From contig JAYGCM010000010.1 of assembly GCA_046583355.1 (NCBI GenBank), positions 1 through 64,000 on the forward strand: 64,000 nucleotides of DNA, in the 5' to 3' direction. The notes below the pieces were generated by a model. The model saw only the letters and a program-made list of their open reading frames with translations. It had not been told where the DNA came from and did not search any database. Each line of letters opens with the position of its first letter. Positions within the stretch are counted from its first letter, which is position 1. The translations under genes and the position numbers were made by a program. Source of the stretch: Deltaproteobacteria bacterium (GTDB taxonomy: Bacteria; Desulfobacterota; Binatia; UBA12015). Below are positions 1 through 64,000 of the stretch, one piece after another.

Positions 1-1
1 C

Positions 2-1456
2 CCCCGCCAATCCGTGGTGCTGCGCGCGCTTCTCGCAGGTGCGGTCAGCCTGCATCGTCCGAGCGGACGTGTGGTTCTCCTCTCGTCTACTGCCGGAAAG
101 ACCGAGGTCATTGATGCCGCGAGCGGAGCGGCAATCGAAGAGGTCGACCCTGGCGATTTGAAACGCATCATCACCAACAACCGGATGCGCTCGGAGCTGC
201 GCCTGATTCTGGCGCGCCTCGATCTCGACGCCGAGGATCCCGCGATCCGTGCGGCTGCGGCCAAGCGGCTGATGGCAAAACCTTCCGACGCAGTGGCGCA
301 GATTTTCGCCGCGGCGCTCGGGCGCGAGCGCGACTCCGCGGTGGCCGACGTGCTGCACACGGGGATCGCCATCCACGAGCTTGACTCGGTAGACCGGGCC
401 CGTCGCCTCTCGGCAATAGAGGGGCTTCGCGGCAGCACGCATGCCGAAGCGCACCCGGCCCTGGAAGCCGTCGTGGCCAGGAGCGCGCCAGACGGTGCAG
501 AGCCCGATGCCGAACTCCATGCTGCGGCGACGGAGTCGATTGCCTCGATCGACAGGCAGCGAATGTTCTTCGGGATGTTGCAGACGACCTTCTTCGGCAT
601 CAGCCTCGGCATGGTCCTCGTCCTGGCGGCTGCCGGACTCGCGATCACTTTCGGCGTCATGGGCGTGATCAATATGGCGCATGGCGAATTCATGATGCTC
701 GGTGCCTACGCGACCTGGGTCGTACAAGAGGCGCTACCGGCTTATCCCGAAGCATTTCTCCTGATCGCAATTCCCGTGGCCTTCCTCACCTCAGGAACGG
801 CAGGGCTTGTACTCGAGCGTGGAGTCGTGCGCTTCCTGTACGGTCGGCCGCTTGAGACCCTGCTGGCGACGTTCGGCGTCAGCCTGCTCCTGCAGCAGGT
901 GGTGCGCAGCATCTTCTCTCCTTTGAACCGCGCCGTTTCGACCCCGGAGTGGATGAGCGGCCAGCTCGTCATCAACGATTATTTCGCGCTCACCTGGACG
1001 CGAATCTACATCATCCTTTTCGGCCTTCTGGTCTTTCTTCTTCTGGTTTTCATCCTGCAAGCCACCCGGCTCGGCTTGCAGATCCGCGCCGTTGCGCAGG
1101 ACCGTGAGACGGCCCGCGCATTGGGTGTGCGCGCAGACTGGATCGACGCCGCGACATTCGGGCTCGGTTCGGGCATCGCCGGACTCGCTGGCGTGGCACT
1201 CACGCAGCTCACCAACGTCGGTCCGAATCTCGGTCAGAGCTTCATCGTGGATTCGTTCATGGTCGTGGTTTTCGGCGGCGTAGGAAGTCTCTGGGGGACG
1301 TTGGTCTCCGGCCTGACTCTGGGCATTGGCAATAAATTTCTCGAACCCTGGGTGGGTGCCGTGCTCGCGAAAGTGATTGTGTTGGTCTTTTTGATTCTCT
1401 TCATCCAGAAACGCCCGCGCGGGCTCTTCCCGCAGCAAGGCCGTGCAGTCGAATGA
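2..1456 (+). CDS. urtB: Urea ABC transporter permease UrtB (5'-truncated by the window edge)
   Basis: Frame is open from base 2. Helical-repeat N-terminal region, then a BPD_transp_2 permease (GLAITFGVMGVINMAHGEF, YGRPLETLLATFG, GPNLGQSFIVDSF). Lies upstream of urtCDE and urease. Confidence 0.93.
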   Translation, partial: PRQSVVLRALLAGAVSLHRPSGRVVLLSSTAGKTEVIDAASGAAIEEVDPGDLKRIITNNRMRSELRLILARLDLDAEDPAIRAAAAKRLMAKPSDAVAQIFAAALGRERDSAVADVLHTGIAIHELDSVDRARRLSAIEGLRGSTHAEAHPALEAVVARSAPDGAEPDAELHAAATESIASIDRQRMFFGMLQTTFFGISLGMVLVLAAAGLAITFGVMGVINMAHGEFMMLGAYATWVVQEALPAYPEAFLLIAIPVAFLTSGTAGLVLERGVVRFLYGRPLETLLATFGVSLLLQQVVRSIFSPLNRAVSTPEWMSGQLVINDYFALTWTRIYIILFGLLVFLLLVFILQATRLGLQIRAVAQDRETARALGVRADWIDAATFGLGSGIAGLAGVALTQLTNVGPNLGQSFIVDSFMVVVFGGVGSLWGTLVSGLTLGIGNKFLEPWVGAVLAKVIVLVFLILFIQKRPRGLFPQQGRAVE

Positions 1457-2532
1457 AGGACGTCCTCGCACAGCTCTCCCGTCCCGATCGCGCCGTACTC
1501 GGCGCGCTGGCGCTGGTGGCGCTCTTCGGACCGATCGCCAACCTGGCACTTCCCCCGGACTCCATGTTCCACTTCTCGACCTTCGGGCTTACTCTTGTCG
1601 GCAAGTATCTATGCTTTGCGATGGTCGCGCTGGCGGTCGATCTCGTCTGGGGTTATTGCGGCATTCTCACGCTCGGCCATAGCGCCTTCTTCGCGCTCGG
1701 CGGCTACGCGATGGGCATGTACCTGATGCGCCAGATCGGCACGCGCGGGGTTTACGGCGACCCGCTGTTGCCCGATTTCATGGTCTTCCTGGATTGGCAG
1801 GAATTGCCCTGGTTCTGGTCGGGTTTCGACCACTTCGGCTACGCCCTGGCGATGGTGGTTCTGGTCCCGGGTGCGCTCGCCTTCGTCTTCGGCTGGTTTG
1901 CCTTCCGCTCGCGCGTCTCGGGCGTCTATCTCTCGATCATTACGCAGGCTCTGACATACGCGCTCTTGCTCGCGTTTTTTCGCAACGAGATGGGCCTCGG
2001 TGGCAACAACGGATTGACCGATTTCAAGGATATTCTCGGCTTCAGCCTGCAGGCGGATACGACGCGAGCCGCGCTCTTTGCGGTGGTCGCCGTCGTGCTC
2101 GGGTTGGTCTATTTCGTGTCGCGACTCCTCTGCGCGTCGCGCTACGGTCGCGTCGTCGTCGCGGTGCGCGATGCCGAAGACCGGGTGCGTTTCCTCGGAT
2201 ACCGCGTCGAATCCTACAAGCTGCTGATCTGGGTCTTTTCGGCAGTCGTCGCGGGCATTGCCGGCGCACTCTATGTTCCGCTTGTCGGGATCATCAATCC
2301 CAGTGAATTTGCGCCCCTGCGTGCAATCGAGTTCGTCGTTTGGGTTGCGATCGGCGGGCGCGGCACGCTCTATGGCGCGCTCGTGGGCGCGATCCTGGTG
2401 AACTTCACCAAGACGCAATTCACCAGTATCTTGCCCGAGGCATGGCTTTATATCCTCGGTGCCATCTTCGTGCTCGGCACCTTGCTCCTACCGCGCGGGA
2501 TCGTCGGCGTGTTCCGCTCGAGGTCACAATGA
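1453..2532 (+). CDS. urtC: Urea ABC transporter permease UrtC
   Basis: GKYLCFA, DLVWGYCGILTLGH, LPDFM, GGNNGLTDF motifs. ATGA overlap with urtB. Confidence 0.95.
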   Translation: MKDVLAQLSRPDRAVLGALALVALFGPIANLALPPDSMFHFSTFGLTLVGKYLCFAMVALAVDLVWGYCGILTLGHSAFFALGGYAMGMYLMRQIGTRGVYGDPLLPDFMVFLDWQELPWFWSGFDHFGYALAMVVLVPGALAFVFGWFAFRSRVSGVYLSIITQALTYALLLAFFRNEMGLGGNNGLTDFKDILGFSLQADTTRAALFAVVAVVLGLVYFVSRLLCASRYGRVVVAVRDAEDRVRFLGYRVESYKLLIWVFSAVVAGIAGALYVPLVGIINPSEFAPLRAIEFVVWVAIGGRGTLYGALVGAILVNFTKTQFTSILPEAWLYILGAIFVLGTLLLPRGIVGVFRSRSQ

Positions 2533-3323
2533 GCGGAGGGCCGACAGAGGTGGCTGCGGCCGACGCCCACGATCCGCTCCACGGAGCGGTGCTCTACGTC
2601 GAGGGCCTCACGGTGAGCTTTGACGGGTTCAAGGCGCTCAACGATCTCAGCCTTTATGTAGATCGCGGCGAGTTGCGTTGTATCATCGGACCCAACGGCG
2701 CGGGCAAGAGTACGCTGATGGATGTCGTCACCGGCAAGACTCGCCCGGATAGGGGGACGGCTCTTTTTGATCGCTCGCTCGATCTCCTGAAGATGAGCGA
2801 GGCGGAGATCGCGACGGCGGGCATCGGCCGAAAGTTTCAGAAACCGACCGTTTTCGAGGAGTTGCCGGTCTTTCTGAACCTGGAACTGGCGCTCTGTGGG
2901 CCCCGTAGCGTTTGGCCGAATCTGGTCGCGAAGCTCAGCGGCGCACAGCGCGACCGCATTGACGAGGTGCTCGAAACCATCGGGCTCGCAGAGCGGCGCG
3001 GCACCCATGCCCGCGTGCTCTCGCACGGGGAAAAACAATGGCTCGAAATCGGCATGCTTCTCATGCAGGAGCCCAAGCTGATGCTTGTCGATGAGCCGGT
3101 GGCCGGCATGTCGCAGCAAGAGACTGAACGCACGGCCGAGCTTCTTGTCTCGCTGGCCGGCGAGCGCTCGGTCGTCGTCGTGGAACACGATATGGAATTC
3201 GTTCGCTCGATCGCTCGCCGCGTGACGGTTCTGCACGAGGGGAGCGTCCTTGCCGAGGGAACGATGGAAGCCATTCAGAACGATCCCAAGGTGATCGAAG
3301 TCTATCTGGGGACGGAATGCTGA
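2529..3323 (+). CDS. urtD: Urea ABC transporter ATP-binding protein UrtD
   Basis: Walker A GPNGAGKS, GRKFQKP, LSHGEKQWLEIGM. Start moved to ATG 2529 (ATGA overlap with the urtC stop). Confidence 0.95.
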   Translation: MSGGPTEVAAADAHDPLHGAVLYVEGLTVSFDGFKALNDLSLYVDRGELRCIIGPNGAGKSTLMDVVTGKTRPDRGTALFDRSLDLLKMSEAEIATAGIGRKFQKPTVFEELPVFLNLELALCGPRSVWPNLVAKLSGAQRDRIDEVLETIGLAERRGTHARVLSHGEKQWLEIGMLLMQEPKLMLVDEPVAGMSQQETERTAELLVSLAGERSVVVVEHDMEFVRSIARRVTVLHEGSVLAEGTMEAIQNDPKVIEVYLGTEC

Positions 3324-4012
3324 GTCTTCGCGGCATCAACCAGTTCTACGGGGGGAGCCACACGCTATGGGATCTCGATCTGGACCTGGCCGAGGGCTCG
3401 TGCACCTGCCTGATGGGGCGCAATGGCGTGGGCAAGACGACGACCCTGAAATGCATCATGGGCCTGCTGCCGCTGCGCTCGGGCGAGATCCGCCTGGACG
3501 AGATCGACCTGGCAGCGCTTCCGGCGCATGCACGGGCACCCAGGGGGATCGGCTATGTCCCGCAGGGGAGGCATATCTTTCCGCGTTTGACAGTAGAGGA
3601 AAACCTCAAAATCGGGTTCTCGGTCAACGGCGGTGCGCGTGGCCGGCGCGCCTATGATCGTGTTCTCAAGGCGTTTCCGGTGCTGCGCGACATGCTGGGC
3701 CGCCGTGGTGGTGACCTCTCGGGGGGCCAGCAGCAGCAGCTCGCGGTCGGGCGTGCGCTCATCCTCGAACCCCGCCTGCTCATCCTGGACGAGCCCACCG
3801 AGGGGATCCAGCCGAGCATCGTGCAGGAGATAGGCGACATGATCCGTCGGCTCAATGACGACGGCATCACGATCCTGTTGGTCGAGCAGAAGTTGCCGAT
3901 TGCCCGCCGGGTTGCGGATCAGTTCTGTATCCTCGACAAGGGGCAGGTGGTGGCGGAAGGTTCGATTGCCGAGCTCAGTGACGATATCGTTCGTAGTCAT
4001 CTCACAGTCTGA
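3317..4012 (+). CDS. urtE: Urea ABC transporter ATP-binding protein UrtE
   Basis: GRNGVGKTT, YVPQGR, LSGGQQQQLA, LDEPTEGIQPS. Confidence 0.95.
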   Translation: MLSLRGINQFYGGSHTLWDLDLDLAEGSCTCLMGRNGVGKTTTLKCIMGLLPLRSGEIRLDEIDLAALPAHARAPRGIGYVPQGRHIFPRLTVEENLKIGFSVNGGARGRRAYDRVLKAFPVLRDMLGRRGGDLSGGQQQQLAVGRALILEPRLLILDEPTEGIQPSIVQEIGDMIRRLNDDGITILLVEQKLPIARRVADQFCILDKGQVVAEGSIAELSDDIVRSHLTV

Positions 4013-4017
4013 GGATC

Positions 4018-4875
4018 ATGCACGCAGCGTCGGCAAGTAAAGAGGATCTCGCGTTGGGCGCAAGGGCGGCAACGTCCGGCTGGCAGGCCGAACTCGCGCT
4101 GCGCTTTGCGCGCAATGGCCGGGGTACGCGGCTGGTCGGCAGGCAGCATCGTGGCCCCTTGCTGGTGCAGCGGCCCTTCTATCCAGAGGGGCCCGATATC
4201 TGTCATACGGTGATTCTGCACCCACCGGCCGGGATCGTCGGCGGCGACGAATTGCGTGTTCAAGTGCAACTCGATGCGGATGCCCACACGCTGATCACCA
4301 CGCCGGCGGCGACGCGCTGGTATTTCAGCCGCGGGATTCCGGCCCGCCTCGAACAGCATGCTCGCGTCGCCGACGGAGCCATACTCGAATGGCTGCCCCA
4401 GGAAACGCTGGTCTTCGACGGCGCCTACGCCGCGATGCAAACCCGCATCGACCTGGCCCGGGGTGCGCGCTTTCTGGCCTGGGAGATGCTGGGCCTTGGT
4501 CGGCCCGCCTGCGGCGAGGTATTGCGCTCGGGGCGAACGGATTTCCGCTTCGAGATCTTCCGCGACGCGCAGCCTCTGCTGCTGGAGCGCTGGAGTTTCG
4601 ACGGCGGTGAGCCGGCAGGGCTGATGGGCCATACGGCCTGGGCGACGCTCTTGGCATCGCCCGCAGGCGACGCTGAACTCAAAGCTGCCCGGACGGCGCT
4701 GGCGGCCGCCGGTGCGGGTATTCGCGCGGCGACCTTGCAGCGCGACGTGCTGGTGGTGCGCGCACTCGCCGCCGGAACCGGGGCGCTGCGCGGGTTGATG
4801 GCCTCTTTGTGGGAGGCACTCCGGCCGCTCATCATAGGGCGCCCGGCGGTACGTCCACGCATCTGGGATACCTGA
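4018..4875 (+). CDS. ureD: Urease accessory protein UreD
   Basis: GPLLVQRPFYPEG, LHPPAGIVGGD, TTPAAT, LEWLPQE, C-terminal PRIW. Confidence 0.95.
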   Translation: MHAASASKEDLALGARAATSGWQAELALRFARNGRGTRLVGRQHRGPLLVQRPFYPEGPDICHTVILHPPAGIVGGDELRVQVQLDADAHTLITTPAATRWYFSRGIPARLEQHARVADGAILEWLPQETLVFDGAYAAMQTRIDLARGARFLAWEMLGLGRPACGEVLRSGRTDFRFEIFRDAQPLLLERWSFDGGEPAGLMGHTAWATLLASPAGDAELKAARTALAAAGAGIRAATLQRDVLVVRALAAGTGALRGLMASLWEALRPLIIGRPAVRPRIWDT

Positions 4876-4903
4876 GAAGAGTCAACACAGGGAGGAATGA
4901 ATC

Positions 4904-5206
4904 GTGCAATTATCACCTCGAGAGAAGGACAAGCTCTTGCTCTTCACGGCCGCTTTGGTGGCGGAGCGGCGGCGCGAGCGCGGGCTCAAGCTCAACTATC
5001 CCGAGGCCATCGCGCTGATCAGCGCGGCGGTCGTCGAAGGCGCGCGCGATGGGCGGACGGTCGCCGAATTGATGGACTACGGCACCACGATCCTGGGTCC
5101 GGATGACGTGATGGACGGGATCGCCGAGATGATTGACGAGGTGCAGGTGGAGGCAACTTTCCCCGACGGCACCAAGCTGGTCACGGTGCACGACCCGATC
5201 GCATGA
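4904..5206 (+). CDS. ureA: Urease gamma subunit
   Basis: [35 protein letters not shown] start with GGAGG upstream. Confidence 0.98.
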
Positions 5207-5222
5207 GCAAGGAGCAAGAACA

Positions 5223-5540
5223 ATGAAGCCGGGTGAAATTCTGGTCGCAGAAGGTGAGATCGTGCTCAACGAGGGGCGTGAAACCTGCAAGGTGGAGGTT
5301 GCGAATACCGGTGACCGCCCCGTGCAGGTCGGCTCCCATTACCATTTCTTTGAAACCAATACGGCCCTGCGGTTCGATCGCCCGGCCGCGCGTGGATTCC
5401 GGCTGAACATTCCGGCCGGCACGGCCGTTCGCTTCGAGCCGGGGCAGGTGCGCGAGGTCGAGTTGGTGGCGATCGGCGGAGATCGACGCATCTTCGGCTT
5501 CCGCGGGCAGATCATGGGCGATCTCGAGGAGCCCTCATGA
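5223..5540 (+). CDS. ureB: Urease beta subunit
   Basis: [38 protein letters not shown] 5223 follows AAGGAG. Confidence 0.98.
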
Positions 5541-7240
5541 GGAAAATTTCGCGTCAGGCATATGCCGAGCTCTACGGTCCGACGGTTGGCGATCGTGTCC
5601 GTCTGGCGGATACCGAACTCTTCGTCGAGGTCGAAAAGGACCATACCTCCTACGGCGACGAGGTGAGCTTCGGAGGCGGCAAGGTGATCCGCGACGGGAT
5701 GGGCCAGAGCCAGAGAATCAGCGCGGATGCCGTCGACCTGGTTCTGACCAATGCCCTGATCATCGACCATTGGGGTATCGTCAAGGCCGATATCGGCGTG
5801 AAAGATGGGCGGATCGCCGCAATCGGCAAGGCGGGCAACCCCGATACGCAAGATGGTGTCGATATCGTCCTGGGACCATGCACCGAGGTTCTGGCGGCCG
5901 AAGGCAAGATCGTGACAGCAGGGGCCCTCGATGCGCATATCCACTTCATCTGCCCACAGCAGGTCGAGGAGGCACTTGCCTCGGGCGTCACCACGATGCT
6001 CGGTGGTGGTACGGGGCCGGCCACGGGCACCAACGCGACGACCTGTACGCCGGGGCCGTGGAATATCCACCGAATGCTCGAAGCGGCCGATGCCCTGCCG
6101 ATGAATCTCGGTTTTCTCGGCAAGGGAAATGCGAGCCTGCCGGCGGCGCTCGAGGAGCAACTCGAAGCCGGCGCGATGGGACTCAAGCTGCACGAGGATT
6201 GGGGTACGACACCGTCGGCGATCGACAATTGCCTCTCGGTTGCCGAGCGCTACGACGTGCAGGTGGCGATCCATACCGACACGCTCAACGAGTCGGGCTT
6301 CGTGGAGGATACCCTGGCGGCGATCGGTGATCGGGCGATCCATACCTACCACACTGAAGGCGCCGGCGGCGGTCATGCGCCGGACATCATCCGTGCCTGC
6401 GGCGAGGCGAATATCCTGCCGTCCAGTACCAACCCGACGCGACCCTATACCGTGAACACGATCGATGAACATCTCGATATGCTCATGGTCTGCCACCATC
6501 TCTCTCCTTCGATTCCCGAAGACGTGGCGTTCGCCGAGTCGCGTATCCGGCGCGAGACAATTGCGGCCGAGGATATTCTGCATGACCTCGGCGCTTTTTC
6601 GATGATTGCTTCGGACTCGCAGGCGATGGGGCGCGTGGGCGAGGTGATCTGCCGTACCTGGCAGACGGCGCATAAGATGAAGGTGCAGCGCGGCAGCCTG
6701 GATGGCGATCCGGCTCGCCATGACAACGGCCGTGTCAAGCGCTATATAGCGAAATATACGATCAACCCGGCGCTCACCCACGGGATTGCGCATGAGGTCG
6801 GATCGATCGAGAAGGGGAAGCTGGCCGACCTGGTTCTGTGGGACCCTGCCTTTTTCGGCGTGAAGCCGAGTGTGATCGTCAAAGGGGGCTTGATCATCGC
6901 AGCCACGATGGGAGATCCGAATGCATCGATTCCCACGCCGCAGCCGGTGCATTTTCGACCGATGTTCGGCTCCCTCGGCCGCGCGCGCAACTCGACCTGT
7001 ACCACCTTTGTCTCCGCGGCGGCGCGCCGGGCTGGTGTCCCGGAGGCATTGCGGCTGCAGAACCGTATTGTCGAGGTCCGCGACACGCGCGCCATTCGCA
7101 AGAAGGATCTGATCCACAACAGCTGGCAGCCGCGGATCGAGGTCGACTCGCGGACCTACGAGGTGCGCGCCGATGGCGAGCTGCTCACCTGTGAACCGGC
7201 AACCGAGCTGCCCCTGGCGCAGCGCTACTTTCTTTTCTGA
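5537..7240 (+). CDS. ureC: Urease alpha subunit
   Basis: Nickel-site motifs [36 protein letters not shown] and flap MVCHHL. Ends LAQRYFLF. Confidence 0.99.
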
Positions 7241-7252
7241 GATTGAGGATTG

Positions 7253-7723
7253 ATGCTGAACCTGACGGAAAAATGTGCCGCGACGAAGGCGTTCGACAGG
7301 ACGCTTACCTTGTCGTTCGAGCGCAGGCAGAAGAGCCGGCAACGTGTCCGCCTCGATGACGGCGGCGAGGCCGCGATCGTACTCGCTCCGGGCTTGTCGC
7401 TGGCCGAAGGTGACCATCTGCGCGCGAGTGACGGCACGATCGTTCGGGTGCATGCCGGCCCCGAGGCGGTGACGGTTGCCTGTGCGGGGGATCCTCTTTT
7501 GCTTGCGCGTGCCTGCTACCATCTCGGCAACCGCCACGTCGCTTTGCAGGTCGGCGAGGGCTGGGTGCGCTATCAGCCTGATCACGTCCTGGATGCGATG
7601 GTCGTGGGGCTCGGGCTCGCGGTGACGCATGAGAATCTGCCCTTCGAGCCCGAGGGGGGTGCCTACGGTGGACAGCGCTTGGGCGGCAACGAGGGGCATA
7701 ACCATGCGCACGGCCATGGGTGA
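7253..7723 (+). CDS. ureE: Urease nickel chaperone UreE
   Basis: RQKSRQR, YHLGNRH, FEPEGGAY and a short His-rich tail HNHAHGHG. Confidence 0.95.
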   Translation: MLNLTEKCAATKAFDRTLTLSFERRQKSRQRVRLDDGGEAAIVLAPGLSLAEGDHLRASDGTIVRVHAGPEAVTVACAGDPLLLARACYHLGNRHVALQVGEGWVRYQPDHVLDAMVVGLGLAVTHENLPFEPEGGAYGGQRLGGNEGHNHAHGHG

Positions 7724-8393
7724 CCCCGGGACACCGCTGGTGCGGATGTTGCAACTTGCCAGTGCCGCTCTCCCGGTCGGTTCGTTCGCGTATTCGCAGG
7801 GGCTCGAATTTGCTGTCGAGGCACAGTGGGTGGTCGATGAGGCGAGTCTCGAGCGCTGGCTTGCCGAGCAGATGCGCTACGGGGTCGCCCGCGTCGATCT
7901 GCCGATGCTGGCGCGATTGATCGCGGCGACGCGCCGCGGAGATCGCCCGGAGCAAGCCCGGCTCGGCGCGACGCTGATTGCGATGCGTGAGACGAGTGAG
8001 CTGGTCGCCGACGATTGCGCACGCGGGCGCGCGCTTGCGCGCCTGCTCGGTGATCTCGATGTGGCCGGCGCCCGCTTCTGGCTGGACCAGGCGGAGATCC
8101 CCTATGCCGGGCCGATGGCCGCCGCTTTTGTCGCCTTCGATATCGCTTTGTCGCCCGCGCTCGAGATCTACGCTTGGAGTTGGCTGGAGAATCAGATCCT
8201 GGCCGGCGTGAAACTGGTCCCGCTCGGTCAGGTGGCCGGCCAGCGACTCCTCCTTGAACTGGGCGGCGGGATCGCGGAATTATGCACCGAGGCGCTGGGG
8301 CGCGGCGACGAAGAATTGGGTGGCACGTTGCCGATCGTGGCGCTCGCGAGCAGCCTGCATGAGACGCAATACACGCGCCTCTTTCGTTCGTGA
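7716..8393 (+). CDS. ureF: Urease accessory protein UreF
   Basis: LPVGSFAYSQGLE, VKLVPLGQ, HETQYTRLFRS. Start set at ATG 7716. Confidence 0.95.
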   Translation: MGDPGTPLVRMLQLASAALPVGSFAYSQGLEFAVEAQWVVDEASLERWLAEQMRYGVARVDLPMLARLIAATRRGDRPEQARLGATLIAMRETSELVADDCARGRALARLLGDLDVAGARFWLDQAEIPYAGPMAAAFVAFDIALSPALEIYAWSWLENQILAGVKLVPLGQVAGQRLLLELGGGIAELCTEALGRGDEELGGTLPIVALASSLHETQYTRLFRS

Positions 8394-8420
8394 CGGTTGA
8401 ACAAGAAGGAGAATCATCGA

Positions 8421-9043
<623 letters not shown>

Positions 9044-9044
<1 letters not shown>

Positions 9045-9184
9045 TGAAGAGGCTTCTGCTGGTTCTGGCCTGCCGCGAGGCGACCGGAACCCACGCGGCC
9101 TATCTGGAATGTCTCGAAGCGCGCGGTACCTGGGTTCTCGAAACGGACGAGGCGGCTGCGCGCGCGGGCCTCGATGTGTGGTAG
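9044..9184 (+). other. Small 46-aa ORF coupled to ureG; possible gene remnant
   Basis: TGATG overlap with the ureG stop. Begins MKRLLLVLAC, like a signal peptide. Below the ORF-track length cutoff. Confidence 0.3.
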
Positions 9185-9315
9185 CAGGGATCGCGTAGAG
9201 GTATCTCAAGGCGATTTTCAGCCTGCGGATGCGGCGCTATGAATTCCAGATGGTCCCGCCCTTTTCTCGGACGCGTGTTCTGGTGTAGTTCATCTCAAGA
9301 GGAGCGAGGTGCGGA

Positions 9316-9690
9316 ATGGAGTCCAACGATCATCGACCATTGGCGGCGCTTGGGCATGCGTTGATGACGGCCTCCGCGGTGTCGGCTGCGGCGAAGCGTC
9401 TTGAGGCGGTCGGTCTGCGAGCAATCGAGGTTCGCGGAGATTTTGCGGTGCTGGAGCTGCGCGGGGGGACGCATATCATCATTACGACGGACGATTCCGG
9501 GGCGATCTGCGAGGCCCCCTTCGATCTGATGTACGACGATATCGACGCGGCCCACAGGCTATTTGCTGCCAGCGGCTTTGTCGTGGAGGCAGTCTCACGG
9601 GCCAGATTTCATGATTCATTTTCGGCCTCTGCTCCCGAGGGCTTCCGCGTCAAGGTGAACTCCTCACACGCAAGCGGCCAGCCGGTTTGA
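9316..9690 (+). CDS. VOC/glyoxalase-like protein
   Basis: 124 aa with a paired beta-alpha-beta pattern (GH, AVLELRGGTH, FDLMYDDIDAAH, HDSF, APEG). GAGGT RBS upstream. Confidence 0.7.
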   Translation: MESNDHRPLAALGHALMTASAVSAAAKRLEAVGLRAIEVRGDFAVLELRGGTHIIITTDDSGAICEAPFDLMYDDIDAAHRLFAASGFVVEAVSRARFHDSFSASAPEGFRVKVNSSHASGQPV

Positions 9691-9806
9691 ATTTTTGGTA
9701 GATCCGCGTGCCGGGCGGAAGCTGGCCGGGGATTGATTTCCGGCCGGTTTCGCGGGAGATGAAGAGGGAGCGGCGCCCGCCAGGTGGGGGTGCGAAGGAG
9801 GGGTGG

Positions 9807-10367
9807 TTGCGGGTTCTGGGAATTGATCCGGGTTCGAGGCTTACGGGGTTTGGTGTGGTCGAGCAGCAGGGGCGCGCTTTGCGCGCGCTTGCGCATGGGG
9901 TCGTTCGGCCCGGCGCCGGCGATCTGGCTGCGCGGCTGGCTTCCCTGGTCAGCGGAATCGAGGCGGTTGTCGAGGAATGGCAGCCCGAGGTGATTGCGCT
10001 TGAATGTGCCTTTGTCGGCAAGAGTATGTCGAGCGCGCTGCGGCTGGGCGAGGTGCGCGGTGCGTTTCTCGCTTTTGCCGGTGGGCGTGGCCTGCCGGTT
10101 TTCGACTATCCGCCTGCCACCGTGAAGCTCACGGTGGCGGGTATCGGCAATGCCACCAAGGCAGTCGTGGCCCGGGCGGTTGCGGGAACGCTCGGTGGTA
10201 GCCACGATCCTGGGGATGCCGCCGATGCCCTCGCTGTCGCCCTTTGCCATCTTCAGCAGGGGAGCTTTCGCTCTCGCGTCGTTGAGGTCGGGCCGCGCCG
10301 CGGCCGGATCCAACAAGCCGCCTCGCGCCTGCCGCCCGGAGCCCGCTTTGTCCGCGTGTCGCGCTGA
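9807..10367 (+). CDS. ruvC: Holliday junction resolvase RuvC
   Basis: RVLGIDPGSRLTGFG, ALE, G-N-A-T-K, DAADALAVALCH. TTG 9807 follows GAAGGAG. Confidence 0.93.
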   Translation: MRVLGIDPGSRLTGFGVVEQQGRALRALAHGVVRPGAGDLAARLASLVSGIEAVVEEWQPEVIALECAFVGKSMSSALRLGEVRGAFLAFAGGRGLPVFDYPPATVKLTVAGIGNATKAVVARAVAGTLGGSHDPGDAADALAVALCHLQQGSFRSRVVEVGPRRGRIQQAASRLPPGARFVRVSR

Positions 10368-10382
10368 GTCGGGAGGCCCCTC

Positions 10383-10976
10383 TTGATCGGCGGCCTGCGC
10401 GGCAAGGTCGCGCGCAAAAGCCCGGGGCTTGTGCTGGTCGATTGCGGCGGCGTGCTCTACGAGGTCACGGTCTCTTTGCAGGCCTTCGCGGCTTTGCCGG
10501 CGGCGGGCGAGGCAGTCGAGATCGATATCATCACGCATGTGCGCGAAGACGTCCTGCAACTCTTCGGCTTTCTCGACGCGGCTGAGAAGACGGTTTTTCA
10601 TTGGCTGCGCTCGGTCAGCGGGGTCGGGCCGAAGCTCGCGATGAATATCCTCTCCGGCATGCCGGCGGCCGAAATCTGTGCGGCGCTTGCTGAGGGCGAG
10701 GCCGCGCGTCTGGTCAAGATTCCCGGGGTCGGCAAGAAGGTCTCCGAGCGTCTCGTGATGGAGCTGCGCGAGCGAGCGGCCAAGAGCGACCTGGCGGCCG
10801 AGGTCGGCGTTGCTGGAGATGCCGACGGGCGGGGGCCGGCGGATGAAGAGGCTCTCTCGGTTTTGGTGAATCTCGGCTACAAGAAGGCCGAGGCAGAGCG
10901 CGTCCTCCGGGCCGTGCCCAAGGGGCTCCCCCTCGAGGAGCTGCTGCGGGAGGCGCTGCGTGGTTTCGCGAAATGA
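10383..10976 (+). CDS. ruvA: Holliday junction branch migration protein RuvA
   Basis: MIGGLRG, HVRED, HhH motifs VSGVGPK and IPGVGKK, LVNLGY. Confidence 0.97.
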
Positions 10977-12007
10977 GCGAAGATTCGGAAGAAAGAGCGG
11001 TAGCGCCTGAAGAAGGCGATGCGGAGGTCTCCTTTGAGGCCTCGTTGCGGCCCGAGACTCTGCGCGATTATGTCGGCCAGGATCCCATCTGCGAGCGGCT
11101 CGGGGTGGCGATCGAGGCGGCGCGCAAACGCGGGGACGCGCTCGACCATATCCTTCTGGCCGGGCCACCGGGGCTGGGCAAGACCTCGCTGGCGCAGATC
11201 ATCGCGCGCGAGATGGGGGTTGCGTGCCGGCGCACGCAGGGGCCGGCCATTGAGCGCGGCGGCGATCTCGCGGCATTGCTCTCGGACCTGCAGGCGGGCG
11301 ACGTTCTTTTTATTGATGAGATTCACGGTCTGTCGAGCAAGATCGAAGAGATTCTCTACCCGGCCATGGAAGATTTCGAGCTCGACCTGATCGTCGGGCA
11401 GGGGCCTTCGGCGCGCAGTATGCGGCTCAAGCTGCAGCCCTTCACGCTGGTGGGTGCGACGACGCGCTCGGGTAGCCTGAATGCGCCGCTGCGCGATCGC
11501 TTCGGTACGAGCTTTCGGCTCGAGTTCTACGATACCGACTCGCTGGCGAAGATCGTCCAGCGTTCGGCCGGGATTCTGCGCCTGGATCTTGCGCCCGACG
11601 GTGCCTATGAAATCGCGCGGCGCTCGCGCGGTACGCCGCGCATCGCCAATAGGCACCTCAAATGGGTGCGGGATTTTTCTCAGGTACACCACGATGGCGC
11701 GAAGGTCTCGGCGCAGATCGCCTCGGACGCACTCTTGCTGCACCAGGTCGATGCCTCCGGGCTCGACACGATGGATCATGCCATCCTGCGCGTGATCGTC
11801 GAGCGTTTCGATGGCGGGCCGGTGGGCATCGAGAGCCTCGCCGCGATGCTGGCCGAGGCGCGCGAGACGATCGAATACGTCTATGAGCCATTTCTTGTGC
11901 AACGCGGCTATCTCGCGCGGACGCCGCGCGGTCGGGTCGCCACGGCGATGGCCTACGAGCTGCTGGGGCTGGATGCGCCACCGCCGGGGCAGGGGCGGCT
12001 GCTTTGA
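10973..12007 (+). CDS. ruvB: Holliday junction DNA helicase RuvB
   Basis: [42 protein letters not shown]. Confidence 0.98.
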
Positions 12008-14265
12008 GCGAAGAGCCCGAAGACGAAGAAGAGGGCAAAGGGAGTGGTCGCTCCTGGCGCCGTCGCGAGGCCTCGTTGCTGGTCGCGGCCATTCTCGCGG
12101 CCTTCTTCGTTCTGATCTACGAGACGCGTCTGCCGCCCTTTACCTCGAGCCAGACGCTGTCGCAGAATGTCGTCTTCTTTCTCCTTATCAATCTCAATAT
12201 TGTGCTGATTTTGCTGGTCAGCTTTCTGCTCGGTCGCAATATTGTGAAGCTGGTGATCGAACGGCGCCAGCGCGTATTGGGCTCGCACCTGCGTACGCGG
12301 ATCGTACTCGGCTTTGTCGGGGTGGCGATCACGCCTGCCGTGCTGCTTTTCATCGTGGCGTTGGGTTTTATTCGCTCTTCGGTCGAGACCTGGTTCTCGG
12401 TGCAGGTCGAGAGTGCGCTCGAAGCCTCGCTGGATATGGCCGACACCTATTACCGGGAATCGATGTCGACCGCCGTGCACGAGGCGCGGCTGATCGCCAT
12501 TGGCATAGAGAAACGTGGCGGCGTGGCCGGCACCGAAGATAGCTGGCTCGCGGCCCGCGAAAAGGAAATGCAGGCCGCTTCTATCCGCGTCTATGGCAGC
12601 GAGGCCAACCTGCTCGGCAAGGCGGAGACGGCCGGGCTCACCGGGCCCTTGGCGGTCGGGCCGGAGGTGCTCTTTCTCGAGAACGCGATTGCCGGAAACG
12701 AAAGGACGCAGGTGGTCGAGCGCGGCGGGACGACCTTGCTGCGCGCGGCTGCGGAGATTCGTACCGCGGAAGGGGCGGTCAGCGGCATTGTCGTGGTCGA
12801 TGCCATCATTCCCCGCAGCGTTGCGCGGCGCCGCGACGAGATTCAGCAAAGTTATCGCCAATACAAGCAGTTGAGCCTGATGCGCCGCCCCCTGATCAAT
12901 AATTATATATTGACTCTGGTCCTGGTCTCGATGGTCGTGGTCTTCGGTGGTACCTGGCTTGGCTTTGCGATCGCTCGCAGCATTACCACGCCGATCCAGC
13001 GCCTTGCCGAAGGTACGCGTCGGGTTGCCGAGGGCCACCTCGACGAGAAGCTTGAGCTGGAATCGGGTAGCGACGAGATCGCGACGCTTTTGAGTTCGTT
13101 CAACCGCATGACGGCGAATCTCCGCAGTTCGCATTCTGCTCTGGCCGAGCGCCGGCGCGCCCTTGAGACGATCCTGGGCAATATCGCGGGTGGCGTTGTT
13201 TCGATTGACCGGCAGGCGCGCATCGAGACCGTGAACGAGGCCGCGCGCTCGATGCTCGGCATCGGCGACGAAGCTCTTGGCGTGCCGTTCCGGGATTGGT
13301 TCTCGAGTCCGCGTTATCTTGCAGTGCGCGAGATTCTCGCCGAACTCGACAAGCGGGCACAACGTGGCGAGTGGGATAAATTGCCGCCGCAACGCCTCTC
13401 GATCGAACACGAAGGCGCCGCGGTGCAGGTGGTGGCGACCGGGGTGGTGCTGAAAAGCGAGGACGGCAAATCCATCGGTGCCTTGCTCTTCTTTGAAGAC
13501 GTGACGGAAATCTTGAAGGTCCAACGGATGGAGGCCTGGCGCGAGGTCGCACGCCGCATCGCCCATGAGATCAAAAACCCGCTGACGCCGATTCAGCTCT
13601 CGGCGCAGCGCCTGCGCAAGCGCTATGCCGCGGATCTCTCAGGGTCGGTGCTCGATGAATGTACGCGGACCATCATCTCGGAGGTCGAGGTGCTGAAGAA
13701 CCTCGTCAGCGAGTTCTCGAATTTTGCCCGCATGCCGGCCGGGCCGCATCTGCCGACGGACCTGAATGAATTGCTGGGCGACTCACTCACGCTCTTTCGG
13801 GCGGCGCACCGAGGCGTGCAATTCCATTTCTCTGCCGATGCGAAAATTCCCGATCTGGATCTCGATCCGGGTGGGATGCGCCGGGTGATGATGAACCTCC
13901 TGGACAACGCGGTGGCTGCGTTGCCTCTGGGTTCCGATACGGAAGCCAAATCTGATGTGCCGGGAAGTGCATCGGAGAGCCGTGCTTCCGGCCAGGTCTG
14001 GGTGGCCACTCGGCTGGACGAGGCCAACGGGCATGTGCGCCTGGAGATCGCCGACAATGGCTCGGGCATGACAAGCGAGGTCAAAGAGCGGCTCTTCGAG
14101 CCCTATTTCTCGACCAAGGCCCAGGGCACCGGCCTGGGGTTGGCCATCGTGCAGACGGTGCTGGCCGACCACCGGGCCTATATCCGAGTTCGCGACAACC
14201 AACCGCGCGGCTCGCGTTTCGTGATCGAGTTTCCCGTGCGCGATACGGGCCCGGCGGGCGTGTAG
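12004..14265 (+). CDS. NtrY-type membrane sensor histidine kinase (TM helices, periplasmic region, HAMP, PAS, HisKA, HATPase)
   Basis: H-box [23 protein letters not shown] (His521), [26 protein letters not shown]-terminal TM helices and a GSHLRTR motif typical of NtrY. Confidence 0.92.
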
Positions 14266-14293
14266 GGGCGAGATCAGGTAAAGAAGGCGGACA

Positions 14294-15541
14294 ATGGGCA
14301 AGAAGATCCTGGTCGTTGATGACGAAGAGAAAATCCGTCAGAGCCTGCGCGGCGTGCTCTCCGATGAGGGCCATGTGGTCGTGGAGGCCGGTGACGGCCG
14401 ACAGGCCTTGGAAGTCCTGGACGCAGAGCAGCCGGATCTGGTGATTCTCGACGTCTGGCTCCCCGAGGTCGATGGCCTGACGTTGCTGGAGAAGATCAAG
14501 GGCGAGCACCCGGAACTGCCCGTCATCATCATCTGTGGGCATGCCAATATCGAGGCGGCCGTACGCGCCACCCGGTTGGGTGCCTCGGATTTCATCGAGA
14601 AGCCTTTCTCGATCGAGGCCATCCTCGCCTCGATCACGCGCGCGCTGGGAGACGCGGCCAGTGCCGATTCGGGCGAGCCTGCATGGAGTGGGGCGGTGGT
14701 CTCGGACAACGCGGACCTCGTCGTGCCGCAGAAAACCATCGGCCGTAGCGTGACGGCGAGTGGCCGCGGGCTACATACGGGCATCAAGACCGGAATCATT
14801 CTGCATCCCGTTCCGGCCGGCACCGGCATCCTCTTCCAGAGTCTGGCCACCGAGAAGTCCGTACCGGCACACGTCGATTTCGCCGACTCCACGGGCTACG
14901 CGACCACGCTTTTTCGCGGTGGCTTCGGCGCAAAAACCGTCGAGCACCTTCTCGCCACCCTGCAGGGCTACGGCATCACCAATCTCATGGTGAAAATGGA
15001 GGGCGAGGTGCCGATTCTCGACGGCTCGGCTGCGGTCTTCTGCGATCTGATCGAAGAGGCCGGTATTATCGAGCAACCCGGTCCGGGGGTTACGCCCTTC
15101 ATCGTGCGCGAGCGCCATGCGGTCGAGATCGGTGGCAATACGATTGTCGTCGAGCCCCATGACGGTCTTCTGATCGACTATACGCTGGACTACCCGGCTC
15201 CTGTGGGCATGCAACACTTTGTCTTCGACTTCACGGGTGTGGAATCCTTCAAGAAGGAAATCGCACCTGCACGGACCTTCGGCTTCGTGCATGAGTTCCG
15301 TCAATTAGTCGAAAATGGTCTCGCCGCGGGCGGGCAGCTCGACAATTGCGTACTCATCGGTGAGGACGGCGTGATCAATGGCGAATTGCGTTTTGAAGAC
15401 GAGTTCGTACGGCATAAAATTCTCGATATCATCGGGGACTTCGCGCTTCTCGGCCAACCGCTGCGGGCCCGGATTACCGCACGCGCTACCGGCCATCGTC
15501 ATAATGTCGCGATGGTGCGCGAACTCCTTGCCGCCGCGTAG
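14294..15541 (+). CDS. lpxC: Fusion of an NtrX-like receiver domain and UDP-3-O-acyl-GlcNAc deacetylase LpxC
   Basis: aa 1-118 are a REC domain (DD9-10, D53, K103-P). aa 146-415 are LpxC (QKTI, GxGLHTG, TVEH, EVPILDGS, EIAPARTFGF, RHKILDIIGD, GH). Single uninterrupted ORF. Confidence 0.95.
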   Translation: MGKKILVVDDEEKIRQSLRGVLSDEGHVVVEAGDGRQALEVLDAEQPDLVILDVWLPEVDGLTLLEKIKGEHPELPVIIICGHANIEAAVRATRLGASDFIEKPFSIEAILASITRALGDAASADSGEPAWSGAVVSDNADLVVPQKTIGRSVTASGRGLHTGIKTGIILHPVPAGTGILFQSLATEKSVPAHVDFADSTGYATTLFRGGFGAKTVEHLLATLQGYGITNLMVKMEGEVPILDGSAAVFCDLIEEAGIIEQPGPGVTPFIVRERHAVEIGGNTIVVEPHDGLLIDYTLDYPAPVGMQHFVFDFTGVESFKKEIAPARTFGFVHEFRQLVENGLAAGGQLDNCVLIGEDGVINGELRFEDEFVRHKILDIIGDFALLGQPLRARITARATGHRHNVAMVRELLAAA

Positions 15542-15556
15542 AGGCCCGGCCTCCGA

Positions 15557-16459
15557 CTAAGAGAGTTTCGGCCGGCGCAGCGTGCCCTTCAATTTGTAGA
15601 AGGCATCGCCCTGCGTGCGTTTGGGCAGCAGCAGGGGGAGTGCGCGCAATCCGGCGGGGGCGTCTGCGTGGATCTGCAGCTCGAAGCGGATATCGAGTAT
15701 GCTGGATTCGAGCGGTTGCGCCAGCTGAATGCGGCCGGTCGCGCGCAGCGTAAGCTCGGCGCCACGGGCACTGAATTCCGAGATCTCGAGGCGTTTGCCG
15801 TCGAGCCTCGCCCGCAGCTGCACGCTCTCGAACGTAAGGTTCGGTACCTTGAAGCCTGCCGCCAGCAGGTCGCGCAGGCCGACCGCTGCGGCGTCCAGGC
15901 TCAGGGCACCGACCAATTCGCGACCACGGGGATCGCCTTCGAGATCGAGGGCAATCCGCGCCGTACCCAGTAGCGCTCCGCCGCCAGGGAAGAGGCCGCG
16001 CGTGGCTTCGGCCAGTTCGAGATTTTCGCCTTCGAGCGCGAGCAGGAAGCCACGCGGATCACCGGCCAGTCGGGCTTCGAGCACGCCGCCCCAGAGCCGG
16101 GCTTCGAGGTCGATAGCAGCGGGCGCGCCAGGCAGCAGCAGGCTGGTAAGGACCGGGGCTGCGTCGAGCGAATCGATGTGGATCGTCGGGCCGTCTTTGC
16201 CCTCGGGCAGGATCTGCAGGTCGCGGACGGTGTAGCCGAGCAGCGGGCGCAGCGAGAGTTCGCGGAATTCGATGCCGACCGCGCTGCTACGAGTGGCGCG
16301 CTCGATCAGCTGACGCGCGATTTTCTCATGCGGCAAAGTGGCGACCACGCCCACCACGAAGACGGCGAGTGTGAAGCAGGTATAGCCGATCGCCAGGCGG
16401 TGGCGGCCGAGCGCGTCGCGCAGGCCGGCAAAGGAGATAGAGCGTCGTGGCGATTTCAT
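15557..16459 (-). CDS. gspN: Type II secretion protein GspN
   Basis: N-terminal TM helix followed by TLP, a beta-rich body and C-terminal GTLRRP. Last gene of the gsp operon. Confidence 0.75.
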   Translation of the reverse strand: MKSPRRSISFAGLRDALGRHRLAIGYTCFTLAVFVVGVVATLPHEKIARQLIERATRSSAVGIEFRELSLRPLLGYTVRDLQILPEGKDGPTIHIDSLDAAPVLTSLLLPGAPAAIDLEARLWGGVLEARLAGDPRGFLLALEGENLELAEATRGLFPGGGALLGTARIALDLEGDPRGRELVGALSLDAAAVGLRDLLAAGFKVPNLTFESVQLRARLDGKRLEISEFSARGAELTLRATGRIQLAQPLESSILDIRFELQIHADAPAGLRALPLLLPKRTQGDAFYKLKGTLRRPKLS

Positions 16460-17022
16460 CGTGGCTGCAGGCGTGTCACGACGATCGTTGCGTCGAGAAG
16501 AGTCGGATCTTTATATTGTCTCTTGAAGCTCGTGCGGTCGACCTTCATGCCGGCCTGGCGGACCTCGATGGCATGCAGGAGCCGGATCAGGCGATGGCTC
16601 GAGATTCCCTCGAGGCGCATATCGATCGCTTCCTGGCGAAAGCCATCGTCGAGGTCGCGCGTGGTCGGGTTCATCGAGGAGATATGTTCGCGGCCGACCA
16701 CGGGCACAGTGAGCGACTCCAGCTGCGCGAAGAGCGAGTGGGCGGTCCCTTTGCCGGCCTTCTTTTGTAGCTTGCCTACTTCGGCTTCCAGGACCGCGTG
16801 ACGTTGCGCGAGTTCGGCGATGGCGGTGGCGTCGCGCCGCGCGATGCGCAGGTCGCGGTCGAGGCGCGCGAGCGAGTCCGTGAGTGGTTCGTAGATGCCG
16901 AGCCAGAGCAGCAGCACCAGGCTGATAGCGCCGGCGCCTTGGACCAAGCGGCGCTCGCGTACGGCCAGGCCATCAAGCCAGGTGCGGGCTTCTTCCAGGA
17001 GTAGGCGCAGGCGATCGCCCAT
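16456..17022 (-). CDS. gspM: Type II secretion protein GspM
   Basis: LAVRERR, a TM helix, a coiled coil and a ferredoxin-like C-terminus. ATG 17022 lies just after the gspL stop. Confidence 0.8.
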   Translation of the reverse strand: MGDRLRLLLEEARTWLDGLAVRERRLVQGAGAISLVLLLWLGIYEPLTDSLARLDRDLRIARRDATAIAELAQRHAVLEAEVGKLQKKAGKGTAHSLFAQLESLTVPVVGREHISSMNPTTRDLDDGFRQEAIDMRLEGISSHRLIRLLHAIEVRQAGMKVDRTSFKRQYKDPTLLDATIVVTRLQPR

Positions 17023-17023
17023 T

Positions 17024-18391
17024 TCAGCGATCCTCCGGGGCGAGGGTGGCGCGGAACTCGATACGGCCATCGACGCCGGACTTCACGTCCTGCACGCGTG
17101 CGGCGGCGAAGGCAGGCAGCGCCTCCAGACCGCGCGTGACGATATCGACCGACTCGAAGGTGTCGGTGCGGCCGCGGAAATGGATGCCGGTGTCGTCGAT
17201 GGTGAGTTCCACGATTTCGAGGGGGATCTCGCCGGGAATGGCTTGGTGGATCGCGAAGAGGTGGTCGAGAGTTCGGGCGCTGGCGGACCCGGCCCCACCC
17301 AGCATGGCGCTGCGTTTCTCCAATGCCTCCAATTTGGCCCGGACCCGGCGGACCTCCGTGCCGGGCACGGCCTTGGGTGCGATCTTCCGTGTCGCGCGGC
17401 TGATATCCTGGCGCAGCGCGCTGAGTTCCGCGCGGCGCTCGGCCACAACGACACCCCAGCTGCCGAGCAGGATCAACAGAGTGGCTGCCGCAATATAGAG
17501 CGTGCGACGCAATTGGCGCTGCGCTTCCTCGCTGGGTGCGTGGTAGGCGAACGCGCCATTGCGGAAATTCGGCAGCGCAGGATTGCTCTCCGCGGCCGCT
17601 GAGGCCAAGGCAAAGGCGCGCAGCGCCTCTGCCGGAACTGCTGCGGCCGGGCCGGAGAGTCCTTCGGCAAGCGGGCGTATGGGGTTGGCAATTTTTTTTG
17701 CCAGCGATTCGCAGAGTGCGTCGTCGCCCGTGAGCAGGATGTCGCGGGTCTCGTCATTCTGGAAGGCCGCCCCGGCCCAGGCAATCTCGCGCGCCAACTC
17801 GCTCGCGCCGCTGGCGCCGAAGCCATGCAGGCGAGTGATATGGCCGTCGTCGAATATAACGAGGCCGCCATTGTCCCGTGCCTCGAGCAAGAGAGTCGGC
17901 TTGGTCGGGGCGAGCAGGGCGGCCAAGGCGAGCGGGCCGATGGTGACCAGGGCCGGGTCGATGCCCGCCTCGCGCAGGAAGTCGATATGCGCTGCCATCG
18001 CGCTGCGCGAGGTGATGGCGGCGAGTACTGTGGTTTTCGGCCCGTTACGGTGGAGCACATTCCATGCGACGACGGAATCTTCCAGGTCGAAGGGGACCTC
18101 GGATTCGAGCTCGAAGGGGATGGTCGCGCGAAGCTTGGCCGCATCAGGGAAGGGGAGCTGCAGGATCCGGTGGCTGACGCTGGCACCGGGCAATGCCGTG
18201 GCGACCGCACCTGGACCCTCGGGGCATTCGCGCGCCAGGCTTTCGCGCAGCGCGGCGGCCAACTCGCCGCCGACCTTGCCCTCGACGCGCCAATTTTTAC
18301 GCAGCGCAAGCGTCCTGCCGGTACGCGCCACCAAGGAGAGCACGGCATGGTCCGAGCGGATATCGATCCCCAGCGAGAGCACGTTTCTCAA
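17024..18391 (-). CDS. gspL: Type II secretion protein GspL (actin-like cytoplasmic domain, TM helix, PilN-like domain)
   Basis: LGIDI, RILQLPF, IPFELESEVPF, PNFR before the TM helix. Start uncertain (18382, 18391 or 18433). Confidence 0.8.
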   Translation of the reverse strand: MRNVLSLGIDIRSDHAVLSLVARTGRTLALRKNWRVEGKVGGELAAALRESLARECPEGPGAVATALPGASVSHRILQLPFPDAAKLRATIPFELESEVPFDLEDSVVAWNVLHRNGPKTTVLAAITSRSAMAAHIDFLREAGIDPALVTIGPLALAALLAPTKPTLLLEARDNGGLVIFDDGHITRLHGFGASGASELAREIAWAGAAFQNDETRDILLTGDDALCESLAKKIANPIRPLAEGLSGPAAAVPAEALRAFALASAAAESNPALPNFRNGAFAYHAPSEEAQRQLRRTLYIAAATLLILLGSWGVVVAERRAELSALRQDISRATRKIAPKAVPGTEVRRVRAKLEALEKRSAMLGGAGSASARTLDHLFAIHQAIPGEIPLEIVELTIDDTGIHFRGRTDTFESVDIVTRGLEALPAFAAARVQDVKSGVDGRIEFRATLAPEDR

Positions 18392-18457
18392 CCTACCGGA
18401 TTCCGCTGAAAGTCCCAATTGCCGCGCAGGCATCTGGTTTTCGGCCGTACCTCCGGG

Positions 18458-19411
18458 TCAGCGGGGGCGCTCGGACCAGTAGATGCGTTCGAGTTTGTCG
18501 CCGCGGCGCCGCACCAGGGTCTCGAGGCGCTCGAGGGTATCGCCGATGCGGCCGGTAGCGTGGATACGGAAATACTCGCTGCGCCGCCCGTATTCGACGC
18601 CAACCGAGTCGGCGATATCCTCCTTGGCGCATACGTCCTCGAGCGGTAATTCCTCGCCGAAGCCTTCCAGGGGGAGGGGGTAATCTGCCTCGATCGCGCA
18701 GCCGATCACCTTGAGGACCAGCGCCGGAGCGGTATCGGCGTTCACGCCCTTATGGCCTTTCTTGCCGTCTGATCGGCGGTAGGCGGTTACAAAGGGGCGC
18801 AGCCGGGCGATGGTCTTTTCGTCGAAGCCGCGGATCAGACGCAATTCGTCCAGACTGCGCAGCGGGCCGCCGCGCGGCCGGCACGGCATGGCGAGCGCGC
18901 AGGCGCCGCTGGCAATGGCGCGCATACCCGCGTCCTGGTCGGCCGAGATCCAGGCATGGACGAGTTCGAGTAGGCCGATGTCGATATCGAGTTCCTCGAA
19001 GAGAGCCTCCAGAGTGTGGCGGTGCTTCTCGTCACCGACCTGATTGAGGTTCAGCTTCCCTTCCTCGTCCTCGATGCGGATCGAGATATCCCCGTCGCCC
19101 AGCGGCAAGACGACAAAGGAGAGTGGCAGCAAGGTGAGGCGGGTGGTCGGCTTGCGCTTGCGCAGGATCTGGCCGAGGTAGGCCGAGCCGCCTTCTTCGG
19201 CCGCGCGCGCAAGCAGGCGTGCGCCCGCCGAGTTGCCGCTATTGCGGGCGAGGTGACTATGCAGCATGGCCGATTCGGTGGTCTCGAGGACGATCAGGGT
19301 GAGCAATGCAACCGAGAGCAGCGCCGCCAGCAGCGCGACGCCGCGCTCGCTTTTGCCGATTCGCTGCGGCAGCAGCCGCCGCACGAAACCTGCCATGTCG
19401 AGCCTTTTCAT
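18458..19411 (-). CDS. gspK: Minor pseudopilin GspK
   Basis: ERG|VALLAAL, DEEGKLNLN, SLDELRLIRGF, VNADTAP, SEYFRIHA. Confidence 0.9.
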   Translation of the reverse strand: MKRLDMAGFVRRLLPQRIGKSERGVALLAALLSVALLTLIVLETTESAMLHSHLARNSGNSAGARLLARAAEEGGSAYLGQILRKRKPTTRLTLLPLSFVVLPLGDGDISIRIEDEEGKLNLNQVGDEKHRHTLEALFEELDIDIGLLELVHAWISADQDAGMRAIASGACALAMPCRPRGGPLRSLDELRLIRGFDEKTIARLRPFVTAYRRSDGKKGHKGVNADTAPALVLKVIGCAIEADYPLPLEGFGEELPLEDVCAKEDIADSVGVEYGRRSEYFRIHATGRIGDTLERLETLVRRRGDKLERIYWSERPR

Positions 19412-20046
19412 CGGGTCGGCCCCATCGGCAGGGTAACCAGGAGGCGGTAGACCTCGGGGGAATCGCTGCCGTCGTCGAGGGCGAGCGAGAGTCGCACGGC
19501 CCGCGGCAGGTCGTCGCGGCTGTCCGCCGCACTCCAGGTACGGACCCATTCGCGTGAGCGGCCGGGAAGAAGCTCGGCCGAGAAGCTGTGCACGCCGTCC
19601 AGGATGACGGCCGAGACGGGCTCAACGCCGGGTGCGGCGACCGAGGGAAGTTGTTCCTTGATGAGGACGCGCGCCCCCGGCACCCAGGGGTCATCATCCA
19701 GCCGGTAGTGGACGAAGGCGACCGGATCGACCAGATCCCCTCGCATCCGGCGGGCGGCTGTGGTGGCGAAGCGCAGCTCGCTTGCGGGAACCTCGAAGCT
19801 CCGATCGACGAGGAGGAAGCCGCCTTCCTCGCCGGCAATGGGAACGGCACCGGTCAGCTCCTCGGCCAGGCGCGCCAGCGTCGTGCGCGCCGCGGCCGTA
19901 TTCTCCATGCGTCGCTCGGCGTAGTCGCGTGACTCGAGGGTCTGCTGGAAGGGCCCGACCTGCGCGGCGAAGAGGATGCCGATGATGGTGAAGGAGACCA
20001 GAAGCTCCAGCAGCGTGAAGCCACGCTCGTCGCCAGCTACCGTCAT
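19408..20046 (-). CDS. gspJ: Minor pseudopilin GspJ
   Basis: RG|FTLLELLV prepilin motif and C-terminal LPRAVRL. Confidence 0.88.
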   Translation of the reverse strand: MTVAGDERGFTLLELLVSFTIIGILFAAQVGPFQQTLESRDYAERRMENTAAARTTLARLAEELTGAVPIAGEEGGFLLVDRSFEVPASELRFATTAARRMRGDLVDPVAFVHYRLDDDPWVPGARVLIKEQLPSVAAPGVEPVSAVILDGVHSFSAELLPGRSREWVRTWSAADSRDDLPRAVRLSLALDDGSDSPEVYRLLVTLPMGPTR

Positions 20047-20429
20047 CGCAGATTCCTCGAGACGAAGACGGTGAGTTCGACCGCGGCCTCTTCACCAAAA
20101 GATGGAGTGACGCGGATGCGGACCTCGCGGGTGCCGGGGAGGATCCACTCGCTCACCTCGCGCTGCCACACGAAGCCTTTTGCCTCGCCCGGCGTTGCGG
20201 CCTCGAAATCACCCTTGCTGGTGCCGAGGTCGGGCCAGCCCTCCAGTTGGGATTCGGCGGCCAGCGTCTCGGCCAGAAGGAGGGCGCGGCTATAGGCTTC
20301 TTCACGGCCCAGGGTGCGAAGGTTCTCGACGTGCAGACTCAGCAATGCCGTGAATGCCGTCGCGATCACGGCGAGCGCGACCATGACCTCCAGCAAGGTG
20401 AAGCCACGCTGGCTGAAACGCCGCACCAC
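20043..20429 (-). CDS. gspI: Minor pseudopilin GspI
   Basis: RG|FTLLEVMVALAV. GTG start after GAGGT. Confidence 0.88.
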   Translation of the reverse strand: MVRRFSQRGFTLLEVMVALAVIATAFTALLSLHVENLRTLGREEAYSRALLLAETLAAESQLEGWPDLGTSKGDFEAATPGEAKGFVWQREVSEWILPGTREVRIRVTPSFGEEAAVELTVFVSRNLR

Positions 20430-20434
20430 GAAGG

Positions 20435-20959
20435 CTACCTCATCCCCGCGACCGGGCCGTCGATCACACGCGGACGCGTGCGGGCCGGTTCGATGAGGAT
20501 CGAGACGATGCGCCCGGAGTCGTCGGCGATCTGGACGACCGTCGGGTCGACATAGCCGTCGGCGGCAAAGAGGACGCCGAGGCGACCGTCGGCGGTGGGT
20601 CGTGCGCCGGGTCCACCGAGTTGCAGAGTAAGCGAGTCGGGTAGCTTGAGTGGGCGGTAGAGCGGGCCTTCGCCGGAAACGAAAACCCATCCCTCCGGCG
20701 TCTCCACACCTTCTTCGGTGAGCAGCAGCTTCTCTTCGGGCAGGGCGACCAGGCGGATCCAGATGCCGCGGCGCGCGGCTTCTTCGCGCAGGTAGCGCAC
20801 GCGATTGGAGATGCGGCGGCTTGCCGTATCCAACTCGGCACCTGTCAGTACATCGAGACGCGGCAGCACCAAAGTGGCGAGCAGGCCGACCAGGGCCAGC
20901 ACCAGCATCAGCTCCAGGAGGGTGAAACCCCGCGCGCGGTTTTTGTCACGAATGGGCAG
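20435..20959 (-). CDS. gspH: Minor pseudopilin GspH (probable CTG start)
   Basis: RARG|FTLLELMLV lies upstream of the first ATG (20908). The best start candidate is CTG 20959 after AAGGTGG. C-terminal FAADG. Confidence 0.85.
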   Translation of the reverse strand: MPIRDKNRARGFTLLELMLVLALVGLLATLVLPRLDVLTGAELDTASRRISNRVRYLREEAARRGIWIRLVALPEEKLLLTEEGVETPEGWVFVSGEGPLYRPLKLPDSLTLQLGGPGARPTADGRLGVLFAADGYVDPTVVQIADDSGRIVSILIEPARTRPRVIDGPVAGMR

Positions 20960-20971
20960 ACGTCCCCACCT

Positions 20972-21406
20972 TCACCCCAAATCGCGGGAGTCGATATCGG
21001 CGTCCACGCCCTGGCCGCCCTCGATGCCATCGGCACCGAAGGAGAGCAGGAGGTAGTCGCGCCCGTCGCTCTCGTAGATGAAGGGCATATCCCAGGGGTC
21101 GGTCGGGACATTGTCGAGGTAGGCACGCCAGCGCCGCGCCTGTGGGCCACTACTCGGCTGGCGCACGAGCGCTTCGATGCCCTGGTCGGTCGTGGGGAAA
21201 TGCCCGTTATCGAGTTTGTAGAGGCTGAGCGCCTGCTCGACCGAGCGAATATCGGCGGCTGCCTTGGTCGCGCGGGCGTCGTCTGTGCGGCCCAGAATTT
21301 TTGGTGCGACCAGGGTGACCAGCAGGCCCATGATGAAGACCACGACCATGATCTCGATCAGGGTGAACCCGGCTTCTTTGCGCTGCTTCCAATTCATGAG
21401 ATTCAT
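20972..21406 (-). CDS. gspG: Major pseudopilin GspG
   Basis: AG|FTLIEIMVV, YKLDNG, PTTDQG, PTDPW, SFGADG, DADI. Confidence 0.97.
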   Translation of the reverse strand: MNLMNWKQRKEAGFTLIEIMVVVFIMGLLVTLVAPKILGRTDDARATKAAADIRSVEQALSLYKLDNGHFPTTDQGIEALVRQPSSGPQARRWRAYLDNVPTDPWDMPFIYESDGRDYLLLSFGADGIEGGQGVDADIDSRDLG

Positions 21407-21407
21407 C

Positions 21408-22613
21408 CTATCCGACAAGGGAATTGATTTCGAAAATGGGCAGGAGCACGGCCAGCACGATGAAGAGCACCAGGCCGCCCATCACTACGATCATGGCAGG
21501 CTCCAATATACTGGTGAGTGTGGCCAGGGCACCCTCGACTTCTTGCTCGTAGGCATCGGCCACGCGAATGAGCATGGGCTCGAGCTCGCCCGAGCGCTCG
21601 CCGACCGCGATCATGCGCACCAGGAGAGGCGGGAAGAGGCCGGTATCGCGTAGCAATTCACTCAGATTGCCGCCCTCACGTACGCCGATGCGGGCCAACT
21701 CAACCGCCGCGCCCAGGGCCGTATTGCCGGAGGTATTGCTCGCCAATTCCAGTGCTTCGAGCAGCGGGATGCCGCCTGAGAGCAGGGTCGCCAGCGTCCG
21801 CGAGAAGCGGCCGACCGCGATGCGTGTGAAAAGCGGGCCGAGTACGGGCAAGGTCAGGAGTTTATGGTCGAGCCAGAGGCGCCCGCCGGGTCGCCGCAGG
21901 GCTGTCATGGCCGCGATGATAGCCGAGGCGAGCAGCGCGACGACCAGCCACCACCATTCGGCGAGCGAATTGGATATGGCGAGCAGGAAGCGTGTCGGCA
22001 GCGGCAGCGACTCGTGCTGGTTGGCGAAAATCTTCGTGACTTTGGGCACCACGAAGCTCAGCAGGAAGAAGACGATCCCGCCGGCGACTGTGAACATCAG
22101 CACGGGGTAGGCCAGCGCATTGCGCACCCGCGCTTGCAATTGCACCTGTGACTCGGAGTAGAGCGCGAGGCGCTCCAATACGAGGTCGAGTGCGCCCGCG
22201 GCCTCGCCGGCGCGGACCATGCCGACAAAAAGTGGCGGGAAGGAGGCCGGATGCTCGGCCATGGCGTCGCCCAGGGCGCTGCCCTGGGTCACGGCGTCGC
22301 GAATATGGGAGAGGATGCGCTCGACCCCGGGGCGGTCGGTTTGCTCGCCAACGGCCTCGAGGCATTCGACCACCGGGATGCGCGCGGCCATCAGCGTGGC
22401 GAGTTGGCGCGAGACCAGGGCCAATTCGGTTGGCGTGATACGCGCCTCGCCGCTGCGCGCGCGCTTGGCTTCGGTCTCGCCTTCTTCGACCTCGGTCGGA
22501 AAAACGCCCTGCAGGCGCAGCTTCGTCCGGGCGCCTTTGGCCGAATCCGCCTCGACGATTCCGTTCACCTTATGGCCGGAGTCGTTCAGGCCCTGATACG
22601 CGAAAACGGGCAT
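21408..22613 (-). CDS. gspF: T2SS inner-membrane platform protein GspF
   Basis: MPVFAY, RQLATL, AGEAAG, ALAYP, VGERSGEL, LEP. Confidence 0.96.
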   Translation of the reverse strand: MPVFAYQGLNDSGHKVNGIVEADSAKGARTKLRLQGVFPTEVEEGETEAKRARSGEARITPTELALVSRQLATLMAARIPVVECLEAVGEQTDRPGVERILSHIRDAVTQGSALGDAMAEHPASFPPLFVGMVRAGEAAGALDLVLERLALYSESQVQLQARVRNALAYPVLMFTVAGGIVFFLLSFVVPKVTKIFANQHESLPLPTRFLLAISNSLAEWWWLVVALLASAIIAAMTALRRPGGRLWLDHKLLTLPVLGPLFTRIAVGRFSRTLATLLSGGIPLLEALELASNTSGNTALGAAVELARIGVREGGNLSELLRDTGLFPPLLVRMIAVGERSGELEPMLIRVADAYEQEVEGALATLTSILEPAMIVVMGGLVLFIVLAVLLPIFEINSLVG

Positions 22614-22671
22614 CGAGAGATTACGCTACCTGTTCCTTGTCTCGCGGTCGATTTCCATGGAATAGAAAAGC

Positions 22672-23133
22672 ATGTCCGCTGAAAATCCTTCATTCGTATG
22701 GTCGCTTCTGCTGGTTCTTCCGGCGCTGGCTCTTTTCTCCTGTGCCGGAACGCAGCCGGTCGGCCTCGGTGTGCACGACGGGCGGCTGCGCCCCTGTCCC
22801 GCCAGTCCGAATTGCGTCTGCAGCGAGGATGGGGATCAAGGCCACGCGATCGCCCCGCTGCATTTCACCGGCGACCCGCAGGCGGCTTTTGCCCGCGCCA
22901 AGGCGGCCGCTCTCACCTTGCCGGGGACGAAGCTGGCGGGCGAGACGAAGGACTTCCTGCACTTCGAGTCGACCTCGGCCCTGATGGGCTTCGTGGATGA
23001 CCTCGAATTGCAGTTGGTCCCTGGAAAGGACGAAATTGCTGTGCGCTCGGCCTCGCGGCTGGGCTACGGCGATATGGGAGTGAACCGCAAACGGGTCGAG
23101 GCATTGCGCGCCGCCTTTGCGGCCGCCGCATGA
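22672..23133 (+). CDS. DUF1499-family lipoprotein
   Basis: Lipobox LFSC, LRPCPASPNCVCS, GFVDDLE, RSASRLGYGDMGVNRKR. Confidence 0.88.
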   Translation: MSAENPSFVWSLLLVLPALALFSCAGTQPVGLGVHDGRLRPCPASPNCVCSEDGDQGHAIAPLHFTGDPQAAFARAKAAALTLPGTKLAGETKDFLHFESTSALMGFVDDLELQLVPGKDEIAVRSASRLGYGDMGVNRKRVEALRAAFAAAA

Positions 23134-23183
23134 GGGGATCGATCCGGGTCGCATCCCGCCCGCGAATCCAGCAAGATGGTTGG

Positions 23184-24113
23184 ATGCTGACCGCCAGATT
23201 CCTCCGTGCATTGTCCCTCTCTTCGCTGCTCTTCTTCGCCGCCTGCGGGGGCAGCGATGCGCCTGTACCAAGCGGGGAGATTTCCTGGATCGAGATCGAG
23301 GCCAACGGCTTTGTCTTCGACGCTCGCGCGGCCGGCCCCGAAGACGGCGAGCCGGTCATCCTTTTGCACGGCTTTCCCGAGACCTCGGCCGAATGGAAAC
23401 ACCAGCTCAGCGCCCTCGGCCTTGCCGGCTACCGCGCCATCGCACCCGACCAGCGCGGCTACTCGGCTGGGGCCAGACCGGCGGAAGAGAGCGCGTACTT
23501 CATGCCCAACCTTGGGAGCGACGTCACGGCAATCGCGGACGCGCTCGGCTTCGAGCGTTTCCATCTGGTCGGCCACGATTGGGGAGCAGCGGTTGCGTGG
23601 TTCGTTGGCGTGGCCAGCCCGGAGCGGCTTCTTTCGCTTAACCCGATCTCCGTGCCGCATCTCGATGCGTTCTCGAAAACGCGCAATGATCCGGAGTCCT
23701 GCCAGTATTCGGCTTCGGGCTATATCGATTTCTTCATCCAACCGAACTCACACGAGGTGATGCTGGCCGATGACGCGCGCTTCCTGCGGGGCATCTGGGA
23801 CGTCTCGGCGGCCGCGAATGTGGATGAGTATCTCGAGGTCTTCCAGGAACCCGGCGCGCTCAAAGCGGCTCTCGATTGGTACCGCGCCAATAGTCTGAGC
23901 GGTCCTTCGCCAGAGATCGGCCCGGTGACGGTACGCACGATGTACATCTGGAGCACCGGCGATACCGCGCTCTGCGAGGACGGCGCCTACCTGACGGGCG
24001 ATTACGTGGACGCACCCTATCGCTTCGAGATCCTCGAAGGCGTGAACCATTGGGTGCCCGAGGCCGCTGCGGAGCAGGTCTCCGCCTTGCTGCTCTCGCA
24101 CCTCGCTGAATAA
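23184..24113 (+). CDS. Alpha/beta hydrolase, epoxide hydrolase-like, with lipoprotein signal
   Basis: HGFP, PDQRGY, GHDWG nucleophile, WYRA, GVNHW. FAAC lipobox after ATG 23184 (alternative start 23130). Confidence 0.88.
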   Translation: MLTARFLRALSLSSLLFFAACGGSDAPVPSGEISWIEIEANGFVFDARAAGPEDGEPVILLHGFPETSAEWKHQLSALGLAGYRAIAPDQRGYSAGARPAEESAYFMPNLGSDVTAIADALGFERFHLVGHDWGAAVAWFVGVASPERLLSLNPISVPHLDAFSKTRNDPESCQYSASGYIDFFIQPNSHEVMLADDARFLRGIWDVSAAANVDEYLEVFQEPGALKAALDWYRANSLSGPSPEIGPVTVRTMYIWSTGDTALCEDGAYLTGDYVDAPYRFEILEGVNHWVPEAAAEQVSALLLSHLAE

Positions 24114-24142
24114 CTCGGCGGTCCTGGCGCTGCCTGGCCGGC

Positions 24143-24163
24143 CGCGCCCGGACTCCGGGCGCG
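24143..24163. terminator. Inverted repeat between convergent genes; possible terminator
   Basis: CGCGCCCGGA-C-TCCGGGCGCG, a perfect 10-bp inverted repeat with no U-tract. Confidence 0.45.
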
Positions 24164-24169
24164 CGACCC

Positions 24170-24427
24170 TCAGTCGGCGCTTTGTTGCTGATTTTCGAGT
24201 GGCTTCCAATGGAAGAGGCCGTAGATCATGGTCTGGACGAAATGGCCGCCCATCGAGCCGCCGGCCTTTTCCATCACGCTGCGTTTCACAAAGAATTCGA
24301 TGAAATGCGCGGTGAATGTGAGGCCGAGTACCCAGCGCGCCGCTGTCACCATCCAGCCGTCGGCGAAAAGCATCGCGAGGGCGGAGACCAGATAGAGAAC
24401 CCAGACACTGTTTTTAGCGTTGCTCAT
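24170..24427 (-). CDS. Small membrane protein, DUF1145-like
   Basis: 85 aa, hydrophobic, with AHFIEF and YGLFHWKP patterns. Confidence 0.65.
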   Translation of the reverse strand: MSNAKNSVWVLYLVSALAMLFADGWMVTAARWVLGLTFTAHFIEFFVKRSVMEKAGGSMGGHFVQTMIYGLFHWKPLENQQQSAD

Positions 24428-24469
24428 GGGTCGACTCTAGCGGCTCTACGAGCCGATCCGCAACGCGCT

Positions 24470-25522
24470 CTATACGAGGGCGCGACCGGCGACCAGCGGC
24501 AGGTCGAGATACGAACGCAAGCCGGCCTCGGCGCGGCAGACATAGGGAATCGCGCTGACGCAATGGTTGGCGGTCGCGACCATGCCGGGGTTGCGTCGCT
24601 GCAATTCTTCCAGCGCGATCCCGGCGCTCGGGTGGATGCCGTGGATCTGGACACGCAGGGGCGGGTCGCCGAGGATCTCCAGCTCGTAGCGTTCCCCGTC
24701 GCCGTCGGCCGCCCAGCCGCCGCCGATATTCGCGGTCCCCATATACCAATTGACGATCGCCTGGATGACCGGCTTGTCGTCGACCACACCTTCCCAGCAG
24801 AGGCGCTGGGCGGCCAATTGGCCTTCCTGAATGGTGCCGATGGGGCTCTCGATCGGCCCGGTGGCGGGGAAGATCGCCACCTGGGCGCGCTTCTCGTCGA
24901 GCTTCCAGCCCAGCTCGTCGGCGATCATATCGATGGATTGGTAGAAACCCTCGGCCATGATGCTGAGCAGGGGGCTCTCGCGCGCCTCGTCGACCGGCTT
25001 GCCGAAATTCATCCAATCGCGCAGAACGTCGACCGCTCCATAGGTGCGGCAATCGGAGAACTCCTCAGCGCGTATGCCCGTGATCTTCTGCGAGAAAGAA
25101 GAAAGCATCAAGGGAATGCGTTCGGTCATGCCGCCGGGGTGGATGCCCGTGCCGTGCAGAGTGGTACCGCCCTTGGCGCAGGCCGCGCGCAATCCCTTCG
25201 CCTCGATATGCTTGGGGTAGTACCAATTCAGCGGCGTGACGACGTTGATGCCCGCGGCGAGGAGTCGCTCGATCTCGGCCACGTTGGCGAAGAGGGGGGA
25301 GTAGAGAACGCAATCGGGTTGCAGCCCGATCACATCCTCAAGCGAGGTGGTGGCCCGCACCCCGATCGGCGCGATTCCCGCCAGCTCACCGGCGTCCTTG
25401 CCGGCCTTGGCATCGGAGTGGACCCAGACACCGACCAGTTCCAGATCGGGATGCGCCACAATTCCTTCGATGGCAGCACGACCCAGATTCCCGGTAGCCC
25501 ATTGTACGACACGGTAGTTCAT
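24470..25522 (-). CDS. NAD(P)-dependent dehydrogenase of the DapB-like / diaminopentanoate dehydrogenase superfamily
   Basis: YRVVQWATGNLG Rossmann start, GKDAGELAG, GINVV, LHGTGIHPG, AIPYVCRAEAG. Confidence 0.85.
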   Translation of the reverse strand: MNYRVVQWATGNLGRAAIEGIVAHPDLELVGVWVHSDAKAGKDAGELAGIAPIGVRATTSLEDVIGLQPDCVLYSPLFANVAEIERLLAAGINVVTPLNWYYPKHIEAKGLRAACAKGGTTLHGTGIHPGGMTERIPLMLSSFSQKITGIRAEEFSDCRTYGAVDVLRDWMNFGKPVDEARESPLLSIMAEGFYQSIDMIADELGWKLDEKRAQVAIFPATGPIESPIGTIQEGQLAAQRLCWEGVVDDKPVIQAIVNWYMGTANIGGGWAADGDGERYELEILGDPPLRVQIHGIHPSAGIALEELQRRNPGMVATANHCVSAIPYVCRAEAGLRSYLDLPLVAGRALV

Positions 25523-25586
25523 GGCGGCTCGTTTATCAGGAGTTCGGGCTCGGCGAAACGACTGGAGTCTTGAAAATCCTTGGGAG

Positions 25587-27092
25587 TCAGGCCGGGTGGA
25601 CGGCCTCGAAGAGGCCGGTGGCGGATCGGCCATCGTCGAAGAGAAATCGTGCAGGGCCGAACTCGCATCGCCAGGCGCGGCCGGCTTCATGGCGCAGCAG
25701 AGCCGCCGTCTGCACGCGCTCGTGGCGCAGCACGCGGCCGTCGCACAGGCTCTGGCGGCTACCGGCCGAAAGATCGCCCGCGATTTGCTCGGTCGTGCCA
25801 TCTTCATGGGCGAGCAGGAAGCGCAGCCCGGGTGCGAGGCCTGTGGGGCGTCCGGCGAGAGGCTGTGGCAGCGCGCGCGCATCGAGGGCGAAGCTCTGGT
25901 TCCCGGTGCCGGCGCCCGAGACTACGAGTTCGCCGCGGACCCGTCCGCCGCTTTCTTCCAGCTCGGCGCGGATCTGAACAATTTCGGCCCGCTGCTGCAC
26001 GGCCTCGAAGCGGAAATAGCCGATAGGGTCGTCGGTGAGCTGCACCGGGCTGGCCAGGGAGAGGGCGAGGCCGGTTGCGTGCTGGCGGAAGGAAAAGCCG
26101 TGTACGGCAAGCCGACCACGCGGGCGGCCGTGGCCGGTGAAGATGCCGACGCGCCCATCGGGAAGAAAGAAGAGGAAGCGGCAGCCGATGCTGCCGTCGG
26201 GCAGGCATGCCATGCCGGCCAGGATCAGGAGGTTCGCTGCCCGGTCGGTGCATTGCAGGGCGGCCCGCCTGAGTTCGGGCAACGCGTCGGGCGCCGGCGC
26301 GGGTATCGGGTCGGCGGCCGCCCGCGCGGTAGAGAGAGCGCTTTGCAGCGATGCGATGAAATTGCGCCGCGGCGTCCCCGGCCAGCGCAGCGGCACGGAG
26401 AGTTCGAGCTGTACGGCATCGATCCGGCCCGTCGCGGCCGCGCGCCGTAGCGGGGCGAGGGCTTCGGGCACGGGCGCACCGCCGTGTGCGCGGAAGGCCT
26501 GCAGCAGGTTGTTGCGATGCGCTCCGGGCCAGCGCTCGCCGAAGGTTGACTCGATGCCGCGTCCGCCCAGTTGGCCGCGGAGTTCCTCCAGAGGCCCGGC
26601 GATGAAATCGGGCGTACAGGTCAGCCGCTCCGGATCGGCGTATGCCGCAGCGGCGTGAGGTAGAGTAGCGCCGACACCGAAATCGGCCTTGTCTTGTTGG
26701 ATATGCCAACCGTGCAGGATCAGTACACGGCACCGCGCATGCTCTGCGAGGATGGCGCCGAGTGCGTCGGCAATCGCCGCGGCAAAAAAAGGCGCATGCG
26801 TCGCGATCTGCTCGATCCGGTTCAGGTCGATCCGGTTGCGGTCGAGGCCGGTGTTGATCACGAAGGAAGCATCGAGGGCGCGCGCGATCTCAGCAGCCAA
26901 TTCGGCCGTATGGAGGTCGTTTCCCTTGCGCGGCCAGGACGCAGGCAAGAGGAGGTCGTCGTGCGAGAGTCCGCCGTGCGGTGCGAGCACCAGCACGTCA
27001 CTCTTGCCGCCCCCCCGGTGCAGCCATTCCGGCAGCTCACTCTCCACGCCATGGGCGTCGGCCCGCCAATTCATGCGTGCAAATCCGGACAA
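25587..27092 (-). CDS. Hypothetical protein: N-formylglutamate amidohydrolase-like N-terminal domain plus unknown beta-rich C-terminal domain
   Basis: APHGG, NDLHT-EL, RNRIDLNR, LHGW, AVQLEL. Begins 36 bp after gspE on the same strand. Confidence 0.65.
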   Translation of the reverse strand: MSGFARMNWRADAHGVESELPEWLHRGGGKSDVLVLAPHGGLSHDDLLLPASWPRKGNDLHTAELAAEIARALDASFVINTGLDRNRIDLNRIEQIATHAPFFAAAIADALGAILAEHARCRVLILHGWHIQQDKADFGVGATLPHAAAAYADPERLTCTPDFIAGPLEELRGQLGGRGIESTFGERWPGAHRNNLLQAFRAHGGAPVPEALAPLRRAAATGRIDAVQLELSVPLRWPGTPRRNFIASLQSALSTARAAADPIPAPAPDALPELRRAALQCTDRAANLLILAGMACLPDGSIGCRFLFFLPDGRVGIFTGHGRPRGRLAVHGFSFRQHATGLALSLASPVQLTDDPIGYFRFEAVQQRAEIVQIRAELEESGGRVRGELVVSGAGTGNQSFALDARALPQPLAGRPTGLAPGLRFLLAHEDGTTEQIAGDLSAGSRQSLCDGRVLRHERVQTAALLRHEAGRAWRCEFGPARFLFDDGRSATGLFEAVHPA

Positions 27093-27128
27093 AAGATCAT
27101 GTGTAGCGGTGCGCAGCGCAAGGGGCGC

Positions 27129-28718
27129 CTATTCTTCCTGGGTGACCCGCAGGACCTCTTCGACCGAGGTGATGCCGGCCTTGATCTTGCGGGCGCCGTC
27201 CTCGCGCAGCAGGGCCACGCCGCGTGAGGTCGCCAACCGGCGCAGGGCGCTGGCGTCGGCGCGCTCCATGATCAGTTGGCGCATCTCGTCATCGAGGACC
27301 AGTAGTTCATGAATGCCGGTACGTCCCTGGTAGCCGGTTTCCTTGCAACTCGCGCAGCCGGGGCCGGCGCGGAAAACAGGGCATTCGGCGTCGAGGCGGA
27401 GCTCGGCACGGGCCTTGGCATCGACCTGGCCGGGGACGCGGCAATCGGTACAGAGGCGCCGCACGAGGCGCTGTGCCATCACGCCGACCACCGAAGAGGA
27501 GACCAGGAAGGGCTCGATGCCCATATCGACCAGACGTGTGATGGCGCCGAAGGAGTCGTTGGTATGCAGGGTGGAGAAGACCAGGTGGCCCGTCAGCGCC
27601 GATTGGATGGCGATCTCGGCCGTCTCGCTATCGCGGATCTCGCCGACCATCACGACATCGGGGTCCTGGCGCAGGATCGAGCGCAGCCCGGCCGCGAAGG
27701 TGAGGTTGATTTTAGGGTTGACCTGGATCTGGCCGACGCCCTGCATCTGGTATTCGATCGGATCTTCGATCGTGATGATATTTCGTTCCGTCGCGTTGAG
27801 GCGGGTCAGGGCGGCATAAAGCGTCGTGGTCTTGCCGCTGCCGGTTGGCCCGGTGATCAGGACGATGCCGTGGCTGGCGTGGATCAAGTTCTCGATGCCG
27901 GTGAGGGTTTCGCCGCCGAGTCCCAATTCCTCGAGCGAGAGCAGGCCGCCGGCGCGGTCGAGTAAGCGCAGGACTACGCGCTCGCCGAATTGTGTGGGGA
28001 CGGTTGAGACACGGACATCGACGTCGCGCCCTGCGGCGCGGAAGCGGAAGCGGCCGTCCTGCGGCAGGCGCTTCTCGGCGATATCGAGTCCGGCCAGGAT
28101 CTTGATGCGCGCGACCGTGGTCGGATGGTAGCGCCGCGGTGGCTTGAGAATATCGTAGAGAACGCCATCGATGCGGAAACGGATGGCGAGTTCGCGCTCG
28201 AAGGGTTCGATATGAATATCGGAGGCACGGTCCTTGAGCGCCTGGAAAAGGAGCGAGTTGACCAGGCGGATGATCGGCGCCTCGTCGTCGGCATCGAGTA
28301 GGTCGCGGGGCTCTTCGAGGTCCTGGGCTACATCGTCAAGGGTTTCGGTCTGGATATCGTCCATGACGGCCTCGGCGCTGCCCTGAACCTGGTCATAAGC
28401 GGCATTGATTGCCTCGAGGATGGCGCCAGCCGGCACCACGATCGGGTGGACTTCCCGGCCGAAGAGAGCGCGTAGGTCGGCCGCGAGTTCGAGGGCGCGC
28501 GGGTCGCCGAGCGCGACATCCAGACCGCCGTCGGCGGTTTCCGCCAGCGGCAGGCAGGCCGAGCGTCGCGCCCAGGCGATCGGCACGCGTGCGACCAACG
28601 CCGGGTCGATATCGTCCTTGGTCAGGCTCGCCCGAAAGGGCAATCCGCAATCCTGTGCGAGTCGCTCCGCTTCGGCTGCATCGGGCAGGCCCGGCGCAAG
28701 TCCGGATTCCAGGATCAT
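27129..28718 (-). CDS. gspE: T2SS ATPase GspE
   Basis: ASDIHIEP, RLPQDGR, GPTGSGKTTT, LRQDPD, GHLVFSTLHTN and CxxC...CxxC. Confidence 0.97.
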   Translation of the reverse strand: MILESGLAPGLPDAAEAERLAQDCGLPFRASLTKDDIDPALVARVPIAWARRSACLPLAETADGGLDVALGDPRALELAADLRALFGREVHPIVVPAGAILEAINAAYDQVQGSAEAVMDDIQTETLDDVAQDLEEPRDLLDADDEAPIIRLVNSLLFQALKDRASDIHIEPFERELAIRFRIDGVLYDILKPPRRYHPTTVARIKILAGLDIAEKRLPQDGRFRFRAAGRDVDVRVSTVPTQFGERVVLRLLDRAGGLLSLEELGLGGETLTGIENLIHASHGIVLITGPTGSGKTTTLYAALTRLNATERNIITIEDPIEYQMQGVGQIQVNPKINLTFAAGLRSILRQDPDVVMVGEIRDSETAEIAIQSALTGHLVFSTLHTNDSFGAITRLVDMGIEPFLVSSSVVGVMAQRLVRRLCTDCRVPGQVDAKARAELRLDAECPVFRAGPGCASCKETGYQGRTGIHELLVLDDEMRQLIMERADASALRRLATSRGVALLREDGARKIKAGITSVEEVLRVTQEE

Positions 28719-31003
28719 ATGCCCGCCGGCGGGTCGGCGATGGCCTCGGCTTCGGCGGTGCCGGGCACGGCGCGCAAGAGGATGCCGCCGGCCACAGCCG
28801 GTTCGCGGCGCGGCCGCTGTCCGGGCAGCAGGCGGCTCGAGGTGCCACGGAACTGACCGCCTTCCTTCATCGATCTATGGAAGCGATGACGCTGCTCGTC
28901 GCTGACCTCCATCATGTCTTCGGCGTTGTTGATGATATGCGGCGTGAGCAAAATGATGAGATTGACTTTTTCCATGCGCTTCGACTCGTAGCGGAAGAGC
29001 CAGCCGAGCACGGGGATATCCATCAGCCAGGGGATGCCGGATTCGGTGGAGATGAGCCGGTCGGAGATCAGTCCGCCGATCGCGATGGTCTTGCCGTGGT
29101 CGACCACGACGGTCGTGGTGGCCGAGCGCACGGTCGTGGTGGGGCCGAGTTGCAGCACCTGCGTTTCGCTCGTCTCAACAAGCGCCGAGACTTCCTGGAA
29201 GACGAAGAGGCGAACCGAGTTTCCCTCGGTGATCTGCGGCGTGATGCGCAGCGTGATGCCGACATCATGCCGGTCGATCTGCGAGAAAGTGTTCGAGAGA
29301 TTGGTCTCGTTGGTCGAGCGGCTGGTCACGAAGGGAACATTCTGACCGACGATGATCTCGGCCTCTTCGTTGTCGGTGGTCAGGATATTCGGCGCCGAGA
29401 GAACATTGATATCGCTATTGCCTTCCAATGCCGTCACCAGGGCCACGCCGGCCGGGATCTCGGTGCCGTCGGCCAGTTCGATCATCTGCTGGCTGACCAA
29501 TGCGCCGAGCGCGCCGCTGATCGCGCCGAGCCCGCTCACATCGCCGGTGGCGATGGCCTGACTGAAGGCGCCGAGATTCTTGAAATTCGTGCGCCCGATC
29601 GCCACGGCATTGTCGCCAAAGGTGTTCGCGCCACCTTGTAGCTCGACGCCCATCTCTTTTACCCGGTTGAGGGTGACCTCGAAGAGCACGACTTCGACCA
29701 GAACCTGCTTGCGCGGGATATCGAGCTCCTCGATGACCGCGGCGAGCGCTTCGTAATCGCGCGGCAGGGCGCTTACCACCAGCGCATTGGTGGCCGAGTC
29801 GGCCGTGATACGGATATCGCCCTCGAATTCGAAGCCGCCCTGACTCGTTCCGGCGCTTGCCGAAGTGCTCGGGCCGCCACCGCGGCCGGCCGAGGAGCGG
29901 GATTGGCCGGTCCGGCTGCCGGCGCGCTGGCCGCCGAACATATTGTTACCGAAACCATTCTGGTTGCTGCCTCGGCTATTGCCGAAACCGCTGTTGCTCC
30001 GGGTGCCCGAGCGGGCCGAGGGACGGCCGCGTATCGGGGTGGAGGTGGAGACGCCGATCAGGTCGGCGAGGACTTGCACTAATTCGACCGAGTCGGCGTG
30101 TTTGAGAAAATAGACATGAATGCGACCGGCTCCGCGTGGCAGCTTGATATCGATCTTGCGAAGTAGCGCCTTGACGTGGCGGATCTCATAGGGACTGCCG
30201 ATCACGAGAAGGGAATTGGAGCGGAGTTCGGGAATGATTTTCAACTCGGCAGTGCCGACACTTTTGGTCGTGGCCCGGTTCTTGACGGTGGTGGTTCTTT
30301 TCTTCGTCGCATTGCCGCTTTCGGGTTCGACGGCTTCGAGGAGAATCCTGGCGGCGTCGGGCGCGAATGCATGTTTGAGAGTGAGAACTTCGATGGTCCT
30401 TTCCTGGCCGGCTATGTCGAGACTGGCGAGGATTTGCGTGAGCCGTAAAAGGTTTGCCTGGGTGTCGACGATGACCAGCGAATTGGTCGGGCCGTAGGCG
30501 CTGATCAAGCCCTCCTTGGCGACCAAGGGGGCCAATAATGTGGCCGCCGCATCGGCCTCGAGGTGTTTCAAGGGAAGAATCTGGGTGACGAAGCGGTCGG
30601 TGCCGGGCAGGCCGATGGCGGCCAGCGGCAGTCCGGCCTGACGTGCGTTCTTGATCTGGATGATCTTCGTCACGGGCCCCGCCTGGACCGTGGTGAAGCC
30701 TTTCACCTGCAGAGCCGATTGGAACATCTGGTAGGCTTCGGCGACCGTGATTTTTGCCGGCGAGATCAGCGAGAGGCGGCCTTTGATTTTCTCATCCAGG
30801 ACGAAATTTCGGCCGGTGATCTCGCTGATGAATTTCACCAGAGTCGGGATCTCGACGTTCTGGAAGTCCATGCGGACCAGATCGTCGGGGCCGAGCGGTG
30901 CCGGCGCTTCCTCCTCGGCCTCCGCAGCGGCGACCGTCTGCGGGAGCATCAGGGCCGGAAAGAGAAGGGACGCGAAGATAATGAGGGAAAGGAATCGTTT
31001 CAT
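28715..31003 (-). CDS. gspD: T2SS secretin GspD
   Basis: Signal peptide, N0-N3 domains, QVLVEV, VGQNVPF, DVGITLRITPQI, GIPWLMDIPVLGWLF. Confidence 0.96.
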   Translation of the reverse strand: MKRFLSLIIFASLLFPALMLPQTVAAAEAEEEAPAPLGPDDLVRMDFQNVEIPTLVKFISEITGRNFVLDEKIKGRLSLISPAKITVAEAYQMFQSALQVKGFTTVQAGPVTKIIQIKNARQAGLPLAAIGLPGTDRFVTQILPLKHLEADAAATLLAPLVAKEGLISAYGPTNSLVIVDTQANLLRLTQILASLDIAGQERTIEVLTLKHAFAPDAARILLEAVEPESGNATKKRTTTVKNRATTKSVGTAELKIIPELRSNSLLVIGSPYEIRHVKALLRKIDIKLPRGAGRIHVYFLKHADSVELVQVLADLIGVSTSTPIRGRPSARSGTRSNSGFGNSRGSNQNGFGNNMFGGQRAGSRTGQSRSSAGRGGGPSTSASAGTSQGGFEFEGDIRITADSATNALVVSALPRDYEALAAVIEELDIPRKQVLVEVVLFEVTLNRVKEMGVELQGGANTFGDNAVAIGRTNFKNLGAFSQAIATGDVSGLGAISGALGALVSQQMIELADGTEIPAGVALVTALEGNSDINVLSAPNILTTDNEEAEIIVGQNVPFVTSRSTNETNLSNTFSQIDRHDVGITLRITPQITEGNSVRLFVFQEVSALVETSETQVLQLGPTTTVRSATTTVVVDHGKTIAIGGLISDRLISTESGIPWLMDIPVLGWLFRYESKRMEKVNLIILLTPHIINNAEDMMEVSDEQRHRFHRSMKEGGQFRGTSSRLLPGQRPRREPAVAGGILLRAVPGTAEAEAIADPPAGI

Positions 31004-31866
31004 CGGATCTCGTAGGTGAGGGTTCGGGGCTCGCCGCCACGCAGAACGTCGACGCTGAGTTGGCTCTCGCCCTTCAATTCTTCCAGCAGGCCCAGGGCGC
31101 GTGCGGGATCGTTCAGGTCCATGCCGTTCACTCTTTGTACCACATCGTTGTTCTTCAAACCCAGTTTCTGAAAGAGGCTGTTGCGCCGGATGGCGAAGAT
31201 GCGAAACCCGTCAGCGACACCGTCGGTCATATTCGGCACCGCGCGCATCTGGGTGAAGAGGTTGGAGAGGTTGTTCAATTGGTTCTCGACCTCGGCCTCG
31301 GCGATCATCCAGCGGTCGTCGCCCAACTCACGGATATTTTCGTCGCGCACCGAGCCAGTGGCTCTGGTGGCGGTTTTCCTGGCGGCTTCTACAGCCATAT
31401 CGGCAGGAACCAAGAGCAATTCTTCGTTGCCGTCGCGTATCAGGATGGCGCGCCGCCAGCCGACCTCCTTGAGCTTGGCGCCGTCGATCTCCTCGCCGAT
31501 GCCCAGGACGATCTGCTCCTTGCCGTTCTTTTTCTCGACGATGGCGTAGCCGGCCGCACCGGCGCCACCCGTCCCGAGTAGCTTGAGGTTGCTCGGGCCC
31601 CGTTGCAGCACGCCACCGACGTGCAGGCTTTCGCTCTCGTCGCCGGGCGCGGCGAAGAGGTCGCGCCGGGCCATCGCGAGATAATCCGTTACCGGTCGGA
31701 CCTGGGCGGTCTCGGCTTTACGGGTGGTAGCGGCAGCGGCTGCTCCGGTTTCCCGGCTGAGCCTGCGCGCGACCACGCTGGTCACGCTGGTTGCGAGAGC
31801 CCAGGCGGCGATGGCAAGCAGGGCCAGTTGGCCAGCGACCCACCAGGGGCGACGGATCCGTGTCAT
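31000..31866 (-). CDS. gspC: T2SS protein GspC with PDZ domain
   Basis: TM helix, HR domain (LKLLGT), PDZ domain (GFRIF, LGLKNNDVVQRVNG, VLRGG). Confidence 0.9.
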   Translation of the reverse strand: MTRIRRPWWVAGQLALLAIAAWALATSVTSVVARRLSRETGAAAAATTRKAETAQVRPVTDYLAMARRDLFAAPGDESESLHVGGVLQRGPSNLKLLGTGGAGAAGYAIVEKKNGKEQIVLGIGEEIDGAKLKEVGWRRAILIRDGNEELLLVPADMAVEAARKTATRATGSVRDENIRELGDDRWMIAEAEVENQLNNLSNLFTQMRAVPNMTDGVADGFRIFAIRRNSLFQKLGLKNNDVVQRVNGMDLNDPARALGLLEELKGESQLSVDVLRGGEPRTLTYEIR

Positions 31867-32003
31867 CACGAGTATCCACGAATATGCCAACGCCGCTGAG
31901 GGTGCAACGTGTCCGTCGGCTGGCGGGGCGGCCTGATGGAGTATAGTAGACGCTTGGATGTCTGCTTCCCGTTGGGAGTAGTGAAACTGAAGTACGAGGC
32001 ACC

Positions 32004-33485
32004 GTGAGCGAAGACGATCTGACCCAAGCGCGGCGCGCCAAGCTCGATGAGCTGCGCGTGGCAGGTAACGCCTACCCGAATTCCTTCCGCCCCGAGCATA
32101 AGGCGGGCCTTCTGCAGACCGAAGCCGAGGCCGATACGGCCGAGACGCTGGAGGCCGCGGCCCGCCAGGTCTGCGTGGCGGGCCGGGTGATGGCAAAGCG
32201 CAGCTTCGGCAAGGCGCTTTTCCTCGTCCTGGAAGACGAAAGTGGTCGGATTCAGGCCTATTTGCGCAAGAACGACCTACCGGAAGAGGTCTTCGCTCTG
32301 GCCAAGGCAACCGATGTGGGCGACCGCATCGGCGTGCGCGGCCGTCTCATGCGTACCCGTACGGGTGAGCTGACAGTGGCTGCCGCCGAGATGGAGTTGA
32401 TTGCCAAATGCCTCCATCCGCTGCCCGAGAAATGGCATGGCCTCACCGATGTCGAGGTGCGCTACCGGCAGCGTTATCTGGACCTGATCGCCACGCCGGG
32501 TGGGCGCGACGCGTTCCGCAAGCGCGCCAAGGTGATGGCGGGCATCCGCGATTTTCTGAACCAACGTGATTTTGTCGAGGTGGAAACCCCGATTCTCCAG
32601 ACCGTGGCGGGCGGGGCGGCGGCCCGACCTTTTCTGACCAAGCACAATACGCTCGATATGGACCTGCAATTGCGGATCGCACCCGAGCTCTTCCTCAAGC
32701 GCCTGCTGGTCGGTGGCTTTGAGCGTGTCTACGAGATCGGGCGGAATTTCCGCAACGAGGGCATCTCGACGCGGCATAACCCCGAGTTCACGATGCTGGA
32801 GTTCTACCAGGCCTATGCGACCTGCGACGACCTTCTACCGATGGTCGAGACTCTGGTGGCGGGCCTGGCCGAGGCCGTGGCCGGGGGCACTCGCATTCCC
32901 TGCGGCGAGGGCGAGCTTGACCTGACGCCGCCCTGGACCCGCTTGGACCTGCTCACGGCTACCGCCGAGAAGGCCGGCTGTTCGACCGACGACCTGCGCG
33001 ACGACGCCAAGGCCGTCGCGGTGGCCGCGCGCCATCATGTGAAGCCGCCTCCGGGGGCGCATGCCGGTGGGATCGCGACCGCACTCTTCGAGGAGCTGGT
33101 CGAACCGACCTTGATGGAGCCCACCTTCGTTACGGGTTTTCCCGCCGAAGTCTCGCCGCTGGCGCGCCCGAACGACGACGACCCGTTTCTGGTCGACCGC
33201 TTCGAGCTCTATTGCCAGCAGCGCGAGATCGCCAACGGCTTCTCCGAGTTGAACGACCCGGATCTGCAACGCGAGCGTTTCGAGGCCCAGCTGGAGAGTC
33301 GGGCCTCGGGCGATGACGAGGCGCATCCGATGGACGAAGATTATGTCCATGCGCTGGAATACGCGATGCCGCATGCGGCCGGTTGCGGAATCGGTATTGA
33401 CCGGCTGGTGATGCTGCTCTGCGGTCTGCCGTCGATTCGCGATGTCATCCTTTTCCCCTTGCTGCGCAAGGCTGCGACGGAGTAG
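32004..33485 (+). CDS. lysS: Lysine--tRNA ligase (class II)
   Basis: LPEKWHGL, YRQRYLDL, GGAAARPF, LRIAPEL, FRNEG, GIGIDRL. Confidence 0.99.
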   Translation: MSEDDLTQARRAKLDELRVAGNAYPNSFRPEHKAGLLQTEAEADTAETLEAAARQVCVAGRVMAKRSFGKALFLVLEDESGRIQAYLRKNDLPEEVFALAKATDVGDRIGVRGRLMRTRTGELTVAAAEMELIAKCLHPLPEKWHGLTDVEVRYRQRYLDLIATPGGRDAFRKRAKVMAGIRDFLNQRDFVEVETPILQTVAGGAAARPFLTKHNTLDMDLQLRIAPELFLKRLLVGGFERVYEIGRNFRNEGISTRHNPEFTMLEFYQAYATCDDLLPMVETLVAGLAEAVAGGTRIPCGEGELDLTPPWTRLDLLTATAEKAGCSTDDLRDDAKAVAVAARHHVKPPPGAHAGGIATALFEELVEPTLMEPTFVTGFPAEVSPLARPNDDDPFLVDRFELYCQQREIANGFSELNDPDLQRERFEAQLESRASGDDEAHPMDEDYVHALEYAMPHAAGCGIGIDRLVMLLCGLPSIRDVILFPLLRKAATE

Positions 33486-33493
33486 GCGGTTTT

Positions 33494-34771
33494 ATGGAGC
33501 GAGGCTTTATTCCTTGGCCCTTGCGCGTAGGCTGGCGCTTTTTGCGCGCCCGGCGTCGCGAGCGCTTCGTCTCGGTGATCGCCCTGATTGCCGGCGGTGG
33601 TGTGGCGATCGGCGTCATGACGCTTTGTATCGTCCTCGCCGTCATGACGGGTTTTGAGGAGGATCTGCGCGAGCGCATTCTCGGCTTCAATCCGCAGATC
33701 GTGCTGATGAGCCACGGCGGTATGGTGCAGGACAGCGCCGCACTCGAAGCGCTGGTCGAGACCGTGCCGGGTGTCGCCGCGGCCGCACCCTTTATCTACG
33801 GCCAGGTCATGCTCACCAGCGATACTGGCGTGGTCGGGGGCATCGTGCGTGGCGTCGAGCAGGCGCAACTCGACGATGTGGTCAAGATCCGTCGCCATAT
33901 CACCCAGGGTACGATCGATACGCTCGGCGAACGCACGTCGGTGGAGGTTTATATCGACGGCGAGGCCGAACGCATCGAGGTCTCGCAGATCGTCCTGGGC
34001 TTCGAGTTGGCCGCCACGCTGGGCGTGCGCGTGGGCGATTGGGTGAATGTGATGTCGCCGGCCGCCACCGCCACCGCATTGGGTGCCGTGCCGCGCGTGA
34101 AACGTTTTGCCGTTGCCGGTCTCTTCGATTCCGGGATGTACGATTACGACTCGACCGTGCTTTTCCTCTCGCTGGGCGACGCACAGCGTTTTCTCAAGAT
34201 GGGCGGGAACGTCACGGGCCTTGAGGTGCGGGTCGAGGATATCGACGAGACCCGTGCCGTGGCACGCTCGATCGAGGAGGCCGCCGGCTTCCCGATCTAT
34301 GCGCGCGATTGGATGGAGGTGAACCGCAACCTCTTTATGGCCTTCGAGTTGGAGAAGCTGGTGCAATTCATCGTCCTGCTCCTGATTGTGCTGGTGGCGG
34401 CTTTCAATATTGCCGCCACGCTCATCATGGTGGTGATGGAGAAGCGCAAGGATATCGCGGTACTCAAAGCCATGGGCGCGACCAATGCGGCCGTCGCCGC
34501 GATCTTCATCTTCAAAGGAGCCCTGATCGGCGTGACCGGGACGCTGGTGGGCGTGGTCGGTGGCCTGGTCGGGTCGCTGTTGTTGGAGCGTTATGAGTTC
34601 ATTGAGCTGCCCAAAGATGTCTTCTATGTCTCGACCGTGCCGATCCGCCTGGAACTCGAGAATTTCCTCGCCGTAGCCGGCGCCAGTATCCTGATTTGTA
34701 TCCTCGCAACTATTTATCCCGCCCGGCAGGCCGCGCGTCTCGCTCCTGTCGAAGTGATTCGCTACGAGTGA
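33494..34771 (+). CDS. lolE: Lipoprotein-releasing ABC transporter permease (single LolC/E-type)
   Basis: VLAVMTGF, LVAAFNI, VMEKRKDIAVLKAMGA, YPARQAA, IRYE. Confidence 0.9.
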   Translation: MERGFIPWPLRVGWRFLRARRRERFVSVIALIAGGGVAIGVMTLCIVLAVMTGFEEDLRERILGFNPQIVLMSHGGMVQDSAALEALVETVPGVAAAAPFIYGQVMLTSDTGVVGGIVRGVEQAQLDDVVKIRRHITQGTIDTLGERTSVEVYIDGEAERIEVSQIVLGFELAATLGVRVGDWVNVMSPAATATALGAVPRVKRFAVAGLFDSGMYDYDSTVLFLSLGDAQRFLKMGGNVTGLEVRVEDIDETRAVARSIEEAAGFPIYARDWMEVNRNLFMAFELEKLVQFIVLLLIVLVAAFNIAATLIMVVMEKRKDIAVLKAMGATNAAVAAIFIFKGALIGVTGTLVGVVGGLVGSLLLERYEFIELPKDVFYVSTVPIRLELENFLAVAGASILICILATIYPARQAARLAPVEVIRYE

Positions 34772-34781
34772 CCAGCGATTC

Positions 34782-35465
34782 GTGGGGGAGGGCATGCATA
34801 TCGAGGCGCGGGGGCTCGTCAAAGAGTTTCGCGATGGCTCGCGCGAGGTTCGGGTTCTCTCGGACGTGACGTTCAGCGTGGCGCCGGGCGAGCGTATTGC
34901 CGTGGTCGGTGATTCCGGCGTGGGCAAGAGCACTTTGCTGCATATCCTGGGCGGCCTGGACCGCCCGACCCGCGGTGAGGTTCGGATTGGTGATATCGAT
35001 CTGGCCGCCTGCGATGAGAAGGAACTCGCCCGTATGCGCAACGAGCGCATCGGATTTGTCTTTCAATTCCACCATCTTCTGCCGGATTTCACGGCACTCG
35101 AAAATGTCATGATGCCGAGTCTGATTGCCGGCCTGTCGCCGGCCGAAGCCCGCGAACTTGCCGTCGGGCTGCTCGATCGGGTCGGTTTGCACTCGCGTCT
35201 GACGCACCGTCCCGGCGAGTTGAGTGGTGGCGAGCAGCAACGCGTTGCGGTGGCACGCGCAATCGTGCGCGGCCCGGCGCTTGTGCTGGCCGACGAGCCC
35301 ACCGGCAATCTCGATCCGGGGACGGCGGAAGAAATCGAAGCGTTGCTGGTAGAACTCAACCGCGACGACGGAATCACATTCGTGATCGTGACCCATAGTG
35401 AACGGCTCGCTGCATCGATGGACCGCCGGCTGGTTCTCCGGGACGGAAGGCTGGAGGCCACATGA
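34782..35465 (+). CDS. lolD: Lipoprotein-releasing ABC transporter ATPase
   Basis: GDSGVGKS, LolD motif GFVFQFHHLL, LSGGEQQR, DEPTGNLD. Confidence 0.94.
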   Translation: MGEGMHIEARGLVKEFRDGSREVRVLSDVTFSVAPGERIAVVGDSGVGKSTLLHILGGLDRPTRGEVRIGDIDLAACDEKELARMRNERIGFVFQFHHLLPDFTALENVMMPSLIAGLSPAEARELAVGLLDRVGLHSRLTHRPGELSGGEQQRVAVARAIVRGPALVLADEPTGNLDPGTAEEIEALLVELNRDDGITFVIVTHSERLAASMDRRLVLRDGRLEAT

Positions 35466-37834
35466 TCCGCAATTTCCGAGGGTGCCTTGAGGGGCTCTTT
35501 TTCTGTCTCGGTGCGTTCTTGCTCGTGGCCGCCACGCCGGTGCATGCGGCGGGACCGATCATCTCGAAGATCGAAGTGCGCGGCAATGACCGGGTCGATA
35601 TGCACGCGATTCTGCTCAACGCGCGTACCCGTGCCGGCGATACCTACGAGGCTGCCGCCATGGACCGCGACCTGCGCTCGGTCTGGCGGATGGGCTTCTT
35701 TGAAGACATCCTCATCCACCTCGAGCGGACGCCGGGACGTACAGGCTATGTGACGATGGTCGTCGAGGTGGTGGAGCGGCCGCTGATCGACGCCGTCGTG
35801 CTCGAAGGCGACCACGAGATCGATGAGCAGAAGCTCGACCACGCCCTCGGCGTGCGCGCGCGAACGATCTATGACCCCGAGAAGGTCCGCCAGGGAATTC
35901 TTCGTGCCGACAAGCTCTTCGAGGAGGAGGGCTACCTCGACGCGAAGATCACGACGCGGCTCGATCCCGGCGCGAAGCTCGGCGAAGTCGAACTGGTCTA
36001 TGAGCTCGATCCGGGGAACCCGGTGCGGGTCGGCGATATCATCTTTGAAGGCAATGAGGAGTTCAGCGGGCGCCAATTGCGCGGCGTGATGGAGACCAAG
36101 GAGGCCTGGTTCCTCTCTTGGCTCTTCGACTCCGGGATGCTCAAAAACGAGATCCTCGAGACGGACCTCGAGCGCATCAAGGCATATTATTACGATAACG
36201 GTTACGTCAACGTTCGAATTGACAAGCCGGAGATCGACCGCAAAGAAGACGCCATCGATATTCGGATCAAGATCGATGAGGGCGAGCAATTCCACTTCGG
36301 CCAGATCCGCTTCGTCGGCGACACGCAGACCGACAAGCCCATGGAAGAGTCCGAACTCTTCGAGCATATCCAGAGCGAATCGGGCGGCGTCTTCCGCGCC
36401 AGCCACCTGCGCAAGGATGTGGAATCGCTGACGGATTTCTTCGGCGACCAAGGCTACGCCTTTGCCAACGTCGAGCCCGAGACGACGATTCTGGCCGAGG
36501 AGAAGGCCGTTGATGTTCGTTTCCGGATCGACACGGGCAAGCCGGTGAAGATCGGCCGCATCGAAATCACCGGCAATACCAAGACCCGTGACAAGGTGAT
36601 CCGCCGCGAGTTGAAGGTCGACGAGCAGGAGACCTTCTCGGCCACCAAGCTCAAGAAGAGCAAAGATGCGCTCAACCGCATGGGCTTCTTCCAGGGCGTG
36701 AATGTCACCACCCGGCAATCGGGCAACCCCGACGAGATCAATCTCCTTGTCGATGTGAAGGAGGGCTCGACCGGCACCTTCAGCGCCGGCGCGGGCTTCA
36801 GTTCCGACGATCGCTTCCTCTTCAATATCCGGATCTCCGAGAACAATCTTCTCGGGCGCGGCCTGCGCGTCGTCCTGAACGCCGACGTCGGCACGATCCG
36901 GCGCAATATCTACATCTCAGCGACCGACCCCTATTTCCTCGATACGCAATTATTCACCTCGGTGACGCTCTTTGATTACCGCCTTGAGTTCCCGGATTTC
37001 TCGCGCGAGGCAATCGGCCTCTCGGTGCGGGCGCTCTATCCCTTCGAGGCATTGGGCATCAGCCATGTCGGCTGGTTCGACCTCTCGGATAGTCGCATCG
37101 GACTCGAATACCGTTTGGAGCAGGCGCAGATCGGCAATGTCTCGATCTTTGCACCGCCCAGCGTCTATGCCTCGCGCGGCCGCGAGGTGATCTCCTCGAT
37201 CGCTCCGTCGTTCCTGCGCAATACTCTGAATCACGCCTTTGATCCGACCGAGGGCTCCTACCAGGATATCTCGTTCGAGTTTGCCGGGATCGGCGGCAAT
37301 ACGACTTATTTCCGAGCCGAAATGCGGGCGCGTTGGTTTATTCCCTTGCTGCAGGTCGGTTCGCTGGGGCCCCTGGTCTTCTCGACCGGCGGGCGCTTCG
37401 GTTGGGGCATCGGCGAAGACGGCCTCTCGGGCCGCGAAATTCCGCTGATCGAGCGCTATTTCCCCGGCGGCATCAATAGTGTGCGCGGCTTTGAGGTCCG
37501 GACTCTCGGGCCGCGCGAAAATGTCTACGGTACGCAGGGCGGATATCTCGGCAGCGAGCCTATCGGCGGCACCAACCAGCTGATCGTGCAAAGCGAGTTC
37601 ATCATCCCCTTGGTGCCGCAGCTCGGACTGCGTGGCGTCATCTTCTTCGATATGGGCAACGCATGGTTGCAGCGCGACGGTATCGATTTCGGGAACCTCC
37701 GCTATTCGGTGGGTGGCGGCGTCCGTTGGCTCTCGCCCTTCGGACCGTTACGGATTGAGTTGGGTGTTCCCCTGAACCTCGGGCCGAATGAAGAATCGGA
37801 AGGAATCCTCTTCTCGTTCGGCGCACCTCTTTAA
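35462..37834 (+). CDS. bamA: Outer-membrane protein assembly factor BamA
   Basis: Signal peptide, POTRA repeats, GNTKTRDKVIRRE, VRGF, WLSPFGP. Confidence 0.97.
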   Translation: MIRNFRGCLEGLFFCLGAFLLVAATPVHAAGPIISKIEVRGNDRVDMHAILLNARTRAGDTYEAAAMDRDLRSVWRMGFFEDILIHLERTPGRTGYVTMVVEVVERPLIDAVVLEGDHEIDEQKLDHALGVRARTIYDPEKVRQGILRADKLFEEEGYLDAKITTRLDPGAKLGEVELVYELDPGNPVRVGDIIFEGNEEFSGRQLRGVMETKEAWFLSWLFDSGMLKNEILETDLERIKAYYYDNGYVNVRIDKPEIDRKEDAIDIRIKIDEGEQFHFGQIRFVGDTQTDKPMEESELFEHIQSESGGVFRASHLRKDVESLTDFFGDQGYAFANVEPETTILAEEKAVDVRFRIDTGKPVKIGRIEITGNTKTRDKVIRRELKVDEQETFSATKLKKSKDALNRMGFFQGVNVTTRQSGNPDEINLLVDVKEGSTGTFSAGAGFSSDDRFLFNIRISENNLLGRGLRVVLNADVGTIRRNIYISATDPYFLDTQLFTSVTLFDYRLEFPDFSREAIGLSVRALYPFEALGISHVGWFDLSDSRIGLEYRLEQAQIGNVSIFAPPSVYASRGREVISSIAPSFLRNTLNHAFDPTEGSYQDISFEFAGIGGNTTYFRAEMRARWFIPLLQVGSLGPLVFSTGGRFGWGIGEDGLSGREIPLIERYFPGGINSVRGFEVRTLGPRENVYGTQGGYLGSEPIGGTNQLIVQSEFIIPLVPQLGLRGVIFFDMGNAWLQRDGIDFGNLRYSVGGGVRWLSPFGPLRIELGVPLNLGPNEESEGILFSFGAPL

Positions 37835-37853
37835 GTTGGAAGGAATGAAACAA

Positions 37854-38375
37854 ATGAATCGTATTCAGACACTCGTCGCTGTCCTCGTGGCAGGACTCAT
37901 CAGCACCGCCGGTATCGCTTCGGCTCAGTCGAAGGTCGGCTTTGTGAACCTGCAGCGCGCCGTGGCGGAGTCCGCCACCGGCAAGGCCGAGATGGGCAAA
38001 TTCCAAAAAGAGGTCGAGAAGCTCCGCGCCGAGATCGAGGCCGAGCAAAAGGAACTCGAAGCCCTCAAGCTCGAAATCGAGCGCAAGGCTGTCGTGATGA
38101 AGGAAGATGAGCGTCGCAAGCTCATCACCGACTTCGAGCATAAGCAAATCGATTTCAAGCGCAAAGTCGAAGAGACCCAGGTTGATCTTCAGGCGAAGAA
38201 TCAGACCGTCGTGAGCGCGCTCCTGCAGAAGCTCCAGCAGATCATCATCAAGGTGGGCACAGAGGGTGGCTATACCGGCATCTTCGATTCGGGCGGCGCG
38301 CAGGTGCTCTTTGCCGACCCCGCGAGCGAGCTGACCGATGAGGTCATCAAGGCGTTCGACGCGGACTTGAAATAG
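37854..38375 (+). CDS. skp: Periplasmic chaperone Skp/OmpH
   Basis: Signal peptide, KVGFVN, long coiled coil, ELTDEVIK. Follows bamA (alternative start 37845). Confidence 0.9.
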   Translation: MNRIQTLVAVLVAGLISTAGIASAQSKVGFVNLQRAVAESATGKAEMGKFQKEVEKLRAEIEAEQKELEALKLEIERKAVVMKEDERRKLITDFEHKQIDFKRKVEETQVDLQAKNQTVVSALLQKLQQIIIKVGTEGGYTGIFDSGGAQVLFADPASELTDEVIKAFDADLK

Positions 38376-38387
38376 GCGCAACCGGCC

Positions 38388-39659
38388 TTGTCGGATATAA
38401 AGATCTCGCCGGTCCAGCTCCTGCCGCACCGCTATCCGTTTCTTCTGATTGATCGGGTAGTCGAGATCGAGCCGGGCAAACGGATCGTCGCGATCAAGAA
38501 TATCACGCGTAACGAGCCGCAATTCACCGGGCATTTCCCGGAACGGCCGATCATGCCGGGTGTGCTGCTTTGCGAGGCGATGGCGCAGGCCGGTGGGTTG
38601 CTGGTTTCGGCGACGGTCAACGGCAGCCTCGAATTGGCGGCGGCGGCCGAAGAACTCTTTTTGGTTCTGACCACATTGGACCAGGTCCGTTTTCGGCGCC
38701 AGGTGGTGCCGGGCGATCAGGTCGAGATCGAGGTCGAGTTGGTGCGCAAGCATCGGCCGCTGTGGAAGCTCAAGGGCCGCGCGATGGTCGAGGGCCAACT
38801 CGCTGCGCAGGCTGAGTTCTCTGCGGTCGAGGTCGACCCCGACGAGGGCCCGGCGCGCAAGGAAATACGGACCGTGCCCTCGGCCGATGTGCACCCGACG
38901 GCTGTCGTCGCGCGTGGCGCAAAGCTCGAAGAAGGGGTGGTCGTCGGTCCCTATTCGATCATCGGCGAGCATGTCCACCTCGGTCGCGGCACGCAGGTCG
39001 GGCCGCATGCGACCATCGAGGGCAATACGACGCTGGGTGAAGATTGTGTGATCTCGCCGTATGCCAGCGTTGGCTCGGTGCCGCAGGACAAGAAATTCCA
39101 CGGCGAGAATAGCCGTCTGGTGGTTGGCGCACGCAACCGTATTCGCGAATACGCGACGCTCAGCGTGGGCACCGAAGATGGCGGCATGGTCACGACGGTC
39201 GGCGACGATAACCTCTTCATGAACTTCAGCCACGTCGCGCATGATTGCGTGATCGGCAACCATTGCATTCTCGCCAACGGCGCCCAATTGGCCGGTCATG
39301 TGACGGTCGAGAATCACGCGATCATCTCCGGTCTGGCTGCGATCGCGCAATTCTCGCGGATCGGTGAGTCGGCCTTTCTCGGCGGTGGCACCATGGTGGT
39401 AAAAGATGTGCCGCCCTTCTGCCTGGCCAACGGGGACCGCGCGAAGCTCACCGGCCTCAATGTCGTCGGCCTGGAGAGGCGCGGCTTCTCGGCCGAACAG
39501 GTGCTCGAGCTGAAACAGGCATATCGTTCGCTTTTCCGCTCCGGCGCATTGGCTAAAGATGCGATTGCGGAGATCCGCCGGGATCTGCCGGACTCGGCGC
39601 GTGCCGGCCAGTTGGCGGATTTCGTGGCCGCGAGCGAACGCGGCGTGACGCGCCCGTAG
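38388..39659 (+). CDS. lpxA: Fusion of 3-hydroxyacyl-ACP dehydratase FabZ and UDP-GlcNAc acyltransferase LpxA
   Basis: aa 1 to about 150 are FabZ ([17 protein letters not shown]49, E63 AMAQ). From about aa 165 it is LpxA (VHPTA, hexapeptide repeats, PQDKKF, HVAHDC, DVPPF, GLNVVGL, RG). No stop between them. Confidence 0.95.
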
Positions 39660-40493
39660 GTGTCGGAATTGGCCGAGAAGAAGCTCGCCTTAATCGCCGG
39701 CAACGGGGTATTTCCCGTGCTGGTGGCTCGTGGTGCGAAAGCCGCCGGGGTTGAGGTCGTGGCGGTTGCGCACCGAGGCGAGACCGACCCGTCCATCGAA
39801 GACGAGGTTGCCGAGGTGACCTGGGTGAAGGTCGGCGAGCTTGGCCGCACCATTCGTACCTTCGTTGCTGCGGGCTGCGACCACGCCGTTTTGGCAGGAG
39901 GGATCGGCAAGGTGCGCGCTTTGAGCGATGTGCGGCCGGATCTCCGCGGTGCGGCGTTACTCCTGAAGACGCGCACGCTCAAGGACGATCGGCTGCTGCG
40001 CGGCATTGCGGACGAATTGAGCAAGGACGGGCTCCCCGTGGTCTCCTCGACGCGCTACCTGCCCGAGTTGGTGCCCCAGCCAGGTGCCTTGACGCGCAAG
40101 GCACCGGGGCGCGCTGCGCTGGAAGATATCGCGCTCGGTCGTCGCGTGCTGGCGGCCACCGGCGCCTTCGAGATCGGCCAGAGCGTGGTGGTCAAGGGTG
40201 GGTTGGTCTACGCCCTGGAAGCTGTGGAGGGCACGGATGCAGCGATCCGTCGCGGCGGCGAGGCGGCCCATGGCGGCGCCATCGTCGTGAAAGCTGCCAA
40301 GCCCGAGCAGGATCTACGCTTCGATGTCCCGGCCATCGGGCCTGGCACCATCGTGCAGATGCAGGAAGTCGGCGCTGTGGTTCTGGCCATCGAGGCCGGG
40401 CGTACCATCGTTCTGGACAGGCCGGCGGTAGTGGCCGCGGCCGAAGCGGCGGGGATTCGCGTCTTCGCCTTCGACCCCGAGGAGAAACCATGA
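39660..40493 (+). CDS. lpxI: UDP-2,3-diacylglucosamine diphosphatase LpxI
   Basis: LIAGNGVFP, IGQSVVV, EAVEGTD, KPEQDLRFDVPAIG. Confidence 0.93.
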   Translation: MSELAEKKLALIAGNGVFPVLVARGAKAAGVEVVAVAHRGETDPSIEDEVAEVTWVKVGELGRTIRTFVAAGCDHAVLAGGIGKVRALSDVRPDLRGAALLLKTRTLKDDRLLRGIADELSKDGLPVVSSTRYLPELVPQPGALTRKAPGRAALEDIALGRRVLAATGAFEIGQSVVVKGGLVYALEAVEGTDAAIRRGGEAAHGGAIVVKAAKPEQDLRFDVPAIGPGTIVQMQEVGAVVLAIEAGRTIVLDRPAVVAAAEAAGIRVFAFDPEEKP

Positions 40494-41428
40494 GCGCCAA
40501 ACCTACACGTGTCGCGGTGGTCGGAACCGGCCATCTCGGAACCTACCATGCTGAGAAATACGCAGCGATCGAAGGCGTCGATCTGGTCGCGGTGGTGGAC
40601 GTCGATATCGAGCGTGCCCGCGCTCTCGGCGAGCGCCTCTCGTGCGGCGCCAAGAGCGATTATCTCGAACTCATCGGCGAGGTCGATTGTGTCAGCGTTG
40701 CGGTGCCGACAAGTCTGCACCGCCTGGTCGCGGGCCAATTGCTCGAAGCTGGCATCGATTGCTTGGTCGAGAAACCGCTGGCGGCCAGTAGTGCCGAGGC
40801 CGAAGAGTTGGTCGGCTTGGCCCGCGCAAACGATTGTATCCTTCAGGTCGGGCACCTGGAGCGCTTCAACCCGGCCTTGATCCGCTTGGCCGGCATGATC
40901 CGCCGACCGCGTTTCGTCGAATGCCATCGCCTCGCCCCGTTTACGCCGCGCGGGGCCGATGTGGACGTGGTGCGCGACCTGATGATCCACGACCTCGATC
41001 TGATCGCGCTTCTGCAGCCGGCCGAGATCGTCAGCATCGATAGCGTCGGAATCAAAGTATTGACGCAAAACGTCGACCTCGCCAATGTCCGCCTGCGTTT
41101 TGCCGACCGCTGTGTCGCCAACCTGACGGCGAGTCGGGTTTCGGCCAAACGCGAGCGCAAGCTACGGCTGTTTCAATCCGACCTTTATATTACGATTGAC
41201 CTGGGCGAGCGTAAGGCAGGGGTCGCGCACCGTCGCGTCGCCGAGGATGGAACTCTCTCGATTGAATGGGAGGACCTGGATCTGGGTGAGGGCGATGCGC
41301 TCGAAGCACAGATCCGTGCGTTTGTGGCCTCGGTGCAGACGCGCGCGCGTGCGGCGACGACCGGCGAAGATGGCACCCGCGCGCTGCATCTTTGCGAGCG
41401 CATCCTCGCCTCGATGGAGACCGAATGA
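40490..41428 (+). CDS. Gfo/Idh/MocA oxidoreductase, GnnA-like
   Basis: GTGHLG, EKP, VGHLERFNP, DLMIHDLD, ASRVS. Lies between lpxI and lpxB. Confidence 0.85.
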   Translation: MSAKPTRVAVVGTGHLGTYHAEKYAAIEGVDLVAVVDVDIERARALGERLSCGAKSDYLELIGEVDCVSVAVPTSLHRLVAGQLLEAGIDCLVEKPLAASSAEAEELVGLARANDCILQVGHLERFNPALIRLAGMIRRPRFVECHRLAPFTPRGADVDVVRDLMIHDLDLIALLQPAEIVSIDSVGIKVLTQNVDLANVRLRFADRCVANLTASRVSAKRERKLRLFQSDLYITIDLGERKAGVAHRRVAEDGTLSIEWEDLDLGEGDALEAQIRAFVASVQTRARAATTGEDGTRALHLCERILASMETE

Positions 41429-42552
41429 GCTCTGGCCCGCGCGTTTTGATGGTCGCGGGGGAGGCCTCGGGGGATCTGCGCGGCGCCGAATTGATTGAGG
41501 AATTGCGCCGCCGGGTACCCGATCTGCAACTCTCGGGCGTAGGTGGTGAGCGTCTGCGCGCCGCCGGCATGGAGATTCTCGTAAGCGCCGAGGAACTCTC
41601 GATCATGGGGATCACCGAGGTCTTTGCCCAGGCCGGGACGATTCTGCGCTCCTATGCCAAGATCCGGCGCGCCATCCGCGGCCAGAACGGCGCGCGCCCG
41701 GACCTCGTGATTCTGATCGATTTTCCGGATTATAATCTGCGTCTGGCCCGGGTGGCCAAGCGCGTGGGCGTCCCGGTTTTCTATTATATCAGCCCGCAGG
41801 TCTGGGCGTGGCGTCGCTACCGAATCAAAACTCTGGCGCGCCGGGTCGATCGCCTCGCCGTCGTCTTCCCCTTCGAAGCCGAACTTTTCACGGGGCTGAC
41901 GCAGGTCGATTTCGTCGGCCATCCGGCGCTGGAAACCGTACGTGCCGAACGCTCCCGCGAAGAAGTGCGTGCTGATCTGGGCATCCCTGAAGGCAAACGA
42001 TTGGTCGCGCTTTTGCCGGGCAGTCGCAATGCCGAAGTCGCCTCGCTGCTGCCGTCCATGTTGGGTGCCCTGGAGCAGCAGGATAACGTCGCCGGTGTGA
42101 TTGCCCTGGCCGGCGAGAGGCTGCGCCCGGCGGTCAGCGAGGCCGGCGGTGGGTCTCTTCCCATGGTGGTCGGCTCTACCTGGGACCTGGTGGCCGCCGC
42201 CGATCTTGTGCTCCTTGCCTCGGGGACTGCCACGCTCGAGACGGCGCTTCTGGGTACGCCCATGGTGGTCTCCTACCGTCTTTCGGCTTTGACCTATGCC
42301 ATCGTGCGTATGCTCGTGCGGGTCGACCATATCGCCATGCCGAATCTCATCCTCGAGCGCCGTGCGGTGCCTGAGTTGGTGCAAGCCGAGGTGAGCGCCG
42401 AGCGCATGGCGGCTGAGGCGCGAGCGATCCTCGACGACCCGGGCCGGGCAGCGGCCATGCGGGCCGATCTGGCACAGGTGCGCGAGCGTCTGGGCGAGGC
42501 GGGCGCGGCTGGGCGGGCGGCGGCGATCGCAGCTGGGATGCTCGGTCTTTGA
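41425..42552 (+). CDS. lpxB: Lipid-A-disaccharide synthase
   Basis: AGEASGD, IDFPDYN, SPQVWAWR, FVGHP, LLPGSR, SGTATLE. Confidence 0.97.
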   Translation: MSSGPRVLMVAGEASGDLRGAELIEELRRRVPDLQLSGVGGERLRAAGMEILVSAEELSIMGITEVFAQAGTILRSYAKIRRAIRGQNGARPDLVILIDFPDYNLRLARVAKRVGVPVFYYISPQVWAWRRYRIKTLARRVDRLAVVFPFEAELFTGLTQVDFVGHPALETVRAERSREEVRADLGIPEGKRLVALLPGSRNAEVASLLPSMLGALEQQDNVAGVIALAGERLRPAVSEAGGGSLPMVVGSTWDLVAAADLVLLASGTATLETALLGTPMVVSYRLSALTYAIVRMLVRVDHIAMPNLILERRAVPELVQAEVSAERMAAEARAILDDPGRAAAMRADLAQVRERLGEAGAAGRAAAIAAGMLGL

Positions 42553-42620
42553 ACCTCGCCCTTGGCTGCCATGCGGCGGCTTTGGACCGGGTGGCGGGAA
42601 TCCGTTAGGCAAATGCTTCG

Positions 42621-44408
42621 ATGGCGGAGCCTTCCAATTACCGACGCCTGCTGAACTATCTTCGTCCCCATATCTGGCCGCGCTTTGCCGTTGCCATCAT
42701 GGCGACCATCATTTTCAGCGCAACCAATGGTGTCTTGCCCTTCCTGATTCGCTTCATCTTTCAGGACATCTTTGACGACAAGGATGTCCAGAAGCTGGCG
42801 ATCATGCCCTTTGCCGTGCTCGGCCTCTTTCTTTTTCGTGGGGTCGCGAATTTCGCCAGCAGTTACCTTACGGAATGGGTCGGCCAGCGCGTCATTGCGG
42901 ACCTGCGGGCGGACCTGAATCGCGCCATCCAGCATCTGCCGCTTTCGTTCTTCAACCGCACGCCCAGCGGCACGATCGTATCGCGCATGACCAGCGATGT
43001 CTCGCAGGTCAGCGCCTCGGTCACCCAGGCGTCGATCATCATCCTGCGTGACTCGGCCTCGCTGATCGCTACCATCACGGCGGCCTTTGTGATGGATTGG
43101 GTCCTGGCCCTGATCGCCTTCGTCGCCTTCCCCGTGGCGGTTTTGCCGGTATTGGGCATTTCGAAGAAGTTGCGAGGCTATTGGAAGAAGGGCCAGGAGA
43201 CGCTGGGCGGGCTGGCCTCTTTGGTGCAGGAGACGGTCCAAGGCAATCGCATCGTCAAGGCGTTCAGCATGGAGGCCTATGAGAAGGAGCGCTTCGAGGC
43301 CGAGAACGAGCGCCTTTTCGTCTATTATAAAAAAGCCGCGCGCTCACGTGCCATGGTCCAGCCGATCATGGAGAGCCTCGCGGCCGTCGGGATCGCGGCC
43401 GTGCTCGGCTACGGCGGGTATAGCGTGATCGAGGGGACGCGTACTACCGGCGATTTCATGGGCTTCATTACCGCCCTGATTCTTGTTTATGACCCGTTCA
43501 AAGGTCTGGCGCGTGTGAGCACCACCATTCAGCAGGGCCTTGCTTCGGCCGACCGTGTCTTCGAGATCATCGACGAAGAAAGCGATGTCGTTGAATTGGC
43601 GAATGCCCCCGCGTTGGCGCCGCTCACCGAAGGCATCCGTTTCGAGAATCTCGAATTCCGCTATCCCGCACGCGCGGGCGAGGTGGCGGGCGAGACGGCG
43701 GCCGCACTCGACGGCATTGACCTCACGCTTGCGCGTGGTGAGGTGGTGGCCCTGGTCGGTGCGAGTGGCTCCGGTAAATCGACCATGGCCGACCTGCTGG
43801 CGCGTTTCTACGACCCGACCCGCGGCCGGATCACCTTCGATGGCAAGGATATCCGCGAGGTTTCGCTCGACTCCTTGCGCGACCAAATCGGCATTGTCAC
43901 GCAGCAGACCTTTCTCTTCAACGATACCGTGCGTGCCAATATTGCCTACGGCGGCGAGTCGGGCGGCGAGGAAAGGCTCCTGGCCGCCGCGCGTGCCGCC
44001 CACGCCCATGAGTTCATCGTGAAGTTGCCGCAGGGCTACGATACGCCGATTGGCGAATCCGGCGTCACGCTCTCGGGCGGGCAGCGCCAGCGTCTGGCGA
44101 TTGCGCGTGCTCTGCTGAAGAACGCACCGATTCTGATCCTTGACGAAGCGACCTCGGCACTCGACTCGGAGTCCGAGCGCCTGGTACAGGAGGCGATTGA
44201 CCACCTGATGGAGGGGCGCACGAGTCTGGTCATTGCGCACCGCCTTGCGACCATCCGCCGCGCGCATCGGATTATAGTGCTCGGTTCCGGCCGTATCCTG
44301 GAAGAGGGAACGCACGAAGAATTGCTCGCGAGTGCAGGCGCCTATCGGCGCCTGCACGACCAGCAGCGATTGGCAGAGCCATCACTTCCGGGCGCGGAGC
44401 GCGGATGA
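42621..44408 (+). CDS. msbA: Lipid A flippase MsbA
   Basis: ABC TMD plus NBD (GASGSGKS, LSGGQRQR, DEATSALD) inside the lipid A cluster. Confidence 0.88.
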   Translation: MAEPSNYRRLLNYLRPHIWPRFAVAIMATIIFSATNGVLPFLIRFIFQDIFDDKDVQKLAIMPFAVLGLFLFRGVANFASSYLTEWVGQRVIADLRADLNRAIQHLPLSFFNRTPSGTIVSRMTSDVSQVSASVTQASIIILRDSASLIATITAAFVMDWVLALIAFVAFPVAVLPVLGISKKLRGYWKKGQETLGGLASLVQETVQGNRIVKAFSMEAYEKERFEAENERLFVYYKKAARSRAMVQPIMESLAAVGIAAVLGYGGYSVIEGTRTTGDFMGFITALILVYDPFKGLARVSTTIQQGLASADRVFEIIDEESDVVELANAPALAPLTEGIRFENLEFRYPARAGEVAGETAAALDGIDLTLARGEVVALVGASGSGKSTMADLLARFYDPTRGRITFDGKDIREVSLDSLRDQIGIVTQQTFLFNDTVRANIAYGGESGGEERLLAAARAAHAHEFIVKLPQGYDTPIGESGVTLSGGQRQRLAIARALLKNAPILILDEATSALDSESERLVQEAIDHLMEGRTSLVIAHRLATIRRAHRIIVLGSGRILEEGTHEELLASAGAYRRLHDQQRLAEPSLPGAERG

Positions 44409-45130
44409 AGGCATTGCCGCGCGGGTCGAGGCGCGAGCGGGCCTTCGTGGCGGTTGCGGGTTTCCTGATCCATCTCGTCCTGCGGATTCTTTGGTGGTCG
44501 ACACGCCATGAGTTCCTCGGTGGCGATGTTCTGCTGGCACGTTTTGCCGCGGCCGAGCCGGTGATTCTCACGTTCTGGCACGGCCGCCTCATGATGATGC
44601 CCTTTGCTTATTCGGGCGGCGGCGCCTGCATCATGAATAGCCGCCACCGAGATGGTGCGATTATTTCGCGCGCCATCGAGCGGCTCGGCATCGAAGTCGT
44701 GCACGGCTCGAGCACGCGCGGCTGGGTGGGCGGACTCAAGGGGTTGCTGGCAGCGCACCAGCGCGGGCGCGACCTGGTGGTTGTCCCGGATGGGCCCAAG
44801 GGCCCGCGTTGTCAGGCCAAAAGTGGTGTAGTGCAACTCGCGCGCGCAACCGGCGTGCCGATTTTTCCGGTCGCGTTCTCGGCTTGTCGCTATACTTATT
44901 TGCGCAAAAGCTGGGATCGTATGCTGATTCCCAAGCCCTTCACCATGCTCTTTTTTGTTGTGGCGGAGCCGGTTTCGGTAGCAGCCGATGCCTCGGTAGA
45001 GGAACTCGAGGCGGCGCGGGTGCTGGTCGAGGAGCGTCTCAGCGAGGTCAGTCGGCACGCGGATCAATGCGCCGGTATGCCGCCTGCGGTCTCCGGCGAG
45101 CTTCTGAATGATGATAGGGCCGCGGCGTGA
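44405..45130 (+). CDS. DUF374 (LpxJ-like) acyltransferase
   Basis: FWH, SRHRDG, GSSTRG, PDGPKGP, SWDR, PKPF. Confidence 0.85.
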   Translation: MKALPRGSRRERAFVAVAGFLIHLVLRILWWSTRHEFLGGDVLLARFAAAEPVILTFWHGRLMMMPFAYSGGGACIMNSRHRDGAIISRAIERLGIEVVHGSSTRGWVGGLKGLLAAHQRGRDLVVVPDGPKGPRCQAKSGVVQLARATGVPIFPVAFSACRYTYLRKSWDRMLIPKPFTMLFFVVAEPVSVAADASVEELEAARVLVEERLSEVSRHADQCAGMPPAVSGELLNDDRAAA

Positions 45131-46410
45131 GTGCGGGGCTGCGGCGCGCGCTGGGCGCCTATAATTGCATCCTTGTCGTTGTCGCCGCCGCTCTTTTCCC
45201 CGTATGGGTGGTCTTCTTCGTGCTGCGGCCCCGTTTTCGCCGTGGCCTGGCTTGCCGCCTGGGAATCGGCTGGCCGACGCGCGTCGCCGACGAAGTGCTT
45301 TGGGCGCATGCTGCCTCGGTCGGCGAGGTGGAGGGCTTGGCGCCGCTGGTCCGGCGCTGGTCGCAGGCGCATCCGGCCGCGCAGATCCTTTTTACGTCCT
45401 TGACGGAAACCGGAGTCGCCACCGCGGCGCGGCTGCTTCCTGCGGCCGATACCCGGCTTGCGCCGCTGGACCTGCCGGGCCTGCCTGCGCGTCTGGTCCA
45501 CCGCCTGCGGCCGACACTTTTTCTTTTCAGCGAGAACGAACTCTGGCCCAATCTATTGGCCGCCATGGCCCGCGAATCCATCCCGACCGTGCAGGTGAGC
45601 GGGCGCCTCTCTGCGGGCGCCGCACGGTTGCTCGGCCGCGTCCCGCGTTTCACCGCCGTGTTGCTGGCCTGCGTCTCGCGCTTTTTGCTGCAAAGCAATG
45701 CCGACCGCGACCGCCTGCTTTCGCTCGGAGTTGCCGAGCCACGTCTTTTCGTCACCGGCTCGCTCAAGGGCAGCGGCGAGCGCCCTTCGGCGCCGGCCGC
45801 GCTGGCGAGTCTGGCTTCGCACGAGCTGATTGTCGCGGGCTCGACCCACCCCGGTGAGGAAGAAATTCTCCTCGATGCCATCCGTGCGCTGCGCCAGACT
45901 CATGCGGATTTACTTTGGTTGCTGGCACCGCGCAATCCCGAACGCTTCGCCGAGGTCGCGGGCCTGCTGGCGCAATGCGGCATCCCTTTCGTGCGGCGCA
46001 CCGAGTTGCGTGGGGCGCGTCTGGGTCCGGATATCCGTATCGTGCTGCTCGATACCGTTGGTGAGTTGGCCGGCTGTTATGGTCTGGCTCGGGTGGCCTT
46101 CGTGGGCGGCAGTCTGGTGCCGATTGGCGGCCATAATTTATTGGAACCGGCACGCTTCGGTGTCCCGATCGTGACCGGCCAGTATCTCCAGAATGTCGAG
46201 GTACTGGCGGAGCGCCTCACTGCCACAGGTGCGCTGCGCCGTGCCGCGAACGCGGTGGAGTTGGCCGCCGAGATCGAGCATTTTCTTCATCTTCCGGCCG
46301 AGGCAGGCGTGGCGGATGCCGCGCGCTCGGTGGCCGCGGAGTCGACCAGCGCACTCGAAGACACCTGGCGCGCGCTGGAGCATCCCAAGCTGGCCGGAGC
46401 GTTCGCATGA
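45127..46410 (+). CDS. waaA: Kdo transferase WaaA
   Basis: WAHAASVGE, ELWPN, GSTHPGEE, PRNPERF, FVGGSL, GGHNLLEP. Confidence 0.95.
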   Translation: MSAGLRRALGAYNCILVVVAAALFPVWVVFFVLRPRFRRGLACRLGIGWPTRVADEVLWAHAASVGEVEGLAPLVRRWSQAHPAAQILFTSLTETGVATAARLLPAADTRLAPLDLPGLPARLVHRLRPTLFLFSENELWPNLLAAMARESIPTVQVSGRLSAGAARLLGRVPRFTAVLLACVSRFLLQSNADRDRLLSLGVAEPRLFVTGSLKGSGERPSAPAALASLASHELIVAGSTHPGEEEILLDAIRALRQTHADLLWLLAPRNPERFAEVAGLLAQCGIPFVRRTELRGARLGPDIRIVLLDTVGELAGCYGLARVAFVGGSLVPIGGHNLLEPARFGVPIVTGQYLQNVEVLAERLTATGALRRAANAVELAAEIEHFLHLPAEAGVADAARSVAAESTSALEDTWRALEHPKLAGAFA

Positions 46411-47525
46411 GCGAGGCGATAGAGGGCGGGTTCCGCGACCGGCTCGTGCGCAGTTGGAGCAGGCGCGGGCCGCTGCGGGTCGCGTTGACTCCGGCCGCAT
46501 GGCTCTTTCGGCTCGGCGTTGCGCTACGGCGGGCGGCCTATCGGGTGGGGCTGGTACGGCCCCGCGCTCCGGGGGTGCCGGTGCTGAGTATCGGCAATCT
46601 GACGGTGGGCGGGACGGGCAAGACTCCGTTTGCCTTGTGGTTGACCCAGCGCCTGGTCGCGGCGGGCTGGCGGCCGGCTCTCGTGACGCGCGGCTATTCG
46701 GGTGCGCTGGCAAAACGGGTTCTGACGGTGGGCGAGGGGGGCCGGGCGCTCTTTTCGGTAGAAGAGATCGGCGATGAGGCGATGTTGCTGGCCGAGCGCG
46801 CCGGCGTTCCAGTGGTTTGCGGCGCCGACCGGGTGGCGGCGGCCGAGAAGGCCGTGGCCGAGCACGGCGTGGACCTGATTGTCCTCGACGACGGATTTCA
46901 ACATTGGCGGCTCGGCCGCTCCGTCGACATTGTTCTGGTCGACGGTATTGCCGGTTTTGGCAACGGGTCCATGTTGCCGGCTGGGCCGATGCGTGAGGGG
47001 CTCGCCGCATTGCGGCGGGCCGACGCGATTGTGGTGACGAAGACCGCCGAGGTCGGTGCGCTGGCCGAGATCTTTGCCCGCGTCGCCCCGGGCGTGCCCG
47101 TCTTCGCGGCCGCTTATGCCCCGGCAGCCGTAGTGCAATCCGAAGAGGGCGTTCTGATCGAGCGCGCGCTTGGCATGGTGGCGGGGCGCAAGGTCGTTAC
47201 GGTTTCGGCCATCGCGGATCCTTCCTCTTTCTACGCTTTGCTCGGTGAGCTTGAGGTGCAGCCGGTCGATGTACTCGAATTTCCCGATCACCATGTCTTC
47301 GATCGGGCCGATTGGCAGCAGATCTCGAAGGTCGCCCACACGGCCGATCTGATCGTCTGCACCGAGAAGGATCTGGTCAAATTACGCGATTTTCCCTTCG
47401 CGCGTGGGCGGCTCGTGGCGCTGCGGCTTGAATTACGCCTCGATCCTGCCGATGAAGAATCTTTGTTGCGCGTGGTCGCCGAAAAGGGTGGTTTGGTGGC
47501 TGGGTGCCAGAGGATCGGTGTGTGA
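46407..47525 (+). CDS. lpxK: Tetraacyldisaccharide 4'-kinase
   Basis: SIGNLTVGGTGKTP, RGY, GDEA, DDGFQH, LPAGPMRE, TEKD. Confidence 0.97.
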   Translation: MSEAIEGGFRDRLVRSWSRRGPLRVALTPAAWLFRLGVALRRAAYRVGLVRPRAPGVPVLSIGNLTVGGTGKTPFALWLTQRLVAAGWRPALVTRGYSGALAKRVLTVGEGGRALFSVEEIGDEAMLLAERAGVPVVCGADRVAAAEKAVAEHGVDLIVLDDGFQHWRLGRSVDIVLVDGIAGFGNGSMLPAGPMREGLAALRRADAIVVTKTAEVGALAEIFARVAPGVPVFAAAYAPAAVVQSEEGVLIERALGMVAGRKVVTVSAIADPSSFYALLGELEVQPVDVLEFPDHHVFDRADWQQISKVAHTADLIVCTEKDLVKLRDFPFARGRLVALRLELRLDPADEESLLRVVAEKGGLVAGCQRIGV

Positions 47526-47569
47526 TTTCGTATCGGCATGTGGTTTAAGGCGCGAACGAGGGTTCTTGG

Positions 47570-48511
47570 ATGTTGGTGTTGGTGACGGGATGCGCGGGCT
47601 TCATTGGCTCGCATGTGACAGAGGCGCTGCTCGCACGCGGCGATCAGGTTCGTGGGATCGATTGCTTCCTTGATTATTACCCGCGCGAGGTAAAAGAGCG
47701 GAACCTCAGCCGGGCCCGGACGAACCCGAATTTTTCCTTTCTCGAGGTCGATCTGATGACGGCCGATCTCGACGCGGCCTGCGCCGGTGTCGATGCCGTG
47801 ATTCATTTGGCGGCCCAGGCAGGCGTGCGCGCCAGCTGGGGCAAAGATTTTTCGATCTATTGCGACTCGAATATTCAGGGCACACAGCGCCTCCTTGAGG
47901 CCTGCGCCGCGAAGAAGACCAGACTGGTCTACTCGTCGTCCTCCTCGATCTACGGGGATGCCAAGGATTTTCCGACCCGTGAAGATACTCTGCCGCAGCC
48001 GATCTCGCCCTACGGCGTGAGTAAGCTGGCCGGTGAGCACCTCTGCCGGCTCTACGCCGTGCAGGCCGATGTGCCGACGATCTCGTTGCGTTATTTTACG
48101 GTCTACGGTCCGCGTCAGCGGCCCGATATGGCGTTTCATAAATTCCTTCGCGCGCAGCTTACGGGTGGCGAGATCGGACTCTACGACGATGGCGAGCAGA
48201 CGCGCGATTTCACCTTCGTTGCCGATGTCGTCCGCGCCAATCTGCTCGCGCTGGAAAATGGCTCGCCGGGCCGGGCCTATAATATCGGCGGCGGCTCACG
48301 CGTTACCGTCAATCATGTGCTCGGTATCATCGGTCGGATCACCGGCAAGGAGCCGAAAGTCGATCGCCAGGGCAAGCAATTGGGCGATGTCCGCCACACC
48401 CATGCCGCCGCCGATCTCGCGCGCGACGAACTCAAATGGGAGCCGCTGACCACCCTCGAAGAAGGCCTCAGTGCCGAACTCGAATGGCTTCGCTCCGAAA
48501 TCGGCTGCTAG
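47570..48511 (+). CDS. NAD-dependent nucleotide-sugar epimerase/dehydratase (UDP-glucuronate epimerase-like)
   Basis: TGCAGFIG, HLAAQAGVR, SSSSIYG, YGVSK, YGPRQRPDMA. Confidence 0.9.
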   Translation: MLVLVTGCAGFIGSHVTEALLARGDQVRGIDCFLDYYPREVKERNLSRARTNPNFSFLEVDLMTADLDAACAGVDAVIHLAAQAGVRASWGKDFSIYCDSNIQGTQRLLEACAAKKTRLVYSSSSSIYGDAKDFPTREDTLPQPISPYGVSKLAGEHLCRLYAVQADVPTISLRYFTVYGPRQRPDMAFHKFLRAQLTGGEIGLYDDGEQTRDFTFVADVVRANLLALENGSPGRAYNIGGGSRVTVNHVLGIIGRITGKEPKVDRQGKQLGDVRHTHAAADLARDELKWEPLTTLEEGLSAELEWLRSEIGC

Positions 48512-48524
48512 AGAAGGATAAATA

Positions 48525-48698
48525 ATGGCATTGAGCAAAGAACTTCTAGAAATTTTGGTTTGTCCGAAATGCAAAGGCGAGGTCGTTCTCGCCGCCGCGG
48601 GCGATAGCCTCGGCTGTCAGGCTTGTGCGCTTCGCTTCCGGATCGAGGACGATATCCCCGTCATGCTGATCGACGAGGCAACGCCGCTTTCGAGCTAG
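48525..48698 (+). CDS. Trm112/YcaR-family protein (57 aa)
   Basis: Translated by hand: MALSKELLEILVCPKCKG...CQAC...IEDDIPVMLIDEA. AAGGA RBS. Absent from the ORF track. Confidence 0.92.
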   Translation: MALSKELLEILVCPKCKGEVVLAAAGDSLGCQACALRFRIEDDIPVMLIDEATPLSS

Positions 48699-48701
48699 CC
48701 G

Positions 48702-49778
48702 ATGGGCGCCGTCCACGCGCAGCGGCCGCCGCAGCGCATCCTGCTGGCGCAGACGAGTTTTCTCGGTGATGTGGTGCTCACCACGGCATTGGCGCGCCGA
48801 CTGCTCGAGGCGTTCCCGGCCGCCGAAGTGCATTGGCTGGTACGGCCGGATGCGCGCGAGATCATCACGCCTCTGGTCGGGCCCGAACGTGTTCTGGTCT
48901 ACGCCAAGCGGGCTGAGGATGCCGGGTATCGAGGACTCCTGCGTCTGGCGGAGCGTCTGGCGGCGCGTCGATTCGATGTGGGCATCGCCGTGCAGCGTTC
49001 CTTGCGTACCGCATTGGTGCTGCGCTTGGCCCGCATTCCCCTGCGCATCGGCTTCTCGCGTGCACCGGGGGCCTTATTCTACAACAAACGCGTGGCCTAT
49101 GTGGGCGCGCATGCGCGTGACCGCCTGGTGGCCCTGGCCGCCGGGCTCGGCGTGGATGTCGCGGCGCCGCCCTTGCCACGCTTGCAAGTAGACGAAGCGA
49201 GCGCGGCAAGCGTGCAGGCACGGCTTGCCGCCGCTGGCGTCGAGGATACGCGCCCTTTGGTGGTGCTCGCACCGGCGGCCGCCTGGGAGACCAAGCGCTG
49301 GCCGCCGCGGCATTTCGCTGCCCTGGCCGAGAGATTATTGGGGCAAGGCTTCGGCCACGCTCTGGTTGTCGGAGCGCCCGGGGACGGCGGGTTGGCGGCC
49401 GCGATTCGCGCGGAGGTGCCGGCAGTGGCTGCGCGGATTCTGGATTGGACCGGCGCGACGACGCTGGCCGAATTGATCGCCTTGATTGACCGAGCCGCGC
49501 TTGTGGTCGCCAACGATTCTGCACCAGGCCATATCGCCGCCGCGCTGGGCAAGCCATTGGTTTCCTGTTTCGGACCAACCGTTGCCGAACAGGGCTTTGC
49601 TCCGCTGGGCGCGTCGGTTGCGTTGGTGGGGCGCGACGACCTCGCCTGTCGCCCGTGCTCGCGCCATGGAACGCGCGTCTGCCCGATCGGCACCCATGAA
49701 TGCTTGGAAGGCCTGGAGGTCGAAGGGGTTCTTGCCGCGTGTGCACGGGTATTTGAGAATGCCGGAGAGAGGCGATGA
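48702..49778 (+). CDS. waaF: ADP-heptose:LPS heptosyltransferase (GT9)
   Basis: FLGDVVLT, WETKRWP, NDSAPGHIAAA, FGPT, CRPC...CP...CL. Confidence 0.82.
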   Translation: MGAVHAQRPPQRILLAQTSFLGDVVLTTALARRLLEAFPAAEVHWLVRPDAREIITPLVGPERVLVYAKRAEDAGYRGLLRLAERLAARRFDVGIAVQRSLRTALVLRLARIPLRIGFSRAPGALFYNKRVAYVGAHARDRLVALAAGLGVDVAAPPLPRLQVDEASAASVQARLAAAGVEDTRPLVVLAPAAAWETKRWPPRHFAALAERLLGQGFGHALVVGAPGDGGLAAAIRAEVPAVAARILDWTGATTLAELIALIDRAALVVANDSAPGHIAAALGKPLVSCFGPTVAEQGFAPLGASVALVGRDDLACRPCSRHGTRVCPIGTHECLEGLEVEGVLAACARVFENAGERR

Positions 49779-50560
49779 TTCCGCCCGGCTACGCGCAGGT
49801 GCGCGCCGGCCTGCTGCTGCGCGTGGGTGATGAGGCGGCGGCGGTCGCGCTTCTTGGCGCCGCGCCGGACGCCGGTCGGGCGGCTACCGAAGGTGGGCGC
49901 GGAACGGCGCGTGCGCATCGCTTGCCGGATGGTCGTGTGGCCTGGGTCCGAAGCTATCGCCACGGTGGTTGGTTCGGCCGCCTCCTCGGCGGCTGGTATT
50001 TTGGTTGGCCGTCGCGGCCCGAGCGTGAGCTACGCGCGACCGAGGCGGCTCGCGCGGCGGGCATCGCCGCACCGGAGATTCTGGCCGCCGAGACCGTGCG
50101 CTGGGGGCCGTTTTACCGGGGCCGTCTGGTGTCCCGCGACGTGGCCGGGCATCGCTCCCTACGCGCGGCATTGCAGGCGACCACCGGCGGCGCCGAGCGC
50201 GAGGCATGGCTCGCGGCCATTGTGCGCGATGTCGTGCGCTTGCACCAAGGCGGCGTGCACCATCCCGACCTGAACTCGACCAATCTACTCGTCGCCGCCG
50301 GCCCGGACGAGGCAATCGCTTTTCTCGATTTTGACCGCGGGCGGGTTTTTTCGCGCGCCGTAAGCGGCCGGTGGCGGCGTCTCGCGCACCGTCGCCTGGT
50401 GCGCTCGCTTGCCAAACTCGATCTGCCGGGGCTCTCGGCAAGCGTCCTCGCGAATCTTCTGGAGCCGGTAAAGACAGGGGGGAGCGTCCTATCGCTCGGT
50501 AAGCCTGTGGCGCGCGATGGCGATCCGTCGCCGGCCGTTGTACGGAAACGCCGAGAATGA
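49775..50560 (+). CDS. LPS core kinase, KdkA-like (Kdo/WaaP family)
   Basis: GGRG, RSYRHGG, LHQGGVHHPDLN, N, LDFD, RLVRSLAK. Confidence 0.8.
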   Translation: MIPPGYAQVRAGLLLRVGDEAAAVALLGAAPDAGRAATEGGRGTARAHRLPDGRVAWVRSYRHGGWFGRLLGGWYFGWPSRPERELRATEAARAAGIAAPEILAAETVRWGPFYRGRLVSRDVAGHRSLRAALQATTGGAEREAWLAAIVRDVVRLHQGGVHHPDLNSTNLLVAAGPDEAIAFLDFDRGRVFSRAVSGRWRRLAHRRLVRSLAKLDLPGLSASVLANLLEPVKTGGSVLSLGKPVARDGDPSPAVVRKRRE

Positions 50561-51564
50561 TGACGGGACGGAGGCTGAATTCCCTGGTCGCGGGCTTTGC
50601 ACGCGCACGGGTTCTGGTGGTCGGCGATCTGATGCTCGACCGCTTTATCTGGGGCGATGTCGAGCGGATCTCGCCGGAAGCACCGGTGCCGGTCGTGCGG
50701 GTGCGCGACGAGAGCGAGCATCTCGGCGGTGCAGGCAATGTAGTGGCCAACCTCGCGGCGTTGGGTACTCGGCCGTCGGTGGTGGGTTGGATCGGTCGCG
50801 ACGCGGCCGGTCGCGCGTTGCAGCGGGCGCTCAAAGGCGCTGGCGCCGACGCCTCCGGCGTCATCACGACCGCGAGCCTCGGCTCCATCGAGAAGACAAG
50901 GATTCTCGCGCAACGCCAGCAGGTAGTTCGGCTCGACCGCGAGGCGGATCTCCCGGGCCCGGATCTATTGCGGCGGATTCTGCGCTCGGTCGAGAGCCGA
51001 CTCGCGGATGTCGATGCGGTCATCGTATCGGATTACGGCAAGGGCACGATTCGCGAGCCTTTGCTGACGATGCTGGCCGAGGCACGCGAGCGCCACGGCT
51101 TCGCCTACCTCATCGATCCGAAGCAGCCGAATTATGAGCATTACCGCGGCGCTACCCTGATGAAGCCCAATGCCTCCGAGGCCGAGGCCGCAACCGGCCT
51201 GGTGCTCGACGGGCCGAAAGCTTTGCGTGAGGTGGGTCGGCGTCTGCTCTCGCAATGGCAGAGTGATATGATTCTGGTTTCCCGCGGCGAGCGCGGGATG
51301 GCGCTTTGCCGGCCGGGGCGGGCGCCTCTGTCGTTTGCCGCCCGTGCGCGCGAGGTCTTCGATGTCACGGGTGCCGGGGATACGGTATTGGCGACGGCGG
51401 CATTGGTTCTCGCCGCCGAGGGTACGCCCGAGGAGGCAGCCGAGCTTGCCAACCATGCCGCTGGTGTGGTCGTGGCCAAAGTTGGTACGGCGACGCTGAC
51501 CGCCGCCGAGTTGGTCCGCGGCGTCAAGGCGAATGAACGAGCCCGAAGGAGAGAGAAACGATGA
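50557..51564 (+). CDS. rfaE1: D-glycero-D-manno-heptose-7-phosphate kinase (HldA/RfaE domain I)
   Basis: GDLMLD, RISPEAPVP, GGAGNV, SDYGKG, VFDVTGAGDT. Confidence 0.95.
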   Translation: MMTGRRLNSLVAGFARARVLVVGDLMLDRFIWGDVERISPEAPVPVVRVRDESEHLGGAGNVVANLAALGTRPSVVGWIGRDAAGRALQRALKGAGADASGVITTASLGSIEKTRILAQRQQVVRLDREADLPGPDLLRRILRSVESRLADVDAVIVSDYGKGTIREPLLTMLAEARERHGFAYLIDPKQPNYEHYRGATLMKPNASEAEAATGLVLDGPKALREVGRRLLSQWQSDMILVSRGERGMALCRPGRAPLSFAARAREVFDVTGAGDTVLATAALVLAAEGTPEEAAELANHAAGVVVAKVGTATLTAAELVRGVKANERARRREKR

Positions 51565-52439
51565 GAAGCATGACGGGTTTTGGTCGCGCACGCGCTGCCG
51601 TATCGGGTGGGTTCATCACGGTGGAGGTGCGCAGTATCAACTCGCGCTTCCTCGAGGTCAAACTTTCCTTGCCGCGTGAGCATCAGCTCCAAGAGCCCGA
51701 ATTGCGCAAGCGCGTTGGCGTGTGGGTCGAGCGCGGCCGGGTCGATATTGCGATTCGACGTGAGGCCCCGGAGCGTCGCCGCCGCGCCATCGAGATCGAT
51801 TCCGAACTGGCGCGCGAGACGCGTAAAGCGTGGATGAAGGTCGCGCGGGATCTTGGTGTGCCCGGCGAGGTCGATCTCGCGCTGCTGCGACAGACTGCGC
51901 CGGATATCGTGCGGCTGGCCGAGAAGCCGCTCTCGCCCAAGGGCGAGGAGCCCGCGGTAGCCAAGGCTCTTGAGTTGGCGCTCAAGGCGCATGACCGCGA
52001 CCGGCGCCGCGAGGGGAAGCACCTGGCAACCGATATGCGCGGGCGGGTAGGTGCCCTCGATGGGCATCGGCGCGCGATGCAGAAGGTCGCGGCGGAGATG
52101 AAGCCGATCTTCCAGCAGCGCCTTGAGAAGCGCCTGGCGAAGGTGCTGGGAAAAAACCTACCGGAGCCGGACCGCCTCGTGGCCGAGGTCGCGATGGCGC
52201 TGGACAAGGCCGATGTCACCGAAGAGATGACGCGCCTGGCGGCGCATCTGGATGCCTTCCGCGGGCTTTTGAAGGGCAAGGCGGCGGTGGGTAAGCGCAT
52301 CGAATTTCTCCTGCAAGAGGTTCTGCGCGAGGTCAATACGACCGGCTCCAAGGCGAATCATCTCGCGCTGACTCAGATTGTGATTGACGCGAAGGCTGAG
52401 TTGGAGAAGTTGCGCGAGCAGGCGGCGAACATCGAATGA
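51561..52439 (+). CDS. yicC: YicC/YloC-family endoribonuclease
   Basis: MRSMTGFG, SINSRFL, RG, EEMTRL, QEVLREVNTTGSK, EKLREQ, NIE. Confidence 0.93.
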   Translation: MRSMTGFGRARAAVSGGFITVEVRSINSRFLEVKLSLPREHQLQEPELRKRVGVWVERGRVDIAIRREAPERRRRAIEIDSELARETRKAWMKVARDLGVPGEVDLALLRQTAPDIVRLAEKPLSPKGEEPAVAKALELALKAHDRDRRREGKHLATDMRGRVGALDGHRRAMQKVAAEMKPIFQQRLEKRLAKVLGKNLPEPDRLVAEVAMALDKADVTEEMTRLAAHLDAFRGLLKGKAAVGKRIEFLLQEVLREVNTTGSKANHLALTQIVIDAKAELEKLREQAANIE

Positions 52440-53050
52440 GCAGCCTGCGACGCGGCATCCTCCTGGTCGTGTCGGCGCCATCGGGCGGGGGCAAGACGAC
52501 CTTGGTGAAGGCTGCCTTGGCGGCCGATCCCAGCCTGGCACTTTCCGTCTCCTGCACGACGCGGCGGCCGCGGCAGGGCGAGGTCGATGGCATCGACTAC
52601 CGATTCGTTTCTCCCGAGGAATTCAGGAGGCTGCGCGAGGGCGGCGAGTTTGTCGAATCCGCGACTGTTTTCGATCATGCCTATGCGACACCGCGCACGC
52701 CGCTGGACGCAGCGATTGCGGCCGGCCGTGACATTCTTCTCGACGTCGATATCCAGGGGGCTCGTTCGCTGAAGGAGGCCTATCCCGACGACGCCGTGGG
52801 GATCTTCGTGATGCCGCCTTCGGCAGGGGTACTCGAGGAGCGCTTGCGTGCCCGCGGCACCGACGACGAGGTCCAGATCGCCCGCCGCCTCGACCGGGTC
52901 CGGGAGGAAGTGGCCGCGGCGCGCGAGGTCGGCGTCTATGATTATCAGATCGTCAACGACAATCGGGAGCGCGCTGTCGCCGACTTGCTGGCGATCATCG
53001 TCGCCGAGCGCTGCCGGCAGGTTCGGCTCGCGCCCTTGGAATTGGCGTAA
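52436..53050 (+). CDS. gmk: Guanylate kinase
   Basis: SAPSGGGKTT, SCTTR, GEVDGIDY, DVDIQG, RGTD. Confidence 0.97.
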   Translation: MSSLRRGILLVVSAPSGGGKTTLVKAALAADPSLALSVSCTTRRPRQGEVDGIDYRFVSPEEFRRLREGGEFVESATVFDHAYATPRTPLDAAIAAGRDILLDVDIQGARSLKEAYPDDAVGIFVMPPSAGVLEERLRARGTDDEVQIARRLDRVREEVAAAREVGVYDYQIVNDNRERAVADLLAIIVAERCRQVRLAPLELA

Positions 53051-53100
53051 ATGCCGTGCGGCTTCGGACCGGCAGGGATAGGGGATAGGGTCGGGGCGCA

Positions 53101-55248
53101 ATGAAGCTGGACGGGCTGCTCAAGAAAATCGAGGAATACCTCCCGGCGGCACCGCTGGATGTGGTGCGGCGGGCCTGGGAGTTCTCCGACGAGAAGCATA
53201 AGGGCCAGCGCCGGGCTTCGGGTGAGCCCTATGTGACCCATCCGCTGGCGGTAGCGCATCTGATCGCCGACCTGCGCTTGGATATCTCGAGCATCGCGAC
53301 CGGGCTGCTGCACGATACGGTCGAAGATACGCTGACGACGATTGCCAATATCGAAGCCGGTTTTGGTCCCGAGGTCGCGAGCCTGGTCGATGGTGTCACC
53401 AAGATCAGCCAGATCAATTTCACCAGCCACGAAGAGCACCAGGCCGAGAACTTCCGCAAGATGATCCTCGCGATGTCCAAGGACGTTCGCGTAATTCTCA
53501 TCAAGCTCTGTGACCGCACGCATAATATGCGGACGCTCGATGCTCTCTCGCCTGCGCGTCGAGTCAAGATTGCGCAGGAGACGCTGGATATCTACGCGCC
53601 CCTGGCGCATCGGCTCGGCATCTACTGGATGAAAAGTGAAATGGAGGATGCCGCGCTCCGCGCCCTTCATCCGGAAATCTACTACCAGCTCAAGCGTTTC
53701 GTCTCGAAGCGCAAAACCGAACGCGCAAAATATATCCGCGAGGTCAAGACTGTTATTGAGCGACAACTCGAAGCGGCGGGGCTCGAGGCGACTCTTTCGG
53801 GCCGACCCAAGCATTTCTACTCGATCTACCAAAAAATGGTCAGCCAGAACCTGCTCTACGAGCAGGTCTATGATCTGGTGGCCTTCCGGATCGTCGTGGA
53901 CTCGCCGCGGGATTGTTATGAGGCGCTCGGCATTGTGCACCAGCATTGGAAGCCGATTCCGGGCCGCTTCAAGGATTATATCGCGCTGCCCAAGGGCAAT
54001 GGCTACCAATCGCTTCATACGGCCGTGATCGGTCCTCGGGCGGAACGCATCGAGGTGCAGATCCGCACCACAGATATGCACCGCATCGCCGAAGATGGCG
54101 TTGCCGCGCATTGGAAATACAAAGGCGGCTACGCCGGTGCGCAGGAAGAATTGCATCGTTTCCAGTGGCTGCGCCGGATGCTCGATTGGCAACAGCAGGT
54201 CAAGGATCCCGAGGAGTTCCTGCGCGGCTTCAAGGAAGACCTTTTTGCTGATGAGGTTTATGTCTTCACGCCCAAGGGGGATCTGCGGCATTTTCCTGTC
54301 GGGGCGACCGTGGTCGATTTCGCCTACCGCATTCACTCGGAGGTCGGTCATCGCTGTACCGGGGCGCGCGTGGGCGGGCGCTTGGTGCCCCTGCGTTACC
54401 TGCTGCAGAACGGCGATATGATCGAGATCATCACGACTCGGACGCAAACGCCTTCGCGCGATTGGCTCAAATTTGTCAAGACGCCACGCGCCAAGGAGCG
54501 GATCCGGGCATGGATCAAAGCACAGCAGGCTTCGCGTTCGCTCGAAGTCGGCCACGAAATTCTGGCCCGTGATCTCGCCCGTGCCGATCTGGATATCGAC
54601 CGCTTGCAAAAAACGGGTGCCTTCGACGACGCGGCGCACCAGCTTGGACTGCAGGACGCCGAGAGCCTGATCGCCCAGGTCGGCTACGGCAAGCTGACCT
54701 CGCGCGAGGTGCTGGCCCATCTAGCGCCGGAGGTCGACCTCGACCGCAAGCCGGCCGAACCGGGCCGTTTGCAGCGGATGCTGCGCACGGTGGCGGGCAA
54801 GGTGCCCGCAGGCGGCGTCCGGGTCTCGAGTCTGCCCGATGTATTGGTGCGCTTCGCGCGCTGCTGCGACCCGCTGCCGGGCGAGCGAATCACCGGGTTT
54901 ATCACCCGCGGTCGTGGCGTCACGGTCCACGCCACGGGTTGCCCGCGCGTATTGGAGGCCGACCCTCTGCGCCGTGTGGATTGCGTCTGGGATGACGAGA
55001 CGAATGTGCCGCGTCCGGTACGGGTGGAGGTGGGCTGCATCGATCAGACGGGCCAACTCGCCGCCATCAGCAAGGCGATTGCGTCTGCCGGGATCAATAT
55101 TCGCAAGGCTGAATCGCGCGCGATCGCCGATGGGAAGGCGGTCAATACCTTTGAGGTGATGGTCGGCCATATCGAGGAACTCTCGCGCCTGATTCGCAGC
55201 CTGACCAAGCTCAAGGGCGTGATGTCGGTCGAGCGCCTGCGCGGCTGA
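53101..55248 (+). CDS. relA: Bifunctional (p)ppGpp synthetase/hydrolase Rel
   Basis: Intact HD hydrolase (HP, LLHDTVED), synthetase (RFKDY, YQSLHT, EVQIRT), TGS, CC zinc finger and ACT domains. Confidence 0.96.
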   Translation: MKLDGLLKKIEEYLPAAPLDVVRRAWEFSDEKHKGQRRASGEPYVTHPLAVAHLIADLRLDISSIATGLLHDTVEDTLTTIANIEAGFGPEVASLVDGVTKISQINFTSHEEHQAENFRKMILAMSKDVRVILIKLCDRTHNMRTLDALSPARRVKIAQETLDIYAPLAHRLGIYWMKSEMEDAALRALHPEIYYQLKRFVSKRKTERAKYIREVKTVIERQLEAAGLEATLSGRPKHFYSIYQKMVSQNLLYEQVYDLVAFRIVVDSPRDCYEALGIVHQHWKPIPGRFKDYIALPKGNGYQSLHTAVIGPRAERIEVQIRTTDMHRIAEDGVAAHWKYKGGYAGAQEELHRFQWLRRMLDWQQQVKDPEEFLRGFKEDLFADEVYVFTPKGDLRHFPVGATVVDFAYRIHSEVGHRCTGARVGGRLVPLRYLLQNGDMIEIITTRTQTPSRDWLKFVKTPRAKERIRAWIKAQQASRSLEVGHEILARDLARADLDIDRLQKTGAFDDAAHQLGLQDAESLIAQVGYGKLTSREVLAHLAPEVDLDRKPAEPGRLQRMLRTVAGKVPAGGVRVSSLPDVLVRFARCCDPLPGERITGFITRGRGVTVHATGCPRVLEADPLRRVDCVWDDETNVPRPVRVEVGCIDQTGQLAAISKAIASAGINIRKAESRAIADGKAVNTFEVMVGHIEELSRLIRSLTKLKGVMSVERLRG

Positions 55249-55336
55249 ATTCCGCCCGGAGCGCCCGGAGGGTTCCTGGTGCGCTGGGGCACGCGGGGGC
55301 AGGGCACCACCGGCCGGGCCAATGGAGGAGGGAATC

Positions 55337-55723
55337 ATGAGCGAAATCCGAAAAATTGAGAGTGCGGCGGCGCCCGCGGCGATCGGGCCTTATTCGCAGG
55401 CGGTATCGGCCGGCGGCTTGGTCTATTGCTCGGGCCAGATAGGTCTCGATCCGGCCACCGGCGCGCTGGTCGCCGGGGGCATCGTGGCCGAGACCCGGCA
55501 GGTATTGGCGAACCTGGGCGAGGTATTGCGCGCGGCCGGCTTGAGCTTTGCCGATGTCGTGAAAATGACCATCTATCTGGTCGATATGAACGAGTTCACG
55601 GCGATGGGCGAGGTCTATGCCGCGGCCTTGGCGCAGGCACGTCCGGCGCGTGCGACCGTGGCTGTCGCGGCGTTGCCCAAAGGCGCTCGTATCGAGATCG
55701 ACGCGACGGCCTTTACAGGCTGA
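55337..55723 (+). CDS. ridA: RidA-family enamine/imine deaminase
   Basis: APAAIGPYSQA, SGQI, PARATV, LPKG, EID. ATG after GGAGG. Confidence 0.92.
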   Translation: MSEIRKIESAAAPAAIGPYSQAVSAGGLVYCSGQIGLDPATGALVAGGIVAETRQVLANLGEVLRAAGLSFADVVKMTIYLVDMNEFTAMGEVYAAALAQARPARATVAVAALPKGARIEIDATAFTG

Positions 55724-55788
55724 ATTCCCATCGCTAACAACAGGATCTCGCCCGCCCTGTCGGTGGGTCGGATTGAGGAGCTTCGAGA

Positions 55789-55998
55789 ATGCCCCGCTCT
55801 TGCGACATTTGTGGCAAATCCCGTGCTACGGGAAACAACGTCAGCCACGCCAATAATAAGACCCGCCGTACCTTCAAGCCGAACCTGCAACCGGCGCGCG
55901 CTCGTGTCGACGGCACGGTTCGCAAGCTGCTGGTCTGCACGCGCTGCTTGCGCTCGGGCAAGATCGAAAAAGTTACCGGCACTCGCGCCCAAGCCTAG
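55789..55998 (+). CDS. rpmB: 50S ribosomal protein L28 (zinc-ribbon type)
   Basis: [30 protein letters not shown]. Confidence 0.97.
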
Positions 55999-56033
55999 TT
56001 TTCGGTCGGTGCCCCAGGCTGCTGGGGGGATTC

Positions 56034-56537
56034 TCAGCGCTTCGCGCGCTTGACCAGACGGGTGGTCGACTCACCGGGTACCAACTCGACCCGTGCTACG
56101 CGTCCGCCCCACGCGCGGACCTCGGCGCCACCGATGATTTCTTCTTCGGCCCAATCGGCGCCTTTGGCAAGAATTTGCGGCTTGAGGGCTACAATCAGGT
56201 CCAGAGGCGTATCTTCCGTGAAGAGCACGACACGGTCGACGCAGGCGAGGGCGGCGAGTACCTCGGCGCGGGCTTTTTCGTTTTGCACCGGGCGTGTTTT
56301 GCCCTTGAGCCGACGCACTGAGGCGTCGGAGTTGAGTCCGACGACCAGCCGGTCGCCGAGAGCCCGCGCCTGGGCGAGGTAGCGGACATGGCCGGGGTGG
56401 AGGAGGTCGAAGCAGCCGTTGGTGAAGACCACCTTTTCCCCCTCGCTCGCAAAGCGACGCGTGGCGCGCCGGGTGGCGGCCTGGTCGCCGATCTTGCGGA
56501 GAAAGCCCAAGCCTTTGGGGAGTCGTTTTGTCGGCAT
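56034..56537 (-). CDS. rfaE2: Heptose-1-phosphate adenylyltransferase (HldC/RfaE domain II)
   Basis: [29 protein letters not shown]. Start set at ATG 56537. Confidence 0.94.
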
Positions 56538-56631
56538 CGCGTGCCCTTTAGCATATCCGGGCAAGCCGCTGGTAGCGCCGTATGCGGATGGGTGGTGAGA
56601 TGGGCGGTGGAAGTGGTACCAAGACGCCCGC

Positions 56632-58059
56632 ATGAAGAGTGATGCATCCGCAGAGGCACGCCCCGAGGCGGAGGTTCGCGTGGATCTCAATGGGGTGATG
56701 GCTGGCTCGATCGGCGCCGCCGCAGGTCTGGACCCGCAGGCCCTCGCCGGTCTTGGCGGGCGCCTGGCCGACGCCGTGCAATGGCTCGAGGAGCAACGCG
56801 ACGACGGCCTTTTGCCTTTTCTCGATGTGGCCGCGCGGCGCAAGGCGCTGGCCGAGACGCGGCGTTGGGCCGACGATCTGCGGCCCGGTACCGAAACTCT
56901 CGTGGTCCTCGCCGGCGGTGGTGCCGGTCGCGGCATGAGTGCCCTGGGTGCGGCGTTGGCCGGCCATCCGCGCCGCGGCGGCGAGGGGGCCGTTGGTCTT
57001 ATCGTGCTCGATAATGTGGACCCCGAGGAGATGCACCGGATGCTGGCGCGTGTGGACCTCAAGCGCACCATTTTTCATATCGTGTCGCGCTCGGGCGCCA
57101 GCGTTGCGTCGATGGCGCAATTCCTCGTCGTTCGCGAGCGGCTCGTACAAGCCTTCGGGGCGATTGAAGGCGGCCGCCGCCTGCTCATCACGACCGACCC
57201 CGAAGAGGGTATGTTGCGCCAATTGGTGAATGACGAGGGCTTCCCGGGGACCGATTTCCCGGCCGCTCTGACCGAGCGCTTCTCCGTGCTCTGCCCGGAA
57301 CTACTCCTTGGTGCAGAGTTGATGGGGATCCCGACCGACGATTTGCTGGCCGGCGCCGCGAGTATGCAGCGCCGCTGCCAGCAAAGCCCGCCGGAGGCGA
57401 ACCCGGCGGCGATGCTCGCCGGATCCTTCTATTTGCTGGATATCTTGCACGGCCAGGTCGTGAATATCCTCATGCCTTATTCAGCAAGGCTCGGTTTTTT
57501 TGCTGATTGGTGGCGCCATCTCTGGGCCGAGAGCCTGGGCAAGCGGGTCGAGGAAGAGGGCTCCGAGGTGGCGCTTGGCCCGACACCGATCCGCGCGATG
57601 GGTGCGTCGGACCATGATTCCCAATTGCAACTTTATCTCGACGGCCCGGCCGATAAGGTGCTGACTTTCGTGCGCGTGCAGGATCATGGGAGTCCTTTGC
57701 CAATCTCGGCTGCCTGCGCGGACCACCAAGAGGTGGCGCCGCTGCGTGGTCGCACGATGGGCGAGGTGCTGGCTGCCGAACAACTGGCTGCCGAGGTTGC
57801 TCTGGCGCGTCGGGGCCGTCCGAGTTTGCGGATTGATCTTCCGGCCGTGACGCCCTTTGCCATGGGCGAACTCTTCACCCTGATGGAGATGACCGTGGTG
57901 ATTCTGGCTCGCTTGCATGGGGTGGATGCGTTCTCGCAGCCGGCGGCTGAGGGCGTCGAGAGGCGGGTGCGCGCGCTCCTTGGTGGTGCGGGTGCCGCGG
58001 CGGCGAAACGGGAATTGGCAGCGTGGCGCGAGTGCCGCGAGGGGCGGTGGATTCTTTGA
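56632..58059 (+). CDS. Glucose-6-phosphate isomerase homologue with degenerate active site
   Basis: PGI architecture ([35 protein letters not shown]), but GIGGS, SKSGxT, DQHS and the C-terminal Lys motif are altered. Confidence 0.85.
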
Positions 58060-59918
58060 GCGATACGATTGAAATTCTCTCCTCGGTCGTGGCGGATCAG
58101 ATCGCTGCGGGCGAGGTGATCGAGCGGCCCGCCTCGATCGTCAAGGAGTTGGTCGAGAACTCCCTGGACGCGGGCGCACAGAAAATCGAGGTCGAGGTGC
58201 AGGCCGGTGGCACCGAGGGCATTGTGGTGCGCGACGACGGCGCGGGCATGACCCGGACGGACGCCGAACGCGCCTGCCTGCGGCATGCGACGAGCAAATT
58301 GCGCGAGATCTTTGAACTCGATGGTATCGCGAGTTTCGGTTTTCGCGGTGAGGCATTGGCGAGCATTTCGGCTGTCTCGCAGACCACGATCGCAAGCCGT
58401 CGGCCCGCCGACGCCGAAGGTACGCGCGTGCGGGTGGTGCAGGGCGAGGTAGCCGAGATCGTGCCGGCGGGCCTGCCGCCGGGGACGTGCATCGAAGTCA
58501 CTGACCTATTTGCCTCGGTGCCGGCGCGGCGTAAATTTCTCCGCAAGGCCGCCACCGAGCTCAGCCATATCTCCGACTGGCTACAGCGTGCGGCGCTGGC
58601 TCATCCGGAGGTTGCGTTCTCGCTCAAAAACGGGGCACGCGAGGTTTTTCGCCATCCGGCCGTGCGTCATGCCGACGAACGCCTGCGCCAGGTACAGGGC
58701 GCGGCACGCGCGGCGGAAATGATTGCTTGTGTGGGCGAAGAAGCCGGCGTGCGGGTGCGCGGCTGGGTGTCGCGGGCGGGGACGAGCTACGCACAATCCA
58801 AGGCGATTCTGACCTTCGTGGGCGGGCGTGTGGTGCGCGATCGGTTGCTCACGCGCGCGATCCTCGATGCCTATCGCGCGCTCCTGCCGCAGGGGCGCTA
58901 CCCCGCGGTGGTGCTCTTTATCGACGTGGCCGCCGGAATGGTGGATGTGAATGTCCACCCGACCAAGATTGAGGTGCGCTTTGCCGATGGCGACGCGATC
59001 TATTCCTCCGTGCTGCATACCCTGCGCCGCACGCTCGATGATGCGATCCAGGCTCCCGCACCGAGCCGTCCGGGTAAGGAGACGGGCGCATCGGACTCGG
59101 ATCGTCGCGTTCGTGCGGCCCTGGCGCGTTATGCCGAGCGTCCCTCGACACGCGCGGAGAAGGTCTATCGGGTCCGCGAGAGCGCGGCCCCGGACACGCT
59201 TGCGGCGCGCGCGCCTGCGGTGGGCGCCGGTAGGGCGGCGAGCGCTGCGGCGGCGGATCGCGGCGCAAGCTCACGGACCGGCCAGGAAGCGATGCCCTTT
59301 GCGGAGCCCGCGGCCGCCGGCAGCCGGCCGCGCTTTGCCGACCTGCGGATTATTGGTCAGGCATTGAACGGCTATATCGTCTGCGAAGGCGCTGACGGGC
59401 TGGTGCTGATCGACCAGCATGCCGCGCATGAGCGGGTGCGCTTTGAGCGTCTGCGCCTTGCGGCGACCGAGACGATCGCCAGCCAGCAGCTGCTCGTGCC
59501 GGCTGTGGTCGAACTCGATGAGGGCGCGCTTGTGACGCTGGAAGCGCACGGCGCCGAATTGGTCCGCGCCGGTTTCGAGGTGGAGGGTTTCGGCGCCGGG
59601 CGTGTCATGTTGCGCGCCTTGCCTGCCACTCTGGATGTCTCGACCGATGCCGAAGTTCTGCTTGCCGACCTGGCGCGCGACCTGGCCCAGGCGGGTGCGG
59701 CCGGCGGCGATGAGCGCATCCGCGCGGCACGCGATACTCTGCTCGCCCGCATCGCCTGCCACGGCGCGGTACGTGTCGGCGACCCGCTCTTGCCGGCCGA
59801 GATGCAGCGCCTACTCGCCGACCTCGACACGATTCCCTTTGCCGCGACCTGTCCGCATGGCCGCCCGCTGATGGCGGAGCTGCCACGCTCCGAGATCGAG
59901 CGACGGGTGCGGCGCTGA
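58056..59918 (+). CDS. mutL: DNA mismatch repair endonuclease MutL
   Basis: IAAGEVIERPASIVKELVENS, HATSK, GFRGEAL, DVNVHPTK, endonuclease motifs DQHAAHER, ACH, CPHGRP. TTGA overlap start. Confidence 0.97.
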   Translation: MSDTIEILSSVVADQIAAGEVIERPASIVKELVENSLDAGAQKIEVEVQAGGTEGIVVRDDGAGMTRTDAERACLRHATSKLREIFELDGIASFGFRGEALASISAVSQTTIASRRPADAEGTRVRVVQGEVAEIVPAGLPPGTCIEVTDLFASVPARRKFLRKAATELSHISDWLQRAALAHPEVAFSLKNGAREVFRHPAVRHADERLRQVQGAARAAEMIACVGEEAGVRVRGWVSRAGTSYAQSKAILTFVGGRVVRDRLLTRAILDAYRALLPQGRYPAVVLFIDVAAGMVDVNVHPTKIEVRFADGDAIYSSVLHTLRRTLDDAIQAPAPSRPGKETGASDSDRRVRAALARYAERPSTRAEKVYRVRESAAPDTLAARAPAVGAGRAASAAAADRGASSRTGQEAMPFAEPAAAGSRPRFADLRIIGQALNGYIVCEGADGLVLIDQHAAHERVRFERLRLAATETIASQQLLVPAVVELDEGALVTLEAHGAELVRAGFEVEGFGAGRVMLRALPATLDVSTDAEVLLADLARDLAQAGAAGGDERIRAARDTLLARIACHGAVRVGDPLLPAEMQRLLADLDTIPFAATCPHGRPLMAELPRSEIERRVRR

Positions 59919-60859
59919 GCGCCGGATCGGCCGAGCTGCGTCCGCGGCTTCTTGTCGTGGTCGGGCCTACGGCGGCCGGCAAGAGCGATCTGGCATTTGC
60001 CTTGGCCGAGCAGCATGGCGGTGAGATTGTCTCGGTAGACTCGCGCCAGATCTACAAACGCCTCGATATCGGCACGGCGAAAGCGAGCCCGCAGATGCGC
60101 ACGGCAGTACCGCATCATCTGCTCGACGTGGTCGAGCCGGATGAGCATTATGACGCCGCACGTTTTGCCCGCGAGGCCACGGTCGCCATCGCGGCAATTC
60201 GCGCGCGTGGCCGGCTACCCGTGCTCTGTGGCGGCAGTGGCCTCTATCTCCAAGCTCTGACCGAGGGGATCGTGCCCCTGCCACCCGTGGACGCCGCGCT
60301 GCGTGCTGCGCTCCATGCCGAGGCCGAGCAGCGCGGTGCTGCCGAGATGCATGCCGAATTGGGTCGCATCGACCCCGTCGTGGCCGGCCGGGTTGCTGCG
60401 GCGGACCGCATGCGCACTCTGCGGGCGCTTGAGGTCTATCGCCAGACCGGCCGTCCGCTGGGGGATTGGCAGGCCGAGCATGCCTTCGCCGAGCGCTCCT
60501 TCTGCTTGTTGACGCTGCTGCTTTCGCCGCCCGCCGAGGAACTCGATGTCCGTATCCGCCAGCGCGTGGACGCGATGTGGGAGGGGGGGCTGCTCGAAGA
60601 GACTCGCGCGGTCCTGGCCGCCGGCTTTGCGGGCACCTTGCCGGCGCTGCAGGCGATTGGCTACCGCGAGGCGCAGCTCTTCCTGGCGGGTGAGATCAAG
60701 GCCGACCAGGCCCGCGAGGCGATCGCGCTCGCCAGCCGACGCTACGCGAAGCGACAGCGGACCTGGTTTCGGCGCTTCGCGGATGCCGCACAGCTCGAGA
60801 CGCCTGCGCTCGACGCCGCATTGGCGGCACGCATCGCCGACTTCGCTGCTACCCGCTGA
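59915..60859 (+). CDS. miaA: tRNA dimethylallyltransferase
   Basis: GPTAAGKS, DSRQIY, DIGTAK, GGSGLY, AIGYRE, YAKRQRTWF. Start is probably CTG 59915 (ORF track gives GTG 59957). Confidence 0.95.
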   Translation: MSAGSAELRPRLLVVVGPTAAGKSDLAFALAEQHGGEIVSVDSRQIYKRLDIGTAKASPQMRTAVPHHLLDVVEPDEHYDAARFAREATVAIAAIRARGRLPVLCGGSGLYLQALTEGIVPLPPVDAALRAALHAEAEQRGAAEMHAELGRIDPVVAGRVAAADRMRTLRALEVYRQTGRPLGDWQAEHAFAERSFCLLTLLLSPPAEELDVRIRQRVDAMWEGGLLEETRAVLAAGFAGTLPALQAIGYREAQLFLAGEIKADQAREAIALASRRYAKRQRTWFRRFADAAQLETPALDAALAARIADFAATR

Positions 60860-61035
60860 GGGGGCGTGGCGGCCGATTGCCCGCACGCCGGACTTTGCGG
60901 CCGCACCTCTGGTGGGCGGGCCGAGTCGGCGGACCTTGGTCCGCGAAGGGCCTTTTGGGCCGGGTCGCCAAGCGTCATTCCGTGGTGCTTCGGGCCGGAT
61001 TGTGCTTTTCCTTCGGGAAGCGCAGGGATCTTATC

Positions 61036-62166
61036 GTGGCTAAGAAAACAACAGGCAAGCAGGCCGCCAAGGCCGCCAGGCGACCCACGTTGGCGACGTT
61101 GCGTCGTCGCCTGGATGCCATCGACGCGGACTTGCTGGCGAAGTTGAGCGAGCGCACGAGCGTCGTGCTCGATGTGAAGGCCGCCAAGCAGCATAAGGGC
61201 GGACCCATCTGGGTGCCCGAGCGCGAGGCCGAACAGCTGGCGCGGCTACTCGCGCTCAACGCGCAGGCGGCGGTGCCGGTGCCCGAGTCGGCCTTGCGGG
61301 CCATCTTCGGCGAGGTGCTCTCCTCGTCGCGTTCCCTACAGGGCGCCTTGCGGGTTGCGTACCTCGGCCCGGAGGGAACCTACTCGGAGTTGGCGGCACG
61401 CGCGCAATTTGGTTCGCAGGCCGAGTTGGTGCCGGTCGGCAGCATCGCCGAGGTCTTCGCGACTGTTGAAAAGGCGCAAGCCGAGTTGGGGCTCGTCCCC
61501 TTCGAGAACTCGACCGAAGGAATTGTTGCGCAGACCTTGGACCGTTTCGTCGACAGCCCATTGCAGATTCTGGGCGAAGAGCAGCTCGAAATTCGCCATG
61601 CGCTTCTGTCCAAGGCGAAATCTCTTGCCGGCGTGCGTCGCGTCCTGGCGCATCCGCAAGCGCTGGCGCAATGCCGCCAATGGCTGGGCGACCATCTGCC
61701 CGACGCCGAGACGCTGCCGGTGTCGAGCAATGCCGAGGCCGCAAGGCAGGCGGCGCGCACGCGTACGACCGCCGCCATCGCGAGTGCGTCGGCGGGGCGG
61801 CGCTACGATCTCGATGTGTTGGCCTCGGGGATTCAGGATATCGCCCAGAATGTGACGCGTTTTGTCGTCATTGGCAGCGGCGACCAGGCGACCCGGAAGC
61901 GCAACGATAAAATCTCCGTGCTCTTTTCGGTCAATAATGAGGTTGGTGTGCTGGCGAAGATTCTTGCGCCGCTCGCGCGCGCCGGGATCGATGTGCTCAA
62001 AATCGAGTCGCGCCCGCGTCGCGGCTGGCTTTGGGATTATATCTTTTTCGTCGATTTGCGCGCCGACCCAGAACAGCCGGCCACGGTGCGCGCGCTTGCG
62101 GCGATGCGTCGCCGTTGCGTCTGGTTGAAGGTTCTCGGCACCTACGCGGCGGCCGGGACGGATTGA
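61036..62166 (+). CDS. pheA: Chorismate mutase / prephenate dehydratase
   Basis: LRRRLDAID...ERE chorismate mutase domain, YLGPEGTYS, ENSTEG, NVTRF, IESRP ACT domain. Confidence 0.95.
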   Translation: MAKKTTGKQAAKAARRPTLATLRRRLDAIDADLLAKLSERTSVVLDVKAAKQHKGGPIWVPEREAEQLARLLALNAQAAVPVPESALRAIFGEVLSSSRSLQGALRVAYLGPEGTYSELAARAQFGSQAELVPVGSIAEVFATVEKAQAELGLVPFENSTEGIVAQTLDRFVDSPLQILGEEQLEIRHALLSKAKSLAGVRRVLAHPQALAQCRQWLGDHLPDAETLPVSSNAEAARQAARTRTTAAIASASAGRRYDLDVLASGIQDIAQNVTRFVVIGSGDQATRKRNDKISVLFSVNNEVGVLAKILAPLARAGIDVLKIESRPRRGWLWDYIFFVDLRADPEQPATVRALAAMRRRCVWLKVLGTYAAAGTD

Positions 62167-62174
62167 GACGCGCC

Positions 62175-63320
62175 ATGGCGGGCTTGGATCTGGCGAAGCT
62201 GATACCGGAGCATTTGCGCTCGCTCTCGCCCTACCAACCGGGTCGCGCGATCGCCGAGATCCAGCGCGAATTCGGCCTGCGCGATGTCGTCAAATTGGCA
62301 TCCAACGAAAATCCGCTCGGAATGTCGCCGCACGCCCATGCGGCGCTCGTCGCGGTGGCCGCCGAAGCGCATCGCTACCCCGAGGGCGGATCACCGGATC
62401 TGCGCGCGGCGTTGGCTTTGAAATACGATTTGCCGCGCGAGCGCATCCTGCTCGGCAACGGCTCCAACGAGATCCTCACGCTGCTGGCCCGGCTTCTGCT
62501 GACGCCGGGCGACGAGGTCGTCGTCGCGGCGCATGCCTTTGCCGTCTATACGATTTCGGCGCGGGCCCAGGGGGCCGACGTCATAACGGTCCCGGCGCCA
62601 CATTTCGCACATGACCCCGCGGCGCTGGCGGCTGCTATCACCGAACGCACGAAAATCGTCTATCTCTGCAATCCGAACAACCCCACCGGTACGATGTTCC
62701 GGCGCAAGGAGTGGGAGCAGTTCTTTGCTGCGGTTCCCGACCATGTGCTGGTCGTCAGCGACAATGCGTACGCCGAATACGTCGAAGACCCCGATTACCC
62801 CGACGCTCTCGCGGAGCGCGACCGCCACCCGGGGATGGTCGTGCTGCGTACCTTCTCGAAAATCCACGGCCTCGCCGGCCTTCGGGTGGGCTGGGGGGTA
62901 GCGCCGGCCGGGCTGGTCGAGCTCTATGATTCCCTGCGCGACCCTTTCCATTTGAATCTCGCCGCAGAGCGCGCCGCGATAGCGGCCCTGGGCGACGACG
63001 AGCATGTGGCGCGCAGCCGCCGGGTGAACCGGGAAGGGCGCGATTTTCTCCGGCGCGTCGCGCGTACGCTGGGTCTGCCCGCGCTTCCCAGCGAAGGTAA
63101 TTTTCTTACCATTGAGGTTGGCGACGCGGCGTTCGTGGCGGGTTCTTTGGAGCGCGCCGGCGTAATCGTGCGGCCGCTGGGCGGCTACGGGATGGCGGCT
63201 CATATCCGCGTGAGTGTCGGCCTGCCTGAGGAAAATACCACCTTCGCCCAGACTCTCGCCGCACTTCTCGGCATCAGCGGTCCGGGCGTGCCCTTGTTGC
63301 GCCAGGAGGAGTCGGCATGA
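62175..63320 (+). CDS. hisC: Histidinol-phosphate / aromatic aminotransferase
   Basis: KLASNENP, GNGSNE, NPNNPTG, RTFSKIHGLAGLRVG. Confidence 0.93.
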   Translation: MAGLDLAKLIPEHLRSLSPYQPGRAIAEIQREFGLRDVVKLASNENPLGMSPHAHAALVAVAAEAHRYPEGGSPDLRAALALKYDLPRERILLGNGSNEILTLLARLLLTPGDEVVVAAHAFAVYTISARAQGADVITVPAPHFAHDPAALAAAITERTKIVYLCNPNNPTGTMFRRKEWEQFFAAVPDHVLVVSDNAYAEYVEDPDYPDALAERDRHPGMVVLRTFSKIHGLAGLRVGWGVAPAGLVELYDSLRDPFHLNLAAERAAIAALGDDEHVARSRRVNREGRDFLRRVARTLGLPALPSEGNFLTIEVGDAAFVAGSLERAGVIVRPLGGYGMAAHIRVSVGLPEENTTFAQTLAALLGISGPGVPLLRQEESA

Positions 63321-64000
63321 AGCCGCTGCGCAGGCTCGGGATTGTCGGCGTCGGGCTGATTGGTGGCTCGGCTGCCTTGGCGGCGCGCCGCCAAGGCATC
63401 GCGGAGCAGATCGTGGGTGTCGGCCGCACGCAGGCGAATCTGGATGTCGCGCTTGCGCGGGGCATCGTGGATGCCGCCAGCCGCGATATGGGAATTCTCG
63501 AAGGCTGCGATTTTGTTCTGCTGGCAACCCCGGTTGGTTCCATCGCAGCCAATGCGGCGGCTGCCGCTGAGGTGCTCGGCGCCGATGCCGTTATCACCGA
63601 TGGCGGTAGCGTCAAGGCCGAGATTGTCCGGCAATGCCGGGCTGTGCTCGGCAGCCGTTTCGTCGGCAGCCATCCGATTGCCGGTAGCGAGAAATCCGGC
63701 GCTGGTGCGGCACGCGCGACGCTATTCGAGGACGCCGTCTGTGTGGTTACGGCCGACGGCGAGGACGATCCGGCAGCACTCGTGCGCGTGCGTGAGTTCT
63801 GGACCGCGCTCGGCATGAAGGTGGTGGGCATGGCGCCTGCCGAGCATGACCACGCCTTGGCAATCACCAGCCACCTGCCGCATCTGGCTGCCTTCGCCTT
63901 GGCGCGGATCGGCGCGGCCGAAAGCGGCGCCATCGACGCCTTGATCGGGCCATCATTTCGCGAGATGACGCGTGTCGCCGCGAGTTCACCCGAGATGTGG
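63317..64000 (+). CDS. tyrA: Prephenate/arogenate dehydrogenase (3'-truncated by the window edge)
   Basis: Translated by hand: GVGLIGGS, TDGGSVK, HPIAGSEKSG, HDHALAITSHLPH, MTRVAASSPEMW. ATGA overlap with hisC. Confidence 0.93.
   Translation, partial: MKPLRRLGIVGVGLIGGSAALAARRQGIAEQIVGVGRTQANLDVALARGIVDAASRDMGILEGCDFVLLATPVGSIAANAAAAAEVLGADAVITDGGSVKAEIVRQCRAVLGSRFVGSHPIAGSEKSGAGAARATLFEDAVCVVTADGEDDPAALVRVREFWTALGMKVVGMAPAEHDHALAITSHLPHLAAFALARIGAAESGAIDALIGPSFREMTRVAASSPEMW

Follow-up and report, generated by a model that had tools for sequence, protein, structure and literature searches.

In the window analysed here (the whole stretch of 64,000 nucleotides from contig JAYGCM010000010.1, belonging to a Deltaproteobacteria bacterium of the Binatia), the gene that follows an NtrY-type sensor histidine kinase is not a full-length ntrX; it codes for a receiver (REC) domain fused to LpxC, and it represents the only lpxC of the genome. 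LpxC commits the cell to the synthesis of outer-membrane lipid A. With its sole copy joined to a receiver and its gene placed immediately behind that of an NtrY-type membrane sensor, it is likely that a system acting on the lpxC gene in relatives has been rewired here into one that switches the enzyme. The explanation that we favor, with moderate confidence, is that NtrY would set the phosphorylation of Asp53 and that the docked REC would switch LpxC, probably on when phosphorylated.

The kinase (753 aa; 12004..14265, + strand) has a TTG start overlapping the stop codon of ruvB. The ruvC-ruvA-ruvB genes (9708..12007, + strand) lie 5' of the kinase gene, abutting it, and are probably part of the same transcript; ruvB is also upstream in loci L022, L023, L139, and L149. 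The kinase ORF and the REC::lpxC ORF (415 aa; 14294..15541, + strand) are both intact, on the same strand, and separated by 28 bp, in agreement with the original prediction. No sigma-54 motif was retrieved at positions 8000–16000 of the window, and a promoter/terminator scan was uninformative (2 promoter-like sites vs 1.1 expected). A frame artefact was ruled out as the origin of the fusion because all 41 genomes of the class harbor it. The gene is full-length in 40 of them; in the remaining one (G036) it is frameshifted, as are the kinase gene and ruvB in that stretch.

The Pfam search of the kinase retrieved NtrY_N (34.8 bits vs a cut-off of 23.2), HAMP, PAS, HisKA, and HATPase_c domains. 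According to hydropathy, the order is three N-terminal hydrophobic segments, a periplasmic part, a fourth segment, HAMP, PAS, HisKA, and HATPase; the N, G1, F, and G2 boxes were also recognized. Hence, the protein has the architecture of NtrY-type kinases (multi-transmembrane N-terminus, periplasmic part, HAMP, PAS, HisKA, and HATPase), and it is the only NtrY_N match of the genome. The predicted phospho-histidine, His521 (13564..13566, + strand), falls within the motif AHEIKNPLT, a motif that NtrY kinases share whether or not their genome carries the fusion. Many unfused relatives have a DUF4390 gene beside ntrY (it was present in 5/5 loci tested); a profile that fires on five control loci did not retrieve any match from the genome under study.

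In the 415-aa protein, Pfam recognized Response_reg (residues 5–114) and LpxC (residues 146–412), and neither an AAA+ nor an HTH domain, as had been predicted. The best REC-type family was NtrX (NF051870), covering residues 4–119 only, with a score of 130 bits vs a cut-off of 600; judging from the sequence, the protein is derived from NtrX and is not an NtrX member. The receiver (residues 1–119; 14294..14650, + strand) carries D9, D10, E11, D53, W55, C81-G82-H83, F100, and K103, and the NtrX-group features D-x-W, G-H, and DFIEKP. The NtrX-like nature attributed to it was borne out by a REC phylogeny, in which it groups with free NtrX (support 0.88, from a short alignment); the genome's 15 remaining REC ORFs and three distant fusion RECs fall outside that group. 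The predicted phospho-acceptor, Asp53 (14450..14452, + strand), embedded in LDVWLP, corresponds to D in 150/151 short fusions and 130/131 long ones, and K103 is kept in all 151 short fusions. At the conserved Ser/Thr switch position this protein has Cys (C81), as do 72 of the 151 short forms, so that canonical switching is not assured.

The linker (residues 120–143; 14651..14722, + strand) is unconserved (6–16% identity) and predicted to be disordered, with a pLDDT below 50 at residues 122–137. Its length ranges from 21 to 112 aa in short forms and from 256 to 358 aa in long ones, where the same place is occupied by AAA+ and HTH. The disordered linker notwithstanding, two AlphaFold2 runs gave pTM values of 0.88 and 0.85, uncontrolled values that do not name an interface, to be read against the share of the chain represented by LpxC alone (about 0.62–0.66, according to our own arithmetic). 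Mean-field covariation between the two domains was noise (302 fusions, effective number 68).

The C-terminal domain (14723..15538, + strand) passes TIGR00325 (225.7 bits vs a cut-off of 187.25), and its fold lies within an rmsd of 1.5–2.3 Å of solved LpxC structures. Residues E217, H218, H374, D378, and H401 align to P. aeruginosa LpxC and are invariant in 282/282 fusions; we take them to be the Zn ligands and the catalytic Glu/His. The genome (97% complete) otherwise harbors the lipid A pathway (lpxA, lpxI, lpxB, lpxK, and waaA), and a genome search rejected the presence of a second lpxC; the fused domain, as the sole copy, is the predicted deacetylase of this pathway.

It is possible, but unlikely in our opinion, that REC phosphorylation controls the amount or the place of LpxC (through proteolysis by FtsH, Lon, or Clp, or with NtrY drawing it to the membrane) and not its catalytic rate. 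The fusion ends in LLAAA, and non-polar C-terminal ends such as AAA resemble degrons; AAA is the commonest C-terminus of the short forms (36/151), but the other 115 end differently, and C-termini vary widely in the family. No LapB was found above the cut-off in the genome (NF008757), which leaves the adaptor role vacant; a PF18073 match was rejected as LapB since this profile fires in 10 out of 14 controls, including LPS-free genomes. Control of LpxC by proteolysis in E. coli is described in passages of PMC11046580. On the other hand, the high pTM suggests that the REC might be in fixed contact with LpxC and not a loose tag. A control of this kind would be compatible with a phospho-switched enzyme.

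The fused proteins form a series, from REC-AAA+-HTH-LpxC through REC-HTH-LpxC to REC-LpxC, the last being the shortest form, and in a quick tree the LpxC domains of all these forms fall in one group. The AAA+ domain of the long fusions never carries GAFTGA (0/131, vs 15/21 for free NtrX) and also lacks the Walker B DE. On at least three occasions this domain was lost and the REC retained. According to the original prediction, the fusion arose by a deletion within an ntrX-lpxC gene pair. This one-step scenario was discarded as improbable: in unfused genomes lpxC sits upstream of ntrY, at none of the free-NtrX loci examined does it occur within 1.5 kb downstream, full-length NtrX::LpxC proteins are common, and REC-HTH-LpxC intermediates were found. 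A full NtrX::LpxC fusion likely came before the short form.

The long forms also offer some ground for a more doubtful scenario, in which LpxC would be constitutive and the REC would signal outward or backward (dimerizing, binding another target, or reporting the LpxC level to NtrY), the fusion coupling only expression or position. Indeed, Walker A is kept in 121/131 long forms and the HTH is often kept, so that some of them could still bind nucleotide or DNA; a flexible, unconserved linker would fit as well. Nevertheless, the short forms lack any further output domain, and three REC positions nearly fixed in free NtrX (E87, K91, and K109) are relaxed in fusions, which argues against a retained NtrX-type dimer. 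Moreover, two near-fixed residues of the fused LpxC domains are rare in free LpxC (G167, 99% vs 6%; K234, 97% vs 1%), although shared ancestry alone could explain this contrast.

The kinase gene lies directly upstream of the fusion in 37 of the 41 genomes of the class, the other four cases being at contig ends; outside the class, kinase and fusion adjoin in 4/32 fusion-class genomes and do not in 28. The adjacency on which the original prediction draws is, thus, conserved in the class and mostly lost outside it. An ntrX directly after ntrY was found in 0/26 readable fusion genomes vs 8/11 unfused ones, and a free NtrX-class match in 0/55 vs 24/25; the fusion and free NtrX are mutually exclusive. 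A full-length NtrX elsewhere in this genome, envisaged as a possible preferred partner of the kinase, was also rejected, as no other NtrX-type REC was found. The NtrY/REC pairing is therefore better supported by the retention of the kinase without free NtrX than by adjacency. One fusion genome (G076) harbors a second, free lpxC beside ntrY. Furthermore, nested inside the fused group are two LpxC proteins (P0330 and P0302) that stand alone and begin with Met, which suggests that some lines may do without the REC, unless these are truncated gene calls. That the REC is a relic, or that the kinase works with a different regulator and is adjacent for historical reasons, would agree with the adjacency lost outside the class, with this possible REC loss, and with the three distant RECs outside the NtrX group, but it is very improbable given that REC and enzyme are conserved to the same degree (79/75, 59/58, and 43/45% identity at three depths), that D53 and K103 are nearly invariant, and that the 55 fusion genomes keep NtrY and have no free NtrX-class match.

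In the phospho-switch that we favor, NtrY and the REC of the fusion would be cognate, and the REC would contact LpxC within the same chain. Phosphorylation would, fairly probably, raise LpxC activity, given that the unfused circuit has a sigma-54 activator that, when phosphorylated, increases the expression of lpxC, and that this expression climbs further when the kinase is lost; this, in turn, would imply that NtrY normally damps lipid A synthesis as a phosphatase. That circuit is the two-component pair of Desulfovibrio (DVU2931/DVU2934 and Dde_3000/Dde_3003), for which passages of PMC3333781 and PMC4045070 give lpxC as the only known target; the Desulfovibrio mutant implies a kinase acting mainly as a phosphatase. 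Genome G524 harbors both published lpxC promoter motifs and, about 15 kb downstream, genes for an NtrY-type kinase (35% over residues 78–749), an HD-GYP regulator, and an NtrX-type regulator. The Desulfovibrio pair is likely orthologous to the fused system, the match of the G524 genes to the named genes being one that we infer; on this motif and gene-order match, kinase and regulator are of the same types, but in Desulfovibrio the output consists of sigma-54 transcription driven by an independent REC-AAA+-HTH protein, whereas the REC of the fusion is part of LpxC, without AAA+ and HTH. Concerning the originally predicted route from His521 to D53 and on to LpxC, the comparison supports its core (a REC grouping with NtrX, no other NtrX-type REC, mutual exclusion of fusion and free NtrX); the kinase, however, could be chiefly a phosphatase, so that a signal passing from His521 to D53 may be only half of the switch. 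Besides, phosphorylation of NtrX does not require NtrY in Caulobacter, so the phospho-donor here may be something else. LpxC can be controlled allosterically by bound proteins (passages of PMC11046580 and PMC12444477). As for the signal, an envelope or LPS-state cue sensed in the periplasm is the likeliest guess.

Response regulators with an enzymatic output include CheB, PleD/WspR, and RpfG. Like these, REC::LpxC combines a putatively phosphorylatable REC and a catalytic domain in one chain, and the two may dock as in CheB; their outputs are signaling enzymes, whereas that of REC::LpxC is the committed enzyme, present in a single copy, of a biosynthetic pathway that is essential. Alphaproteobacterial NtrY-NtrX systems (Rhodobacter, Caulobacter, and Brucella) share with the fused system the kinase architecture, the NtrX-type REC, and a link to the envelope and lpxC levels, and their NtrY is reported to be mainly a phosphatase, as in Caulobacter (passages of PMC7240162 and 10.1101/2021.04.17.440287); there, however, NtrX is a transcription factor that governs a broad regulon, lpxC being an indirect target, while here the enzyme itself is the regulator. 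In E. coli (LapB/FtsH/YejM) and P. aeruginosa (MurA), LpxC is likewise a control point whose activity is altered by a bound protein, but these are separate proteins and not phosphorylation switches, as far as described in passages of PMC11046580 and PMC12444477. The recent reviews searched mention no fused or phosphorylation-switched LpxC, and the literature searched gave no match for a REC::LpxC paired with NtrY.

LPS synthesis is controlled at LpxC, which is also a drug target, and REC::LpxC offers a one-protein, soluble read-out of the signal of NtrY and of the kinase-versus-phosphatase question. The family also shows how a transcription factor became joined to the very enzyme that it targeted and gave up the domains on its DNA side, intermediate forms being still extant. 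We lean slightly towards a scenario in which NtrX, within a dedicated NtrY-NtrX circuit for lpxC, would have fused with the enzyme that it targeted, a single event that turned transcriptional control into direct phospho-allosteric control, AAA+ and HTH then decaying and being deleted repeatedly; lipid A would be controlled mainly by a phospho-switched LpxC in Binatia and in lineages of Desulfobacterota, Nitrospinota, Tectomicrobia, and Acidobacteriota. If true, this would add a third way of controlling LpxC to those by proteolysis and by MurA, with NtrY as an envelope sensor feeding LpxC.

The kinase (753 aa, 12004-14265, +) follows ruvC-ruvA-ruvB (9708-12007, +) and comprises NtrY_N, HAMP, PAS, HisKA and HATPase_c domains, with hydrophobic segments at residues 21-43, 51-86, 98-127 and 296-324 and with His521 in the motif AHEIKNPLT. 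REC::LpxC (415 aa, 14294-15541, +) starts 28 bp after it, a gap stated in the original prediction and borne out by the ORF coordinates (14265 and 14294). Its receiver domain (residues 5-114) is followed by a linker and by LpxC (residues 146-412), which scores over the TIGR00325 cut-off. In this genome (97% complete), REC::LpxC is the sole lpxC and the kinase the sole NtrY_N protein; relatives at about 70% identity carry the name Candidatus Binatia, which makes Binatia the probable class.

The window also contains, at 38388-47525, the genes lpxA, lpxI, lpxB, waaA and lpxK; they belong to an envelope cluster (33494-49778, +) from which lpxC stands apart and which also embeds an FtsX/LolC-type permease, bamA, fabZ (joined to lpxA), an oxidoreductase, an msbA-like ABC gene, an epimerase and a heptosyltransferase. 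FabZ and LpxA share a single 423-aa frame (38388-39659, +), as in four of the five relatives checked (G025 has two overlapping frames instead), and contig C13 of the genome bears a second lpxA. Urease genes lie upstream (5537-9044, +), and a type II secretion cluster (15557-22613, -) is convergent with the 3' end of the fusion; T2SSM was identified there, and the other gene names in these two regions are presumed from motifs.

The fusion was matched at full length in 40 of the 41 genomes of the class; in the 41st (G036) the gene is frameshifted, as are the adjoining kinase and ruvB. In 37 of the 41, the kinase is the gene immediately upstream; in G005, G007 and G011 the fusion begins less than 100 bases from a contig end, and G019 retains the C-terminal part of the kinase, running to the contig end. 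When 151 genomes were sampled evenly across the phylum, the LpxC scores formed two classes, 37 high-scoring matches in frames of at least 410 aa and the rest lower; 32 of the 37 belong to genomes outside the class, with REC read directly for about half and the remainder assigned from their score and the length of their frame. An NtrY orthologue is present in all 32 and adjoins the fusion in four; thus, the adjacency of kinase and fusion, which the original prediction stressed, holds within the class and is seldom maintained outside it.

In a tree of receiver domains, the one from the window groups with free NtrX and the other fusions (support 0.88), in agreement with the NtrX type first proposed for it, while the genome's 15 other REC ORFs and a few distant fusion RECs fall outside the NtrX group. 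The order ntrY then ntrX occurs in none of the 26 readable fusion-class genomes (one more was too short to read), versus 8 of 11 unfused ones. With a free NtrX as the probe, none of 55 fusion genomes scored above the paralogue background (best 1.7e-131; the background in unfused genomes goes to 2.6e-132), whereas 24 of 25 unfused genomes gave 3.6e-141 or better, in a count of 80 of the 86 genomes chosen, with 20 candidates scored per genome, a hand-picked unfused set, a threshold taken from the same data and related genomes that are not independent. The lone unfused miss is G151, whose ntrY sits at a contig end. These sequence data indicate that the fusion replaces NtrX. In seven loci of fusion genomes (L167, L170, L171, L180, L181, L188 and L189), a gene that looks smpB-like from its N-terminal sequence follows the orphan ntrY in the place of ntrX. 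Genome G076 (loci L191 and L190) harbors a divergent REC::LpxC plus a free lpxC that immediately precedes an ntrY, and no ntrX follows this ntrY.

Longer relatives also exist: at least 115 REC + AAA+ + LpxC proteins were found in the best 120 matches of the longer-protein search, some named Nitrospinota, Tectomicrobia or Schekmanbacteria, and a Desulfomonile locus bears one too. GAFTGA is kept in none of 131 distinct long forms versus exactly in 15 of 21 free NtrX, and the Walker B DE is absent from all 12 commonest variants, so the long forms are unlikely to activate sigma-54; Walker A is retained in 121 of the 131. A REC-HTH-LpxC intermediate (P0249) shares 76% identity with the long form P0168 across HTH and LpxC and lacks AAA+. 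From such intermediates and the AAA+ decay, we infer that the long form probably gave rise to the short one. In an LpxC tree of 62 rows (quick search, midpoint root), a single branch (SH-aLRT 96) separates the 46 fused domains from the remaining rows, and the short label has to change 10 times, with strong branches forcing three or more of these changes; some short forms diverge early on long branches, so the tree does not fix the root. FastTree on 135 rows concurs (fused group support 0.999), with four stand-alone LpxC rows nested in that group: P0277 and P0283 look like fragments, and P0330 and P0302, which have a Met start, may be real secondary losses of REC. All four were excluded from the 62-row tree and from the fused-versus-free residue comparison.

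Unfused genomes frequently place lpxC ahead of (DUF4390)-ntrY-ntrX (L038, L051, L077, L084, L140-L144, L164 and L165). A sigma-54-like site lies just 5' of lpxC in L084, L140-142, L163 and L165; none was found upstream of lpxC in L038, L051, L077, L143, L144 and L164, nor in window 8000-16000. In two published studies, lpxC is reported as the single target of DVU2934, which shares an operon with the kinase DVU2931 and an HD-GYP regulator (PMC3333781), and as the one gene whose level rises strongly when the kinase is mutated, two promoter motifs being given (PMC4045070). Of 401 genomes searched from that order, three contain the published sigma-54 motif; G524 has it, along with the second motif, ahead of lpxC, and the other two have no lpxC after it. 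About 15 kb downstream, G524 carries a kinase of the NtrY type (35% across residues 78-749, E 3e-125) together with an HD-GYP gene and a regulator of the NtrX type (61% across the 67 residues compared). Because G524 joins both promoter motifs to these genes, the published Desulfovibrio pair is, with good support, likely to be NtrY-NtrX. Other studies report that lpxC transcripts rise 8.8-fold, indirectly, on ntrYX loss in Rhodobacter (PMC7240162), and that Caulobacter NtrY is mainly a phosphatase (10.1101/2021.04.17.440287).

Two AlphaFold2 runs, on alignments with 84 and 80 rows, reached a pLDDT of 89 and 90 and a pTM of 0.88 and 0.85, the linker being the only part below pLDDT 50. Roughly two thirds of the chain is LpxC, which matches solved LpxC at TM 0.6 by query length; therefore, by our own arithmetic, an unplaced REC would hold pTM near 0.65 at most. 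The pTM, uncontrolled and naming no surface, suggests a defined REC-LpxC contact. V154, T166, G167, I169 and K234 of fused LpxC domains are rare among 119 free LpxC and fall on strands 153-159, 165-171 and 231-235; from their alternation and the LpxC sheet topology, they would share one face of the first sheet. Common descent could explain these residues equally well.

As for function, we consider it fairly probable that NtrY sets the phosphorylation state of Asp53 and that the docked REC alters LpxC activity, more likely upward, which would keep regulation in the same direction as in the ancestral circuit. D53 is retained in 150 of 151 distinct short fusions, and K103 and the LpxC-side residues E217, H218, H374, D378 and H401 in all 151. 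The receiver switch Ser/Thr is replaced by Cys (C81; window 14534-14536) here and in 72 of the 151, a family-level group, and a redox role for C81 may be envisaged. That REC instead controls LpxC stability or location appears unlikely, and outward or feedback signalling by REC, with LpxC constitutive, is more doubtful still. REC/LpxC identities are 79/75% (34 rows), 59/58% (27 rows) and 43/45% (18 rows), with 6-16% in the linker across the same alignments: REC is conserved to the same degree as the enzyme, and that it is a relic seems very improbable.

Databases name fusion proteins simply as deacetylases or NtrX. Searches of the openly accessible literature on LpxC, NtrX, DVU2934, Binatota and domain fusion found no paper on the REC::LpxC fusion, and a term look-up found neither "fused" nor "fusion" in two reviews (PMC12444477 and PMC13333357). 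The present analysis adds the count of mutual exclusion between fusion and free NtrX, the AAA+ decay with its intermediates, the evidence from G524 and the pTM values. REC::LpxC is predicted to work like an enzymatic-output response regulator, descended from NtrX but itself not an NtrX.

Follow-up and report, generated by a model that had tools for sequence, protein, structure and literature searches.

The window, by which we mean the whole stretch of 64,000 nucleotides analysed, carries on its plus strand, at 14294..15541, a single open reading frame for a 415-aa protein (P0001) in which a response-regulator receiver is followed by LpxC, the committing enzyme of outer-membrane lipid A synthesis. 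Such a fused frame had been proposed in an earlier note made from this DNA alone, and it is borne out by the ORF call and by profile matches. Pfam places Response_reg at residues 5-114 (112 bits) and LpxC at 146-412 (273.6 bits, cut-off 27), and TIGR00325 (lpxC) scores 225.7 bits, with a cut-off of 187.25. The two halves are joined by 27 aa (residues 119-145; 14648..14728, plus strand), in line with the linker of about 27 aa described in the note. The linker has low pLDDT and high pN/pS, and its length varies across fusions (median 30 aa, range 24-63 in 182 of them).

The region 14650-14730, over which the note had wanted read support, lies within a 301-nt contig from another study (run X7), which spans 14467-14767, covers the whole linker and shows 0 differences from the window. 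Because this contig is independent, the junction was not created by assembly; as the fusion also recurs in many genomes, an assembly artefact has been ruled out. Near-identical DNA is present in marine metagenomes of two studies (P2 and P3), and in a plasmid collection 20 records match the fusion query, none of them over >80% of it. An internal start yielding free LpxC has been rejected as well, since such a start is not conserved in the 90 fusion loci compared. A start-type codon occurs within 12 codons of the LpxC start in 37/90 loci, and the same codon is accompanied by an SD-like word in 3/90; the window has a GTG at 14723, without an SD-like word. The note, too, had seen no plausible separate LpxC start with an RBS.

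The LpxC domain (residues 146-412; 14729..15529, plus strand, as are all its residues below) has been delimited by Pfam, TIGR00325 and alignment to solved LpxC. E217/H218 (14942-14947) align with the TVEHL motif of the solved P. aeruginosa LpxC, H374 (15413-15415), K375 and D378 (15425-15427) form part of the HKILD motif, and H401 (15494-15496) falls in the GH motif of the P. aeruginosa enzyme. The alignment thus confirms the catalytic and zinc residues listed in the note (E217/H218, H374, D378, H401) as intact; their E. coli equivalents are presumably E78/H79, H238, D242 and H265. All six catalytic or zinc-site residues are kept in 218/218 near-full fusions, counted after partial sequences had been dropped. 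The P0001 model resembles A. aeolicus and P. aeruginosa LpxC (E ~1e-30, rmsd 1.4-2.5; 1.4-1.7 for A. aeolicus LpxC alone). Family score, active-site residues and fold agree, and mark this half as a predicted UDP-3-O-acyl-GlcNAc deacetylase. The second, stand-alone lpxC that the note had considered has not been found: in this genome (97.3% complete) nothing but the fusion matches LpxC.

The receiver and its likely kinase

The receiver (residues 4-118; 14303..14647, plus strand; PF00072) is of the NtrX type, its best matches being NF051870 (NtrX), PDB 4d6x and PDB 5m7n. The acidic pair D9/D10 (14318-14323), the phospho-acceptor D53 (14450-14452) and the conserved K103 (14600-14602), all on the plus strand, stand where the note had placed them. 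The note had called the receiver complete, and in this it fails: the fifth residue, the Ser/Thr of the switch position, is replaced at the end of beta4 by Cys81 (TGT, 14534-14536, plus strand, motif IICGHA). Cys81 is found in 20/20 genomes of the family, and is also present in the run X7 contig. In the 218 near-full fusions, position 81 is occupied by Ser (140), Cys (74) or Thr (4), so the switch Ser/Thr is kept in 144/144 proteins outside the Cys group; D53 is kept in 216, and K103 in 217.

A receiver in which any one of the five active-site residues is missing is called a pseudo-receiver in PMC12632262. With Cys81 in place of Ser/Thr, the P0001 receiver is, by that definition and on its sequence, a pseudo-receiver and not canonical. 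The same source adds that a receiver may still be phosphorylated when DD, T or K is substituted. Within the Cys81 family D9, D10, D53, G82, H83 and K103 are invariant, and the T+1 residue is small (G82), as expected of an accessible phosphorylation site. Both Cys codons are used at position 81, and T88A accompanies Cys81 in the family comparison. Mean identity in the family is 80% for the receiver and 80% for LpxC. Values of pN/pS are 0.50-1.51 for the linker versus 0.09-0.28 for the receiver and 0.14-0.32 for LpxC, and by this measure the Cys81 receiver is under purifying selection. In CheY, the T87C protein is reportedly phosphorylated, slow to dephosphorylate and poor at signalling. In this family Cys81 likely modifies, but does not do away with, the coupling or the phosphoryl-group lifetime. 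In the LpxC half of the same family H401 is directly followed by R402-H403 (15494-15502, plus strand), where other fusions mostly have S/G and then D/E, and 18 further positions are family-specific.

Against the full NtrX profile P0001 scores 130 bits (cut-off 600), and Pfam finds neither AAA+ nor HTH output domains in it. Though its receiver groups with NtrX, P0001 is, judged from its missing output domains, not an NtrX sigma54-type regulator.

Directly upstream, at 12004..14265 on the plus strand, lies the gene of a 753-aa NtrY-type membrane histidine kinase (NtrY_N, HAMP, PAS, HisKA, HATPase_c), with phospho-His521 at 13564-13566 (plus strand). Its H, N, G1, F and G2 boxes are intact, four hydrophobic segments are present, and ntrY is single copy in the genome. 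The 28-nt spacer separating it from the fusion gene (14266..14293, plus strand) reads as a purine-rich stretch before the ATG, and no promoter-like or terminator-like site has been called in it. The adjoining NtrY is likely the cognate kinase/phosphatase of the fused receiver. Farther upstream, ruvC-ruvA-ruvB (9708-12007, plus strand) run directly into ntrY, with a 4-nt overlap at 12004-12007, and 5537-9044 (plus strand) holds what we take to be the urease large subunit and accessory genes. On the other side a type II secretion cluster (15557-32310, minus strand) converges on the fusion gene; it includes GspC, D, E and M families, pilin-like and GspF-like ORFs, and unrelated ORFs inserted at about 22600-27100.

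Distribution and proposed descent of the fusion

The note had allowed that the fusion might be unique to this assembly. It has been found in other genomes of the class and in other phyla, and both Pfam domains occur in 119 of the best 120 homologues. Relatives at ~70% identity are named Candidatus Binatia, the likely class of these fusion carriers. LpxC is matched in 147/151 class genomes, and the fusion locus was inspected in 80 class genomes besides that of the window, with all 19 families covered. The receiver is in frame with LpxC in 77/80; in the remaining three the gene is split by a frameshift (G019 and G028) or cut by a contig end. As ntrY is also frameshifted in G019 and G028, the two split fusions are probably sequence errors. 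ntrY lies directly upstream of the fusion in 75/80, is lost to a contig end in four and is missing in one, and no stand-alone lpxC was seen across the 80 genomes. Outside the class, the fusion occurs in 10 of the 58 phylum genomes sampled, and among the named carriers are Syntrophorhabdaceae, Syntrophobacterales, Desulfomonile, an Acidobacteriota bin, Nitrospinota and Spirochaetota. The best 150 cluster representatives include 48 receiver+LpxC, 15 receiver-AAA+-LpxC and 5 partial AAA+-LpxC proteins.

The proposed descent begins with a single fusion of ntrX to lpxC, its target gene; afterwards the sigma54 AAA+ and HTH modules would have decayed and been deleted, the receiver being kept, and a transcriptional circuit would thereby have turned post-translational. 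Three states are found in present-day genomes. In the first the genes are separate: lpxC lies <=4 kb from ntrY in 14/48 unfused genomes, a lower bound since assemblies are fragmented, and ntrX adjoins ntrY in 43/46. In the second, fusions of 650-740 aa keep up to ~300 aa of decayed AAA+ between receiver and LpxC; GAFTGA, Walker B DE and the arginine-finger motif are lost in 18/18, and D53 and K103 are both kept in 17/18. The third consists of short receiver-LpxC fusions such as P0001. Two unfused genomes, G187 (L168/L189) and G163 (L165/L190), have ntrY and an NtrX-like gene far apart, unlike the 43/46.

Stand-alone NtrX, at a cut of E <= 1e-125 chosen by us, has been identified in 1/31 fusion genomes versus 46/49 non-fusion genomes, a contrast which may reflect one event, since the genomes are kin. 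The three non-fusion genomes without an NtrX match are also without an NtrY match. Where fusion genomes have ntrY elsewhere, the retrieved ntrY flanks hold no receiver gene (11/11; in one case the downstream flank is only ~300 nt long). The window's genome has no NtrX orthologue, its best full-length matches being paralogues with 43-46% identity. A strict sigma54 promoter pattern is found <=350 nt upstream of 0 fused genes and 10 unfused lpxC genes, a difference that says little, since the majority of fused genes come right after ntrY.

In a quick, unrooted tree of 85 rows, without an AU test, in which the distant unfused rows had been chosen by similarity to the query, a single branch (SH-aLRT 100) sets apart the 37 fused LpxC domains, all of them together; a contig-cut fragment adjoining a fused relative falls with them. 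This fits a single origin of fused LpxC. The fused receivers nest among NtrX receivers, apart from the other receivers of the window's genome, with weak support (81-87), and the receiver tree does not group all of them. Two genomes complicate the picture. In G210 an NtrX-like gene lies away from ntrY. G181 carries a free-standing lpxC immediately ahead of ntrY, gives no NtrX match, and has a divergent fusion at another locus (L121/L122; C11, C33). The G181 fusion is long-branched, with M replacing H161 along with further substitutions around the substrate site.

A regulatory link to lpxC is known in Desulfovibrio. D. vulgaris DVU2934, listed with GAFTGA (PMC4641369), has lpxC as its single target, and in S. 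fumaroxidans lpxC is directly upstream of the orthologous operon (PMC3333781). A mutant of the D. alaskensis kinase Dde_3000 raises lpxC alone (PMC4045070), so in the medium used there the kinase must hold its regulator down. Both lpxC promoter motifs printed for D. alaskensis in PMC4045070 were found in 1/401 genomes, G235, in front of lpxC. There, at a distance of 15 kb, the genes of a kinase, an epimerase-like protein, a second regulator (HD-GYP motif) and a sigma54 regulator follow one another, as described for the DVU2931/2933/2934 operon (PMC3333781; bioRxiv 10.1101/2021.11.05.467447). The G235 kinase and the window NtrY are reciprocal best hits (36-39% identity), and the receiver of the G235 regulator has P0001 as its best match in the window's genome (50%). 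By sequence comparison, the window kinase and receiver are orthologues of the lpxC-controlling pair of Desulfovibrio, which implies that the fused receiver stems from a system already devoted to lpxC. The orthologous pairs DVU2931/DVU2934 and Dde_3000/Dde_3003 thus share with P0001 the target enzyme; there, however, a full sigma54 activator acts on lpxC transcription, whereas P0001 has lost AAA+ and HTH, and its receiver belongs to the LpxC chain. The alphaproteobacterial NtrY/NtrX of R. sphaeroides and C. crescentus resemble the present system in NtrY domain order and in the NtrX-like receiver, but have a large regulon, an indirect transcriptional effect on lpxC and no fusion. In R. sphaeroides loss of ntrYX raises the lpxC transcript 8.8-fold, indirectly (PMC7240162), and LPS two-fold (PMC7240162, PMC12444477).

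We give even chances to the whole of this history, in which a transcription factor fused to its single target gene and then shed the parts that serve transcription, all intermediates surviving today, the Cys swap possibly providing a thiol input and NtrY being left with one output. If it is correct, this is a clear case of a regulator that joined its target gene and shifted its control from transcription to the protein level, and the intermediates still exist.

Predicted domain contact and proposed mode of control

A candidate docking site for the receiver emerged from comparing LpxC in 36 fused representatives with 100 unfused LpxCs. A fusion-specific patch occupies the first two LpxC strands (residues 152, 154, 164, 166, 167 and 169; 14747..14800, plus strand), and K234 (14993-14995, plus strand) belongs to the same signature. 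Hydrophobic residues are found at 154 in 94% of fused versus 10% of unfused proteins (the window itself has Thr), at 164 in 86% versus 17%, and at 169 in 100% versus 14%; G167 is present in 36/36 fused proteins, and K234 in 35/36, against Glu in 78/100 unfused ones. The patch positions alternate outward on the first strands, and are polar or variable when LpxC is unfused, conserved when it is fused. On the receiver side, the basic residue which NtrX has at 109, in helix 5, is lost in fused receivers.

AlphaFold2 folds the whole chain with pLDDT 90.1 and pTM 0.87, with pLDDT <50 at residues 121-129. LpxC alone covers a TM of ~0.62 of the model, and comparison of the two values indicates that the receiver is placed confidently. 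A control fold, in which unpaired NtrX receivers were combined with stand-alone LpxCs, gave pTM 0.54; its alignment had set the N-terminal LpxC half against the receiver, which voids it as a control. Covariation between receiver and LpxC (218 sequences, effective depth ~84) gave noise-like top pairs, the best inter-domain one being E87-E236. From the model and the patch we infer that the receiver docks on LpxC beside the GLH(S/T)G loop, which lines the substrate site.

The two halves could still be mere passengers of each other, the receiver signalling elsewhere or serving as a phosphate sink for NtrY while LpxC is constitutive. The variable linker (24-63 aa) and the ~300 aa of decayed AAA+ in long forms would suit such an arrangement, which would leave unaccounted for a fusion-specific LpxC surface conserved in short and long forms alike, the high whole-chain pTM (0.87) and the devotion of the orthologous Desulfovibrio regulator to lpxC only; we hold it to be highly improbable.

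The genome without ntrY among the 80, G142 (94% complete), has no NtrY match at E <= 1e-30, and its fused LpxC is the only copy found. At its locus (L216, C185:15100-21000) ruvCAB are directly followed by the fusion. The receiver keeps D53, K103 and the switch Ser, and E-P replaces G-H after the latter; the LpxC patch is kept. The G-H motif after the switch residue thus appears to be kept together with the kinase, to judge from this one case. Since G142 lost ntrY, its pocket decayed and the cell apparently lives, unphosphorylated fused LpxC is probably active enough. A sole LpxC that is fused yet has no ntrY is easier to reconcile with a rheostat than with on/off switching, and since the patch outlived the kinase, the docking may serve structure and the cell may not need the kinase.

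G142 also bears on the idea that the receiver is mainly a structural cap or pseudo-receiver, control being independent of Asp phosphorylation and exerted, for example, by thiol chemistry at Cys81. The Cys in 20/20 family genomes, the patch kept in G142, the loss of D53 in two distant representatives (P0145 and P0147) and the existence of redox-controlled Cys pseudo-receivers (PMC12632262) all speak for it. A pure cap, however, needs neither a phospho-pocket nor an adjoining kinase, and in the Cys family D9, D10, D53, G82, H83 and K103 are invariant, the NtrY boxes are intact, and the kinase adjoins the fusion in 75/80 genomes. We regard this explanation as unlikely.

Very unlikely is a third possibility, that the receiver tethers LpxC to membrane-bound NtrY, and that signalling changes the location of the enzyme and its access to acylated substrate. 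NtrY does have four hydrophobic segments, but kinase-receiver contacts are usually transient, the new LpxC patch would be left unexplained, and G142 manages without NtrY. A parallel exists in Neisseria, where recruitment of LpxC to the membrane by Ght has been proposed (PMC12444477).

The reading to which we accord somewhat better than even chances is that D53 phosphorylation, set by NtrY, tunes LpxC allosterically via a receiver docked on the first beta-sheet. The only lpxC found is fused to a receiver, just behind a sensor kinase, and so the kinase likely tunes lipid A at the enzyme and not at transcription. NtrY would set the phosphorylation state of Asp53, the predicted contact would be with the first beta-sheet of LpxC, and tuning would run through the beta1-beta2 hairpin bearing the GLH(S/T)G loop, not through a steric lid; control would be that of a rheostat rather than of an on/off gate. 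The CheB receiver blocks the active site of the enzyme domain to which it is joined. The patch lies instead on outward strand positions, which makes allostery more likely. As to polarity, NtrY loss raises lpxC in D. alaskensis and R. sphaeroides, so that the net role of NtrY is likely restraint; if the ancestral wiring has been kept, the phosphorylated form is the more active one. We lean slightly to this side, by analogy with D. alaskensis, with NtrY acting mostly as a phosphatase.

A receiver and a catalytic domain share one chain also in CheB methylesterase and PdeR phosphodiesterase (PMC12471899); their outputs are signalling enzymes, that of P0001 is a core biosynthetic one. Partner proteins are known to act on LpxC: LapB lowers its activity ~80% in vitro, MurA activates it in P. 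aeruginosa, and Ght in N. meningitidis is the proposed membrane recruiter (PMC12444477). LapB/YejM/FtsH of E. coli, MurA and Ght are separate partners and involve no phosphorylation; the likeness is that LpxC activity changes on partner binding. In LpxC-FabZ of Bacteroidetes, Chlorobi and Verrucomicrobia the partner is metabolic and C-terminal, not an N-terminal signalling domain, and this is the only LpxC fusion mentioned in the excerpts of PMC3087551 and PMC516016. The excerpted text of a 2025 review of lipid A regulation (PMC12444477) covers proteolysis, partner binding and transcription as modes of LpxC control, and contains none of the terms 'fused', 'fusion' and 'response regulator'; that of PMC12471899 does not contain 'LpxC', and that of PMC5007114 mentions no LpxC fusion. 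No published description of a receiver-LpxC fusion was found in full-text searches of mainly open-access papers, and census or domain-architecture tables may list it. The fusion is a variant of the enzyme-output response regulators, and would be an apparently undescribed route of LpxC control.

LPS synthesis is governed chiefly at LpxC, which is also a target for antibiotics. If the preferred reading, allosteric tuning by NtrY, is true, phosphorylation of LpxC itself would be a further kind of control, and an allosteric LpxC surface away from the catalytic centre would be revealed. NtrYX, a system with a disputed signal and core role, would be tied to lipid A; the fusion is the only NtrY partner left in these genomes, and an NtrY with one output would make its long-unknown signal testable by an enzyme read-out.

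LpxC turnover and lipid A genes

Phosphorylation could also set the amount of LpxC and not its catalysis, if the receiver exposed or hid a degradation signal in a manner analogous to LapB/FtsH control. The genome (97.3% complete) has no match to the YejM family (PF11893), and its sole match to the LapB zinc ribbon (PF18073) has been set aside as what we take to be RadA, not LapB; both results count in favour of the idea. P0001 ends in ELLAAA, and an Ala-Ala end, which resembles a ClpX-type tail, is found in 46/74 Cys-family proteins versus 5/107 others. The C-terminus, however, lacks conservation when all fusions are compared, the modelled tail prolongs the final helix, and the chain, which ends 3 residues beyond the LpxC domain, lacks the LAXXXXXAVLA degron of E. 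coli LpxC (PMC12444477). Control by proteolysis thus seems quite unlikely. With degron, LapB and YejM not found, P0001 is on sequence grounds outside the enterobacterial type of LpxC degraded by FtsH/LapB.

The other genes of the pathway are present: lpxA, lpxI, lpxB, an MsbA-like transporter gene, waaA and lpxK lie at 38388-47525 of the window, and lpxD on another contig of the same genome. They belong to an envelope cluster (33494-51564, plus strand) made of LolC/E-like and LolD-like ABC genes, bamA, a short ORF presumed from its position to be Skp-like, fabZ-lpxA, lpxI, an oxidoreductase gene, lpxB, msbA-like, DUF374, waaA, lpxK, and genes for an epimerase, a heptosyltransferase, a Kdo/WaaP kinase and a PfkB kinase; lpxC lies outside it. 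A second fusion of the same genome resides in this cluster, at the branch point of lipid A and fatty-acid synthesis: FabZ (FabA-like, residues 12-142) and LpxA (hexapeptide repeats and Acetyltransf_11) are encoded by one 423-aa ORF (38388-39659, plus strand), whereas the literature consulted names only LpxC-FabZ. fabZ and lpxA form a single frame also in G015, G006, G049 and G009, and are separate genes in G007 (4/5 fused).

Follow-up and report, generated by a model that had tools for sequence, protein, structure and literature searches.

The fused gene and its lipid A operon

Directly downstream of skp, the window (the whole analysed stretch of 64,000 nucleotides) carries a single stop-free frame of 423 codons, starting with TTG and ending with TAG, in which FabZ is joined to LpxA. 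The features of this locus are:

37788..38375, forward strand: skp/ompH, directly upstream of the fusion
38388..39659, forward strand: fused fabZ-lpxA gene (423 aa, 45.4 kDa calculated)
38415..38828, forward strand: FabZ hot-dog dehydratase domain, residues 10-147 (TIGR01750, alignments to solved FabZ structures, Foldseek)
38532-38534, forward strand: FabZ catalytic H49
38574-38576, forward strand: FabZ catalytic E63
38835..38888, forward strand: inter-domain linker of 18 aa, residues 150-167
38883..39653, forward strand: LpxA left-handed beta-helix and helical domain, residues 166-422 (TIGR01852, PRK05289, 1lxa alignment, Foldseek)
39240-39242, forward strand: LpxA catalytic H285, adjoined by D286
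39660..40493, forward strand: lpxI-like gene (Pfam LpxI_N and LpxI_C; below the NCBIfam equivalog cut-off)
40490..41428, forward strand: Gfo/Idh/MocA oxidoreductase, candidate GnnA (best NCBIfam match UDP-N-acetylglucosamine 3-dehydrogenase, under its cut-off)
41425..42552, forward strand: lpxB, followed by the msbA-like ABC gene, DUF374, kdtA and lpxK

Named from Pfam matches, the genes are ordered lolE-like, lolD-like, bamA, skp, fabZ-lpxA, lpxI, Gfo/Idh/MocA, lpxB, msbA-like, DUF374, kdtA and lpxK, with the lpxI-like gene beginning at the base right after the stop codon of the fusion. A promoter scan returned no site. No lpxD is present between skp and fabZ, and lpxC is a separate gene at positions 14729-15529 of the window. 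The lpxD gene of the genome lies outside the lipid A operon (G000:C47:53106-54116, L003), upstream of yceD-like, fabD-like and fabG-like genes as named from their sequences.

The candidate GnnA finds its best PDB match in 7bvj (E 5e-61), which we take to be GnnA. Should this role hold, LpxA would form an amide. Amide formation by LpxA is favourable. The position of the gene between lpxI and lpxB suggests a lipid A backbone containing diaminoglucose; GnnA and GnnB together supply some lipids A with their diamino sugar (PMC5644692 and PMC3342949, in their accessible parts). Beside the GnnA-like gene no aminotransferase was found as GnnB candidate, and two DegT-family genes are located on other contigs of the same genome. 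Among the Binatia loci, some of which reach only about 2 kb downstream, a GnnA-like gene follows in 30 of 41 with the fusion and in 27 of 35 with separate genes; a tie between the fusion and this gene was discarded, as these frequencies show no link.

The original prediction of FabZ and LpxA in one frame, with H49 and E63 of FabZ intact and H285 of LpxA equivalent to H125 of E. coli, is borne out. Pfam assigns FabA (residues 12-142), Hexapep and Acetyltransf_11 (340-420) to the protein, and both halves exceed the NCBIfam equivalog cut-offs, the first with 174 versus 155 bits for fabZ (TIGR01750, residues 10-147) and the second with 326 versus 231 bits for lpxA (TIGR01852, residues 168-420) as well as 346 bits against PRK05289 (cut-off 226, residues 166-422). 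The FabZ half contains a His-Glu dyad, with Glu and not the Asp of FabA, and its H49-F50, E63 and Y16-P17 motifs are present, in agreement with the defining features of FabZ (His-Glu dyad, Tyr-Pro and His-Phe motifs) given in the available text of PMC2698920. In the alignment to E. coli LpxA (1lxa), H285 falls on H125, and the pair H125-D126, oxyanion G143 and contacts Q73, K76, H122, H144, Q161, N198 and R205 are all matched (residue list from the accessible part of PMC6286764). G333 takes the chain-length ruler position of E. coli G173 and leaves room for a long chain; M336 and R351, however, stand where E. coli has G176 and H191. Among the best 120 of 7614 homologs, E63 is kept in 120/120, H49 in 119/120 (the remaining sequence being truncated) and LpxA residues Q233, K236, H282, H285, D286, Q321, N358, R364 and R365 in all 120. 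Based on these residues, both halves look active.

Purifying selection acts on both halves: over nine pairs from the own family, dN/dS amounts to 0.03-0.22 for the FabZ half and 0.06-0.23 for the LpxA half, compared with 0.16-0.51 for the short linker, with several dS values near saturation. The 20 family genomes yield 18 fabZ matches over the cut-off, all of which are the fused domain, and in six of the 20 it is the sole fabZ match. The fused domain is hence the family's only FabZ over the curated cut-off. A further hot-dog gene of the own genome (73 bits on the fabZ model) belongs to a separate ketosynthase cluster at G000:C28:3797-7162 (L002), in which SDR, FabH-like, FabZ-like (His and Glu present) and FabF-like genes make up a second fatty-acid or polyketide-like pathway.

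Both domains fold as expected according to Foldseek, the LpxA half matching 5dep with an rmsd of 1.0 Å over 257 columns (left-handed beta-helix and C-terminal helical domain) and the FabZ half matching solved FabZ chains with TM values of 0.85-0.88 (hot-dog fold), while no chain spanning both halves occurs among the matches listed. The linker is far more variable: its length ranges from 8 to 36 residues among the best 120 homologs, none of its columns exceeds 38% conservation, and the mean share of the top residue is 0.23 as opposed to 0.70 and 0.73 in the domains. In the AlphaFold monomer (mean pLDDT 91, pTM 0.64) the linker drops below a pLDDT of 50 at residues 157-163, and no fixed or confident domain orientation is predicted by this monomer model, which is blind to contacts formed only in an oligomer.

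Inheritance, distribution and origins

The fusion is real and inherited family-wide. The best 120 of 7614 homologs are all fused and contain both domains, at 50-88% identity. A fused protein of 63% identity is named Candidatus Binatia, as is the record holding one of 71% identity. Within the own family of 20 genomes (own genome included), 17 encode the full fusion, two are cut by a contig end yet run stop-free across the linker, and one, the 88% complete G272, lacks the locus. Assembled contigs from four of 20 matching sequencing runs were additionally compared with the locus. Contigs of two other studies (runs X2 and X3 of study P2, run X7 of study P3) span the linker without indel or stop, and none of six substitutions checked around it creates a stop; the contig of RNA run X20 covers only 39618-39750, off the join. 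An assembly or sequencing artefact with a lost stop codon near the linker, conceivable because the genome is likely a metagenome assembly whose DNA occurs in marine metagenome runs, can thus be dismissed with near certainty in view of the fused homologs, the fusion in 19 of 20 family genomes and the independent stop-free contigs.

To follow the join through the class, 251 genomes were searched for stop-free matches across it. Among the best 150 matches, a stop-free join is found in 19/20 genomes of the own family, 18/19 of f89, 24/25 of f5 and 1/1 of f88. At 93 class loci selected from the match lists, fabZ and lpxA are fused in 43 (f1 17, f89 13, f88 1, f5 12) and separate but adjacent in 35, which are spread over nine families; the other 15 have no fabZ at the locus, two of these likely representing a second LpxA. 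The stop of fabZ and the start of lpxA overlap as ATGA or GTGA in 17 of the 35 unfused loci. At L135 (G241, family f86), the two genes share the same frame with just a stop codon and three bases between them, which would represent either a pre-fusion state or a reversion. No clear reversion to separate genes was seen in the own family. In family f5 (L039, L085-L095; P0124), the LPHRY motif is gone from the N-terminus of the fused FabZ, whose scores are about 90-103 bits; the domain keeps His and Glu and is the best fabZ match in most f5 genomes.

No fabZ match (TIGR01750, E <= 1e-8) was obtained in 17 of 121 class genomes that are at least 90% complete, namely G038, G207, G216, G225, G234, G243, G252, G261, G269, G277, G279, G285, G295, G301, G317 and G319, together with G290 of family f6 as an isolated miss. 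No genome of f91 (0/3), f94 (0/4), f96 (0/1) and f98 (0/1) gave a match, and in f2 and f90 only weak matches occur, in 2/6 and 3/6 genomes, respectively. At the fabZ-less loci viewed (e.g., L099, L111, L126 and L138-L140), skp runs directly into lpxA. To make fatty acids, such lineages would have to rely on a different dehydratase or a different route, and this apparent lack of fabZ may be more surprising than the fusion itself.

Outside the class, one of 27 top-scoring loci of the phylum is fused. A pattern scan (80 of 504 kept) contributed 79 loci from outside Binatia, none of them fused and 13 containing LpxC/FabZ. In a protein library clustered at 50% identity, 18 further full fusions were examined, one of which groups with f5; two of the fusion clusters are named Margulisiibacteriota and Armatimonadetes. 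Atlas clusters with the FabZ-LpxA architecture belong mostly to Acidobacteriota or Elusimicrobiota. Judged by these sequences, the fusion is less singular than the original prediction implied and recurs in several lineages. Individual variants include P0123 (586 aa, one contig), a tandem FabZ-FabZ-LpxA with His and Glu in both hot-dog domains, and P0137 and P0221, FabZ-LpxA fusions whose FabZ half is devoid of the catalytic His.

In an LpxA tree of 59 of 206 rows (23 fused and 36 unfused; a quick tree under a plain model), the AU test rejects a single clade of all 23 fused LpxA (p-AU 0.0009) and likewise a grouping of P0125 and P0129 with the Binatia fusions (p 0.0026). The join thus likely arose several times in bacteria, although transfer or later fission could also cause the rejection. 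The same tree splits the fused families of Binatia. A quick four-gene tree under a mixture model requires two changes, uniting f88, f89 and f5 with a support of 97 and leaving the own family apart, whereas all 18 fused loci are joined under the plain model with a support of 64. Inside Binatia, one or two origins are therefore possible.

How the two halves may work together

Probably, the fusion is a loosely tethered bifunctional enzyme, i.e., one 45-kDa protein whose halves do their usual jobs with no fixed interface. Two independently folding enzymes would be connected by a flexible, variable linker on a single polypeptide; we infer that it is expressed as the fused product, is active in both halves, forms oligomers and lacks an interface between the domains. 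This reading is based on the unconserved and low-confidence linker, the pTM of the model and the scarcity of an internal start at residue 162 (see below). The fusion probably originated when a fabZ stop codon and the lpxA start that overlapped or adjoined it were lost. As unfused sister families often overlap both codons, stop loss is an easy route, and for hot-dog fusions the loss of a stop between operon neighbours has been described (PMC516016, in the part available). Likely effects are synthesis of the fused pair at 1:1 and its co-localisation, not channelling.

Of the fixed stoichiometry originally proposed, only the part concerning the fused pair holds, because 18 of the 20 family genomes encode a second, free-standing LpxA that weakens a 1:1 coupling. 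Both genes are, moreover, already coupled through a stop/start overlap at 17 of 35 Binatia loci with separate genes. The LpxA step of E. coli is reversible and LpxC sets the flux (accessible text of PMC13333357), which limits how far control could be exerted through the FabZ:LpxA ratio. Counting against a mere loose tether, the fusion has been kept across four Binatia families, and its repeated origin and long persistence could reflect selection for something beyond convenience. The own genome gave no match over the cut-off to PRK11788, which we take to be the LapB model, and a zinc-ribbon family search for LapB returned one match there, a 463-codon frame. Since LpxA and FabZ both bind the LapB scaffold in E. 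coli (PMC13477621, accessible portion), proximity of the two enzymes may matter.

More ambitious is an ordered version of the acyl-ACP-partitioning complex of the original prediction, a branch-point machine in which a FabZ hexamer with an LpxA trimer at each three-fold pole would bias or hand over 3-hydroxyacyl-ACP; we consider it unlikely. The shared substrate of FabZ and LpxA is supported by the available text of PMC13333357, and, with FabZ a trimer of dimers (PMC5143422) and LpxA a trimer (PMC6286764; both papers in their accessible parts), the D3 and C3 symmetries can in principle be combined. By symmetry reasoning alone, six chains could form one hexamer and two trimers. The repeated origin and retention of the fusion would fit such a machine, the tandem FabZ of P0123, a single sequence, would suit one trimer on a pseudo-hexamer, and a 2026 review ascribes to FabZ, in its accessible part, a role beyond substrate competition (PMC13333357). 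However, a linker that varies four-fold in length with no conserved residue and a monomer model that predicts no confident domain orientation speak against an ordered arrangement. Furthermore, the two enzymes compete for their substrate instead of acting in sequence, which would leave no product to channel, and a free-standing LpxA exists beside the fusion.

The boldest version would be a repeatedly evolved megaenzyme of about 270 kDa, an LpxA-capped FabZ hexamer setting the share of 3-hydroxyacyl-ACP for lipid A without LapB, in which the GnnA-like gene supplies an amino-sugar and LpxA, forming an amide, becomes the committing step; this we regard as quite unlikely. If both the megaenzyme and the GnnA reading were true, FabZ would be fused to the committing enzyme, as in LpxC/FabZ.

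The second LpxA is encoded at G000:C13:17345-18157 (L006:1498-2310), is 40% identical and, with 270 bits, exceeds the curated cut-off. It is widespread in the class, with no copy found in the 97% complete G228. A role in compensating for the fusion was rejected, as it is present in unfused families too. In Capnocytophaga, two lpxA genes accompany a hybrid lipid A backbone (PMC3342949, in the part accessible). It is very doubtful, yet conceivable, that the fused LpxA half is down-tuned, that the second LpxA takes over some or even most of the initial lipid A reaction and that the fusion mainly serves FabZ. In all 17 sequences of the own family, H160 of E. coli is replaced by Ala (A320) and H99 by Ser (S259), while nearly all unfused families, like the remaining fused ones, retain H160. 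In E. coli LpxA, the H160A exchange lowers activity, possibly strongly. Neither residue defines the LpxA family, because LpxA proteins in general vary at the H99 position, and 56 of 70 representatives carry His at that of H160. Against down-tuning, the equivalents of H122, H125, D126, Q73, K76, H144, Q161, N198, R204 and R205 are kept in 17/17 family sequences, and the LpxA half evolves at the low dN/dS given above. The second LpxA itself carries Asn at D126 and Ala at K76, and its distribution covers fused as well as unfused families.

Highly improbable is a fused frame that nevertheless yields separate polypeptides through an internal start or cleavage in the linker. In the own gene, residue 162 is encoded by an in-frame GTG with an AAGGA ten bases upstream, which would be compatible with such products, as would the predicted disorder of the linker; a residue-162 start with a Shine-Dalgarno-like word is, however, present in only one of 17 family genes, and several genes of the family and of f89 lack any in-frame start within the linker. 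A conserved internal start yielding free LpxA was accordingly rejected.

Relation to known systems

That LpxC-FabZ is the familiar fusion, as originally stated, agrees with PMC3087551 (including Table S2) and PMC516016, in whose accessible parts only LpxC/FabZ is named as fused. Full-text searches of mostly open-access literature found no paper that describes a FabZ-LpxA fusion in its title or the opening of its abstract, nor do the available texts of PMC12152623, PMC5007114, PMC10426996 and PMC10863985 contain one. An NCBIfam search of the fused protein likewise gave no model for this fusion, and the source names of Binatia-like fusions mention just LpxA, so that the one canonical FabZ of the family goes unnoticed. 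The FabZ-LpxA fusion is recurrent, apparently undescribed in print and joins two textbook operon neighbours. How 3-hydroxyacyl-ACP is divided between phospholipid and LPS still counts as an open question in the accessible part of PMC13333357. Together with unfused sisters and versions with a dead or tandem FabZ, the natural FabZ-LpxA offers a simple test construct for enzyme proximity or ratio, and it represents an unsolved hexamer-plus-trimer assembly.

Like the fusion, the E. coli LapB hub of LpxA, LpxC, LpxD and FabZ brings FabZ near LpxA (accessible part of PMC13477621), but this proximity is non-covalent and scaffold-mediated. Closer in design is the bifunctional LpxC/FabZ (NF009667/PRK13188), reported for Bacteroidetes, Chlorobi and Verrucomicrobia (PMC3087551, in the part available), which likewise connects FabZ with a lipid A enzyme from a neighbouring operon gene at the same branch point. 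Here, in contrast, FabZ occupies the N-terminus with LpxA as its partner, each half is an oligomer and a separate gene encodes LpxC; the fused protein reaches 157 bits against NF009667 (cut-off 465) and has no LpxC domain by Pfam. The FabZ-LpxA fusions of other lineages share architecture and order and are annotated as LpxA or hypothetical proteins, yet they are 39-50% identical, do not form one clade with the Binatia fusions in the LpxA tree and in some cases lack the catalytic His of FabZ. Closest of all are the separate fabZ and lpxA genes of the lpxD-fabZ-lpxA-(lpxI)-lpxB cluster (PMC3087551, Table S2), with the same enzymes, order, operon context (bamA, skp, lpxI, lpxB) and catalytic residues; the differences are the single polypeptide, the location of lpxD on another contig and the replacement of H160 and H99 by Ala and Ser. 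The fusion is, hence, a modest variation on known enzymes that implies no new chemistry.
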